The translations under genes were made by a program, and so were the position numbers. This document shows positions 1-64,000 of a stretch of 64,000 nt of DNA, in pieces; within the stretch, counting starts at the first letter, position 1; each line of letters opens with the position of its first letter. This stretch comes from Eremomyces bilateralis CBS 781.70 (taxonomy: Eukaryota), in NCBI GenBank assembly GCA_010015585.1, contig ML975155.1; one strand, 5' to 3'. The notes below the pieces were generated by a model. It had not been told where the DNA came from, made no database searches, and saw only the letters and a list, made by a program, of their open reading frames with translations.

Positions 1-172
1 TCAACGTCCCTCCACCTTTCGTTGATCTTGATGCGAATTCTTCCAACTAGATAGCTGGTCTTTCCGAAGAAAAGAATATGCTAATCAAACTCTGGCAATG
101 CGAGATATGCATCAGGCCTCATGAATATCTCTCCGTTTTCAACGGTCAACCCTAGTCTTGATATGTTCTCTC

Positions 173-790
173 CTATGTTCTGTGTGACGCCCCTTGCTTA
201 CGATGGAGCGGTTTCTTCTTCTTGATAGTAGGGCCTTTCTCAGCGAAATAAATTTCAGCTTTGTCGATGCTTTGCCAAACATCGGAGTCCATATACGAAG
301 CCATCTCTTTTATGCGCTTTTCCAGTCTTTCTGCCTGAGATTGGCGCCGGTGGATCCCGATGGTCCTTGAAGTGCGTCGCTGAAAGATTGCAAACTCGTC
401 GTTCGCCCGCGTTGCCATTATATCTGCAACCTCGTTCCCTTCAACACCTATATGCCCTTTGATCCACCGGAGGTCGACAGTGCGCCAAGGGACGCCAGGT
501 CTGCACAGACGAGGATCTGGCATATTAGGCTGCCTTTAACGTGTTGAGTTGTGGAGCACATGGTTTTCCCAACTACATTGCCATGATATCGTCGAGGATA
601 GGCACGGCATCTATGAAGATGATGGCAGCGAAAGGTTTTGAATTGGCCTAAAAGGTATCCCAATTGGTCTGCAATGCCGTCTCTAGAGCCTTCAGGACTC
701 CTAATGTCTCGCTCTCCCCTGAGTGAAGCCCACGGTTTGTTTAGATGGCTCCGTGCATCATCTAACTGAGCGTTTGAAAAGCCTTGCACA
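173..790 (-). pseudogene. Decayed RNase H (RNase HI-like) coding sequence, probably a retroelement relic
   Basis: Minus strand gives ESETLGVLKALETAL (E-helix) and IIFIDAVPIL (IFTDS-like), interrupted by in-frame TAG stops. After a frameshift it gives TVDLRWIKGHIGVEGNEVADIMA, the RNase H C-terminal W.KGH.G..GNE.AD motif. Confidence 0.75.
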
Positions 791-2606
791 CTTTAATGGA
801 ACCAACCATGCAATGGAGGACGAAATTGGACACCGGGCAATTTTGTGGTATCCGCAGAACTAGCTAGTTAATTATACATGTATTATGGCTCTAAGCCTGT
901 TTTTCTAATCCTCTAGAGTGAGTCGCGATGGCGCATTTTTTGATCGTATTCTTGTACTTGTTCATTTTTTTCGTTCTGACTTTGGGTCGAGCCACGTTCT
1001 GGTTATCGGTGGTTGCGGTGTTTGGGGATCTGCTTGAGAGCGCAGCTTTTCGTATTGTGGTATGTTCATGTTGTACAAAATGGCGACCTGCGGAGGGAAA
1101 ATGTTGCGGGAAAGTGTTGGTGAGATGTGTAGAAATGGGTGATTTGACTTATAATTATGATATACATTATTGATGTTGTGCTTGAATAAAAATTGAAGAC
1201 TGCTCTAGGCCGTCAAGGGGTGAATGAATTTGATGATGCTACACTTTCGACAGACCCCAAGCCACGGAAATGGGGAACCATATAAATATACCTGACTAGA
1301 CCGAGCATGATATGAGCAGAATCTATATTATCTCAAATGGCTGTCAAGCTAAATAGGTTAAGGAACCAGGAATTTGTGAGCCCAGGGGGTTTGCTTCAGG
1401 GTCACCAATTTCGTCCATCTGTAACAATCAAGCGAAGGCCGTTGGCTTATCTAAGTAGTAGTGTTCTAAAGGTTTTTTAAATAGCAAGCTCTGACACACT
1501 CGATTATATATTCTTTTGAAATTTCAGGGCTGTCGAATTTCTGAACATCATGGCCGTGAGGGACGAAGTACACTTCCCCAGTAGCTTTTGCAAAAAATGG
1601 CTATCTTTACCTCAAATTTACGAAATTGTAGACTAACATTGAGATTTGATTGGTATTAGAAACATTTGTCTGAAGCCGTGCATGGCCTTTCCGGTTACCA
1701 CCAGTGGTACTAATAGTGCTTTTTGGCCCAAAGCGTTGCAGACAGGGTTTCAAGTTTTGCGCTCCGGTAGAACTAAAACTGAAGGAATCTTGCCATGACC
1801 GCCTTGCCAGAAAACGACCCAGAATTCTGCATAACTAGGTACATCTTGATCCTTGGCAGGCAATAAAACTGTTGTTTCAGTGCCAATGACGCCTCAAGCG
1901 CGGAGAGTCAGAGTAGCTTGTAAGGCTGCTAAACGCCTATGAAATGATTTCAAAGATACATAGAATGAGAAATGCTCTGCTAGGGTCCTAGGGGACGTAA
2001 AAGACCTTCCGAAAAAAGCAGAAAAAACAGACCTGTCCAACCCAACGTCAAGTAGAGGATCATCAACCCCAAGGGGTCCGGCTTCTCAGGGGATGTACCA
2101 ATTAGGCTATCATGCTCATACTTATGTACTAGGAATGTAAGTTTAAAACTTATACACTTCAAGGTTCGGACGCAGCCACTGAAACAGGCCTGCTGGGATT
2201 CCTCCCTAACCTAAGTGCCATCGACGGAGCGTGGACAAAACAAAACAACAAGTCTACCACTATGTCGAAGACATACGCATCGTGTATTCGGGAGACGAGA
2301 CCGATATCTCCGAGCCATCATCCTTCGAGTCACTGGCTATACAGGTATTCAGCTCACATTCAAAAGGGATGATGAAGCGGGAAGACTCCATGTTGTCACA
2401 AAGATATCTGCAAAGGTACCTATCAAACTCATACAGTCCATGCGGCCGCAGCCGATCCAACACCTGACGATGCAACAAATCAACACGACTCCACCAAACG
2501 CCACCGCGAACCCCCTGCCTGTCGAGCCTACCGAGCGGCGAACTGCCTCAATGCTCTGTACAATACTATCAATAACATACAACCATAGCACCATGAAACG
2601 CCGACC

Positions 2607-4811
2607 TTAATCGACCTTCCCTGCCGCCGCTCCACCCCCCATGAACCCACCCATCATTTTCTCCGGATCGCTCATGTGGAAAAAGCCGGGGGTGTGCCCG
2701 TGCGACCGGCGTCGAACCCGGTGCTTGTTAGTCAAATAGACCAACAGCAGCGCGCCGACGACGATGCCGAGGCTGATGAAGGAGTGGTTGGATGCGAAGG
2801 AGGTGATGCCGAACACGACACGGCCGATGGAGCCGTGGGTGGACTTCGCTGGGATCTTGGGAGGGTTGGCGATGACCTTCGGGAGTGTCTCGAGGATCGA
2901 GGTGCGGCTGGGCATAATGTGGTTTCCGGTGATGGTGGTGTCCCAATATCGGCGGTTCTGGGTGAGCATGTTAGTATTGAGAGTAGAATGAAGCGCCCTG
3001 ACAACTAACGGCTTGGTCGTTGATGATCACACTCTCACCACCATTGACATCGATTCCGTATGTAGTCCGGATCCATCGCTCCCAGAAGATGCCATCCACC
3101 CACGCAAACCTCACCTTCTTCCGGTCAACCTGATCCATGTCGATGGTGATGAGCTTCGCGGTCTTCAGACTCTTCTCATCATTGCGATCTTCCGCCTCCT
3201 CGATCCGCAACTGCTTCGCATCCCGCAGTTCCTGCTGCTCCAGGTCGAACGCATGCTGCTCCTTATCCATCCACTCGCCAGCTGCGTTCTTAATCTCGCG
3301 GATCGCCGTTTCGAACTCGGTGCGTTGCCGGGATAGGATGCCAAGAACGACGAGCTTGCCATCCATGATCTCATGGGAATTCTGCGCGGTGAGCTCGGGC
3401 ACCAGCGGCAACCAAACCGTCTTCATCCAGGTGAGGATCTTGCGGAAATCGCGCATCTCTTTCGGAGTGATGGGCGCGTAGGTGTTCGACTTGGTATCGC
3501 GGGAGACCAGGAGTCGTGGCCAAGTCGAGACCTTGAATCGTTCGAACATCTTCTTGTCCTTCGTTTTGACCAGTTTACCGTGGCCGATGAGAGCCAAAGT
3601 TAATTTTTCCAGCACCGCGAAGTCTTCCGTTGTGGTCGCATGGTCGTAGCAATAAATGAAAAGAACCGGCTCCTTCTCCTCCATCTTCTCGAACGCCTTG
3701 AGATCCACATCGGCAATTCCGTCGCTGAGCTCAGCACCCTTCTCGGCGAAGTCTACGAAGTCCCCAACGCCGCGCATGCCGTCATATTCGACGCGTTCTC
3801 CACCACGGAAGAAGCTGATGGTGGGAAACATCTTCACCTTGGCGTCCTTGCAAAGCTGTCTCTCAATGTCGCAATTGACTTCGCCAACGTTAAGCTTTCC
3901 CTTCATGGCACGGGCCATCTCTACCCAGTTTGGAGCCATATGTATGCAATGAGGACACCCGGGAGAGTAGAACTTCACAAACCAGGAGTCTCCGGTTTCG
4001 GTGACCAGCGTCTTGAAGCTCTCGGAGGTGAGAACTTTGGATTCGCCATTCGGATTCGCATCTGGTTTCGGGTGGCTAATGATCGGTTTGCCGGACTCAT
4101 TGGTTGGCACGGGCTTTGACTCGGGCTTTTTGCCAGGAGTGGGCGGTTTAAAGTCAGGGGTGGTGCTTGCGCCAACGTCGGGCAGCTGCAGTCCTTCTCT
4201 CTGTCGCGAACCAGGCCGGATGGTTTCCAATGTCTCTTCAATCCAGTCGGAGTAGAATTTGAGACTGTTAACTCCCGTCACGGACTTCAGCTGCTTGCCA
4301 TCTTTGTACATGCGGATCGTCGGGTATGAATTCACGTCCTTCGCCGCGCAGGCATCAGCGTTCGTAACGCAGTTGACCCGGGCAAAGTTGAATTTGTAGT
4401 ATCGGTTGAAGGTGTTCAGCGCTTCGGCGTTGCCTTTCGAGATTCCGGCCAACGGATCGACGGTGTAATAGAACTCGTATAGCGTCTGCCATGTTGGCGC
4501 CAGTTCCTGGCAGTGGTGGCAAATGGGTGAGAAGAACTCGACAAACCTGCATGTGTTAGCTCCGACGATACATGATATTGGTGACAGCCAATGAAATACC
4601 AGTGACCATTCTGAAGGTGCTCATCGATCGAATCCAATGTCAACTCCTCCAGGGGAGGCACTTCCTGAGCATTGAAAATCGTGGGTTGCGGCTCGTCGTC
4701 CGAGTCTGTAGTTTTCGCATCTCTTTCCTCTAATGATTTACCCTCCATTGCGAGACCCAGAACTGGTGATAGCAGGGCCAGCGCCGCTGCTGAAAACCAC
4801 AGTGGCCTCAT
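2607..4811 (-). CDS. EPS1: Membrane-anchored ER thioredoxin/PDI-family protein (Eps1-like)
   Basis: ATG 4811 with signal peptide MRPLWFSAAALALL. Introns 4599-4547 and 3009-2958 (GT..AG, CTAAC). Two thioredoxin domains, FVEFFSPICHHC and WFVKFYSPGCPHC. C-terminal TM helix FISLGIVVGALLLVYL; ends GKVD. Confidence 0.88.
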
Positions 4812-5396
4812 GGTGGTTTCGGAGGATAGTTGTAGGGGGCCGGGATGAGGATGCTTTCGAGGCCGTAGGACCCAAATAATCACCGTCTCTGGCCCTTTTC
4901 TGTTTGATGATCAACAGAGTCCGGTCATCTGTTTCATCGGTACCGGCAGTCGACGAGAACAAGGCTGGCAACCTGAAAGAGTTGTAGGACGTGGAGGCTG
5001 ACCGGAGCAAGGCCGGGACACGCCTTCCTACGAGGATAGACGAGGTTCAGGGTAGTCAATAAGCAATAAGGTATGTGATGCTGCAAGATGACAACACTCA
5101 AATCTGAAGGCGAAGCTCTTAGACGTACCGAACCGAAGGGTTGAAGGAGCGCATTACAATATAAATGAGGTCTCGTGTCCAGATGCAGCTCCATTGTATG
5201 GATATGATCAATGCCGCAGGGTCTCGCCAAGCCTTTTTGTCTTGGCCTTCAACTGCATCTCGAGCTCCACATCTGAACATCAAGCTTCGACATCACCGTT
5301 CACCCATCATCTGAACTCAGCTCAATTGACCACACCCTACCTCTGAACCAATTCTAAAAAGGTCCATTATCTCCGTACGGGCGTACTTCCTCCATC

Positions 5397-6195
5397 ATGC
5401 GGGCAGCAACCCGCCTTCTCGCCCGATTCCTCGAACCCGGCCAACCCACCGGCTTGACAGGACTCCGGGTCCATCCCTCTCCACGATCCACCCTCATCTA
5501 CCTCTACAGCCAGACCCTCAGCAAACTCCAGACGATACCGAGTTCCTCCGCCTACCGGGTTGCCACCGAATCCCTCACGAAGCACCGGTTACAGATCATC
5601 GAGGAGTCCAAGCCGACGGGGTACGCGGAATGGCAGCAGCGCATCCGCCAGGCTATCGCCAGCGACCCGAAGAAATATGCGGCCGCCGGGCTTGCGATTC
5701 AGAAATCGGATGATGGGAGGGAATTTGTGCATATGAAGCCGGTGGAACATATTGACTGGAGGGGCCCGAAACAGTCCACGGATCCAATTGGCGAAGATAT
5801 GGGGGCAGAGGCGGTGAAGGAAGATGCTAGGGACGTGCATTTGGAGGCAGAACCGCAGCTGACGGCGGAGCAGTACGTTTCCTCTTTCATTTGATGCCAG
5901 CAGCTCCGCTCCGACGATGATTGTGGAGCAAAATTTTGTCAACATTGATAGATGGCTAACAGAGTCCTAGAATCTCCGAGGTCGAGACCAAAATCGGCGC
6001 AGGATTAATAGAAGAAGTCATCCAGGTTGCAGAGGGAGAGTTGGAGCTGGCGAACCAGATGATTAAAGATAAAGTGTAAGTTTCCCGCGATAGAATTCCA
6101 GCCATGTCACTAAACTCACCCTTGGCAGGTGGGAGGAGCTCATCGAGAAACCGGTCGAAGGCCAGTGGACATATTTCGACCGACCATCCACGTAG
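5397..6195 (+). CDS. NDUFA5: NADH:ubiquinone oxidoreductase 29.9 kDa subunit (NDUFA5)
   Basis: PTGLTGLRVHPSPRSTLIYLYSQTLSKL...YRVATESLTKHRL. Introns about 5873-5970 and 6075-6128 join ISEVETKIGAGLIEEVIQVAEGELEL and VWEELIEKPVEGQWTYF; stop TAG 6193-6195. Confidence 0.93.
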
Positions 6196-9100
6196 GCAGT
6201 ACTTCACAGAACCCTGAATGGATCCAAAATATCGTTCGTCCATCGAGCTCGACTGTACATATATCTTACTGCTGCGGGCATCAAAGAGGCTGGAGGTACC
6301 ATGTATGCTGACCAAATAGACCATGAATTCAATTGAACCAATATAGAACAACCGGATGCTCTCAATACGAGCATCTGTTGGCTCTTTCTTTGCCCCGTTG
6401 CAGTACGATGCGCCATCCAAGTTATGACAGCAAACCACCACGCTTTATTGAATCAACCCCACCTTGGGCATGAGGAATGTGCGGACAAGATCTGAACTGC
6501 TTGTATGGGATGCTACCTCTCAACAGTTCTTGGAATACTAAGTATACGTACTCCCTAGTGAACAACTTTCCCGCTTGCTCACTTCCCGCTTGCTCAAAAG
6601 GCATCGAATTATTGTTCAAAGATAGGGAAGAACCGCCGAGAGGCTCCAGTGGCAGTCTCTGGAGACGCGAAATTGTTGCTGCAAGGAGAGAAAGCGTTTC
6701 CTGTGCGTATCCTTGAAGTTCTAGACAGTCATTCAGTCTTCAAACCAATCCCCCTACCCAAGATACGAGATATCTACGAAAGCTACATACATAGTAGACT
6801 CTCAAACGAGGTCTGAATTGAGCACTGATCAACCTGTACTCGATGTGGCTAATTGCTCCGGCGATTCTGAAACACGGATACGATCTCATGGATGCATCTT
6901 CCTCTAATCTCCTCCGTATTTCTACTCGTCACATTACACATAAAGTATAGGACTCGTTAACTACCGGCAACCTAGAAGTGCACTTGCAAATCGTATACCA
7001 ATGAGGAATGTCATATTGAAGACAATGTCGAGGACTATCCCCATCTAGTTGCAACCGCTATATGATCGTATATCTGTAGATTTAACAACTGTTTAGGGCA
7101 CGGCCGGAATAACAGGTGCCGATACAAGACGACTATTAGCTGAACGGATGTGATTGGCGCCGTAATGTCATCTTTCCTTCTTCGGCCAGCTCTTCATTTT
7201 GGCTGTAACGTGTAAGAGATTGCGATCGATCAGATTTCGCAGGGATAGTTTCTGTCACTTCATCCATGTCTATCACGAATGATCGTCGCCCGTTTCGTGC
7301 GTCGTGATATGTACCTACGCGAAGAATTGCCCGAGAATCATACCGGTCAAATGGGAATTGGGATGGCGCGTTAAGCGCGACTCGATGAGAGCGTTCGTTT
7401 CATTACAATCCTCTCGGCTCTCATTCCCCAAGTCGCCACCGTTGCCAAAACGAAATATATCATATGAAACCCACGATTCATCTACAAGACGCGGAACAAT
7501 TCGCCGTTCTACCGTCAACTGAATCCTGATGTTCAAACCCCGAGTCGCGAACCAATATCTCAATCTCCACCCATCTAGCCACGCCGCCACCGTGCCACAC
7601 GTCTCCCGCAGGCCGCACGGGAGCAAGCGTCGGGGGATCCAGATTCCAGGCGTCGCGGTGCCTGAGTGCCTGAGTGCCGAGGGAGGGTGTCAGGGTGGAC
7701 CGTGGACGTGGTGGTGGACGCGGTGGATCGGCGGGACGAGGGAGACGAGGAGGCGCGAGGAGGACCGGGCGGGCGGAGATCGCGTAGCACAAAGTGATCA
7801 GGTCCCACTGTGGGTGCGAACACCAAGAGGGCTAGGTGGGATGGACACGAATTACGATGTATCGCAGGATTTTGGGAAGTGATTCGGGATAGAAGGGGGA
7901 ATGGGCTGGTTTGGATTGTGCGTGATCAATTGGGATTGGGATGGCATTGGGATGAGATTCCTTGACGTGTTGTTTATCTACTATGTATGAAGGTGAGGAA
8001 TATCTTCCGGGTTCGGGATTAGCCAGTGATATTTTCTCTAAAGCTTGCCCAGGAGATTGTTTCTGATGTAAGGTGTCTGTCTTCCTCCAACAATATTGAT
8101 ATCGCACACACAATTTGGCCTTGCATCGCAAAGCGTTATTGAAACTTCTTCATGACATCGGCACACTCCGATACTAGAGTATTGAAGAGATCGAGAACAT
8201 TTGAAATCAGGATATTCCAAGGAATTATGCAATTAACCGTTCATGATTGCCGATATTGAAGGAACTAAGTTGGCAACTAGCTGAGTTCCATGCATGATGC
8301 ATTGGATTCTGTACGTTAGTAGTTAGTACGTAGTTTCGGTGAGGCTGTGAGGAATAAAAAGGGGTTGTACTCTCCGGTCCAGGTTGCAAAAGCCCGATAG
8401 ATCGTTGAACTGATCAACTGACATGTGCTGAATTTGACGTTGCATTTTCCGATCATGGAAAATAGGCGTAACCACCAATTGGAACAGTATGCCCTCACCT
8501 TCTGAGTTTTCATATCACAGATGTACTCAGCGTAATCCAATCCGATCAATTATTGTCAGCATCACCACATCTCAATTCCCAGACTCCCAGACTCCCAAAC
8601 ATACCACACAATCGGATCTCAGCACCCGGAAACATCTCAGGGCACCAACGGACAGATTCCGTTTCCCAAGACCGGTAGTCAAGCGACGCGGCGCGGTGGC
8701 GTGCGTTGGCGCCAGCGCCACCGGCGCCGCGTTGGGACTGATGCCAAGGGACTCGCTCGGAAATCGCTCGCATTTACGATTTTATCAACAATTGGTGGGT
8801 CCGCGAGGGATGAAACACCTGGTCCCCCCTCGATAATGCAACATGAGATGGTGACGATGGATTACGGTACCTAGGGAGCGGATAAGTTGCAGGAAGATAT
8901 TGATTTTATGACGATCAGGGGGAGAGGGAAAGCGACAAGTGTACCAGACACTGCGATACCGAAATGCTGAACGCCTTTCAATCGTTCGGTGGGATGCACA
9001 GCATCTCGATAACTCCCTCATGGATGCGACATGGAATGCATGCATGCACAACAGAACAATTCGATTGAAGTGCCGAAATTCGTCGTGAATCTGGTTTCAG

Positions 9101-12100
9101 CTGAGTCATGCTACCTGGGAAGTGTGTGGTGATTGAGTCGCGCCCACAACGTCCAACAATTGGTCGAAATGCAAGGGAAGCTGCGTAAGGTATTATTAGC
9201 ACCAATGGAAACGTCAGCGGTAATGTTGGACGCATGATCTCCAAAGACTGTGTAATGTTAATCTCGTCCGTTTTGTCCGCTTAGGGATAAAAGGAGTCCC
9301 TTGATGGCAAACCGTGTTTCTATTTCGACTCTAGGCGTGCCACTCTCCTTGAACCGCGCTGTGTCCGTTCCCTGTTCCCCGTACCATTGAAACCATCTAC
9401 AAATCGCTCAGCTCAACCATTCCTCCATCGAACCATCGAAACTTCATGCTTCATGCTCCGTGACCCCCGACATCGGTGATAAGGAAGTCAAATCCAGCCA
9501 ACCGAGGGCTAATTCGATTCGGGGAACGAATCCCTGGATCGGCATACCTTGGTCCGGGGCGATCTCAGTGCTCAGCAATGACGGAAAGGGGGGGTTGTAG
9601 GGAAGGACTTCCTCTTTGGGTCTGTAAAGCGCGGAAAGATTTTCCGAAATCATCGGTGGTGTTGAGAAGAATGCGCGGATTCGTTCCAGCAATGATCGGC
9701 CTGAAGCTGCGGCATGGGAACTTTATTACGCACGCCCATGGTGACTAAGTGGCTCTTAAGGAGGTCGCCTGACGGAAGGGAATGGGTGAGAGACCTCCGG
9801 TCATGAGAAATGATGACATGCCCTTACAATATCGCGTACCGAAAGGTATAGGCATTATAGATACGATGCGAAAGCAGCCGATGATGATCAGCTTCGTAGG
9901 CCGACTAGATAACTGAAGTTGAAATAAAGTTGGTGATGCTCCATCCAGGTGGGACCATCACTGGCAAACTGGGGCCGCCCTCCCTCGTGGTCGACGCGGG
10001 CGGTGTGGGAGATTCTGGACTTCTGGAGAGGGTGGTGGGTTGCGGACTTACGGTGGCAGGATGCGGACGAAAAAAAAGCCCTGATCCAGATCGAAAGTGG
10101 GTTTGAATTGATCGTTGCTGGGGACATGATTGAACGAGTGGAGTGTTCGTGGTGAAGAGGCTAACAATGGGTCCTCAATGTCCCTCTTCCTTGACAATAT
10201 CAAGTTATCAACCTACACAGGGGAAGATGAGCAACGCCATACCGAGTACGAGTATCCGTGTAATAATGAGAATATCGACTTTAAGACCATACCTTAACGG
10301 CTGTGAGCTTCCAACTTGAGATGCGCCCACCCACCGTTTTATCAGGTGTTACCACTTACCACGCTTATCCCCGACCACCCGAAGCTCCCTTGTCGACGGC
10401 TGTTTTTGTCCGAAGACCAGGTCAGTCAGCACTCAGCGGGATGCCGTACTTCCGATCACCCTGGTTGCTTGAATGCAAACTTTGTGAATTGTACGAAGCA
10501 TCCAGGGACTAATTCCGCCTCAATACAATACGAAGTTGGTACGCATGTACAGTACCAATGTGATATGATACCTCAAACGCCACGAATCCTTCTGTTCCCT
10601 CAGGGCTCAGGCTCACCAAAGCTTCCGCGGAAAGGGACTGAGCGTCCGAGCCGCTCAGGGAGGCAGGGAGAGATCGGCGGCTGGGCGCTTGGGACACTTC
10701 ATGGCTTGCATCTGCATTTCGGCGGTTTTTAGGAACCATGAAAGGTGGCTGACTCTATCCGCGTATCCCTGCACCCATGGCGTTCAGATTTTCAAGTTTC
10801 AGTTCGATTTTGCCGCTCCCATGCCTGGCGTCATGCAACATGGATGGGTGGTGCTGAATCGATCGAAGGCGATCGAAAAGACCAGACGTGAGCGTGATGT
10901 CTCTCAACCGAAGATGAGAGAAAGTCATGTCAGCAGCGCGCGACGATTGGACGTCCAGCCATGGAAGCTGATGGTTTCGTGATGTCGTGGACGGCGCAAC
11001 CTCACTGGTCGGCCAGGAATCATCCCAAACAAGCAACGCTGAACCGTGAACACGCGTCCTAGTGAGGAACCTAGTCCCTCGTGAGTTTAGGCTCAAATCG
11101 CAAACTCGAATCATCGGCATTTGTCTCGCTTCCTTTCCTGCGCATTTCTCGCTTCGGCGGATTCCCCTGATCGGAGCTCTCGGGGGCGGGCTCCCTTTTT
11201 CATTTCTGCGACGCCTGCACTGCCAGGTGCGCCGTAGGAGGGTCAAGCACTTGGAAAGTCCTTGGGACGTCACTATTGGTGCATCGTGTCCTTCTCTTGC
11301 TTGACTATAGTCCGTGACAAGAGTTAGAATGGTTACGGAAGACCGGAAATTTCCTAGTACTGGTAAGCGGAAAGCGAGATTCGTTTGGGATAAGCAGATG
11401 CCCACGATGATCAGACGAGGATAGCGCAGTAATACCAGGATTATTTCATACCGTGAAGACTTTGACAGCGATGATGACAATGGTATTTCTTAAAGCGACA
11501 ACGGCAGGAGACACCCTTAGAGAGCCTCCTTTGAGTCGTCCTAGTGTTCCTTCCCTTTTGATATATCCCTTGGAATGCGAACCATATACGAGAGGCTAGT
11601 AATTCCGTCTGTACAACGATATTCATGTATTAAAGGTACAGTTAAATCCTATTTCCGGTAGCCGGCCGGTCCTGGTGGCTTATCCATCCTGCCTGTATTG
11701 ATAGGGGTATTAACTGTGAATGGAAAATGGTTGCGATCCTCACGCCCTAACTCCAACAGTCCAACTCAACGCCTGTGAAAGTTACAGCTCTACTGTGAAT
11801 CTATTTTGATTTTGGGATATCTGCAGATTCTCGTGGCCTCGATTCTCCCCCAAACTATTCGTTTACTAGATCCTGCAAGTCCTCGAAGAAACCCAATTCC
11901 TTTCAAATTGCCTTGGGTAATATTTCCTTGAATTGCCATCCCACCAACCCCTCGAGACCGCAGCCATCGGTTCAATCCACGTCATAGAGGTGTTCCGTGC
12001 ATTGGTCGAGTTTTTCTAGCATCGTCACTGGGCCGAAAACGGGCAAGTCTCGGTAGATTAAGGGCATTCGGGCATTTAGGCGCCGGTGAGGGCCCGGCGG

Positions 12101-12291
12101 CCTAAGGGATCAAACCCATCAAGGGAACTGGGCGCAGGCGAAAAGAAAAATCTGAGGAGCCGGAGGCATGAGCTGACCAGTTTACATTGATGCCCTCGCA
12201 CGATTCTTCACTCAATTATTATTGAACCCTTTAACCCTGTTGCCGCACCAGTTGTTGGCGGGTTGTACTCTGTAATAACCAGTTAGTGTCT

Positions 12292-12314
12292 CCAATCGCC
12301 AATCGCCAATCGCC
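12292..12314 (+). promoter_or_regulatory. Three tandem CCAATCG units (CCAAT-box-like) upstream of the NsdC-like gene
   Basis: Sequence ccaatcg-ccaatcg-ccaatcg-cc seen directly; the regulatory role is inferred. Confidence 0.4.
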
Positions 12315-12511
12315 TCCCGGCTCCTATTTCGCAGCAACGCTCCGTCACCCAGACCGTCAGCAAGCCCTCTCCCAATTCATTCTAGGTTTTGCCATCCATC
12401 CATTCGACCCGGCTGGTTGATGGTTCCTCTCCTCTCTAATACTGTTCTAGGCGGTTTATCCTAGTTCGCCCTTGGGTCATCCCCCGAACTGCCGTCCGTA
12501 ACGGCGTAACC

Positions 12512-12600
12512 ACAGGCTACCCGTACAGGCTACTGTTAGCACCGTACAGGCTACCGCCCACTTACTACATTTACAGGCTACGGCCTCCAGCCTACAGGGC
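12512..12600 (+). repeat. Cluster of ACAGGCTAC repeats in the probable 5'-UTR/intron of the NsdC-like gene
   Basis: ACAGGCTAC at 12512, 12525, 12546 and 12573 (CCGTACAGGCTAC exactly twice), plus a variant near 12587. Followed by CTGAC..TAG (12608-12617). Confidence 0.8.
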
Positions 12601-12758
12601 ACACAACCTGACACTAGGAGTCGACGACTAACAACGAGGCGACGAGTTGACGACCTTGGCCATTCTTCTCCTGCTGGTACTCATCTTTCCCGCTCACACA
12701 AATTTCTTTAAAACTTCTACCACTCCCTTCTCCAGCGCGTCGCCCCGATTTTTCCACC

Positions 12759-14901
12759 ATGAATACCAACAACGGCTCGCGTTCAACCCACCCTTCCCAC
12801 TCGGATACTGGAGACAGAAGGAATCCCACCTCAGCAGCATCGTCGTCGTTGTCGTATTCACAGCACCCCCATCTTCAACCCAATCTTCAAAATCTCCCGA
12901 ATCTCACGGCCAACGTCGCTGGTGCAGCCGCTCCACAGGGCGCTCTCACTGCAGGCCTCCCTGGCCAGACCCACCACACCACCTCCCACCACACCACCTC
13001 CCACCAGGGCCACCATCCTCAACTTCCGCCCATCACCGACTCAAACCATCAACGGAGGTCTGGTGCTATCGCTACGAATCAGTCGAATCTCCATCCGCGT
13101 CCCTCGAACATGACTGCGATGTATTCGCATAACATGAACGCGATGCCTCATACCCCTATGGTTACCCACGGCTCCAATCCCGCCCTCAACATGCCGACCA
13201 GTGGCCTGAACGGCTACCCTTCAGCTTCCGGAACGCCACTTCCCTCGGCCATTCGACACTCCAACGCCATGTACAATCCACATGTTCAACAGCACCATCC
13301 GTCATCACACCAAGGAGGTCCTCAATCGATACAGCCGCAACCACCGCATTCGCAACAGCAGCATTCGCAACCATCGTACGCGTCGTCGCATGCGATGAAC
13401 CTTCCGACCACCACGAGTACCTATTCGCCCATTAACGGCGTCTCTCCCGCTCCGACCAATTCGCTTCACAACGGTGTTCATTCTTATCCATCATCGACGC
13501 AGATCAGTCCGCAACACACCCCGCTCACGATGCCATCGCAGCTGCCGTTGTCGGCCGACATGAACGGGTCGTTAGCGCGCGCAGGAATGCCCCAGCTAGG
13601 AGCGCAAATCTCGCAATATCAGCAGCAGCAGCCGCAGACGCCAGGTTCGCCGAAACATGTTGTCGGACAGCAGGGACGGAGAGGGATTCTTCCATCTGCA
13701 ACAGGCCAGAATCCAACTCCCGTGGCCAGGACCCAGATGCCGACCAAAAATGATGATGGCAAATACCCGTGCCAGCACTGCAATAAGCAGTATCAGCACT
13801 TGAAACATCTCAAGCGCCATATGTTGAGACGTGAGTTGCCCCTCTTTCCGCGTTCCATACTATTCTTCAGGATCGAGTGTCGGTTCGGTGTCCACAGAAC
13901 CCTTTTTGCACCACATATCCCCACAACTTCGCATCGCCAATCGGACCCACTCGCTGACCTCAACTAGATACTGGTGAACGTCCATACCCTTGCCGTCTAT
14001 GTCAAGATCGCTTCTCTCGCTCCGATATTCTGAAGCGACACTTCCAAAAGTGTGCGGAACGTCGCGGTCATCCAGCTGGCTCGCTCGACCATCTCGAAGG
14101 GACCCGTGGTTCCGGTCCGAACTCGCAACGTGGCGGCACTGCCACCGCGTCGAACCGCAACAGCACCGGCAGCCTTGCCGATAGCTTCCAACCGGGTACA
14201 TCCACCCTCGATATCTCCGGATCGGACTCCCACGTGAATGTGTCCTCCGCCGGCATCCCTAGCATCAACACGATGGATCCTTCCAACCCACTACTAGGTA
14301 TTTTTACCTCCTCCGTGACGGGATCCCGAGCGCTTACTGTTTCAACAGGCCATCATCTCTCCCACCCGCAACAGCACGCGCACCATCCTTTTCCGAGCGC
14401 ATTCCAATCCACCTCCCGCGCCAATTCCGCCGCAGGCATCCCCGCCTCCCGGCCGTCGATCAACAACCTGCAATCCATCTCCCCGCATCACCAGCATCAC
14501 GGCCACCCGCAACAGCAAGGTCATCCCGCGGAACCCCGTCGCAGCATCTCCACTCTCGAGATGCCTCATCTCCAGAACCACGGCGCCGCTGGCAACAACC
14601 TTGCGCCCATGATGCACATGCAAGGTGGAGCCGGCCAAAGCGGACAAGCTGGAACCGGCGCCAACGCAGGCATGGGACCTGACAGCGGCGACTGGAGTAT
14701 CGATATGCAGATGTTGTTGAATGCGACACACGGGGCTGCGAACATGAACGCGGTGGGAGCGGGGAGGTGAGCTCCTTATAACATGACATTCGCATGAGGA
14801 CGCGGGGTCGTTCGACGTGGTGAAGACGTCGGGCTAACATTGAGAGTAGCAGCAATAGAGCCCCAATGCCGCGACAAGAGAATCACCCGGCAATCAAATG
14901 A
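12759..14901 (+). CDS. nsdC: C2H2/C2HC zinc-finger transcription factor, NsdC-like
   Basis: HVVGQQGRRGILPSA...KNDDGKYPCQHCNKQYQHLKHLKRHMLR, intron 13831-13967, then HTGERPYPCRLCQDRFSRSDILKRHFQKC; this matches my recollection of the NsdC family signature. Last intron 14767 to about 14849-14858; stop 14899-14901. Confidence 0.8.
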
Positions 14902-17900
14902 GAGGGCGGCGGCGGCGATCCGAACGTCTGGCCAGACTTTCGTTGAAAGGGTTGGGCTTTAACGAAAAGTTTGGGGAGAGTGGCAGTTATTGTTTTTTTT
15001 CCTTTCCTGCGTTATACTGCGACGACTCCCGGATCGAACTCTGTAACCACGGCCTGCAAAAACACCTAATGTCGTCATGACGGTATGGCAAAATTCTCGG
15101 CGGCTGTTACTTTCGCACGCTAAGAGGATCTCCGGGATTGCCAGTGGGGTCTTCCTCTACCTATTGCCATCATCGCAAATTTCGAACGACAAACGCATTT
15201 CTAGACTCCTTACAATGGGAAAAAACGGATCAAGGGAATAGGGCCACATTATGATACTTAGAACTGAATAGACCGGGAGCGCATCATCCAAAACATCCGG
15301 GACTGGCAAAACCCAATTCTTTCATCCGGATCGGATCGGGGACAATGGACAACGGACATGGGATGCGAATTGAAATTGATAGTGTTTTCTTTTCTTAACT
15401 TTCATTTCTTTGACGATATGCTTCAATAATGCTTTGTGTGGTTCGCGGTGTGTTTCCTTGTTCTTTCACATCATCTCAGGTCTTTCGCAAGGCCTCCAAA
15501 ACGACACAATAGACTGCGACGATTTCTCTTACCTGTATTTCCTCCTTTCCTTCCCTTGCACTTGCCGGCGTCTCGGGCGCTACCGTCCTTCCCCTTCCCC
15601 CATATGTTTCCCACTTCTTCTTCCCCATATTTCACCCATATTCCACACAATAGATGGGTCGGTCGGTTATCATCTTTCTTAAAAACGATCCACGGTTCTC
15701 GGATCGTCATGGACAGCCATCGGTCATACTTCGACCGGGTTGGGAGGGTGTCTTCGACCGGTCATGTCGGGAGGGTGTCCGGGTTCCCCACGCTTTCCCT
15801 GGCCTTGTTTTAGATAAATATCTTTCTTTTCATGCTCTGAAACGGCCTCACCTCTTTCCAAATTGCATGGCTTGCGGCCGGGGCATCGCCATCCGCACGT
15901 TTCCCTTTCCATTCTCTACCGACTCGTCGAAGCGGTTGGACTTGGTCGATCGGCGGATCTCGAGGATGTTCAGTCGCAGGGACTTTTCGTTATCGAGCAT
16001 CCATACATTCCATCGACGGGCGGTCGGGATTTACTTACGCTCGAACATGGACGACTTCGGCTTAGAGATAAGACTGGCGACTGTTACAAAGCATCCACAC
16101 ATACCATGGTGTCAGAACGGGAGGATTTTTATCGCACTTCGGCACAGTGGTTGAGTTAAAAAGGAGAGGAAACGATGCGGACGGTATACATCGGACTGGG
16201 GTGGGAATGCGCAAATCTTCTCCGGTCTCTTACCTGGGTCTTCGTATCATGCAATTCATCCGGGCTTCCCTCTCATCGGGTGGGGGATCGCATGCATCTT
16301 CGTCGTAAACGGAGACAACGGAAGGATGAGCCGGGAGTGCGCGATGTTCCACGGCCGGTCAAATATGTACGGAGTAGAGTAATGCAGGAATGGAAATTGC
16401 AAGATTAATGGATTGTTCGATGGGGGATGGGCCGTTCCGTCTTGCTCGCGCAGTAGCATAAGGACGTCTTCCTGTCCCTTTTTATTTCTATGGTATTGTG
16501 AGTTGTAATTCGCTTCAGTGTTTCCCAAATCGCCGAACGGCACTTTCCATCGATTCTGCTATCCTCCCTTCAGTTCCACGTTTCATTATTATTATTCACT
16601 TATTTTCCGTCTTCCATTTCCCATTGCTGGTCACCAGGTGCGCGAGTCATGCAGTAGATCCCACGGCTGATGGATCATCGTGTCCGGTACGTGAGACCGA
16701 CGTACCAAACACTGAGCTGAAAGCTGGCCACACCCTGACCAAGAGTCTGAATCACGATTCTCGGTATCCGTTCGCACAATCGAGATGGCGGCGGTGATAT
16801 GGCGAAAATGGTGAACATGGCGAGCCTGGTGACCCCATACCAAGAAATGGTCTTGTACACGGAGTGCATCACGACGAGAAGTGCTGCGTGGGTCACCAGA
16901 GCAAGACACGTAAGTCAGTACTAGCATGCCTATTATCTATAATTTAAGGAAAGTATTAATGTTGAACAGGATTATCTTAAAGAACGGCGTGTCGAGGCGC
17001 ATCCCGCGCCGCAGCGACACAGGGGCTTCATCAAATCGTGGCATCGAGCTGTTAACCAATCTTCGACCGCTTCCGATCGAAATAAGATGAATAGTTCCCC
17101 CTCGATACTTCATATATAAACTCGAAGTGCCAGGTGAAAAAGCAAGTTCAATATTTATTGCCCTCGTTCTCTCGAACCCCTGATGGACAGGAGATGAGAT
17201 CTCCCAACCCTTGCGAAAGAATCAAGATGCTACAGAAGAGAAATTCAAGAATTCTATTTTATCATGTTCACTCCTCGGGCTTTGAAAGGCTGCAGAGCTT
17301 AGTCGAGTGTCTAGCCCCCTCCCGCCCCACGGATGAGGAGTTGAAGAATTTCAGTCCTTTCAGTGTCCCGCGAGACAACTCGATCAGACACACAACTGGC
17401 ATGAGCATGCCGCTGTTTGGCAAGACTAGGTGCCGAGTGCTTCCTGGCATACTTCGGATAACGGAGACGTTTGTCAGACCCTAATCCGACGCATAGCAAC
17501 CTCACACCAGCAGCACTTCAGTCCCCGTATGAAAAGGACTACTTTAGCGTCTTCCTCCTCCTATCCCCAATAAACGCTCGAAACCCCACGCTCAGGATCA
17601 GAGCCTCTCTCACGGCGTCAAAGGAATGTGTTGAAGACTTCGATGCGATCTGTCAATGTTCATCACCGAAACCCCGTACTGTTCAAGGGTGGAGGCGATC
17701 CCTCATCCTTTACTGGAGCGAGCGATCCTGTCGTCCCTCGAACTTCTATTTCTGCCTCTTCAACTCCATCCCCCTATCTCCGAGGCTACTCCCTATGGCT
17801 CGTCCTAAGGGAAGCGGCTCGAGCATCACTCGATCGGATGGACGCTTCGGTGCGGCACCGACTAACTTGCCCGCGATTGAATGGCTACTTCGGATGTCTA

Positions 17901-20822
17901 ATATTCTCGACCGGGAGCACACTTGCTCTTCTCATCGTTCATGGCGTGTGTTGAGTCAGATGGACTCATTCATCATAATTCTGTCTCGGATGTCGGCTTC
18001 GAAGAGGTGTGTAGCATCGATGCCACCCGTCGTGCACATGTTCCTATGCTCATTCATTGTCTGCTGTGTGGTCTTTGATAAGGCGTAGAGCTATATGCTG
18101 GGATGGTGGCTATGTCCTCCGAGTGTTGCATTGCCAGCGATAGATCGATGGTCGGCCATTGCATAGCTTGAACAGAAGACATGCTGTTGCATTTAGCATC
18201 CAAGGAACGTTGATTGTTGGTTAATGCGGTTCAGATCGCTTGACTTATTTACCCCGTCCTCACAGACAACTTTATCATCGCATGCCGCCGTAGTCATCAC
18301 TCCGATTGCTCGCCAGTGCTGTCTTTCGTTTGCTCTCCGACTCAACATCCACCCACCTCAGGGGTGCTTTCGTGACGTGCTATCTCCCTGTAGTATGCCC
18401 CCATCGTCACCTAGAATATTTAACTAAAATTCACTAGTATCAACACACCTTGACATCATTGGGATATTCTCCGCTACAGGCCAGCTAGAGCTCCTGACCA
18501 GAATGAAGGCTTCTCGATATCATTGTTGCCTTGAGCTGTTCTGCAGAGAAGCAAGAAGCCGTATCGAATAAGATGCCCATAGTCGCCATGAAGAATCATA
18601 ACCTGTATGAAGATGCAAGCCATATCTGCCAACGCCCCTTCATCCTGTAGCTGTTGTCGTCATCATTCAGTTCCGTTTGCCTCCTGTTCTTTCCCATTTC
18701 AGTAAATTGCTATATCAATATATTATGCCTTCCACATTCGGCGTTATTTCAATTCTCATAATTCAGTTTCCATCCAACATGTTCGCTTGTCATGACTATA
18801 TCTATGATCAAAATCAGAAACGTTTGAGAGTCCAGCTCCTATCGTACTGTGTTATCACTTCGCCATTCCAGTTCGAGGAATCTAGAGCCTCCTGTCCTTG
18901 AATCTCAACATGTCTTCATCGCTTCTATCCCAGCATATGGCTGTTTTAATGTCGTTCATAGTTTTCGCTGTGTTCTGTTCTATTATTTAATGAGAGTCGA
19001 GTAAAGAGTATACGTTTTCCATTGCTTCCGCGTTCCCTCGTATAGAACATCTTTGTATAATCGCTGCGTAAATATATCTCGTTCAATAGCGATGGATTTA
19101 TCTACATTTTCTATACATCCTGCATACTAAACGAGATGTTGTTCTCGATCCGATATAGTTGCATTGTCAGGTTATAAAGATGTGGCCTTACAAGAATGTC
19201 GACAGCCTCTCATTCTTAGCGCCTATACAAACCAACGAGCCTAGAATACAGGATATTCCGACCGATGACCCACCTACCCACCAACTTTGATCCGTCTACG
19301 CAGAAAGTCTGCGAACTCCTAGACATCGCTACTTCAACATTACCACATATTTTCAGAGGTGTTTGGCACGGCAAGGTCCTAGCCGCCCAGACATGTTGCG
19401 ATGTGCACTCGATAATGGATGAGCCGTGGAAGGGATGAGTCACTCGATATGGGAAGGACCCTACGGCTGACCTTCTCGGATCCATTATACGATCCTGTTC
19501 GATATCGAGGGTCGTCACACCTTAAAAGTCTCTCTATGGTATACCGCCATGGAACATACCCATCTTGTTGTGCGGTAGCTCTGGACCCCTATTTCGCGAA
19601 CCAGTCCATGTGGCTAGCCATGGCCTATACCAAACCATCAGCAACCCTATACCGTAGGAATCCTCAACGCGTCTCTGCTTGCTGTCTATCTATGTCCTAC
19701 TCGTCTCGTTCGCATCATGTAGGCTAGAGACAATGTAGATAGCAATGCAATACGTTCCTTCCCTCGTCCGGATCGTCCCTTAGAAGAAGAAGAGGAATTC
19801 CCTGAACTTAGCTGTCCAAGTTTAATACTGCTTAACCGTTGTTTCACGATCTCCCCTGAAAGGTGTTTTCTTTCTTTCACCTGAACCGCGAACCAACCTT
19901 GGTTCGTTCCTTCCATTTTCAGTCTTATGACTCTTATTGCGCTTCCGTGGTCTAGTTCTCGCCTTCTGTCTGTGCTAGGACGTGGACCGTGTTGTCTCAA
20001 CGGGTCCGGGGTGAAATCTGAACCACATCGTTCTTCTTGTGCTGGTTAAAGGGACTTAGCCCTAGCGGTCCTCAAGGGTCCTGCCACACTTGCGATAGCT
20101 TCGTACTGTTTCTGTACTAATCACTTCGCCTTCATTTGAATTGGTATGTCCTGTCCTTAGAGAGAATATGTTATTCCTATTAGCTCGCAAATCTCTTTGA
20201 AATTTCGTACGCTTGCCATGATCTTTCATATAGGAAGGCATTCGTGAACCTGTATCCGAGGATCGGTCCCTGGCCCGAAACCTAAACCATCTCTCTGGTT
20301 CTGGTACCTGAGTTTCCCATGTGCCTTCCCGCACCCCGTGGTGCTATGCGAGTTCGTTCCTGACTACCACAATGTCACTCACCTTTTTTTCAGTCTCAAC
20401 AGCAGTAGGCGCCCCTGTATATGGTTTCGCCAACCAGATTTTTTCATATACAAGGCTGAGAAACGTACTAGTTGAGTAGAGTTTTGGTCGTAATGTACCG
20501 CATCCATTCAGTAGAACAGTATCATCGCGGTTTGCCAAATCCAAACAGGCCAGAGCTGAACTTCTTGAGTCTCACAATCGCACATAAAAGTCCAGATGTC
20601 GTCGCCATTCTGTCCCGTTTGCTGATTCCTCAGACACATCTGAAACCCAGCTCTCTTGCACAGTGACTTCACAAGATAGCTTTTGCACTCCTAAGTATTG
20701 TCACACATACTCAGTTAATCTCACGTACAACCACATTCATCCTCTTCAGTCAACACAACACCGTTTTCACTCAACCCCCCTCTTTCACTCCGCATCACCT
20801 TTCGCCAAGGTGCACAGTAGCT

Positions 20823-22208
20823 ATGGCACACGAAGTCCCGAGCTTCACCAGCTTCGAGTCCACGGACTCAAACATGGCTCAAGAGGCCATGTACATCAAC
20901 GGCATGGAGCAACGAGATGAGCTGCTGAACTCCGAGCTCCCATCTCCAGACCAAGAAGAGGATGATTGGGAGGAGCTCACCATTCCGGGGGTCCGCGATA
21001 CGGATTTAGATCTGAGCGATTTCGGCCTGGACTTTCCCGAACTGGGTCTCTTCAACGGGGACCTTGTCCGCCTGGGCGTGTCAGATGGGAGGAACGATTC
21101 ACCCCTGGATGGAGAGCCCCTGCCCCAGCTAAACGCGGAAAGGGCCAACGAACCGGGCCCGGGCCCCGCTCAGCCGATGGCTCAGGGGAGCAGTTCCGCA
21201 ACGTCACCATCGTCCTCGGAACAGAATTTCCTCGTGGCCTTCGGGCTTCCCACACCACGCACTCCAGTCGTGGGATCCCCGGTCAGGTCTGTTCCTCTCC
21301 TCCCCTCTCCTCCTGCTCCCCTCCGTCGCTCCAATCCCACTCCCCCCAACTCGAGTCCCTCCGCCCCCTCCACCTCTCAGGCGCCTACTCAATCTCAGGC
21401 CAAAAAGCGGAGGAGGGCAGGGGTCACCCCCCCGCGGAACCCGCCCATCTTCCGCCCGGTACAACCAGTGGCGTGGCCCGTGCAAATGATGCACGTGCCA
21501 CCGCACGCCCCAACACTGATGATGCCAGTGCAAGCTGCGACTTCGAGCCTGCCCCCCCAGTACCAGGCCGGGTCACCAATGCAGCTGGGCCAAGGGGGAT
21601 ATGCCGCGATTGGTCCATACGGCTCGGCGGCACACTACCAAATGCAGTCGTCGGGCTCGCATCGGCATCTGGGGTTGGGGTCCCTGGACCAGATGTACTG
21701 GGACCCAAACTTGATGGCGGACGTGTCCCAGCCACAGACACACACTAATCCGCCGCCGGGACGTCAAGATCCCTCCTGGGGAAATGGAACTCGCCGCAGT
21801 CGCCAGCGGGTTCATTCGGAAGCCCTGCCGGAACCAACCGCGGGATCTCCCGCCGCCCTCACGGTCCAAGTCACGACCGTCGAGCAAGGCCCGGGGAAAC
21901 CACTCGCTCCGAAGCCACTGCTGGGCTGTACCGCGACCAGTAGGGACCGCGGATGTGTGGTTAGCTGCCTGGTCAACGTCAATCCGGAAGGGTGGTGCAG
22001 GCGGGGACGACCGAGGAAGGCGGTGTCGGAGGAGGAGCAGAGGAGGAAGAACCAGATGCCCAAGCGGGGAAGGGGACGACCCCGGGGTTCGAAGAATAGG
22101 CTCAAGGTGAAGAAGTCGATGGAGAAGGGGAAGGAGGAGGAGCGCGTGAAGGACGCGGAGGAGGCGCGGGGCCCCCTGTGGAAGTGGATGGAAGACGAGC
22201 AGGACTGA
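20823..22208 (+). CDS. Intronless low-complexity protein with two AT-hook motifs (putative DNA-binding protein)
   Basis: 461-aa ORF. Acidic N-terminus, Pro/Ser-rich middle, basic KKRRR (NLS-like), and RRGRPRK and KRGRGRPRGSKN near the C-terminus. Preceded by a CT-rich leader. Confidence 0.72.
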   Translation: MAHEVPSFTSFESTDSNMAQEAMYINGMEQRDELLNSELPSPDQEEDDWEELTIPGVRDTDLDLSDFGLDFPELGLFNGDLVRLGVSDGRNDSPLDGEPLPQLNAERANEPGPGPAQPMAQGSSSATSPSSSEQNFLVAFGLPTPRTPVVGSPVRSVPLLPSPPAPLRRSNPTPPNSSPSAPSTSQAPTQSQAKKRRRAGVTPPRNPPIFRPVQPVAWPVQMMHVPPHAPTLMMPVQAATSSLPPQYQAGSPMQLGQGGYAAIGPYGSAAHYQMQSSGSHRHLGLGSLDQMYWDPNLMADVSQPQTHTNPPPGRQDPSWGNGTRRSRQRVHSEALPEPTAGSPAALTVQVTTVEQGPGKPLAPKPLLGCTATSRDRGCVVSCLVNVNPEGWCRRGRPRKAVSEEEQRRKNQMPKRGRGRPRGSKNRLKVKKSMEKGKEEERVKDAEEARGPLWKWMEDEQD

Positions 22209-23276
22209 GGGCGGGGATTTGGGGCGGTTGTTTGCTCGTCGTGCATTTCGTTCTCAGAGTTTCGGATCAAGCGTTTTGGAAATCGGTCTCTGGCGTTCGG
22301 TGGAAGATGCCCAATTCGGCGGGGGTTTCTGGAGTCTGAAGTTCGTTCTTCATGGTCATGTATCCCATTTCTTCATGTATGATAAAAACCAAAAAGATAT
22401 TAAACACATTCGCCAGTCCACGGCTTGCGCCTCTCTTGATCGACATGGTTGTGACCTGTAAGCTACATCAGCGTATCGATCATGACACTAATAGACATCC
22501 TTTCTGGCAAATGCAGTATGAAGAGTCCCATATGGAGATAGTCCCATCTTTTCCTTGTGTTCACCCGATACCACCCAAGTCCTATACCAGACCACCGAAC
22601 TCCGCTGCCATTCTTGAGGCACCTACCCAATACCCCATTCATAGATCCCGCACCGGAACGAAGAACCGGGTTCCTGGACCTTTCGACCGCTCTTCATCAC
22701 TGAAAAATCCATCCTTTACATTGGAATTCACGTTACCGTCGTCCGCTTCCGAGTTCTCTTCAATTTGTTGGCCGGATTCCCGTGGCATATCGGCTTGTCT
22801 TTCGACGGTGGTGAGAGCAAGTCCAGCTACAGATTGGAGTTGATGCCAAGTGGTATTTCCCAATCCTGGGGCACTTGATCCCGCTTCTGCATGGACAAGG
22901 TCCGCTACAGCGTCGTCTTCGGGTCCAGTATCTTCGATTTTTTATGTCGATCGACATGGTTGGACGACCACATGTACTTCAGGTAGGTAAAAATTTCCAT
23001 TCTACCGAAATTCATGATGATACTTTCTGTACCTATCTCGCCTCTGGGGATTCCAGTGATAGAGTTGCCTTGCTGCGGGTGAATGGTGCTGACTAATCAG
23101 CCCCTGAAAGGAGATTCGTTTATTGTGATAAGCCCGCAGTCCTGGGAATGGGGCTGGATACAACGTTCACATCGATTTCGCTCCTGCTATTGTTTGCAAA
23201 GTCATCTTGTTCTTGAGAAGGTGATCTGTAGGAACTCAAATCGGGTTCTGCAATACCCTGTTGCCGCCGTGGGGTC

Positions 23277-23298
23277 TTGTTGTTGTTGTTGTTGTTGT
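23277..23298. repeat. (TTG)n microsatellite
   Basis: ttgttgttgttgttgttgttgt seen directly. Confidence 0.9.
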
Positions 23299-24263
23299 AT
23301 CGTATGCTCTAAGCTTCGTGGGGGATGGATTTGACACGATTTCTAGAAGCAAGCCGATAGCTATAGAACTAACCGGCGCAAAAAGTCCTATGGAGAAACT
23401 GTTGATGAGATGCCACTGGTTCATTTTGGTAGAGGAGATGTTTCACAAGGCAAGTAGCGAAAATAAAGGGGGCGGGGAGACCCACCGCCGAACCATCCGA
23501 AGCCTCCCTTCTCCCCGTTCTTTTGGCCCACCAAATCATCCTCTGATAAACATCCGAAAGCTTATATTAACTCCCTTCGTACCCGTAGTTTCCTAGTTAA
23601 TCCCTAATATAGACAGTCCAGTCCAAATCCCCCATAACACTTCCTGATCGAAGGATATAGTAGTGATCCAGCACTTGTCAAACAGCATCAATACTACCAC
23701 CTTTAGCTTGAGGTCAATGTAAGATGAGAGCTGCATGGTGACGAAGTCATGGATTCCGTAAAACTGGGAATAATTCAAGCAAGAAGCATTTCTACCAAGA
23801 AAAAGTCACCGGCCCTGTGCATGCGATTCGCCTGTCACTATTAGCGCGTTTCCAGGCCATGTTGGTTGTTGGCGTGCAAACGACCAGCTCATTAGCATCC
23901 AAGCAGGGCGCAACTTGGGAAATTGGGAGGAGGGAATTTCTCCTCCGCCATCGCGGTGATGGGCCTTTTCATTCATTCTTGATCGTGTACAGAAGGAGGC
24001 GACCTTGGATTCTATGAATTCACTCGCTTTTCTGAATCCGAGCACATCGTGACGAGATTACAAGTCGAACAAACAGAGCACCTTGCCGTGCACCACAGTT
24101 CACTTCACTTTGCATTACTCAACCCTTCAACTACACTTACTAGACTTACCTCATTTTTGCCGAAGTATATAACCTCCTTATCCCTCTCCGAGCGCGGTAG
24201 TGACATCTCGCCTTTATCCTTCCACTCATTATAACCACGAGGTCACTACCCCCATCGCTCAGT

Positions 24264-25738
24264 ATGCGGCACTCCACCGACCCTACCACAGGTAGCTCGA
24301 CCGAGCCAAAGCCCGACACGATCATCCCTCCGCACTCATCATCTGGCAATAGCAGACATGCGCGGAACTCCTCGCTGCCCTTCTATGGCGGGTCGCCCAT
24401 GAGGATCACGCGAGGAATCAAGCCGGAGGGAGAGTCGGGAAGGCGAGGGGTGCATCCGTGGAAGTTTCTGAAGATCTGCTTCCAGGGGAGCTGTCAGGCG
24501 GGGATGGTGATGAATTTCCTGTGGCCAGTGGTGCCGGCTGCGATTGCGGTGGTATGTTCCTTCCATATAGCTCTTCTAGTCGTATAGTGTGCGTAATGCA
24601 TACTGGCAGGATAGAATGATTGCTAAGACGAGATCTCCAGAACTACGCCCGGCCAAAAGATTTCCTCGCCATCTTCATCCTCAACTACATCGCCATGATC
24701 CCCGCCGCCAACCTGCTCGGCTTCGCCAGCCAGGAACTCGCCCGCAAGCTCCCCAAAGTCCTCGGCGTCATCCTCGAAACCACCTTCGGCTCCCTCGTCG
24801 AGATCGTCCTCTTCATGGTGCTGATCGCCAAAGGCGACGGCAGCGTCCAGATTATCAAGGCCGCCATCCTGGGCTCCATCCTCGCGAACCTCCTCCTATG
24901 CCTAGGCCTCTGCTTCTTTTTCGGCGGCCTCCGGCGCAACGAGCAGTCCTTCCACGAGGCCGTCAGCGAGGTCGGCAGCAACCTCATGCTCGTCGCCGGC
25001 ATGGGCCTCATCATCCCTGCGCTGTTCGCCGCCTCGGTCACCTCTGGCATCACCGAATCTACCCCGATGTCCCCCGAGCAACTCGACAGACACGTCCTCC
25101 GCATCTCCCGCGCCGTCGCCATCATCCTCGTGTGCGGCTACTTCCTCTACGTCTTCTTCCAAATCCGCTCGCACCACGGCCTCTACGAAGACCTCCTCGA
25201 ATCCGACGAGGCCAAAGACGTCGACCGCTCCCGCGACCTCTACAAGGCGAAGCTTACCCTCACCGAAACCCTCCTCGCCCTCGCCCTCGCCCTCGCCTGC
25301 GTCTCCCTCATCGCCGTCTTCCTCGTCGCGCAGATCCACCACCTCGTCGCGGAGCGCCACGTGTCGGACGCGTTCGTCGGGCTGATCCTCGTCCCGCTGG
25401 TCGAGAAGGCCGCCGAGCACATCACCGCCGTCGACGAGGCCTGGGATAACCAGATGAACTTCGCGCTCAGCCACGTGCTGGGCTCGAGCATCCAGACCGC
25501 GCTGCTGAACACGCCGTTGGTGGTGTTTGTTGGCTGGGGTCTCCACCTCGATATGAATCTGAAGTTCGAGCCGTTTGATGCGGCGGTGTTGATCTTGGCG
25601 ATCCTCGTCGTCGGGGGGTTCCTAAGGGATAAGAAGAGTAATTATTTGGAGGGCGCGCTGTGCGTGATGGTGTATGTCATGATCGCGATTTGCGCGTACT
25701 TCTATCCGAACCCGCTCGCGGCGGAGGGCCATCATTGA
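24264..25738 (+). CDS. Vacuolar Ca2+/H+ antiporter (CAX/Vcx1 family)
   Basis: GIKPEGESGRRGVHPWKF exon, intron 24552-24640. Motifs ETTFGSLVE, GSILANLLLCLG, LVPLVEKAAEH, GSSIQTAL and KSNYLEG; multiple TM helices. Confidence 0.93.
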
Positions 25739-26749
25739 CGAGGTGGGTTCGAGTGGGGTTGCTTTGAGTTCTTCAGCGTGTCCATTGCACAGTTTTCTTG
25801 CGTCGCGAAGGAATGATACCCCCTTGCGTTTGGCATTTTGCCGACGGTTTTTTCTGTCATGAGCATATATCATATACATAACATCGGGATTTACGACGTC
25901 AATGAATTTCGGTTCGGAATGTATCCGAGCCTCTGGATTAGGTACTTGATCATTCACTGATGGAATGAATGAATCGTGTCCACCGCCATCAATTCTTGAA
26001 ATCAGGACCGTCCCAACTCTTTCGCCGAAGTGTTTAACTGTCTACCCTTCCCAGGGTGCACCTGCAGCAAATCTAGAATTTCGATTCCGGTGCCCCACGA
26101 TACATGGCTGGTCCCAGACTTGTGGGTGTAACAATATGGAGCCAATGAGGATCAAAGTCAACATTGTTTGTCTCTGACTGCAAAATCTCGCACTGCAACG
26201 CTCCAGCCAAACGAAACGACAATGCCTAGTTTCCAGATTCGCCGTTATCAAAATACTAGTCCGCTAGGCCTAGGGGTATACGTCCATTCATAATGGACCC
26301 AGGCAACACTGAGAACGATGTCCGATTTCCCGATTCGTCTCCTATTTGAGAACTTCATGATCCCATCCCAGCACCAAGACACTCGTCGCTCAACATTCGG
26401 ATGTGCTATCGTATGCATTCTGAAAATACTTCGAGGACCACCGACGTATCCATGATTACGAAGTCTGCCTTGGGGGTACACGTCCAGGCAGTAGGATTGG
26501 CCTTGGTTCCCGTGTCTGGCATGTTTTCAGGACGGCCAAAGTCATCATCGATTACCGATCGGACCTCCCGTGTGGAGGGAATGTCGTCGTTCTGCATATT
26601 GTGTTTCACCGAGAAGCGCCCCTCCTCGCGACGTCGGCCGAACACGGGCCAGGAATCTTCAGTCTTCTCTGGCCCAGCTCAGCGCCGACACACCCGGACG
26701 ACTGTCCATCGACGATCTAGATAATATCGACCAAACCCCCGTGCCCCCA

Positions 26750-28205
26750 TCACCCGAAATCCACATCCATCTCCCCTTCATATCCCCCCTCCATCTCATC
26801 CGGATACACCACCTCCACCCGACTCCCCAACGCCTCCTTCCCTTGCCTCAACATCTCATCCATCTGCCGTTGCATCCGCCGCATCCGCTGCTCCTGCCGC
26901 TGCTCCCCATACTCTCGCTCCCGCAGATACCGCCGCGCCTCCGGGGATATGTTCGTCGGGCTGCCCCCCTCGGACCCCGCGCCCCCACCCACCCGGTGCA
27001 CGTCGAGACGCAGCTCGTGCGCCCGCGTCACGTCCCCTGAGAATGACCGTGCGTGGCCGAACGTTGGCGGCGCGTATGATGCGCGGCCGGAGCGCGAGGT
27101 GGGCCGCGAGGTGCCCGATGCGCGGACGTGGGTGGCGGCGGGGGAGCGGAGTGCTGCGCTGGAGGGGCGGGGATGTGCGGGGCGGGTGGGGCTGGGTTGT
27201 GCGCTGCGGCGGGTGCGAGGGGAGGAGGGAGATGGAGTGCGGTGGGGTGCGATGGAGGCCGTGGAGGGGTGGCGGGCGTGGAGGGGCGTGGCGGAGGGTT
27301 TGCGGCGGGAGATGGGAGTGAGGGAGGGGCGGGAGCGGCGGGGAGGGGCGGTAGTGGAGGAGAAGGGGGAGGGCGAGGGGTGGTGGTGAGCGGGTGCTTT
27401 CTCGACGACGACCCAGCCGGTGTTGGTATCGGTGTGCAGGCGTTTCGCGGGACGGGAGGAGAGGTAGTCGTCATCTTCTGAGGGATATTGGCCAGGGACC
27501 GGGGTGGCATCGCGCTCGAATCGGCGGATCGCGCCCGAATCCTCCTCCCAGTGGGACTCGTCGCCGTTCATGTCTGGGTCCGCGTCGTTGCCTGGCGACA
27601 GGTGATATCCCTGTCCGCCGCCGGCGTGGAACCCTTTAAAGGCGGCGCTACTGCAGAATTGCCAGACCTTCCCGGCGACGCCGCCCACGATCCCGAACAT
27701 AAACTTGCCCCATCCTCGCCCTGGGGCTGCGGAACCGCTGGGTGAGGACGGCGGGCTCTGTGCAACGTCCCTTATCTCCTTCACGATGTCGCCATCCCAC
27801 TTGCTCCTAAAGTTGACATCCGCCTGCGCACTGAAGTATTCGTCGCGGTCAAGCTGCCGCGACTGCGCTAGCAGTGGTGTATCCAACCCTCCGGCCAGGA
27901 TATACTTGGTGTTTACCATCGGCGGAGGGCTTCCGGTTTTCGTGGACCGCGCGATCGAGGAGTCGGCCATCGGAAAGTCGTTCCATGGCATGGAGATCTC
28001 GGAGTGGGCGTATGGCGTTGTGAATGAGTTCGTAGAGCGGTTCGAGGAGGGCTCAGGCCGTGAGCGTTTTCGGGAGTAGGAGGTATTGGGGGTCTGGAGG
28101 ATGTGGGATGTCCGGCCATGGCTTCCGCGTACGTGGGCAGCGCCTTCTCCGCTCATTGGGGTGAAGTAGTCAGGCATTTCTGGCGTGGTATTGCGCGCCT
28201 TCATC
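26750..28205 (-). CDS. Conserved fungal hypothetical protein (largely disordered)
   Basis: Long single ORF (first ATG near 28205) with blocks SPPPMVNTKYILAGGLDTP and GWGKFMFGIVGGVAGKVWQFCSSAAFKGFHAGGGQGY, and C-terminal coiled coil MRRMQRQMDEMLRQGKEALGSRVEV. Start uncertain. Confidence 0.78.
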
Positions 28206-28541
28206 GTTTCGCTGTAAATGTTTCTGAGGGTATACGTCGACAAGGCAGTTGTTCGACGTTCTCCACGCCACGCAATATCGCAAAGGATGGCAAGAGGCTA
28301 TTCCGCGCCAGTATGAATCATAGCTGCCTGAAAAAGCATACGGGGTATATGACTATTCGCCTTGTCGAGGCGGGGTTGGTTGCATGTGGTGATACGTCGT
28401 ACTCGCTCTTCCGGAGCTGGAGGAGCATGAGCTGATCGGAGATCCATAAAATGCCTTAGTGCCTAAGGCCAATTCATGCTTTGGTCAGCTGAGTCAGCCA
28501 GGTCTCCAGCACGTGATTTTATGCCTCAGAGCCTAAGGCTG

Positions 28542-29960
28542 CACTGCAAGGCGCCACAGCGCTTACTCAACCTACATATCGTGCCATTCAACACGACTTC
28601 AGCCTCACCTGCGTAGTACACCTTTCTATCACGAATTATACAACAATGCCTATCATGGAGGAGCCCAAACGTTCTGAATACGATACTATACGAAAAACGC
28701 GATTCTTTGATGCCTACGATACACTTCCGAAAAGCTCTTCTTTTAATAGTCTTTGTAAAAGAGAGGGAATAGAGATACCTCCATCAACAGGTCGATCTTG
28801 GCTGGAGCAACGCGAGCAATGTGGTCTAGCCGCATATCGTAAGACTCGTAAGCTTAGCACACGTCTCGGACAGCCCTCTCGAATAAGCGATTCAGATATC
28901 CATCGCTTATTTGATCCATCAAATCCTCTCCATTACCAACCGTACGATGAACAGGGCCTCGAATTCAATGTTAAAGGGAAAACAGTACAACGAAACGTAA
29001 AGGAACGGGCAGGAGCCCAACGATTTCGAAAGCCCTACGTCACAGCTATCTCCCCGGCACATAAAAAAAGACGGGTCTCGTTTGGTCAACGAAATAAGGG
29101 CGAAACATTGACGAGATTTTGGCGATACGTCTACTTCACGGACGAAGCCCATTTCAATTCTCGAGATCTCTCAGATCGACCTGAATATGAGCTTCGAGAT
29201 CCTGGGGTAAGTCAACATCCTCAAAATCTCCAGGAAACCGGGTCACTCCCACTCAATGTCACTGTTCACGTCGCGAGTGGTGTTTCGTACGACCACAAAG
29301 GTCCACTCGTCTTCTACAACGATCCAGCTTGTCCGACCGTCCCGAAATCCTACAGACCACGCGCCCCTCGCCGATCTAGCATTGAATCAGAAGAGCAACA
29401 TGCTGAAAACGTCCGAATCTTTCGAGAAGCAGCTGATCGACCAGAGGTCGAATCAAAGCCTAAAGGAAACTCTATGGGCCAGAGATTCTATCTAGAAGAG
29501 GTTCTTCCGCATCATATTAAGCATCTTAAGTGGCTCGAGGGTAAATATAATCGGAAGTTCTTCTTTGTTGAGAAAAACGACCCATCTCATGGAACTCGTT
29601 CTATGAACAATCCCGTTATACAACGAAAGAGAGATGAAGATCTCCTATTACTTGATTACCCCGCTCAATCATCTGGTCTAAGTCCACAAGAGCCAGTTTG
29701 GAGAGCGATGAAACAGGTGCTTCGAGGTGGATCATGGCATTCGGTGGAGGGATTTAAGCAAGCTATTCGGGCTGCCCATCGCTCGGTATCACAGCAATCA
29801 ATTCGTGGATATATTAGTGAGATGCCTCAGCGTTGTGAAAAGCTCATCGAGCTAAAAGGAGGCCGAATTCGCTCTGATAAGTGGTAGAAAATGAATAAAT
29901 TGATGAATCTGAGCCTTTCCCAAGCCCTCTAGACGATGAGTAAGCGTCCTCTTGCTGCCC
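28542..29960 (+). mobile_element. Tc1/mariner-type DNA transposon with degenerate terminal inverted repeats
   Basis: Left GCAAG..CGCTTACTCA (about 28546-28569) and right TGAGTAAGCG..CTTGC (29937-29955) are inverted copies flanking the transposase ORF. The ends are imperfect and no TA target duplication is evident. Confidence 0.7.
28646..29887 (+). CDS. Tc1-like DDE transposase (second catalytic Asp apparently substituted)
   Basis: 413 aa with N-terminal HTH region. Motifs WRYVYFTDEAHF, FFFVEKNDPSHG (cf. EDND.SH), YPAQSSGLSPQEPVWRAMKQ (cf. PAQSPDLNPIE) and C-terminal ISEMPQRCEKLIELKGG. Confidence 0.9.
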   Translation: MPIMEEPKRSEYDTIRKTRFFDAYDTLPKSSSFNSLCKREGIEIPPSTGRSWLEQREQCGLAAYRKTRKLSTRLGQPSRISDSDIHRLFDPSNPLHYQPYDEQGLEFNVKGKTVQRNVKERAGAQRFRKPYVTAISPAHKKRRVSFGQRNKGETLTRFWRYVYFTDEAHFNSRDLSDRPEYELRDPGVSQHPQNLQETGSLPLNVTVHVASGVSYDHKGPLVFYNDPACPTVPKSYRPRAPRRSSIESEEQHAENVRIFREAADRPEVESKPKGNSMGQRFYLEEVLPHHIKHLKWLEGKYNRKFFFVEKNDPSHGTRSMNNPVIQRKRDEDLLLLDYPAQSSGLSPQEPVWRAMKQVLRGGSWHSVEGFKQAIRAAHRSVSQQSIRGYISEMPQRCEKLIELKGGRIRSDKW

Positions 29961-32900
29961 TTTAACATCAAAACATCACGACATCGATCCAAAGTTCCCA
30001 ACTTTATTTTCACCCTCATTTCCAACTAGCTCATTGACCGGTTTGAAATCGTCTTTTATTAAATATATGAGGTAGCAAAAATCAAGGGCTTTGGCTCTAT
30101 CTTGTGGAATATGACAGGTAGGGGACATAAGTCATAACCCCCCGTCCACTTGGAGGCTTCGGGAGCCTTTCCTCTTGATAATCAGTCTTTATCGTCGCAG
30201 ATAAATCGATGGCACCAGATCTTCGAACTGATGTAGGCGAACTGAACTTCCGCCATCTTCTCAGCATCACTAATAATGTTGTTCTCCTTCGCTCATTTGA
30301 TTTCTTCCTTTCCTCTCCCTCAAAGTCCCCTCCAACTATTCCTAGCCCTTCGTCTGCATTGCAGTCATGTCAGTGGAATCGTCACTAAAAGAAAACATCA
30401 AACTTCTTGGTGCTACATAAACTCAATCTCTGCACCCTCGGCCTAACATTCTGCAATATGTGCATTATAATATGCCGATTTCCACAGTCTTCCGCTCACG
30501 TGGTCAAGTTCTGTGATAAACAGAGAGGGTGCCTTTCATCAGTTCTCCTACTTTTCATTACTTCCATTCCTTCACTCAACCTTCTACTTCTTATTTATCT
30601 CCCTCCCATTCCCCCTTCTTACTTTATTTCCTTAATTATACTTCCTCCTTCCTTCCTTTACTATTACTTTTCACTTTCTTCCCTTCCCTTCACTCCCAAT
30701 TCTCACTTCCGGTGACAAGTAGCTCAGTCAAGCTCGCTTGATTGAGTGAAACTATAGACCAACAAGCACATTTGCGACATTTATCTCCGGGGACTCACAC
30801 TTTCTGGATCTCAGATCCTCGTGCTCTCGCATGGATCTAGACAACTTTAGCTGTGGCATGCGTCTTCGAGGCCTCAATATTCTTGAGACCCATCTCCTCC
30901 TGAAGACCTAGGAGACCAAAAAGCGCAAAGATATGTCGTGATGTTGTCCGCATGGCAAGAGCCATTTCGGCGAACGAGTTCTTCCCGCCGATCTCATGCT
31001 TTCCTCCTGGACCCCGCGTATCAGCACCAATCCCGATCCTCGCAGGGTTGTTCTCCTCTCCGACTACACAGCGAAATCAGCAGAACATCTGGAGTGGGGT
31101 CTGGTCGTGAGACGTCCCTGGTATTCGAGAATCCGCGTGTGGATGATGTTTAGAGATAGCGAGACGCCTTGTCTAAGGACATGGGTACTTCGAAATTCGG
31201 ATTGGAGATTAGAGTGCGGTGAGCTACTGGAGTATGCCCTGTTCCAGCGTCTGGTTTCAAAACACACCTCATATCGGACTGGTGGGATCCTACGGGACAG
31301 TATGCAACCCCTGCTTGTGATGGTCTGGCGCGAAGGGCGGGAACCAAGTGGGATGATTTGCGAGTCGAAGAGCTAGGAGTAGGAGTCTATATCTGTTGTT
31401 TGTGGATTGGTAGATTCTTCTGTGGGCCATGCTCATCAATCGCAGTCCATTCTCCCATATTGCCGCCTCGTTTTACTTCTCCTCACGCTCTGTCGTTGTA
31501 TATCCTCCTTCCGATTTCAATCATTTATAGTAGTAGCTGCCTTCTCTGATAGTCTTGAGCTGCGCTCAGTCTGAATGTTGGCAGGCTGGGTACAGAGACC
31601 ACCCGTAGTGGCAAGCTGCGAGAGGGAGAACTCTCCTCCCCTTTTTCTTCAGCGATTCAACCTTTTCCGCCTCCAAAATCCTTTGTGGTTTCAGGCCATG
31701 ACATCTTCATCATTGAATGCCGTCAATCATTTATAGTAGTAGCAGCCTTCGGCTTTACTGTCGTCGTAGGCTGGGGGCGCACTTCCGTATACGCGAAGCC
31801 TCTGAAATCAGTTTAAGTTCATCAAGAGAAGTTGTCGTTTTCCTTTCCAATTTTTCAACTTCAGTACAGTCAGTCCAGTTCATCGCGGGGAGTTACTTGT
31901 CGTTTCCTTTTCAATTCGCAAATCCAGTACCACCAGTCCAGTTCACTTCGTGAACAGAGAGCCGCGGTCGTATTTACTTCGTAAACGGTATAGTTGCGTC
32001 ATCCATTGCTCTCATGCTTTCACTGTTCCCGTTGGCCACTCTCTCGTATGTTCTCTCTCACAATTAGTTTGATTATATAGTCGATAGTTCGACAACACGG
32101 GTTTGCCCAACTTTCAATGGTCCAACCATGCCTTAAAGTCCACCATGAGCGCAAGGCATACTGGGCGCATTCCATCCAAGATACTGCTCTCCGATTTTGC
32201 GCACTATAGCAGCATTTGCTTATGATGAAATATTGCGACGGAAATCTCCCAGACAGAAGTCCAAACTTTGTCAGACCAACAGTTGACATGCGAGGGGAAC
32301 CGGGTCGCTTCTTAAGCTCACTTAATAAAGGATTTGCCCCAGAGTCCTGGGACGAAAACACCCGCAACGAATTCTGGCAAGCCTATCGTGCATGCTGCCA
32401 TCACACGGTACGCTTGGCTAGAATTATCAGTGACGATTAGCTAGCAATCCGAGCCTCTTTATATTAGGAAAACATATAAAAGTATCAGAGTATACCGAAT
32501 TCGACTCATAGTTGGAAGTGTCTCTGTTAATTTAATGTATCTATTAATAGATCCATCAGAATGGACAATATAGCAAATTATTTTTATAGTACCGCATGGT
32601 AAGTTTCACCGCCACCTTTCTTTCTCCATCAAGTACACAGTTCTCCGCCACTTCTCATGTGAACTTTGGACGTACACTGGCTCTTGAACAGCACTCCCAC
32701 ATCGCATAGAGTTCTTTCGAAGGGGTTCAAAGACCTCTTCAAAGTGGTCCTGGAAGTTCCGCTCGAACACGATCACGGCCTTGTCCTTGATGACCTTCGG
32801 GTTTGGTATATTAGTCACCTTGGGTTCAGTATATCCAAGGCACCTCTTTCCAGCGCCGGGAGAACCTCTGGACACGAAGCTCTTTCAGAGCAGAGTCATA

Positions 32901-35220
32901 TCTTCGTGGGCAAGAGACGGGTCAAGAGCAGGGTGCAAGACCTTGCCCAACGGCGTCTAAAGGAATATTGCCATTGTTACTCCGTACAAGGCACAGAAAC
33001 AGACCTAGGCGATGAAATTGGGGGAGGTAGCCAGTGAACCTGTCAAGGCTCACTGCCTGGTGTGCTCAGACCGAACGAGATTATCAACTTCCTGTTAGAA
33101 ATCTGGATCTCCAGTCCGTCTCAGTCTCATGAGAAGGATAGTGGCCTTCGACGCCGTCATCAGTAATGTCAATAAGCCTGCTGCTCTTCGACGAGGTCAT
33201 TAGCAATGCTAATGAGTCTGGTGACTTCGGATTTCTGGTTGATAATATGAAGCTTCTGAACACCAGTTTCACTCGTGGAAGAGAAGTATTCTGTATGGTT
33301 GGCTCCGCTTTCCCATTCCATTGAACGAACTCAACTCTCCTTGCTATATGATGCAGTACAGACATGAATTGGTCGTCAAAGATCGGGTCACTAAAATCGA
33401 TGTCAGGCTATGAGCAGAACGAGACGAAATAAAGCGATGGGGGTCCGGAATACGAGGCGTCGGTCGGGTTTGGGCCTGAGAGTGACGACGACGGGGATGG
33501 GCGGTAGATAGGGTGCTGGGGGTTAACAGACCACAATTGTCAGCCATCAACAGAAAGGGCAGAGGATGTCTAAAGAATTGGACTCCCGTGGAACAGAACG
33601 AAGATGTCAGAAAACCGAAAATGGCGGGAAAAATATGGTCATGTACATTAGATCGATCACACGTAGGCAACGGGCAGACACTCAAAACTTAGAAGGACAA
33701 CCATGCTGTGCATGGTGGAGGAGGATCGGAATCTGAGCAACGGTTGAGGGAACCGAGATGTATACACTAGCTTAATCAATTTTACCCATCTAATAGCTCA
33801 CAGAATAAATGGTGGAACAGTGCATACTTACCGATCCAGAGGCGTTCAGCAGAACGAAATTGATAGCCCAGTGACCTCGAGACACGTCCCCGGCCCACGT
33901 AAGGCTGAAACTTCACAGATAACGGTTATGGGCTTTAACCCTGGGGTTGTGCTTCATGGTCATCCATTTCTTCTACCTTGATGGGCCATCAGAGTGGATG
34001 AAATCGATGGGCCTGCACACTTGACGGACTCCCCTAGGCTAAAGTTAGAATCGATTCAAGGATCTTAGAAGTCCGCTTGGGGATGTGTTTCGGGGTCCAG
34101 GTCTCCAGATAATCGATTTCGTCATCCCGGATAGAATCGCGACCGCCAATTGGCAACGCGAAAGGACGAAAGGAAGAGTAGGAAACCGGAACACTAGGGG
34201 GCGCGAAAAGGCTAACGTGACGCTTAGAAAACAATGCCGCACCCCAGATAAAGGAAATGCTTGATATCTTGAACTCCGCATTGCGGAGTGGCAACCCCCA
34301 AAGTCTCTGGTGGTAGTGTACCACGGGTGGATGAACGGAGATCCCATCTTCACATACGCGCTGTATGAAGCACGTGGCCAGTCAAAGTCGGGTACCCCTG
34401 AAACAATCAAATACCTTCTGTAGAAATCATCTGCCGAATTTCCTATCTTGAAGAGACGTTGTTTGGACACACGAAGTCTCGGTCCCGTGGCGTGGGAGCG
34501 CTCAAGGCGAGCCTGCTATGCACGTGGACTGCGGAGTATTACAGATATCCTCATTGAGTCATTTAGAGCACATTGGGAAACCGAAATACTCTCCGGACGA
34601 TTTTCGTATCGCTGGACAACGGCATACTATCTCCAGGTCTCGAGGCCATGCCACGAATGACGAAATGCGTGGAGTTCAGCTGCCGACGGGATCAACAAAT
34701 GCACTTTTGACACCATGGTCTGTACGTACGAAGCATGACAAACAACAGACGGCATATGAATCTATCATCATTCAGCTCGAAGTGGGGGATTCCATCCATA
34801 TCAAAGCCAAGATGATAGTTCTCGAAAATCTTAATGTTGACGTTCAGGAGGCTGACCGGGGATGTTGATGCATGTCTCGAAGCGGCCTAGTGTACGAATA
34901 GTTTCAGCGATCGCCACCAGGGACCCTCCCAATTTGCCCTCCTCGAGATCCCTGGTTCTCAACCCAGGAATGATCTTCGGGGATATCTTGGGGATCAGCG
35001 CGATTGAGGATGGAGATCGCGAACCCTTCCATCGGGACTTTGGTACTTCGTGGGATCGTTCGCCGATATCCAGGCGAGCCTTATCAGGAACAACTGAACA
35101 ATGGAATGTTCTGTGGAACAGAGAGATTTAGATCAGTACCATGCGAAGAGATAGGATAGAAAGGTAGGATTGTCCAATTGATACTGAAGACTTGGGGCGT
35201 GTATTCTTGATGATTTTGTC

Positions 35221-35228
35221 TATAAAAG
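35221..35228 (+). promoter_or_regulatory. TATA box of the repeat-peptide precursor gene
   Basis: TATAAAAG 155 nt upstream of ATG 35376, followed by a CT-rich leader and a CACCATG start context. Confidence 0.65.
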
Positions 35229-35375
35229 CCGTGTCAACGCGTCGTATTCAGTCTCCTTGTCTCTTTATCCGCATCGTTCAAGTTCAATCCTTCGCAAAGA
35301 GTCCTTCATTCCGGCTTCTCCAAGTCCTTCATCCTTCCTAGCCCTTCGTTATCGAAGACTACCCCTACCTTCACC

Positions 35376-36200
35376 ATGCGTACTCAACTCCTCGTCGCCG
35401 GCATTGCTCTGGCTGCCTCTGCGATGCCTCTTGAGGCTGCCACGCGGGTCGAGCGTCGCTCTCCATCCCCAGCTACCCCCGCCACACCCCTAGGTAGCCT
35501 CATCGACAAGCTCCTCAGCGCAGTTCCGCCTGTCGAGTTCGACCTTGGAGTCGGAGGCAAGCCTGAGAACGGGTCGACTGTTGAGCGTCGCTCACCAACC
35601 CCGGTCGAGCCAACTACCCAGCTGGGCAAACTCATCGATGGCCTCCTCAGTGCGGCCCCACCTATTGAGCTCGATCTTGAAATCGGCGGAAAGCCCGAGA
35701 ACAAGACTGCTACACGTCGCTCTCCATCTCCTGCTACCCCAAGCACTGCGCTCGGGACCCTCGTGGAGGACCTTTTGAGTAAAATCCCTCCTGCCGAGCT
35801 GGATCTCGGACTTGGCAGGCGTGCGCTCATCAGCCGTGCGGATATCGCTTCTGCCCTCCCAGATATCATTGGCACTGTTACCGACATTGTCACTGTCATC
35901 CTTGGCCACATCCCAGCCACCGATCTCAACCTGGGAGTCGGCAGGCGCGACGTCGCCAGCGCAGCGGCCATTACCACTATCCTCCCTGACCTCCTGAACA
36001 CGGTCACCGATGTTATCGGCGTCATCCTTAGCCACGCTCCTCCGGTTGAGCTCAACCTTGGTGTCGGCAAGCGTCAGGTCCCCAGTTCGGCAGACCTGAG
36101 TGCAACCGCCTCAGATCTTCTCGGCAGTGTTACAGATATCGTTGGTGTCGTTCTCAGCCACGTACCGCCGGCAGAGCTTGAACTTGAAGTCGGCAAATAG
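35376..36200 (+). CDS. Secreted Kex2-processed repeat protein (KEP); precursor of six related amphipathic peptides
   Basis: Signal peptide MRTQLLVAGIALAASA, then six repeats with a core like L..(L/V)..(L/I)LS..PP.EL.L.(V/I/L)G, separated by RR/KR sites. No Cys, intronless, coding-like codon usage. Confidence 0.9.
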   Translation: MRTQLLVAGIALAASAMPLEAATRVERRSPSPATPATPLGSLIDKLLSAVPPVEFDLGVGGKPENGSTVERRSPTPVEPTTQLGKLIDGLLSAAPPIELDLEIGGKPENKTATRRSPSPATPSTALGTLVEDLLSKIPPAELDLGLGRRALISRADIASALPDIIGTVTDIVTVILGHIPATDLNLGVGRRDVASAAAITTILPDLLNTVTDVIGVILSHAPPVELNLGVGKRQVPSSADLSATASDLLGSVTDIVGVVLSHVPPAELELEVGK

Positions 36201-36718
36201 GTGCCGAAGAGAAGGCACCGTGAGGCGCTCATGGAAGAATTAGAGAGCATCGGGCAACATCCTTACATGACGGCAAATACGGCGTTCTCATTCGCGATGA
36301 AGGACTAGAGAAATATGCTAGGCAATAAGACTTGTAATTAGGAAAATACTCCATGGACTCTTTCTTGTATATTTTTTTTATGAATGCCTGTTTTTCTGGG
36401 ATGCAATTGTGTGGATTCTGCAGCAATAGAGAACTGGATTCAACTTGATTTGATTCTCAAAATTACCGAAGGCTTTGAAATTTGAATGAATTGACATCAT
36501 GACGCTTCAAATGGGCTTATTGATAAGGCCCTGATCGACGTTGAACGTGGGGTTATCTTAGTACCTCGGGGGTGTCACGTCGACTGAGCGGCATTCAAGT
36601 TGCGTCGCATTCAATTTTCCGAGTTCAATTCACAACCATTGCTATCTTGTAGTTATATACCTCTAATTCTTTCACTTTTGAGAGTTCTAGCATTGCCACT
36701 ATACCGATAAAACGGAAT

Positions 36719-37447
36719 ATGGCAAATCTATTCGAAGAAGGGACCCAATCCCTTCTCCACGCCAGCGAGCATGTTTCGAGACGCACAGTTGGATACTTCA
36801 AGCGATTCTTGGATTGGGCGCTACAAGATAACGTTCTCGAAGTCGCAGTTGGGCTGATGTATGTGACGATTTTAGCTGTTCAGTCATTTCTTCCAGTCCC
36901 CTCTTCTACATGCCACGTCTCCTTCTCTCGTGTTACATCCGGTGTTTAACCTGCTACGCAGCATCGCTGCAGCCTTCACGGCGGTTGTGTCATCCCTCAC
37001 TACCGACATTATACTTCCTATTGTGTCACTTCTCCCCTTCTTCAATCGCAATCTAGATGAGAAATTTGCCATTCTTCGTGGTGGCCCGCATAGCGAACAG
37101 GGCTACAACACGATCAAACAAGCCCTCGACGATGGTGCCGTTGTATTCGCCTATGGATCCTTCCTCGATAAAGTGGTCCGTTTCATGGTGCTTGGATTGA
37201 CAATGTATGTCACCGCTCTTGTATACGGCTGGATGAGCAAAGATAACATCGTCCGACACTCGGTGCGATGCAAATATTGTCGGAAGAGGATCAGCGAGAA
37301 GGTGAGTGGAATCGATTCGAAGCGGTCGATCCGGAGATCACGACGCTGTGGGCAATCGTTTCTAACTTACCACGTTTTCATAAATGCCAGGCTACGCGAT
37401 GTTTCAACTGCACCAGCTGGCAGGATGGCAGGGAAGAAATCAACTAA
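36719..37447 (+). CDS. MscL-family (large-conductance mechanosensitive channel-like) protein with a C-terminal CxxC..CxxC motif
   Basis: FLDWALQDNVLEVAVGLIIAAAFTAVVSSLTTDIILPIV (MscL TM1 signature, cf. F...GNV.DLAVG.IIG.AF..IV.SLV.DII.P) and FAYGSFLDKVVRF (TM2). Introns 36859-36961 and 37302-37390. Spliced end CKYCRKRISEKATRCFNCTSWQDGREEIN*. Confidence 0.9.
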
Positions 37448-39070
37448 TTAACACGTCATGACGGGAACCGGGCAATATACCTTCCACGAATGTTCGATTT
37501 GTAGGGGTCTTTTCGCAATGAAGACATCCCAAACCGTTCGTCGTCGCACCGTGTCGGCGAGATTGCACTTTACAATTCACTTGGAAAGCTTATTATCGAT
37601 CGTCGTTGGGTTCGAAGACGAACAGCAATTTCATCTGAATTGCAGTCGCACGGAGGCCCTCACCGACATAATCTTAAACAATTTATATTGTGGCGCTTGG
37701 GTCCAGGTTCTGCTGCCGGCCCCTGCATCCTTCAAACGATTGCATACGAACAAGAAATCCTTGGATGCCATGTGACGATAATGGTCGGTCATGCGAATCG
37801 GGGGCAATTAATATATTCGATGGCGCTTGCTCGGGTCTAAGCACGAATAATGTCCAATTTGACTTGACCGTCCCCTCGGCCCCCGTAGTGCGGCACTGAA
37901 TGGGAGACGGACTGGGCGGAGCGCGGACAAGTTTTCCGAGAACCCGGAATTCAAAGTTGGGAAGCCATGATGAGGACTATTTATTTGAGTCGTCCTTAAC
38001 AGCAATAAGAGGAAGGTTTATACAGAAGTTGAAGCATCTTGCGTTTCACAGTCCTAAAGTTTGAAAGGCGGGGGTGGCAGAGAGTTGGACGGCGACACGA
38101 TGCCGACGCTAGTGGTCGGCAGATAGTGGAGCGCCTGGCCGCGGTCCGCCACTCCCCTTCGATATCATCCCCATAATCTCACCTCACCTATTCTCCACCC
38201 AAATAACCAGTGTGATATTCTTCCTCAGGCTTTAGTCAGTTTTTTATGCTTCCGAGAGAGCCCTTTTGATCAGCTGTATCGCATATTGGCCATATTTCGA
38301 AGGGAGAGGGCCTATTATCGCTCGGCAATCTTGACAACCCTCATCTATCGGCGTTCACCAATTTTGGCTGGTCCTCATGGCAAGCAATCATTCCCTTGAT
38401 GACTTTATCTCTCAGGAGTTATTACCCAACTCGGTAGATTAACGAAGAGGGCAGCAGTCCTGGCCGCCACCCTACCAATGAACATGCGAAGAATCAACCT
38501 GTATCCGTCTTAATATACCAATAAGGTTTGGCTGCAACTTACCCCCAGCATCGCTAGCTAGAAAGGGTTGTCATAACTTCCACGAATCCTCGTCGCTGTC
38601 CCATGCCCTCAGTCCCGGTTCGATATGCGTCTTGTTTATACCCATATACGAGTCTTTCATACGCTCCACGCGCTTCCCCGCAATGAAACAACCTGGATTC
38701 TACCCCTGATGCGCTCTGTCTCGTTCCTGTTCATGTGGGCTCACTGACCCCTTCTGGCTGCACGGGTCAACCGCTGTCGTTTAACTCTCGCGCATCCCTC
38801 TTCTTGCTGCTCCTTCTTCCCAAAATATCCTACATTCGGCCTCGCGAAACGACGCAGTCAGCGTGTTGGCCAGCTCATAACCTGTTGAAGACCGGCCTCA
38901 TCCTCGAACGTCCTTTTTCGAGTCCTCTGGATGTCGTGACCACTCTGTTATTCCTGTCCAATCCTGACATCACGACCGCGCCTTTGCCTCGGCCTGTGGG
39001 GGAACGATGAAAATGTCCACCTCTACCACCCAACACCGACAATAGTACGAATCGGCGACGGATCGCCATC

Positions 39071-40552
39071 ATGCGAAAAGTACCGGCCGCGGTGATGGAC
39101 CGTTGGCCTGCGCCCAACTTCGTTAATCCGGAGTCGCAGGCCAACAAGATGCTGATTTCCATCTATATCTGCATAATAATCATCATCTTCGTGCTCTTGC
39201 TTCGGCTGTACTCTAGAATATACGTCGCAAAGTGGGTCTCCGCTTGGTGTGATGGAGCGAATCGACTGGGCTAACTGGCATTTGCATCAGATTCTTTGGA
39301 ATGGACGACTGGATGATTGTGCCCGCTGCTGTAAGCCTTCTTCAAATCCACATGAACCTAGATCACACAGAACTAACTGTAGTATAGATCACGGCCATCG
39401 GGTACGGGATCAACGCAATTGTCGCCATCGACCACGGCTGGTGTAAGAAGTTTTTAGTCTTTAGCTTAGAGCACGACTGACAAACTCCAGACAAACACAT
39501 ATGGGACCTCCGACCACATGAACTAATGATGGCTCGAAAACTCGTCATCGCATCCAACCTGACCGGATTGTACACAGCCGGTTGTACAAAACTTTCTGTC
39601 CTTCTCCTATACCACCGAATCGCGCCGGCATATTCTCGATTTCAATATCTAGTCTGGTTCTTTACTGGACTCGCCATCCTTTGGATCATCAGCTTTACCG
39701 CCGCGAACTTCCTGCTGTGTATCCCGCTTCATGCGTATTGGGATCTCAATTACGATGGTCCGCAGTCGTGCTTTGTGGAGGTGCCCTACTTTGTCGCCTT
39801 CGCAGGAATCGATCTCTTCCTAGATACCGCCATATTCATCCTGCCTCTACCGCTGGTCATCCCACTTCGTTTACCGAAGCGTCAGAAGATGATCCTTGGA
39901 GCTGTGTTTGGGATTGGGATTTTGTGAGTACAGCAAAATCCATCGATCACTACCAAAACTGACGTGCTTCAGCGCGGTCGTTGCAGCAGCCCTTCGGTTA
40001 CCAAGCCTTGTTCGGGTAACGGAATCATTTGATCTAACCTGTAAGCACCCCATCGCCTCCCTTCGTCCCTTAAAACACTTCAAACCCTTCGAGTATTAAC
40101 CAGCCTCAGGGGAAATCTACGATGCTGCCCTCTGGACCCTTGTCGAAGCCACCGTGGGCATCTTCTGCGCCTCCGTCCCCGCCCTGAAGCCCCTCGTCCA
40201 GAAATACACCCCCGCCATCCTCGGCACCATGGGCAACGGGAATCTCACGGGGAGCGGCCACATCAATAGCGGGATGTACCCGAACAGCCAACCGGCGTTC
40301 AGCCGCGCCGACTCGCGGGCATACAGCGAGCAGGCGTGGAGCCGCACGCGGTCGCGAACCCTCAGCGAGCCGACCTACAGTCGCGAGCTGTCGCGGACAC
40401 AGAGCGGCAACGTTGTTTTCAGCGACATCGAGCGGGGGAAGGGGTCTGGGGAGTTGGAGAGCGTGATCCTGACGCGGATCGAGCTGGCGGGGCGGGTGCG
40501 GGAAAGCACCGACAGTTCGCAGCGATTGGTGTCGCCGCGGCGTATGGTTTGA
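39071..40552 (+). CDS. PTH11-like (rhodopsin-domain, SAT4 family) integral membrane protein without a CFEM domain
   Basis: WPAPNFVNPE, LLRLYSRIYV, FGMDDWMI, GCTKLSVLLLYHRI, CIPLHAYWD, DTAIFILPLPLVIPLRLPKRQK, LWTLVEATVGIFCASVPALKPL. About five short GT..AG introns; exact boundaries approximate. Confidence 0.9.
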
Positions 40553-41049
40553 TGGGATTCAATGGGAATGATTATGGCTTATGGTTCGATGGATTGGGAT
40601 GGATCGTTGTTGAGCATTCGGCGTTTTGCATATGATATGATTCCTGGGGTATGTGGATCTCTTGGTTGATGGCATATAGGTATTTATGCCGACTTGATTT
40701 ACCTCATATTATGGCCAATGTGTATTTAGGTAGAACTATCAATTGTATGATGAAGAATATTACCATATTAACAGTGAAACCAGTCGCCCCTTTCTTGATG
40801 CATCCTCATGAACGTGAATAAATATAGCGACGGACCCATTGACCTGCGTTAGAGACATTCTGCTGCTCATCCCGCCGCTCATCCTGTCGGTCACCGCAGT
40901 GCTCGTTGCGTAGATCATCGTGCTTGATAATTCGAGTTGGTGCTTTCTGCCTAGTGATTCACGATCTTTCGAATACATTCTGTGTTTCTTCTGCTTCTAT
41001 TTTCTGCACGCATCACAATATCATGTTGGGTCTCGGGATCCCGGAGTCT

Positions 41050-41700
41050 ATCCATGATTAGATTGGCTTATACCCGCCACCCCCGGCGCAGAATCGCCTA
41101 CATAGCTTCCCATACCAGAGTCTGCACAATGTTTAAGTCCATAGGTCGATTTCACTGCCCGAAGCACTTTGTTCGGGGCCTCAGAGTATCTTTTCGGTGC
41201 TTCAAAGTAGGTCTCTTCGTCGATGTCTTCATGTAGGCAGGCGGTTTTGATGTCCTCCTGTCGACACTTGTAGCCAAGGAGTGCCACAAGTGCGAGAGAG
41301 GCCAGATATAACGGTGACTTGACCACCGATGCGAATGCTTCCTGGAAGTCCACTCCATAGGCATTTTCAAACCCATGTACAACTCAACTAGCTTTGTATC
41401 TGGTGGTCCCTCAATCTTCGTGCCATGGCATGCGTCGACGGACTTGACGGGCTCTTATATATAGCGCTTCCAACCATGCGCGAAGCCCGTCCGACTGCTG
41501 AACCACCCGAGTTCACATCCTCGTCCACCGTCTCCAAGGCCCTCTGACTGCCTCAAGGGGGACAGCTTCTCCCAGCGCCAGCCTCAGGATTCGGAGTATC
41601 TCGGGTAGCACCTGGTTCCCTAGTCGAGTATTTGAGCCCTGGTATATATAGGACCTGCATCATGCCGTAGAAGAAGATGGCCTAGAAGTGGCCCCGAACC
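41050..41700 (-). mobile_element. Ty1/copia retrotransposon reverse-transcriptase remnant (degenerate)
   Basis: DFQEAFASVVKSPLYLASLALVALLGYKCRQEDIKTACLHEDIDEETYFEAP...KVLRAVKSTYGLK matches the copia RT motifs ETFAPV / QMDVKTAFLHG.IDEEIY / L.KSLYGLKQ. Truncated and frameshifted; boundaries approximate. Confidence 0.85.
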
Positions 41701-44531
41701 TGGTCCCTCTCACTGCGGGACCCCAACCGGACCATGTAGGAGGCATAGGTCGAGGTCCTTGTGGTAGTTCAGCAGGGCTTCTTTCGTTTCTCGTTCCGCA
41801 TTCAATTTCTCCACACCGCCCTGGAGCTTCCTCATCCGCTCGTCCTGCTCCTCATTACCGGCGCGGAGTTCACGAGGAAACTGGCGGAAGGCTCGGAGTC
41901 GTAAGAAGGTTATCTGTTCGTAAATCGAGAGTATGAATTCCTCGATGTTGACCCCATTCCAGCTTGTGTCGCGTCTCGGTTAGGGATGAACCTCCTGGGT
42001 CGACAGGTCGAAGCGGGGAGAAGCGGTCGGGGCTTTGGACGACCTCGCAAGTCTAAAGGCCTGGAGCCGGTTGGAAACTTTCATGCTCCTCCAAGAGATT
42101 CACCGACGCCGCTTTTTCTGCGTCGAGGTTTGTTATATAAGCGATTTGAATGGTTCTATATCGACTATTTCGTTGCTACCTGAACTGCCGAAACTTTATG
42201 AGCTGCTGAAGGTCTAGGGCACTTACTTCGTGGACATATGTTGATTTCTCTGCATGGGATCGGGAAATGGTATATAACCTGTGCATTGCCGCTCGAGCGG
42301 TAGCCTTTGTAGTAGCCAGTGACGAGGGCGGGAACGAGGGCGAGGATGAGGACGAGGACCAGGACGAGGACAATGGGTGCCATTCCTTGGTCGCTCTGCA
42401 TGCGCTGAGTATATACATCATCCATGCAGCCATGTTGGCTTTCGTTCTAAACGGGGCCACCAGCGAAGAGGATGGTTCTGAATTGAGCTCGCATCGGGCT
42501 TGGTTGGACCATGGGTTCCGATCCTCGTCAGTTCATCCCAGTGGGTCGCGAAGTTGGTCGATGCCGGCAACGGCTTGGCCCTGCATGAGCCATGTGGTGA
42601 CAAGGTGGGCGAACATGTACGTGGACCGTGGTCGTTGCAGGGCTTCTGCGGAGTCTATGAGTCGGCTGAGTTTGTGGTATATAGATATGACTTCGGCATT
42701 ACGACGTTGGATCGATACCAGCTCCGCGAGCTGGCGGACTCACTCAAGAACATGAACGAGATCGAGATGGGCTTCGATCCTTGTTTCGCCAATCTACAAC
42801 CAACGTTGGGTGTGCCATATCAAGGCTTCGTGGGCAACTGGATTGCGTCGGTTCGATCGGCCAGCGGCAAGGCGATCGAAGAATCTTGTCACAAAATATA
42901 TACTGATCGAACAAGTCCAGGACTATATTGATGGTGTAGAAATTCATATATAAGATCGGTTCGATAAGATATTTCTGAGGGCTGGCAAAGGAGATTTAGG
43001 GTTAGAATGAAGAGCAGGCTGAAGAAGATTGAAAGAATTTCTCATAAATTTGATGGGCTGAATAAGTCATATAAACGACATATTGTTTGACCGGATCCAA
43101 ACGGTTGAATGAATTGGTTTATAATTCCGGAGGGTGCGAGAAGGATAGGGAAGGATAGAGAAGTAGGAGGACGATCTCTCTCTTTGAAAATCAGGACGGA
43201 AACCTAACAAACGAGGAACACGAATCACAGTGGACAATACAGATACCCTCGCAGAGAAAACGCTGGACGCAAACGAGGGCGGATGAAAGGATACAACTGT
43301 ACGGAGTATTAGGAGGTGTATGTAGCCGTCAGAAGATATGAAACTCGCCTAGTTCCTTCGTTGTAGTGATGGGAGGTCTCCCAAACAATAACAAAGACGG
43401 GACGAAATAGGTGATAGATAGCTATCGCCGTAGGGAGGTATCCTTGACACACAGGTCTCCAGCCTACCAAAAAAGAAAGAAAAAAGCGAGGAAAGAAGCA
43501 CAGGGCATGGAAATTCTTTCAACATAGGCACGGCAAAGAAGTCCAGAGCAGATACCGCTAAGGTACAATAGCAATCGTGAGTTTTCAAAGCCCTGGACCC
43601 CATGGTCCCGGTCCACCCGGGTATCAAATGCATCCAGCATCAATGATCCATCATGGTTGGGGACATCTAGTAAACGGGATAGTATTCTAGGCTTGTACTC
43701 AAAGTTTTTTGGCGCTCTAAAGGTGACTAAACGCCGGAGTTTGATGGGCAGGGGAAGCGAGTCCACCCATCTTAACAGAAGCTTTGCATCGAGTTGATGA
43801 TACAAAACCAGAAGTCAATTTGACATCTTTAGGCAGATCAGAGGAAGCCATCAATTCGTTCCAATGACTGTTCATAAGGCAGATGGATGCCATGCCCATG
43901 CTCTTGCTGCTGACTGCTTGTCTGGCACATCGAAAAACGGTCTTGTTCATGGTACTTTATGCAGTGTAGCTTGCATCGTGAGCCAATAAATGGCTGACAA
44001 AGGATTTCCTCAGCGGATAAATGCTATTATCTAATCCACTTGCAGATCAGATGATACCTGTCGTCCAGCTGAGTGCTAGGAATTGCTTTACAGTGGGGGT
44101 GGAGCTTGTTGATTTATGATTGTTGAGTGACAGGCTGACAGCGGAGCAAAAAAATGCAAAGGGGTGAGATGATCGGAACTGCCCCGCGGATGTGTTGATC
44201 GCCCAAACATTTCATCATCGCTTTCTCCGGAGGTTCACTTCATCATTTCTGGTTCCCATAAGTCAACGACTCTTGACGGAATTATCTGAAGAGATCAATT
44301 GCAAAAACATCAGGTTGTAAGTTCCAACATTCAATTGTCTTTCTTACACTAGTTAGCCTTCAACACTTTCTGTTTGTCGTGTTGATAGTGCCCCGCCTAC
44401 ACCGCCTACCATTGTGCTGACTCTCTGAATTTCTCCGCTCGAATCCATTCATAAAGGATCAGTTCTGATACATTGTCTAATACATTCTAGAGTCAATACT
44501 TCTCCCATTGAGTCATCCATCAGCCGCAATC

Positions 44532-46379
<1,848 letters not shown>

Positions 46380-46977
46380 AGGCTGGAAGGCGAGAGCCCG
46401 CATCGATGGAGGGACTGGAGAAGGGAGGGCGATTCGGTGAATGGGATGGGAAGAAACAAATAGTGCATAAAATGACTTTATGAGTTAGTAGTAACAAGGG
46501 GCAACTCTCGATAATAGATCCGTATCAGCCTCCTAAAGTCGTAGATTGACCGCACTGTAGGTTACGGGATTCCGCCAAACGATGCTCCTCAAATGGCTGC
46601 CATCTAAAATTCTTCCTGGCCTCTTTGCCACATCACTACTCTTGCTCTTGCTCTTGCTCATAATTACATCTGAAGCCATTCATAAATGCTATGGAGTACG
46701 GTACCTATTGGTGAGCTTTGGAGGGAAATACCTAATGGTAACGTCAGGACGTGAGGTAATTAGTCGTTGGAATAGAGCTCTAACCGAATCGGGTTAGAAC
46801 GAGTATGGATAAGGTACTTCGACAACAGGGAAACGGATCTGATATCGTCAACAACCCACCCTTTAACCACAAAATCCAAAATGGTTGGAAGATAATAGCT
46901 CTGCGCGAGCACTGCGCTCGTGTGACTTTTGATAGACATTGTAATTAATACTTGCCAGCTCCCACCGGTCCTCCCAT

Positions 46978-48141
46978 ATGGACTCCCGACGTGTCTCGCC
47001 ATGGACGAGTGCCATACTAATCCTGCTGGTTTGGTCGACTGTTTGCTCCGCCGTCGCAAGCGGAGATGGGCCTGTGAAATCAGTCGCGAAGGGATGGTCA
47101 TATAATGATGCTATACCGCTGAGTTGCTTGAACCGGAAAATGTGAGTAACGAGTGAGAGCGCGTGGAACCTATGAATACCAAACCAACGAAGCTAACCTC
47201 TGCTATAGAGAGAGTGGGGAACATGTATGCTGCACGAGACAGATATTGCGACGATATAGGAGCAATTGCTTATGAATGAGCGCTAGATCACGGACGAGAA
47301 TGGCCAACTGCAATATATCCCCTTCCATATCTGCAAGGAGACCGGTCGACCCCTCGAACTCCTCTATGGAGTTGATACCAGTATGTCTCCAGCCCCTCCC
47401 CTACACATCCTACTTTGCTTCAGTGACCGCTGACCCCTCCTCCCAGCAATCAACTGTACCCTCGACTTCATCTCCGACTCCCTCTTCCACCTCCTCGAAT
47501 TCTACGTCCACAACGACGCTCCTCTAACCTGCCGTCTCCCCACCCGGCCGCTTCCCTCCCTCTCTCCACCCTCCTCCACCGACAAAGGCGTCCCCGACTC
47601 CGGCCCCCACGACCTGCCCCCACCCCCCGACTCTGCCTCCCGCCCCAACACTGGCATCGGCGCCGACGACCCTCTCTACACACCCCTCCTCGTTGCCCTC
47701 ACCGGCACCCTCCAACTCTCCCACCTGCATGTCTCCAACCACCTCAACCTCATCGTGCACACCGCCCACGGTGCCCTCTCCCCCTCCACCTCTCCCCCTC
47801 CCAACACCAACACCCCGCAACGACGAAAGGGTGCGAAAGACGGCCTCATCACCGCCGCGACCGCGTACTCCAGCCCCCCATTCCCGCACACCGATTCCAG
47901 CAACGCGAAGCTCGTGATCGGCGACGAGCTCACGCTGCGGTTTACGGTACGGTGGTATGGCGGAGCGCTGCCGGTGGACGGGGCGTCCGGGACGAGGGTT
48001 TCATGGGCGGGCTGTTTGTATTATTTGGCGGTAGGGGCCGGGTTTGGGGGAGGGGTGGTGTTTGCGTGGTTGAGGAGGGGGAAGAGGGCGGGACCGATTT
48101 TGGCGATGTATGGGGGTGGGGGGAGTGGGAAGCGGGATTAG
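46978..48141 (+). CDS. Uncharacterised fungal type I membrane protein (signal peptide plus C-terminal TM helix)
   Basis: Not shown whole in the ORF track. Spliced product MDSRRVSPWTSAILILLVWSTVCSAVA...DAIPLSCLNRKI / ESGEH / ITDENGQLQYIPFHICKETGRPLELLYGVDT / TINCTLDFISDSLFHLLEFYVHNDAPLTCRLP...TM...GKRD*. Introns about 47142-47208, 47225-47286 and 47381-47446 keep the frame. Confidence 0.8.
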
Positions 48142-48544
48142 GGGGGGGGATTGGATTGGGATTGTGGATATACCCTAATGTTGGAAGTGAGGATGGGCTG
48201 TGTTTTGGGAATTTGGTGTGGTGATGAGCTAAGCTGGTGGAAGTTGATATAGCGGTTGAGATTGTTGTTGTACATTTGTCTAGATCTGGTCCATAAAGCC
48301 AAGGCTAGGACTATTTACGAAAAGCCTTCTATGATATAAATGCCAACGCTATGAACATCCCTTGTTTTTATACATGTCCCTCCAAGAAGCCATGGTACAG
48401 GAATTACACATAATGCTCAGACAAACACCATGGTCACGGAATCTTCCAAGACCTACAATCCCCATCTGATCCCACGCCTGTCCAGCTCCATCAACGAGTG
48501 AACTTCCACTGACGCGTTTATCGATGCCTCAAGTCAACCACCCC

Positions 48545-49315
48545 TCACCACCCCTTCGTCCTCAACTCCTGCACCCTCTTCACCATCAACTCAAACTCCT
48601 TTGAAAACCTCCTTCTCCAACTCTCCCTCGCCACCCGCTTCCGCTTCAACCCCGGCCGCTCATGGAACTTCTGCCGATGCATATCCGTCTTCACTTTATT
48701 CCGCCGCAGCGTCATGTCCAAGTTCCGGATTGCGTACGCCACGTCCCCCTTCAACCCCACGTTCTCCCGCTGCACCTTGATCGAGCGGCCCACCGTCGGG
48801 TTCGTCCGCACGGTGCGTTCCTCCACCTCGGTCGCGGAGTGGGGGAAGGGCGCCGAGGCGGACGCGGGCACAGCACGGCGGAGGGCGGCGAAGTCGGCGG
48901 TGAGGTCGTGTGGGTCCCGTTGGGATTTGCGGAGGCGCGAGCGCATGCCTTCGGCGATGGAGACATGGGGGGTGTCCGAGCGGCGGGGTTGGGTCCATGA
49001 GGGCGAGGAGGTGACGGGGCCGGAGGAACGGGAGAAGGTGAAGTCGGAGAGGACGTCTCGGGAGTTGCGGGGGTTAGGGGTAGAGGTGGATGAGTCGTTG
49101 GAGTGCTTAGGTTCGTCGGAGTTGCCTTGGGCGGCGGATTGGGCTTGGCATAGTCGGGTTTGGGAGAGGAAGCGCCGCTGAGCGGGGTTTAGGAGGGGAT
49201 TAGGTGAGGATGGGATGATTGTGCGCGATGGCGGGTTTCGAAGGATGTGTGATATGCGATTGGCAGCTTGTCGCTGGATCTGAACGAGGCATCGTGCCCC
49301 TCGGTGCGATGGCAT
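48545..49315 (-). CDS. MRP21: Mitochondrial ribosomal protein bS21m
   Basis: Arg-rich presequence. C-terminal S21 domain GRSIKV...AIRNLDMTLRRNKVKTDMHRQKFHERPGLKRKRVARESWRRRF. Confidence 0.9.
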   Translation of the reverse strand: MPSHRGARCLVQIQRQAANRISHILRNPPSRTIIPSSPNPLLNPAQRRFLSQTRLCQAQSAAQGNSDEPKHSNDSSTSTPNPRNSRDVLSDFTFSRSSGPVTSSPSWTQPRRSDTPHVSIAEGMRSRLRKSQRDPHDLTADFAALRRAVPASASAPFPHSATEVEERTVRTNPTVGRSIKVQRENVGLKGDVAYAIRNLDMTLRRNKVKTDMHRQKFHERPGLKRKRVARESWRRRFSKEFELMVKRVQELRTKGW

Positions 49316-49726
49316 TGTGACGAGATAGTAGGACCCAAAGCTCTATCATCGACTTCTCATGTTTAAGAGGGGGATCTAGATGGTAGAAATGATATATGTG
49401 GAGGATGATTGGATTGCGGATTGGGTAGTATGGTGGACTGATAGAGTTAATGTTGAAATCAAAGATTCGTAGTGGAAAAAGTGCCTAATAAAGCACGAGC
49501 CAAATATTCCTTCAGTTCATCCCGCAGCTCAAGTATCAGGAACACATCAACTTCTGCTTTCAACTTTCGCTCACTCCTTTAATCTGCCGTCTTTTCCTCC
49601 TTCTTGAACACGGTGCTGGAGAACCCCTAAAATATTTTAACATCTCTGGCATTCATTCCATTCGGCCAACCCGAAGCGACACGCAGAGTTCCACCTACCA
49701 TACGTCCCCGGGCATACAGCGTCTCG

Positions 49727-52204
49727 ATGTACAACTATCAAGGTATTGCATATCCCTCTTCCGTTTGCGCTAAAGCCTAACTAACAATCCAATAGCGCCC
49801 GGCCAATATGGTGGTCCTCCTGGATATGGCGGATTTCCCGGCCAATCCAACTCTCCCCCCGGAGTGGGCGCGCCAGGCATGGGTACGTCCTCCTCACTTT
49901 CACGACCATACTCCACTAACATCACGAAGGTCCCCCGGGGTCTTCAGCTCCACCAGGTGTAGGCGCACCTCCAGGCGTTGGATCACTCCAGAACCCTCTT
50001 CCGAACCGACCAACCGGCCTGCCAGCCAACTTCCAACCCCCCGCGAACATGCCCAACATCAACTTCTCCGCACCCGTCATCCGACTCGGGACCACAGGCC
50101 CCGGCAAGGCCGGACCAGGGGAAGGTCGACGAGACGACAGTGGCCCACGAGGGAGTCGCTCTGGGCTAGGGATGGGTGACTTCCGCGGGGACGGACAACG
50201 CCAGCAGATGCGGGACGCGATGGCCGCGTTGGTGCCGCCGACGCGCGAGGAGATTGCGCGCACGATCTTCGTGGGCAACATCACAGCCGGAGTGGGCGGC
50301 AACGACGGCATGGAGCGGATCCTACGAAGCGCGGGACATCTGCGACGGTGGACGCGGGCGACGGATGCAGATGGGAAGGAGATGGATTTTGGGTTCGCGG
50401 AGTTTGAGGATGCGGAGAGCCTGGAGACGGCGGCGGACGTGCTGCAGGACGTGATGGTGCCGGTGAAGAAGGCGGAAGCGGGAAAGTCTTCCGATGAAGA
50501 GATGGAGAAGTCAAAGTTGCTGGTAAGTTGATCATGGGTTACAGTGAGTACTTAGGCTGATCCTCTAGGTCATTGTCGACGACGCGTCGAAGAAGTACGC
50601 GGAGGAATGGAGAATCAAACGAACCGAAGACCCTTCACAGCACGCTTTCAGAGTTGACACGGCGCGAGATGCATTGACTGGGGTCCTAGCGAGCCTTTTC
50701 AACCCGATGCCCGACGTCTCCAGGGATGCGGATGGCGATAGCTCGATGCGCGACGAGAAGCAAGAAGCCGATCCCGTCACTGGGGAGATCATCACCATCC
50801 CAATCACCGTCGAAGACGAGCTCTCCGACATCCCCGCTGAGATGCGGGAGATTGTCGCCGGAGAAATCGCTGCGTTCCGGGAACGAAGCAACCGCCGCGA
50901 CCAGGAGCGACTGCGACGCGAAGAAGAACTCGAAAATGTCGAAAAGCAGCGTAACATCACATCCCGACTCAGCCGTCTCGCATCTCCGCCTCATACCGCA
51001 CCGACCGGACCCGGCGGCGCCAATCACATCCCCACCGGCCCAGCGGGCGCCCCTAGCGGCCCCAAAGCGCTCGCCCCCACCAACGGCGTCTCCTTCGTCA
51101 ACGGCGCCTCTAATGGCCTCTCTACCTGGCTCGGCAAAGAAGACACCGACAGCGACGCGTCCGACTCCGAACTCGAACGTCGCCGCGCCGACAAAAAACG
51201 CGCCGACCTCGACAAGCTCGCGCACGACTACTCCCGCCGCTGGGAAAACCGCGAGCGCTCCCGCGCTGCCGCCGTCGAGCGCGAGCAAGCCCGCGACGAG
51301 GACGACGAACGCGCCCGCGCCAAGGAGAAGGCGTCCCTAGCCCAGCGGCTCCGCGACTGGAACGACGACGCCGAGGCCGCCCGCAAGACGGACGACTACT
51401 ACCTCGACCGCAGTCTCTGGCTGCGCAAGCGCGCGGCGATCCGCGGGCGCGAGGCGCTGAACGACGAGCGCGACCGCGTGGCGGAGGGGCTGGAGCAGGC
51501 AAAGGACCACGAGCGGCGGGAGCAGGCGCGGGACATGGCGGACTCGTTCCTCAGTACGCAGGCGCGGGAGTTCGGGGCGCCGGCGGCGGGGACGGTGGCG
51601 AGGGAACCGGCAAGGTTTAAGATGTCGTTGGGGGCGGCGGCGCAGAAGGCGCAGGCGGCGGCGGCGCCGAGGCGGACGGTGGCGGAGGTAGAGGGGCTGT
51701 TGGAGGATGAGGAGGAGGGGCAGGCGACAGGGCGGCGGACGTTGGTGCCGATTCAGTATGACGCGGCGGAGGCGGGCGGGGCGGGGTTGAGTGAGGAGGA
51801 GCGGGCGCAGGCGGTCAAGGCGCTGGCGGGGGAGATTCCGACGGATCGGGAAGGGTTGTGGGGTTGGAAAGTGCGGTGGGAGTTTGTGGACGACGCGGTG
51901 GTGAGCGAGCAGTTGAAGCCATTCGTGGAGAAGAAGATCGTGGAGTATCTGGGTGTGCAGGAGCAGATGCTGGTGGATGTGGTGGAGGAACATATCCGCA
52001 AGCGGGGGGCGCCGGGGGAATTGGTGGGGGAGTTGGAAGGGGTAAGTCTACATTTCTTTCTCCTTTTTGTGGTTATAGTTCTGTGCTTGACTTGATGCTG
52101 ATATGTTATAGGCATTGGACGAGGAGGCGGAGAATTTGGTGAAGAAGCTCTGGCGTATGATCATCTTCTTCTCCGAGAGCGAGAAGCGTGGGTTGTCGAC
52201 TTGA
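49727..52204 (+). CDS. SNU71: U1 snRNP-associated RRM + PWI protein (Snu71/RBM25/Usp107 family)
   Basis: RRM RTIFVGNI...DFGFAEFED, an R/E-rich coiled coil, and PWI LKPFVEKKIVEYLGVQEQMLV...LDEEAENLVKKLWRMIIF. Introns 49743-49795, 49883-49929, 50523-50568 and 52042-52111. Confidence 0.92.
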
Positions 52205-53222
52205 TCGGTTTTAACTCCACGTACTCGAGACGAGATTCCATGATGGACAAATTCTACTAATTGTCGAGGTGTCGCTTATTTTCTTGCTGAACGGCATACG
52301 TAACCTAAGTTCTGCTCATGAGTTTGTACGAAGTTCTGCTCGAACCACGGTGCCATATCAGTGTCCGGTCGTGGCTTCAACTGGGTTGAAGGACACTGAA
52401 CTTATTCTGTACGATTACCGGCATACCCGCCGGAACCAGAACACTACATAGTTGAAATTCCGAAAAGTCCAGAGATCAAAGGGTTACAAAGGATCCAATA
52501 GTTGTCCGCATCTCCTGACATCACCAAGTCCACGCGGGATTCTCTCGTTCTCTGCCATTGATCGACACCGACTACGGTAGCGCCCTCGGCATCAGTCCTT
52601 CAACCTTCTCGAATATATATGGATCCTTAGGGACCGGGAGTTTGAAACACCGTTCCAGAAGGCCCGTGGAAGGAAATTGAATTCATTTCACCTGATGAAG
52701 TGATGAAGCACCTGGGTATCCTCGGCATGAGAAACCGCGGCAGCGCGGCAGCATTGGCCGAGACAACAAATCCCTGGAGCATCAGATGCCACTGACGTGA
52801 CGTCGATTATTTATTTTATGCCGCCGGATGTAACGTGTCTTGTCCTCCTTGCGAATTGTAGAATCCTCCTTCTTTCTCTCGTTTGTATACTATTTTCATC
52901 TGTTTTTTGGATATCGTTGGAGGCGTGACATCTGACCGTCTGGAACTTCCATCACTCCACCAAACTGCACGCCGACGCATACTACGGGAACTAACGACGC
53001 GGGGAAGCTCAACCTACGTCTCAATAATTGTGTAAGACGAGTAACGAACGGCTATTCCTCCTTAGCCTGGTCAGTGAGACAGAAAAGAAAGTTGAAGTGC
53101 AGACGCTTGCAGCTGGAAAGTTAGTCAGAGCCAGTCACAGCTCTCCCAATTCCCGTGAATCATTCACCGTTGGCATTTTATTGGTATCGATTTAATCGCA
53201 TCACTCCCGACTTTTCATCGCC

Positions 53223-54668
53223 ATGTCTCCTTCTTCCACTTCCCCGAAACAAATACCGCTTCAACGCCTCACTCCCAGCCGTCGTCTTCAACAAATCTCA
53301 AACCACATGGCGTCCTCCAAACCCTCCGCCTTCCCGGCCTCGACCGTGCCGCAGGCACCGGAAGATCCGCTGTTCGGCCTGATGGCTGCGTACAAGCGGG
53401 ATACCTCGGAGAAGAAGGTGGATTTGGGAATTGGCGCGTATCGTGATGATAATGCGAAGCCGTGGGTGTTGCCGGTGGTGAAGAAGGTGAGTGCGACAGC
53501 GAGTGGCAATGCTTATCGCGAGAACGGGAATACTGACTGTCCTGTTCTCAGGCCGATGATATCCTAAGAAATGATCCAAACCTCAATCATGAATATCTGC
53601 CCATTGCCGGTCTTCCGGAGTTCACTTCCGCATCGCAGAAGCTCATCTTCGGATCGGATAGCCAGGCAATCAAGGACGGTCGCGTAAGTCTGCGCCATCT
53701 ACAACCTCACATCATCCTAACTCCTCTAGGTCGCCTCCATCCAAGCCATCTCCGGCACTGGTTCCCTCCATCTCGGCGCCCTCTTCCTCCGCAAATTCTA
53801 CAACCCCGCCAATCCCCCTAGCATCTACCTCTCCAACCCCACCTGGGCCAACCACCACCAAATCTTCACCAACGTTTCCCTCCAACTCGCCCACTACCCC
53901 TACTTCTCTCCGCAGACCCGCGGCCTCGACTTCACCGGCATGCTCGCCGCCATCTCCGCTGCCCCCACCGGCAGCATCATCCTCCTGCACGCCTGCGCCC
54001 ACAACCCCACCGGCGTCGACCCCACCCAAGCCCAATGGACCCAAATCGCCGACGTCATGGAACAAAAGGGCCTCTTCCCCTTCTTCGACAACGCCTACCA
54101 GGGCTTCGCCTCCGGCGACCTCGACCGCGACGCCTGGGCCATCCGCCACTTCGTCGCCCGCGGCTTCGAGCTGCTGGTCGCGCAGTCGTATGCGAAGAAC
54201 TTCGGATTGTACGGCGAGCGCGCGGGCTGCTTCCACTACGTGGCGCCGGCGACGGCGAGCGCGGCGGACGCGAGCCGTGTGGCGTCGCAGCTGGCGATCT
54301 TGCAGCGGAGCGAGATCTCGAACCCGCCGGCGTATGGGGCGCGGATCGCAAGCACGGTGCTGAACAATGGGGCACTGTTCGCGGAGTGGAAGGAGAATCT
54401 GACAACGATGAGTGGAAGGTTGATTGGGATGCGGGCGGAGTTGCGGGGGTTGTTGGAGAAGAAGGGGACGCCGGGGACGTGGAATCATGTGACGGATCAG
54501 ATTGGGATGTTTAGCTTCACGGGGCTGTCGGAGAAGCAGGTGGGGTTGTTGAGGGAGAAGTGGCATGTGTATATGACGAAGAATGGGCGGGCGAGCGTCG
54601 CGGGGTTGAATAGCCGGAACGTGGAGTATGTGGCGGAGGCGATTGATGACGTTGTGAGGTCGGCCTAG
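53223..54668 (+). CDS. AAT2: Aspartate aminotransferase, cytosolic/peroxisomal type
   Basis: APEDPLFGL, KVDLGIGAYRDD, HACAHNPTGVD, FFDNAYQGFASGD, QSYAKNFGLYGERAG. Introns 53487-53551 and 53684-53729. Two in-frame ATGs (53223, 53307). Confidence 0.97.
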
Positions 54669-54881
54669 GGAGATTAAGACAGACGGGAGAGAGTATTGGG
54701 TTGGACAGTGGATGTGGTAGGATGTGGTATATAACCCATCTAAAATGGGTAATCCAGGCGCTTCGACTTTTGCTGTTTGTTTAGACTGTTCCCACTCATA
54801 CCATAGACTCTCAACACGATACATCAACGCTAGTTAGTATGCAATGTGTATTCCTTTCATCTGACGCATCCCTCGTAAACG

Positions 54882-56118
54882 CTACGTGATCAGATCCCAT
54901 ACTATCATGGTCGAACAGAATGCCCCCGTGGCCCAGAACACCATCTGCGCCGTGCTCTTCCGCTCGGAAGCCCGCTTCAGCTCCTTGGTGCCCCTATCTA
55001 CGTTCACGGCCGTGTCCATCGCATCTTCCTGTAATTGCGAGATGTGGTCCGCCTGCACCGAAATCTCCGTGGCCAACTGCGTGTTCAGCTCCGCGATGGT
55101 GACCATCGACTGCTGAGTTTGCCTGCCACCAACGCGTTAGCATAATTCCCATGTATGACCGGAATCTTTCGGTCGACGTACCTGATCTGCTCCATATCCC
55201 GCTCTGCCTGCTTTAAGATCAGATCCTCCTCCTCCTGCAACATCTGCAGCTCCTCCTGACTCATCTGGCCCTCCAATTCCCTCCTCTGGCTCTCCCCCTC
55301 CTCCACCTCCTCCGCACTCGCCGCTCCCCCCACCCCCCTAAAAAACTCCATCTCCTCCTTCCCCATCCCCTTCCCTCCCACCCTCCCACCAATCCCTCCC
55401 CCAACTCTCCCTCCTGCCCCTCCCTTTCCCCATAAACTCCTCGCCCTCTCCCTCTCCCTCTCCACCCATACCTCCACCATCCCGCCCTGCACCTCCCCCA
55501 CCCTCCTCAACCGCCCCCTCAAATCCGCCGCCACCCCCTCCCAAAACTCCCTTCTCTGCCGCCCCTGCGTCTCCTCCGCCACCTCCTCCTCGCTCCGCGC
55601 GCCCCCCGCCGCCCACCGCTCCAGCGTGCGCGCCACCGCGTTCTTTTGCGTCGATGTGACGGAGGAGTCGAGGTGCGTGGTCACGGCGGTGGAGAGCGCG
55701 GTGATGCTGGAGGCGAGGTTGCGGAGGAGGGTGGAGGTGGAGGCATCGATTTGGTGGCGTTCAGGGGCGGTGAGGGGGGTGGTGGCAGAGGTGGGTGGTG
55801 GGGGTGTGAGGGTGGTGGAGGAGGAGAGGGTGGAGAGGGAGGAGGAAAGGGAGGGGCGGCGGGCAGCGCGGTGAGTTTGGTGGAGGGGGAGGGCGAGGTA
55901 GGAGGGACGGATTTGTTGGAGGTAGGCGTGGAGTTTGGAAATTTGGGCGTTCTGAGCGAGGTTAGCGGGTTGGGGAGGGTTGGGGAGGGTTGGGGACGTA
56001 CAATGGCGTAGGCTTCTTTCAGGAACTTGTCGATGCGGGAGAGGTCGAGTGGTTTGGGGGAGATGGGTGGTGTGGAGTGCTGCTTGAGCGCGGCGTTGAA
56101 GATGGGGGAGATGTCCAT
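54882..56118 (-). CDS. UFE1: ER t-SNARE, syntaxin-18/Ufe1
   Basis: N-terminal MDISPIFN...IDKFLKEAYAI/NAQISKL. SNARE motif QSMVTIAELNTQLATEISVQADHISQL...NVDRGTKELKRA and C-terminal TM anchor. Introns 56001-55952 and 55181-55123. Confidence 0.9.
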
Positions 56119-56226
56119 GATTGGTTTCGGAAGGTTTTAGCCGGATTATATGGGTTCGTGTTAGCTCATATTGTAGACAACTCAAAGTTGAGGAGCTGGT
56201 CTTGGTGTCGTCACGGTCGTCAACAA

Positions 56227-56277
56227 TTCGATGCCACGATGTCAACATTTCGATGCCACGATGTCAACATTTCGATG
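56227..56277. repeat. 22-bp tandem repeat (TTCGATGCCACGATGTCAACAT x2 plus a partial copy)
   Basis: Exact copies at 56227 and 56249, and partial TTCGATG at 56271. Confidence 0.9.
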
Positions 56278-57483
56278 AAGCTCATATATGCCTGAGGCAT
56301 TTAGTATTTGATGCCTAATATTGGTTTCAGTTTGAGAAACGGCCGATCCTCTCACAGGCCAGTTTCTGCTTCAGTTGTTCAAGACAACGCAAACAACATT
56401 TTACGGTTGTATAGGTATATTCTCATGGATTAGAGAGTGCTATCCTTGAAATCTTCACGCTGCCTATGTCGTCGAAAACAATGATTGACACCTCTCTCAA
56501 CCGCTTCCCTCTGTGTCAAGCCTTCAACGGACCGTATCCTGACCACCTATGGAAAGAGGGCCTGCTTAGCAACTAGAATGCGATTCAAGTCAATATGTTT
56601 ATCAAGTAATAGTTCTCGTAAGAGCGATTTCAATGGTGCCGACGCTAATCAACGCATCTGATCGCCTACATCTTACCTGAAAACAAGGTATGAAGGTCTA
56701 CCCCACCACATGTAACAATCAGTCATCTTCTCTTCCGCATTTCCTGTTGCCCAAATTCCATCCCACCGGGACTTTTTTCCTGCCGATTCCGACATCGCAC
56801 ATGCGACAGATAAAGGCGCACATGCCCCTAAACTAGAACCTGCAGCATCGCAACCGAGGGGTTGAGAGCAGAGACGCATTATCAATCATGTAACCAATGG
56901 CGGGTCGGGTAAATCAAAGAAGTCGCTCCGGGCGATCGAATGATGATCTATTAGGAGGCTTGCAAAGTGGCAATCCTCCGTGGAGAAATGCGGAGAGGAA
57001 ATCTCGCGAAAATCGCTGTTCTCGAGGAGAGGCGATTGCTGAGAAACCTCTGATGTTAGGCCCGTATGACGGGGGACTCGGTCTACTGACATTCAACCTC
57101 CATCCTCTAGGTGACAGCGAATATTTCACATCTCAGATCTCACATCATCGGACCGGAGCCGAAACGTAGAAAATCAAAGGCTAGACCATCTCAAACGTCG
57201 AGCATTTCCAATTTAATGTTCGGATTGGTTACATCCATAGTCCGAGCCATGGACTAAAACGGCATCCCGGCACTTCTTCCCCCCCACAGTTTCGCCGCAC
57301 TTAGTCTTCTGCCGCACGTTCTCTTTCTCGTCACGCCGTAGATCAGTCTTTGAATCATCTCAATAAATATCCGAAGACGCCCAATCGTGTGTTTCTGGCT
57401 CATCCTCCTCTTTTCATCGCCAGTTGACCGTTGGCAACTCTCATTATCTCACACAATACGCCAGTGTCACCTGAATCGCCACC

Positions 57484-59355
57484 ATGGAGGCTCTTCTTCG
57501 TCAATCGAAGTCGATGTGTCCTTTCCTGATGAAGACGTCCCCCGCGACGCTTCGGACGCTGTCGACCGCTGCCACCTTCACTGCCTCCCCGGGCGGCGGG
57601 TCCATGTCGAACCTGCAGGTTCTGGCCCGTCGTTGCCCGGTGATGGGCAAGGCGTTAGCCGTTCAGACGGCTCGGACTCGCCTTGCCACGGTGCCGGGAG
57701 CGGCTCGTCGTTATCATGGAAAAGCAGGGAAGGCCAACTTGCATACGACCGCGGCCAAGGAGGCGCAGGCCGTGAATGTGGAGGTGGTTCATGATAAGCC
57801 TGGTCAGTTTAGGAAGAGATTCATCAATGGACTGTTGACAGAGTGCTGACGGTTTCTAACAGTCCCAATTCCTCATGCAGTTCGACCCGATGCCCTCCAT
57901 CCTCGTGCTGCTGTTGCCAGCAAGCCCCCGACTCCCCAGCCGGCCGCGTTCGATTATGAGGCCTTCTATTCCGCCGAATTGGACAAGAAGCACAAGGATA
58001 AGTCCTATCGCTACTTCAACAACATCAACCGCTTGGCCAAGGAATTCCCTCGTGCCCATACGGCCAACAAGGACGAGCGAGTCACCGTGTGGTGCTCGAA
58101 CGACTACCTTGGCATGGGCCGCAACCCCGAGGTTTTGAAGAGTATGCATGAGACTCTGGACACCTATGGAGCCGGTGCCGGAGGGACTCGTAACATATCT
58201 GGCCATAACCGGCATGCCATGGAGCTGGAGGCGACTCTCGCCAAACTGCACGCCAAAGAGGCCGCTCTGGTCTTTTCGTCCTGCTACGTCGCCAACGATG
58301 CGACCCTGGCGACCCTCGGCAGCAAGCTCCCCAACTGCGTGATCTTGTCCGACAGCCTCAACCATGCGTCCATGATCCAAGGCATCCGCCATTCCGGCAC
58401 CACGAAAATGGTCTTCAAGCACAACGACATCGCGGACCTCGAGAGCAAACTCGCCTCCCTCCCCCCCTCCGTTCCCAAGATCATCGCCTTCGAATCCGTT
58501 TACTCCATGTGCGGCTCCATCGGCCCCATCGAAGCCATCTGCGACCTGGCCGACAAATACGGCGCCATCACCTTCCTCGACGAAGTCCATGCCGTCGGCA
58601 TGTACGGGCCACACGGCGCCGGCGTCGCTGAACACCTCGACTTCGAAGCCCACCGCACCGGACGTCCGACGGGCACCATCATGGACCGCGTGGATATCAT
58701 CACCGGCACCCTCGGCAAGGCATATGGCTGCGTCGGTGGGTACATCGCCGGGTCCGCGAAGCTCATCGACACGATCCGTAGCCTCGCCCCGGGGTTCATC
58801 TTCACGACGTCCCTCCCGCCCGCGACGATGGCGGGCGCGACCGCCGCGATCGAGTATCAGGTGCGCACGAACGCGGACCGCCGGCTGCAGCAAATGCACA
58901 CGCGGCAAGTAAAGCACGCGCTCGGCGCCAAAGACATCCCCGTGATCCCGAACCCGAGCCACATCGTGCCGCTGCTGGTGGGCAACGCGGCAGTGGCGCG
59001 GCAGGCGAGCGACCTACTCCTCGAGCGATTCGGGATCTACGTGCAGGCAATCAACTATCCGACGGTGCCAGTGGGGCAGGAGCGGCTGCGCATCACGCCG
59101 ACGCCGGGTCATACGGGAGAGCTGCAGGCGCATTTGGTGGAGGCGGTGGAGAGCGTGTGGGCGGAGTTGGGGATTAAGCGGACGAGCGATTGGAGGGCGG
59201 AAGGAGGATTTATTGGCGTGGGGGAGGAGGGGAAGGTGGAGGAGGATCCGCTGTGGACGGAGGAGCAGATGAAGCTGGAGGAGACGGTGCCGAAGACGTG
59301 TGGGGAGGAGGTGGAAAGGGTGGTGGTGCCGACGCCACGCACTGCATTTGCGTGA
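57484..59355 (+). CDS. HEM1: 5-aminolevulinate synthase, mitochondrial
   Basis: [15 protein letters not shown] presequence, intron 57803-57862. Motifs [40 protein letters not shown] and GTLGKAYG (PLP lysine). Confidence 0.98.
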
Positions 59356-60282
59356 GATGCATGTGAAAGCTGGATGTCGGAGTATCATAGGGGATGATTG
59401 ATGAGTATAGCTAAGGTGTGATAAGCAACGGAGAGATGAATCTACTAGTATCCCCTCCAACTCGTTTATTGCCATTGACTGTTTCCCGTGCTCCGACATT
59501 GTTTAATCCACTACCTATTGTGCCTATCCTCGACAATAGGAGGCTATTGGTTGATAGTTGGGTCTATTGAGCTTGCGTCGAACCTCCATAGTTCTACTAT
59601 GGTAGATTCGCTTCTGCGAATACTTACCAACTGACCTGTTTAATTTTGAATGTCCCGTAGCTTTCTGCGACGTACACTCAATTCTTCTTTCTTTTAGAAA
59701 CCTCAACCAACTCCTGAATGAGACATACGATCTCGTCTGCCTTTCATTATAGCAATCGAATTCACAGTGTGACTGAAGGTGCTTACCTACAAGTATCATC
59801 TCCAATTCGAGCAGATATCAGGCAATCACCAAATCCCTCACGTGATCTTCAAAGGTAGTTGTGAAATCCAGGCACTGCGCCACACTACGCCACAAATAAT
59901 CAGCCTTGTGTGTCTTTCACGTCTAAGTTGTCGCGCATTGTCTCGCCGAAAGCTCAATTCACCACCTTCACCATCCGTGGAGTTTTCGCCCACAATCCTC
60001 TCCCCTCGTTCATTTCCCTTTCAATCATTCCTTTCTCGTCCGTTCATCTCACATGAGGAGGGATTGTTGTGCTACGAGTCTCCATCAGGCAATCTCTTGC
60101 GTGTCCCCTCTATTCATCCCTGCTCCCGCTTTTCTCTGATATCATTCTCGACATCGAGCTCATCGAGACGCTGGAAGCACCTCCGAATACCTACACAGGT
60201 CGCTCATCACTGTTGGATGATCGAGATTCACTCCATCAATCGTCCCCGCCCTTATCGGGCTTCGTTCTCACAGGTCCGTCAC

Positions 60283-63200
60283 CATGCCGCCGCCGAACAA
60301 GCGCAAACGTGGTGATCGATCCTACTCCACCGATTCCACGGAGTATGGGACGCGCCCTTCACCCCACCGTCCACAGAACTTAGGCCTGGCGCAGCAGAAT
60401 CCGAACGGCCATGGCCCTTCCATGTCTGGAAGAGGAGGCGGCGCGGCAGGCCGACGATCGAGCAGAGGTGGTATGAGAACCGCGTCGAACCAACATCCTC
60501 CGAGTCCAAGCCCTTCCGCTTCCGCCGTGTCAACTACTTCGCACGCACAACAGAGACTGCAGTCACAATCCGGCTTGAAAGGACCGCCTTCTGCCGTGTC
60601 CAGCCCTACGGCCTCGATGAAATCCCCTCACCTGACTGGACAGCATCCGAATATGGCCTCTCGGCATCCAAGCACAACCAGCAGCATGGGACCTCCACCG
60701 AGCGAGAAGCCACAAGCACCGTTGATAATACCCCGAGCGTACGAATATCTCACGGACGATGTGGTGGCGGCGTTCTCGACTTCCAAAGGCTCGTTACCCG
60801 ATAAAGTCCTTAAGAAGGAGGAAGATATCTATGTGTCCTTGAACACGATGTTCCAAGAGCTGATGTATTCGGCGTTGGAGGGACGGTTATCACCTCGTGA
60901 TGCCGGTGCGGCTGTCAACATGATCTGCAAGAACGCGCAGATTGTTGAACTCGTCGATGCTTCCGACCTGTTCGTCGACTGCATCGCCATTCTACACGAG
61001 TCCGGTCTGGCCAATGCAACCCTGCATAGGCTGATCCTATCGAGCGGCGTCTCCCCTGCCTTGATGCGCGAGCGACTAGATCAAGAGCTCCTCACTGCCC
61101 TTGGTCTTGTTCGCGGTACTTTCGGACGGATGGGCATTAGATACCTGACCGCAGCACTCTACAAACCGAACTCCTACAACCTGCTTCGCGAAGAGTCCGA
61201 AGGCTACTCGAAACTCATCACGGAATATTTCACCACGGTCGAAAGCCAACCTCCGTCCGGCGAGATTGTCGCGGAAACCTTTCACCGGGTCCTCGGCTTG
61301 ATCGGCACCTTCGATCTGGATGTCGGCCGTGTGCTCGATGTCACCCTTGACGTTTTCGCGAACCTCCTCATCCGTCACAACCGCTTCTTTGTCAAGTTTA
61401 TCCGTGCCAGCACGTGGTGGCCGGAAACCGTCCCGAACGAACGGTCAGAATGGGACGCCCTTCCTTCATGGGCCGATCCTTCGTCCTCATCATGGACTAC
61501 ATCCGATGCAGATCGGCAGAAAATATCGGCACGTCGCGAGGAGCGAGACCGAATATTCTGGGACTCGGTTCGCGAGAAGGGACTTAAGGCGTACTTCGAA
61601 ATTAGCACAGCTCGAGAGCTTACAGAGGGCGAGAAAGCTGAAGTGGAAGCCCAAGCCGCGGATGAGCATTTGAATCCACAACTGAAGCAGAATGTTGAGT
61701 GGATGAAAGACACTGGAACGTTTCCACCAAAAGGAAACCACACTGCGGCCCAGTTGATTGGATTCAAGCTACGGTTCTACACGTCGAAGGCGAGAGACAA
61801 GGATGATATGCTACCAGACAACCTGATCTGCCTGGCGGCGTTGTTGATCAAGATCGGGTTCATTTCACTTCGAGACCTATATCCGCACCTATATCCCGAG
61901 GATCAGCAGATGGAGACGTTGAAGGAGAAATTGACCACCGACAAGGAAGAGCGGGAACGGAAGTCTAGGCCAGGTGGAGGAATGAACGCCTTGACCATGG
62001 CGGCTCCTTTAATCGACGACACCCTCCCCCAAGGCAGCTTACCCGCCAAAGTCCGAGAATTTGCGAAAGCCGAAGAGGCGGCCAAGAAAGACGTCGAGAT
62101 GAAAGACGCAGACGGCTTCAAGGAACCCTCTAACCAAAAGATGGCCCTCCTCAAGGCCCTGCTTTGCATCGGCGCCCTTCCCGAAGCCCTCTATTTCCTT
62201 GGTCGATTCCCTTGGCTGATGGAACTGGACCCCGAACTCCCCAAATACATCCATCGCTTCATTAATCACAGCATCAGCCAAATCTACGAGCCCCTCGAGC
62301 CACTTGCTCATCGAACGCACGTGCGAGAGGCGAAGAAAGTTCCTTTCGAACAGGCGGGTATGCCAAAGGGCCATCTGAAGGCTGGCAATCCGCCATCAAG
62401 GAAATCCCTCCGTTGGCAGAACCTCGACCGTGCCGACAATGGCGACGGGATCGACTACAAGTTCTACTGGGAGGATTGGGGTGACAATATCCCGGTGTGC
62501 AGAAGCATCGACGACTTCTTTGCCCTCTGTGCCTCGTTTATGAATGTTGCTGGCCTCAAGATCGGTCTAGATCCGGCTCTCTTGACGAAGATGACCAGAC
62601 TTGGGAAATGGAGTCTGGGGCAAGATACCTCCGAAGCCAACTTCAAGAGATGGGCGGACCTGTTGAAGCGTCTCATTGTTCCTGCATTGAGTCTGACGAG
62701 CAACAATCCCGGTGTTGTCAACGAAGTGTTCGAATTGCTCCAACTCTATCCGACCAGCGTCCGGTACAACATCTATGCCGAATGGTACACCGGTGCAACC
62801 TCACGTTTACCAGAAATGAAAACCGCCTTCGATCAATCTCGCGCAGAGACCAAAGACGTCCTCAAGCGCATCAGCAAGACCAACATCAAACAGATGGCCC
62901 GATCGCTCGCAAAGATCTCTTGCGCTTCTCCTGGCATTGTCTTCAGCGTTGCCATCAACCAAATCGAGGCGTATGACAACCTCATTGAAGTCATCGTGGA
63001 GTGCGCTCGCTACTTCACGCTGCTGGGCTACGACATTCTTACCTGGACACTCCTTAACTCCTTGGGCGGCAAAGGACGGAACGCTATGCAAGCCGATGGA
63101 ATGCTCACAAGCCGCTGGCTCCATTCCCTCTCCACATTCACGGGACGAGTCCTCAAGCGGTACAGCATCATGCAACCCACCCCGATCCTACAATACGTCA

Positions 63201-64000
63201 ACTTTCAACTTCGCAACGGCGTCTCCACCGATCTAGAGATCCTCGAACAAATCGTCACGTCCATGTCCGGCATCCGATCCGACCCGACCTTCTCGGAAGC
63301 GCAGGTTCAGGCGATGGCCGGCGGCCAGGCGCTCCAAGCGCAGATCATGGAGCAACTTCTCGACAAGCGGAGCGACGCGCGGGTGTCATCGAAGCGGTTG
63401 ATGAAATCGTTAGAATTTAAGCTCGCTGGAGACATTTTGATCGCGTTGACGCACGAGCGACAGAATTACATCTTCTATGAGACTTCGGAGAACGCGCCGT
63501 TGAAAGTGGCCGCGAACAACCTGGACAAAATCCATTATGTCTGGGCGCAGTATCTGGATCTGCTCCACACCAATTTTTCTTTCAAGGAGTTCGAGGCAGC
63601 CATTCCTGGCATCATTGACTTGGTGTCGAAATATGGCATCGATACTAGCCTTGCCTTCACGATCTATCGTCCGATCCTTACGCAAGGGATGGCAGAGGTC
63701 GATGCGAGCAGGAAGGCTGAGGAAGCGAAAAGGACAGACACGGAATCTCCTAAGACCAATGGAGACGTGGACATGAGTGATGTTGGAAAGGACGCTCCGA
63801 AACTGGCAGAGAGCACTGCCGCTACACCAACCTCTCAAGAGTCCGACTCGAAAGATGTGAGGATGGAGGATGCTTCGCCCGAAAGTACAGAGGCCAAGAC
63901 ACCAGCTCCCTCAGTCATGTTGGGTGAGCCATGGCACCCCGTCCTGAAACCGCTTTTGGACGAGATTCCCACGGACCACCTCGGCAGCATGAAAGATTCC
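60283..64000 (+). CDS. THO2: THO complex subunit 2 (5' part, continues beyond the window)
   Basis: Open frame from ATG 60283 (MPPPNKRKRGDR), missing from the ORF track, probably because no stop is reached in the window. Motifs YNLLREESEGYSKL, IGTFDLDVGRVLDV, AAQLIGFKL, LKRISKTNIK and QIEAYDNLIEVIVECARYFTLLGYD. Confidence 0.95.

Follow-up and report, generated by a model that had tools for sequence, protein, structure and literature searches.

On the + strand of the window, by which we mean the whole 64-kb stretch of DNA that was analysed, a precursor of 274 amino acid residues is encoded which is probably a lineage-restricted Kex2-processed repeat protein (KEP) of a filamentous ascomycete and would be cut into six peptides. 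In a preliminary description the same ORF had been interpreted as a secreted Kex2-type precursor that releases amphipathic peptides of two sub-families, and taken as a whole this interpretation is partly supported by the evidence laid out below.

The gene and its transcription

An intact ORF, which begins with ATG and ends with TAA, was found at 35376..36200 (+). The gene, an upstream element and the contig that covers both are located as follows.

35376..36200, + strand: whole coding sequence, 274 aa plus stop, intron-free; start context CACC-ATG
35221..35228, + strand: TATA-like element TATAAAAG, 148 nt 5' of the ATG; read directly, function presumed
35000..36379, strand not applicable: colinear single contig of 1380 nt from RNA run X3; 0 joints, 0 differing letters

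The locus is transcribed and intron-free, and the X3 contig also crosses it without a gap. Lack of expression had been named in the preliminary description as a reason to abandon its reading; the RNA contig over the locus removes that reason. The record of run X3 carries no RNA label, and the run was taken as RNA because all 13 of the splice-like joints listed in neighbouring genes (positions 30000-47000) were present in its contigs and none of the 13 in those of the DNA run X1. Nine of the X3 joints were of the GT..AG type and belonged to the rhodopsin-domain and PGI genes, and the other four were the reverse-strand equivalents. Contigs of X3 show neither the strand nor the ends of a transcript, and runs X4 and X5 gave no contigs over the stretch.

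Layout of the precursor

Translation of the ORF gives the following arrangement of a predicted signal peptide, a pro-piece and six units.

35376..35423, + strand: predicted signal peptide, residues 1-16; basic R2, hydrophobic core 3-16, A-S-A at -3 to -1
35424..35459, + strand: pro-piece, residues 17-28 (12 aa); C-terminal V-E-R-R
35460..35591, + strand: unit 1, type A, residues 29-72; SPSP start, helix 38-48, PP hinge 51, alternating strand, spacer with NGS, V-E-R-R end
35592..35720, + strand: unit 2, type A, residues 73-115; SPTP start, helix 82-92, PP hinge 95, strand, spacer with NKT, A-T-R-R end
35721..35822, + strand: unit 3, type A without spacer, residues 116-149; SPSP start, helix 122-135, PP hinge 138, L-G-R-R end
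35823..35948, + strand: unit 4, type B, residues 150-191; helix 155-177, P-A hinge 180, V-G-R-R end
35949..36074, + strand: unit 5, type B, residues 192-233; helix 193-219, PP hinge 222, V-G-K-R end
36075..36197, + strand: unit 6, type B, residues 234-274; Q start, helix 238-262, PP hinge 264, V-G-K, then stop

This arrangement is the one that the preliminary description had claimed, namely a signal peptide, a short pro-piece ending in ERR and six repeats bounded by RR or KR, three of which (type A) start with SPSP or SPTP. The sequons assigned to the type A spacers were seen as NGS at N65 (unit 1) and NKT at N109 (unit 2). Equally, the hinge is PP in five of the six units and P-A in unit 4, units 3 and 4 end in G-RR and unit 5 in G-KR, unit 6 has an N-terminal Q, and the peptides are free of Cys, the 274 residues including no Cys, no Trp, no Tyr and a single Phe. 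Residues 3-16 of the predicted signal peptide have a Kyte-Doolittle mean of 1.69, and its cleavage is expected after A-S-A.

[KR]R pairs occur at residues 27-28, 71-72, 114-115, 148-149, 190-191 and 232-233, that is, at all six unit boundaries and nowhere else in the protein. When the mature sequence was shuffled, the mean number of such pairs was 1.02, and none of 20,000 shuffles had six. Because the units descend from duplication, the six sites do not represent independent events; they share descent within one gene, and their cleavage is predicted from sequence alone. The weight would lie in the survival of the dibasic pairs across both diverged sub-families. At each of the six sites P4 is aliphatic (V, V, A, L, V and V), which corresponds to a known secondary preference of Kex2. 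Three of the six sites, all leading into type A units, are followed by X-P-X-P, so that the X-P trimming dipeptides of the preliminary description are present.

The same layout could belong to a secreted or wall-bound repeat glycoprotein that remains largely uncut, carries glycans on Ser/Thr/Pro and the sequons, and leaves its dibasic pairs unused or partly used. Such a protein would account for the S/T/P-rich linkers in the chain, for the two sequons and for a chain that is disordered overall with a helix in every unit, and the processing of Rep1 itself leaves one product of 229 aa (excerpts of PMC3133707). We nevertheless consider it fairly unlikely, as the dibasic pairs stand at six of six boundaries and nowhere else, with an aliphatic P4 at all six, as the boundaries between type B units consist of G-RR or G-KR alone, with no linker, and as the C-terminal hydrophobic tail of a GPI-anchored protein is absent.

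C-terminal amidation at G-RR and G-KR was considered and set aside, since this Gly belongs to the common motif and also ends unit 6; fungi are not known to possess the amidating enzyme. The same Gly is also found ahead of the spacers in units 1 and 2.

Divergence and constraint among the units

Tandem Repeats Finder reported no repeat in the DNA, and the repeat is therefore visible at the protein level alone, where the hinge-plus-strand motif occurs once in each of the six units. Pairs of units of the same type show 44-68% identity in protein and 59-67% in DNA, with pS values of 0.52-0.69, which place the silent sites near saturation, and dN/dS values of 0.16-0.45. In gapless, hinge-anchored comparisons the differences numbered 19-26 at codon position 3, 7-19 at position 1 and 4-10 at position 2. 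Within the reading frame pN/pS was 0.35-0.58, and four of the five other frames gave values of 0.69 or more. The six units are held under protein-level constraint, while their silent sites have diverged.

In the antisense frame that shares third codon positions with the reading frame, pN/pS amounted to 0.37-0.66, which is about equal to the value of the reading frame, and pN/pS alone therefore cannot fix the strand. An antisense ORF of 213 aa (35384..36025) overlaps the coding sequence and, as it stops at 36025, does not span all six units. This ORF, the similar pN/pS of the mirrored frame, and the absence of the exact protein from a 15-billion collection which does contain the PGI of the same species might suggest that the transcribed locus is non-coding or antisense and that its ORF on the + strand is due to chance. 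That is hardly credible, given the textbook signal peptide, the CACC-ATG context, the TATA-like element upstream and the six conserved units spanned by the + ORF alone, features which together point to the + strand, and given that six boundary dibasic pairs and a periodicity in each unit are unlike noise.

Predicted properties of the peptides

All six predicted peptides are acidic, with net charges of -3 to -5. According to the preliminary description, type B units were longer and more hydrophobic than type A units. The difference in hydrophobicity was borne out (hydrophobic fractions of 0.44-0.53 versus 0.32-0.38), whereas the difference in overall length was not (40-41 versus 32-42 aa without the dibasic pair); it is the predicted helix that is longer in type B (23-27 versus 11-14 aa, AlphaFold2). 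For the whole precursor, AlphaFold2 gave a mean pLDDT of 39 and a pTM of 0.23, that is, no fold and one helix per unit. The ESM Atlas contains the exact sequence, and its model has a pLDDT of 0.38.

The units had been described as sharing an amphipathic helix-like segment, a Pro hinge and an alternating strand, and in all six the corresponding periodicities exceed those of shuffled sequences. The strongest periodicity of the helix segments lay at 90-105 degrees in six of six cases (fraction of shuffles matching the observed moment, 0.0014-0.031), and the eight residues after the hinge alternate in every unit (fraction of shuffles, 0.017-0.082). V, I and T together make up 0.28-0.48 of the type B helices. 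Prediction of self-association for unit 5 as four copies returned a score of 0.02.

The best 19-aa windows of units 4-6 have Kyte-Doolittle means of 1.35-1.61, which is borderline and would allow for a membrane protein in which the three type B helices span the bilayer; also, the low-confidence Atlas model of residues 150-274 has transporter helix bundles as its nearest structures, at TM values of 0.28-0.48 that lie under the bar. Each of these hydrophobic windows, however, contains one or two acidic residues, and basic pairs are present in every loop, which argues against an alternating topology. As a membrane protein would moreover leave the logic of repeats and boundaries unexplained, we regard it as highly improbable.

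Search for relatives

A match to a characterised family along the whole length would likewise have spoken against the preliminary description, and Pfam, phmmer and the PDB were without such a match. Pfam returned nothing beyond two sub-threshold rows (E values of 0.098 and 2.1), PDB sequences gave 0 matches at E<=10, and phmmer against 1.84 billion protein representatives gave 0 proteins at E<=0.001. In 5.8 billion clusters, a word-indexed search restricted to proteins of 150-480 aa yielded nothing at E<=0.001, and the same type of search with residues 29-274 against proteins of 150-480 aa yielded nothing even at E<=10. Among metagenome contigs there were 597 pattern matches, of which 0 were confirmed. 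Neighbours in the ESM Atlas were all below the bar, with a best feature score of 0.79 and TM values of at most 0.26 for the structure of the whole protein. Within the 64-kb window, tblastn detected no paralogue, the matches being the gene itself, its own antisense and weak Ser/Pro-rich segments (E>=0.026). On these searches the sequence of the precursor appears to be new in that it matches no characterised family; it is possible that relatives are recognisable solely by a profile of a single unit.

The neighbouring PGI exon is identical in 178 of 179 residues (99%) to a protein of Eremomyces bilateralis CBS 781.70, and among the 120 matches listed the other fungal ones reach at most 89% identity and are spread over several classes. 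By this gene the window is assigned to Eremomyces bilateralis or to a very close relative. Because the identity of this exon falls from 99% to at most 89% after one named species, the host lineage appears to be poorly sampled, and such sparse sampling explains part of the missing relatives. Fast-evolving secreted peptides would be untraceable over such distances. The host lineage is an incertae sedis order of Dothideomycetes.

Genomic surroundings

Across the window, 256 stop-to-stop ORFs were compared with Pfam in sets of 19, 102, 86 and 49. Between 25.6 and 46 kb, 102 of 126 ORFs of at least 70 aa were scanned in one set, the remainder being five ORFs overlapping the target and 19 from the PGI region; in the flanks, where ORFs of at least 90 aa were used, 86 of 92 were scanned on the left and 49 of 92 on the right, a coverage from which short exons could escape. 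Neither DUF3328 (UstYa-type) nor another peptide-tailoring family was found in any of the 256 scanned ORFs of the 64-kb window. Housekeeping genes surround the locus: protein disulfide isomerase, NDUFA5, a Na/Ca exchanger, an MscL-like protein, a fungal rhodopsin-domain protein, PGI, mitochondrial S21, a PWI protein, two aminotransferases and THO2. The window also holds a fragment of a Copia-type reverse transcriptase.

The preliminary description had argued that the precursor does not belong to a dikaritin RiPP, and such an assignment is indeed unlikely, with DUF3328 in 0 of the 256 scanned ORFs and with neither Tyr, Trp nor Cys in the protein. More generally, the precursor could be that of a RiPP, with the tailoring enzymes that modify its cores encoded at other sites in the genome, since the scan for tailoring genes covered the 64-kb window alone and the general architecture is that of ustiloxin-type precursors (excerpts of PMC7329392). 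We judge this very unlikely, as DUF3328 is missing from the scanned ORFs among housekeeping neighbours, as there are no Tyr, Trp or Cys residues to be cross-linked, and as the units measure 32-42 aa and are not alike.

Probable membership in the KEP class

Two surveys have provided working definitions of KEPs. According to excerpts of Le Marquer et al. (2019; PMC6339444), a KEP is a secreted, non-membrane protein (TMHMM filter) with at least four fragments cut at KR/RR and a shared motif that makes up at least 15% of the protein, and according to excerpts of Umemura (2020; PMC7329392) it has a signal peptide and at least three tandem repeats of 8-100 aa between KR, KK, RK or RR. In silico, the precursor is divided into seven fragments and its units take up residues 29-274 of 274 (about 90%). 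Six units of 34-44 aa lie between RR or KR, a count that leaves aside the identity-score test of the latter paper. Judged by its sequence, the precursor fits both definitions, with a signal peptide that is predicted and a membrane proxy that is borderline; the membrane filter of the KEP pipeline might reject the protein, the type B segments being borderline hydrophobic.

Within the surveyed class, 2560 of 7878 KEPs (about a third) lack a homologue and proteins with two or more repeat types are frequent (excerpts of PMC7329392), 77 of 1193 KEPs have two motif types (excerpts of PMC6339444), and KEP types are mostly restricted to one genus, with a DUF3328 neighbour in 22% (excerpts of both surveys). 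The architecture has thus already been published as that of the KEP class, in which orphan status and two repeat types are ordinary, and for this reason the novelty of the precursor had been overrated in the preliminary description. It appears to be an orphan addition to a known class and not a new kind of system.

The name Eremomyces bilateralis was absent from those supplementary tables of PMC6339444 and PMC7329392 that were searched. The unit motifs had no match in the supplements either, which says little for the tables of PMC6339444, as those searched do not include the KEP list, and equally little for the table of PMC7329392, which apparently holds accessions rather than sequences.

Proposed maturation and function

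KR and RR are Kex2 sites and XA/XP is a signature of Ste13 (excerpts of PMC6339444), and maturation by Kex2 and then Kex1 has been demonstrated for Ece1p (excerpts of PMC5784256). In the pathway that we propose, the signal peptide would direct the precursor to the ER, Kex2 would cleave after each of the six [KR]R pairs in the Golgi, and a Kex1-type carboxypeptidase would strip the basic residues, which in unit 6 are a single terminal K. After this trimming, units 3-6 (four peptides) would share an L-x-L-x-[VL]-G end. Type A peptides would each lose two X-P dipeptides to a Ste13-type dipeptidyl aminopeptidase. In the end there would be six products, three of each type, Cys-free and acidic and about 28-42 residues in length; each would combine an amphipathic helix with a proline hinge and a strand in which hydrophobic and acidic residues alternate. 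Because the scanned ORFs around the gene include no tailoring genes and the protein lacks Tyr, Trp and Cys, these products would most likely be linear and unmodified, possible exceptions being glycans on the tails or spacers of type A and pyroglutamate on unit 6.

From the sequence of the predicted peptides a membrane-active or surface-assembling role may be inferred, as in the preliminary description. We think that they may act through bulk biophysical properties at an interface and not as ligands of one receptor, because the copies keep a physico-chemical pattern and not an exact sequence. Provided that cleavage takes place, self-assembly on the hyphal wall or at air/water/hydrophobic surfaces, in a repellent-like manner, would have nearly an even chance of being their role; insertion into membranes is a distinctly weaker possibility, and signalling is rather unlikely, as is, to the same degree, some other role.

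By analogy, the closest functional model may be the repellents of Ustilago, and the peptides of Rep1 form an amphipathic amyloid on aerial hyphae (excerpts of PMC3133707). Against this model stand the negative charge and the Ste13 signature, which Rep1 does not have. Negative charge would oppose self-assembly as well as binding to anionic membranes, unless it is neutralised by pH or cations. An attack on membranes like that of candidalysin would fit the long type B helices and not the charge, and a cationic mode appears to be disfavoured.

The Ste13 signature has been taken as a pointer to hormone-like peptides (excerpts of PMC6339444), and it bears on the alternative that the precursor is a KEP for signal peptides, that is, hormone- or pheromone-like ligands, and not for an interface-active material. 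All three type A units begin with X-P-X-P right behind the cleavage site, and KEPs with such a signature were proposed as candidates for peptide hormones, whereas the motifs of signal-type KEPs are identical or nearly so (excerpts of PMC6339444) and the copies studied here are only 44-68% identical within a type. Since the peptides, at 32-42 aa, also exceed the commonest Dikarya class and have conserved periodicity and hydrophobicity and not exact sequence, this alternative seems unlikely to us.

Under the interface role, the two peptide types, present at a fixed 3:3 ratio, might co-assemble through their common tail of hinge plus alternating strand. The long type B helices with their narrow polar stripe would then form a hydrophobic layer or the wall of a pore, and the short-helix type A peptides, with tails that are likely glycosylated, would form a hydrated face. 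We hold this joint two-component arrangement to be quite unlikely. If it were true, pH or cations would switch a two-component, Cys-free, acidic surfactant or pore system specified by the gene; in Pezizomycotina this system would be a ribosomal equivalent in function to hydrophobins and repellents, without any relative in sequence.

For the precursor read as a KEP with interface-active peptides, wider interest comes from the fact that, among the characterised KEPs considered here, those with long Cys-free amphipathic products are from a smut fungus and a yeast. A filamentous ascomycete that supplies six related but diverged peptides of two designs would add a compact case on which to test whether long-peptide KEPs generally act as surface or membrane materials and which features count, be it helix length, proline hinge, alternating strand or acidity. 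For annotation, a transcribed secreted-protein gene is gained that was absent from one very large protein collection.

Comparison with known precursors

Like KEPs, the precursor has tandem units between KR or RR pairs behind a predicted signal peptide, and it matches no catalogued sequence type among those that can be checked. Its predicted peptides belong to the less common class of 25-50 aa, whereas the commonest class of KEP peptides in Dikarya is that of 9-24 aa (excerpts of PMC6339444). Ascomycete pheromone precursors of the alpha-factor type have a signal peptide, dibasic and X-A/X-P sites and linear unmodified products (excerpts of PMC6339444), as is predicted for the present precursor. 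In them, however, short cores of almost the same sequence are rich in Trp, Cys, Pro and Gly, and the units described here are 32-42 aa long, diverged and without Trp or Cys.

Hydrophobins were ruled out by the content of 0 Cys, where eight conserved ones are needed, and by the lack of a hydrophobin match in Pfam. Precursors of dikaritins (ustiloxin-type) show a signal peptide and Kex2-bounded repeats, as predicted here. Their cores are short, repeated and aromatic, and the residues known to be cross-linked in them are Tyr, Trp and Cys; the present units, in contrast, are long and non-identical, and no DUF3328 gene was found among the scanned ORFs of the window.

Candidalysin, the toxin derived from Ece1p of Candida albicans, is cationic at its C-terminus, whereas the six peptides predicted here are acidic (-3 to -5). 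In length the two precursors are similar (271 aa for Ece1p and 274 aa here), and Ece1p yields several peptides after Kex2 cleavage and Kex1 trimming, among them one of 31 aa that damages membranes (excerpts of PMC5784256). There the toxin is one peptide alone, and here six units follow one common design. Homology to Ece1p was found neither by Pfam nor by word-indexed search or phmmer, in libraries that may not include Ece1p.

Homology to Rep1 of Ustilago maydis was not found by phmmer (1.84 billion representatives) or Pfam either, again in libraries that may not include it. Rep1 differs in that it comes from a basidiomycete, has 12 repeats and leaves the 229-aa product (excerpts of PMC3133707), and in that it lacks the Ste13 signature (excerpts of PMC6339444) which the type A units carry. 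The likeness lies in the secretion of a precursor whose repeat units are cut at Kex2 sites into Cys-free amphipathic peptides (both secretion and cleavage being predicted in the present case), in peptide size, with 34-53 aa for Rep1 (excerpts of PMC3133707) and 32-42 aa predicted here, and in the supply of several near-equivalent copies from one gene.

The precursor protein in public collections

The exact protein encoded by the precursor gene (35376-36200) was not found in a collection of 15 billion proteins; the same collection includes PGI, encoded by a neighbouring gene of the same species, and the ESM Atlas contains the exact precursor protein. The precursor gene may be absent from one public annotation.

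Transcripts and genes around the precursor gene

Two features flank the precursor gene:

33766/33832 and 34679/34730, reverse strand: spliced joints of the reverse-strand type, from X3 (a run taken as RNA), region 32500-35000
36719-37448, forward strand: MscL-like gene (PF01741, E 1.7e-10, Pfam)

When the open reading frames of region 32500-35000, the longest of which spans at most 156 aa, were scanned against Pfam, no matches were obtained, and the reverse-strand transcript of this region may be non-coding or orphan, divergent from the precursor gene. The immediate downstream neighbour of the precursor gene is the MscL-like gene, whose likely N-terminus is provided by an ATG-initiated open reading frame (36719..36949) and whose MscL domain lies in a second one (36876..37448). 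As these two frames differ, they are separated by an intron or a frameshift. The X3 contig covering this gene (36680..37605) is colinear among the pieces shown.

Farther away, the following were recorded, the long open frames having no match in the Pfam scan:

20667-22205, forward strand: long open frame, 513 aa
26753-28297, reverse strand: long open frame, 515 aa
28517-29884, forward strand: long open frame, 456 aa
53730-54665, forward strand: class I/II aminotransferase gene
57850-59352, forward strand: class I/II aminotransferase gene

Both aminotransferase genes are on the same strand, with about 3 kb between them.

Contig breaks and a probable retroelement fragment

Contigs of the DNA run X1 end at 30665, 39144 and 42798 with loose ends that appear to resemble loxP-type linker sequence. 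If they are such a linker, these breaks would be an artefact of library construction and not a feature of the genome. An RNA contig of X3 (40892..42454) encloses one further feature:

41051-41383, reverse strand: short reverse-transcriptase fragment (RVT_2, E 7.3e-11, Pfam)

This fragment is probably the relic of a Copia-type retroelement.
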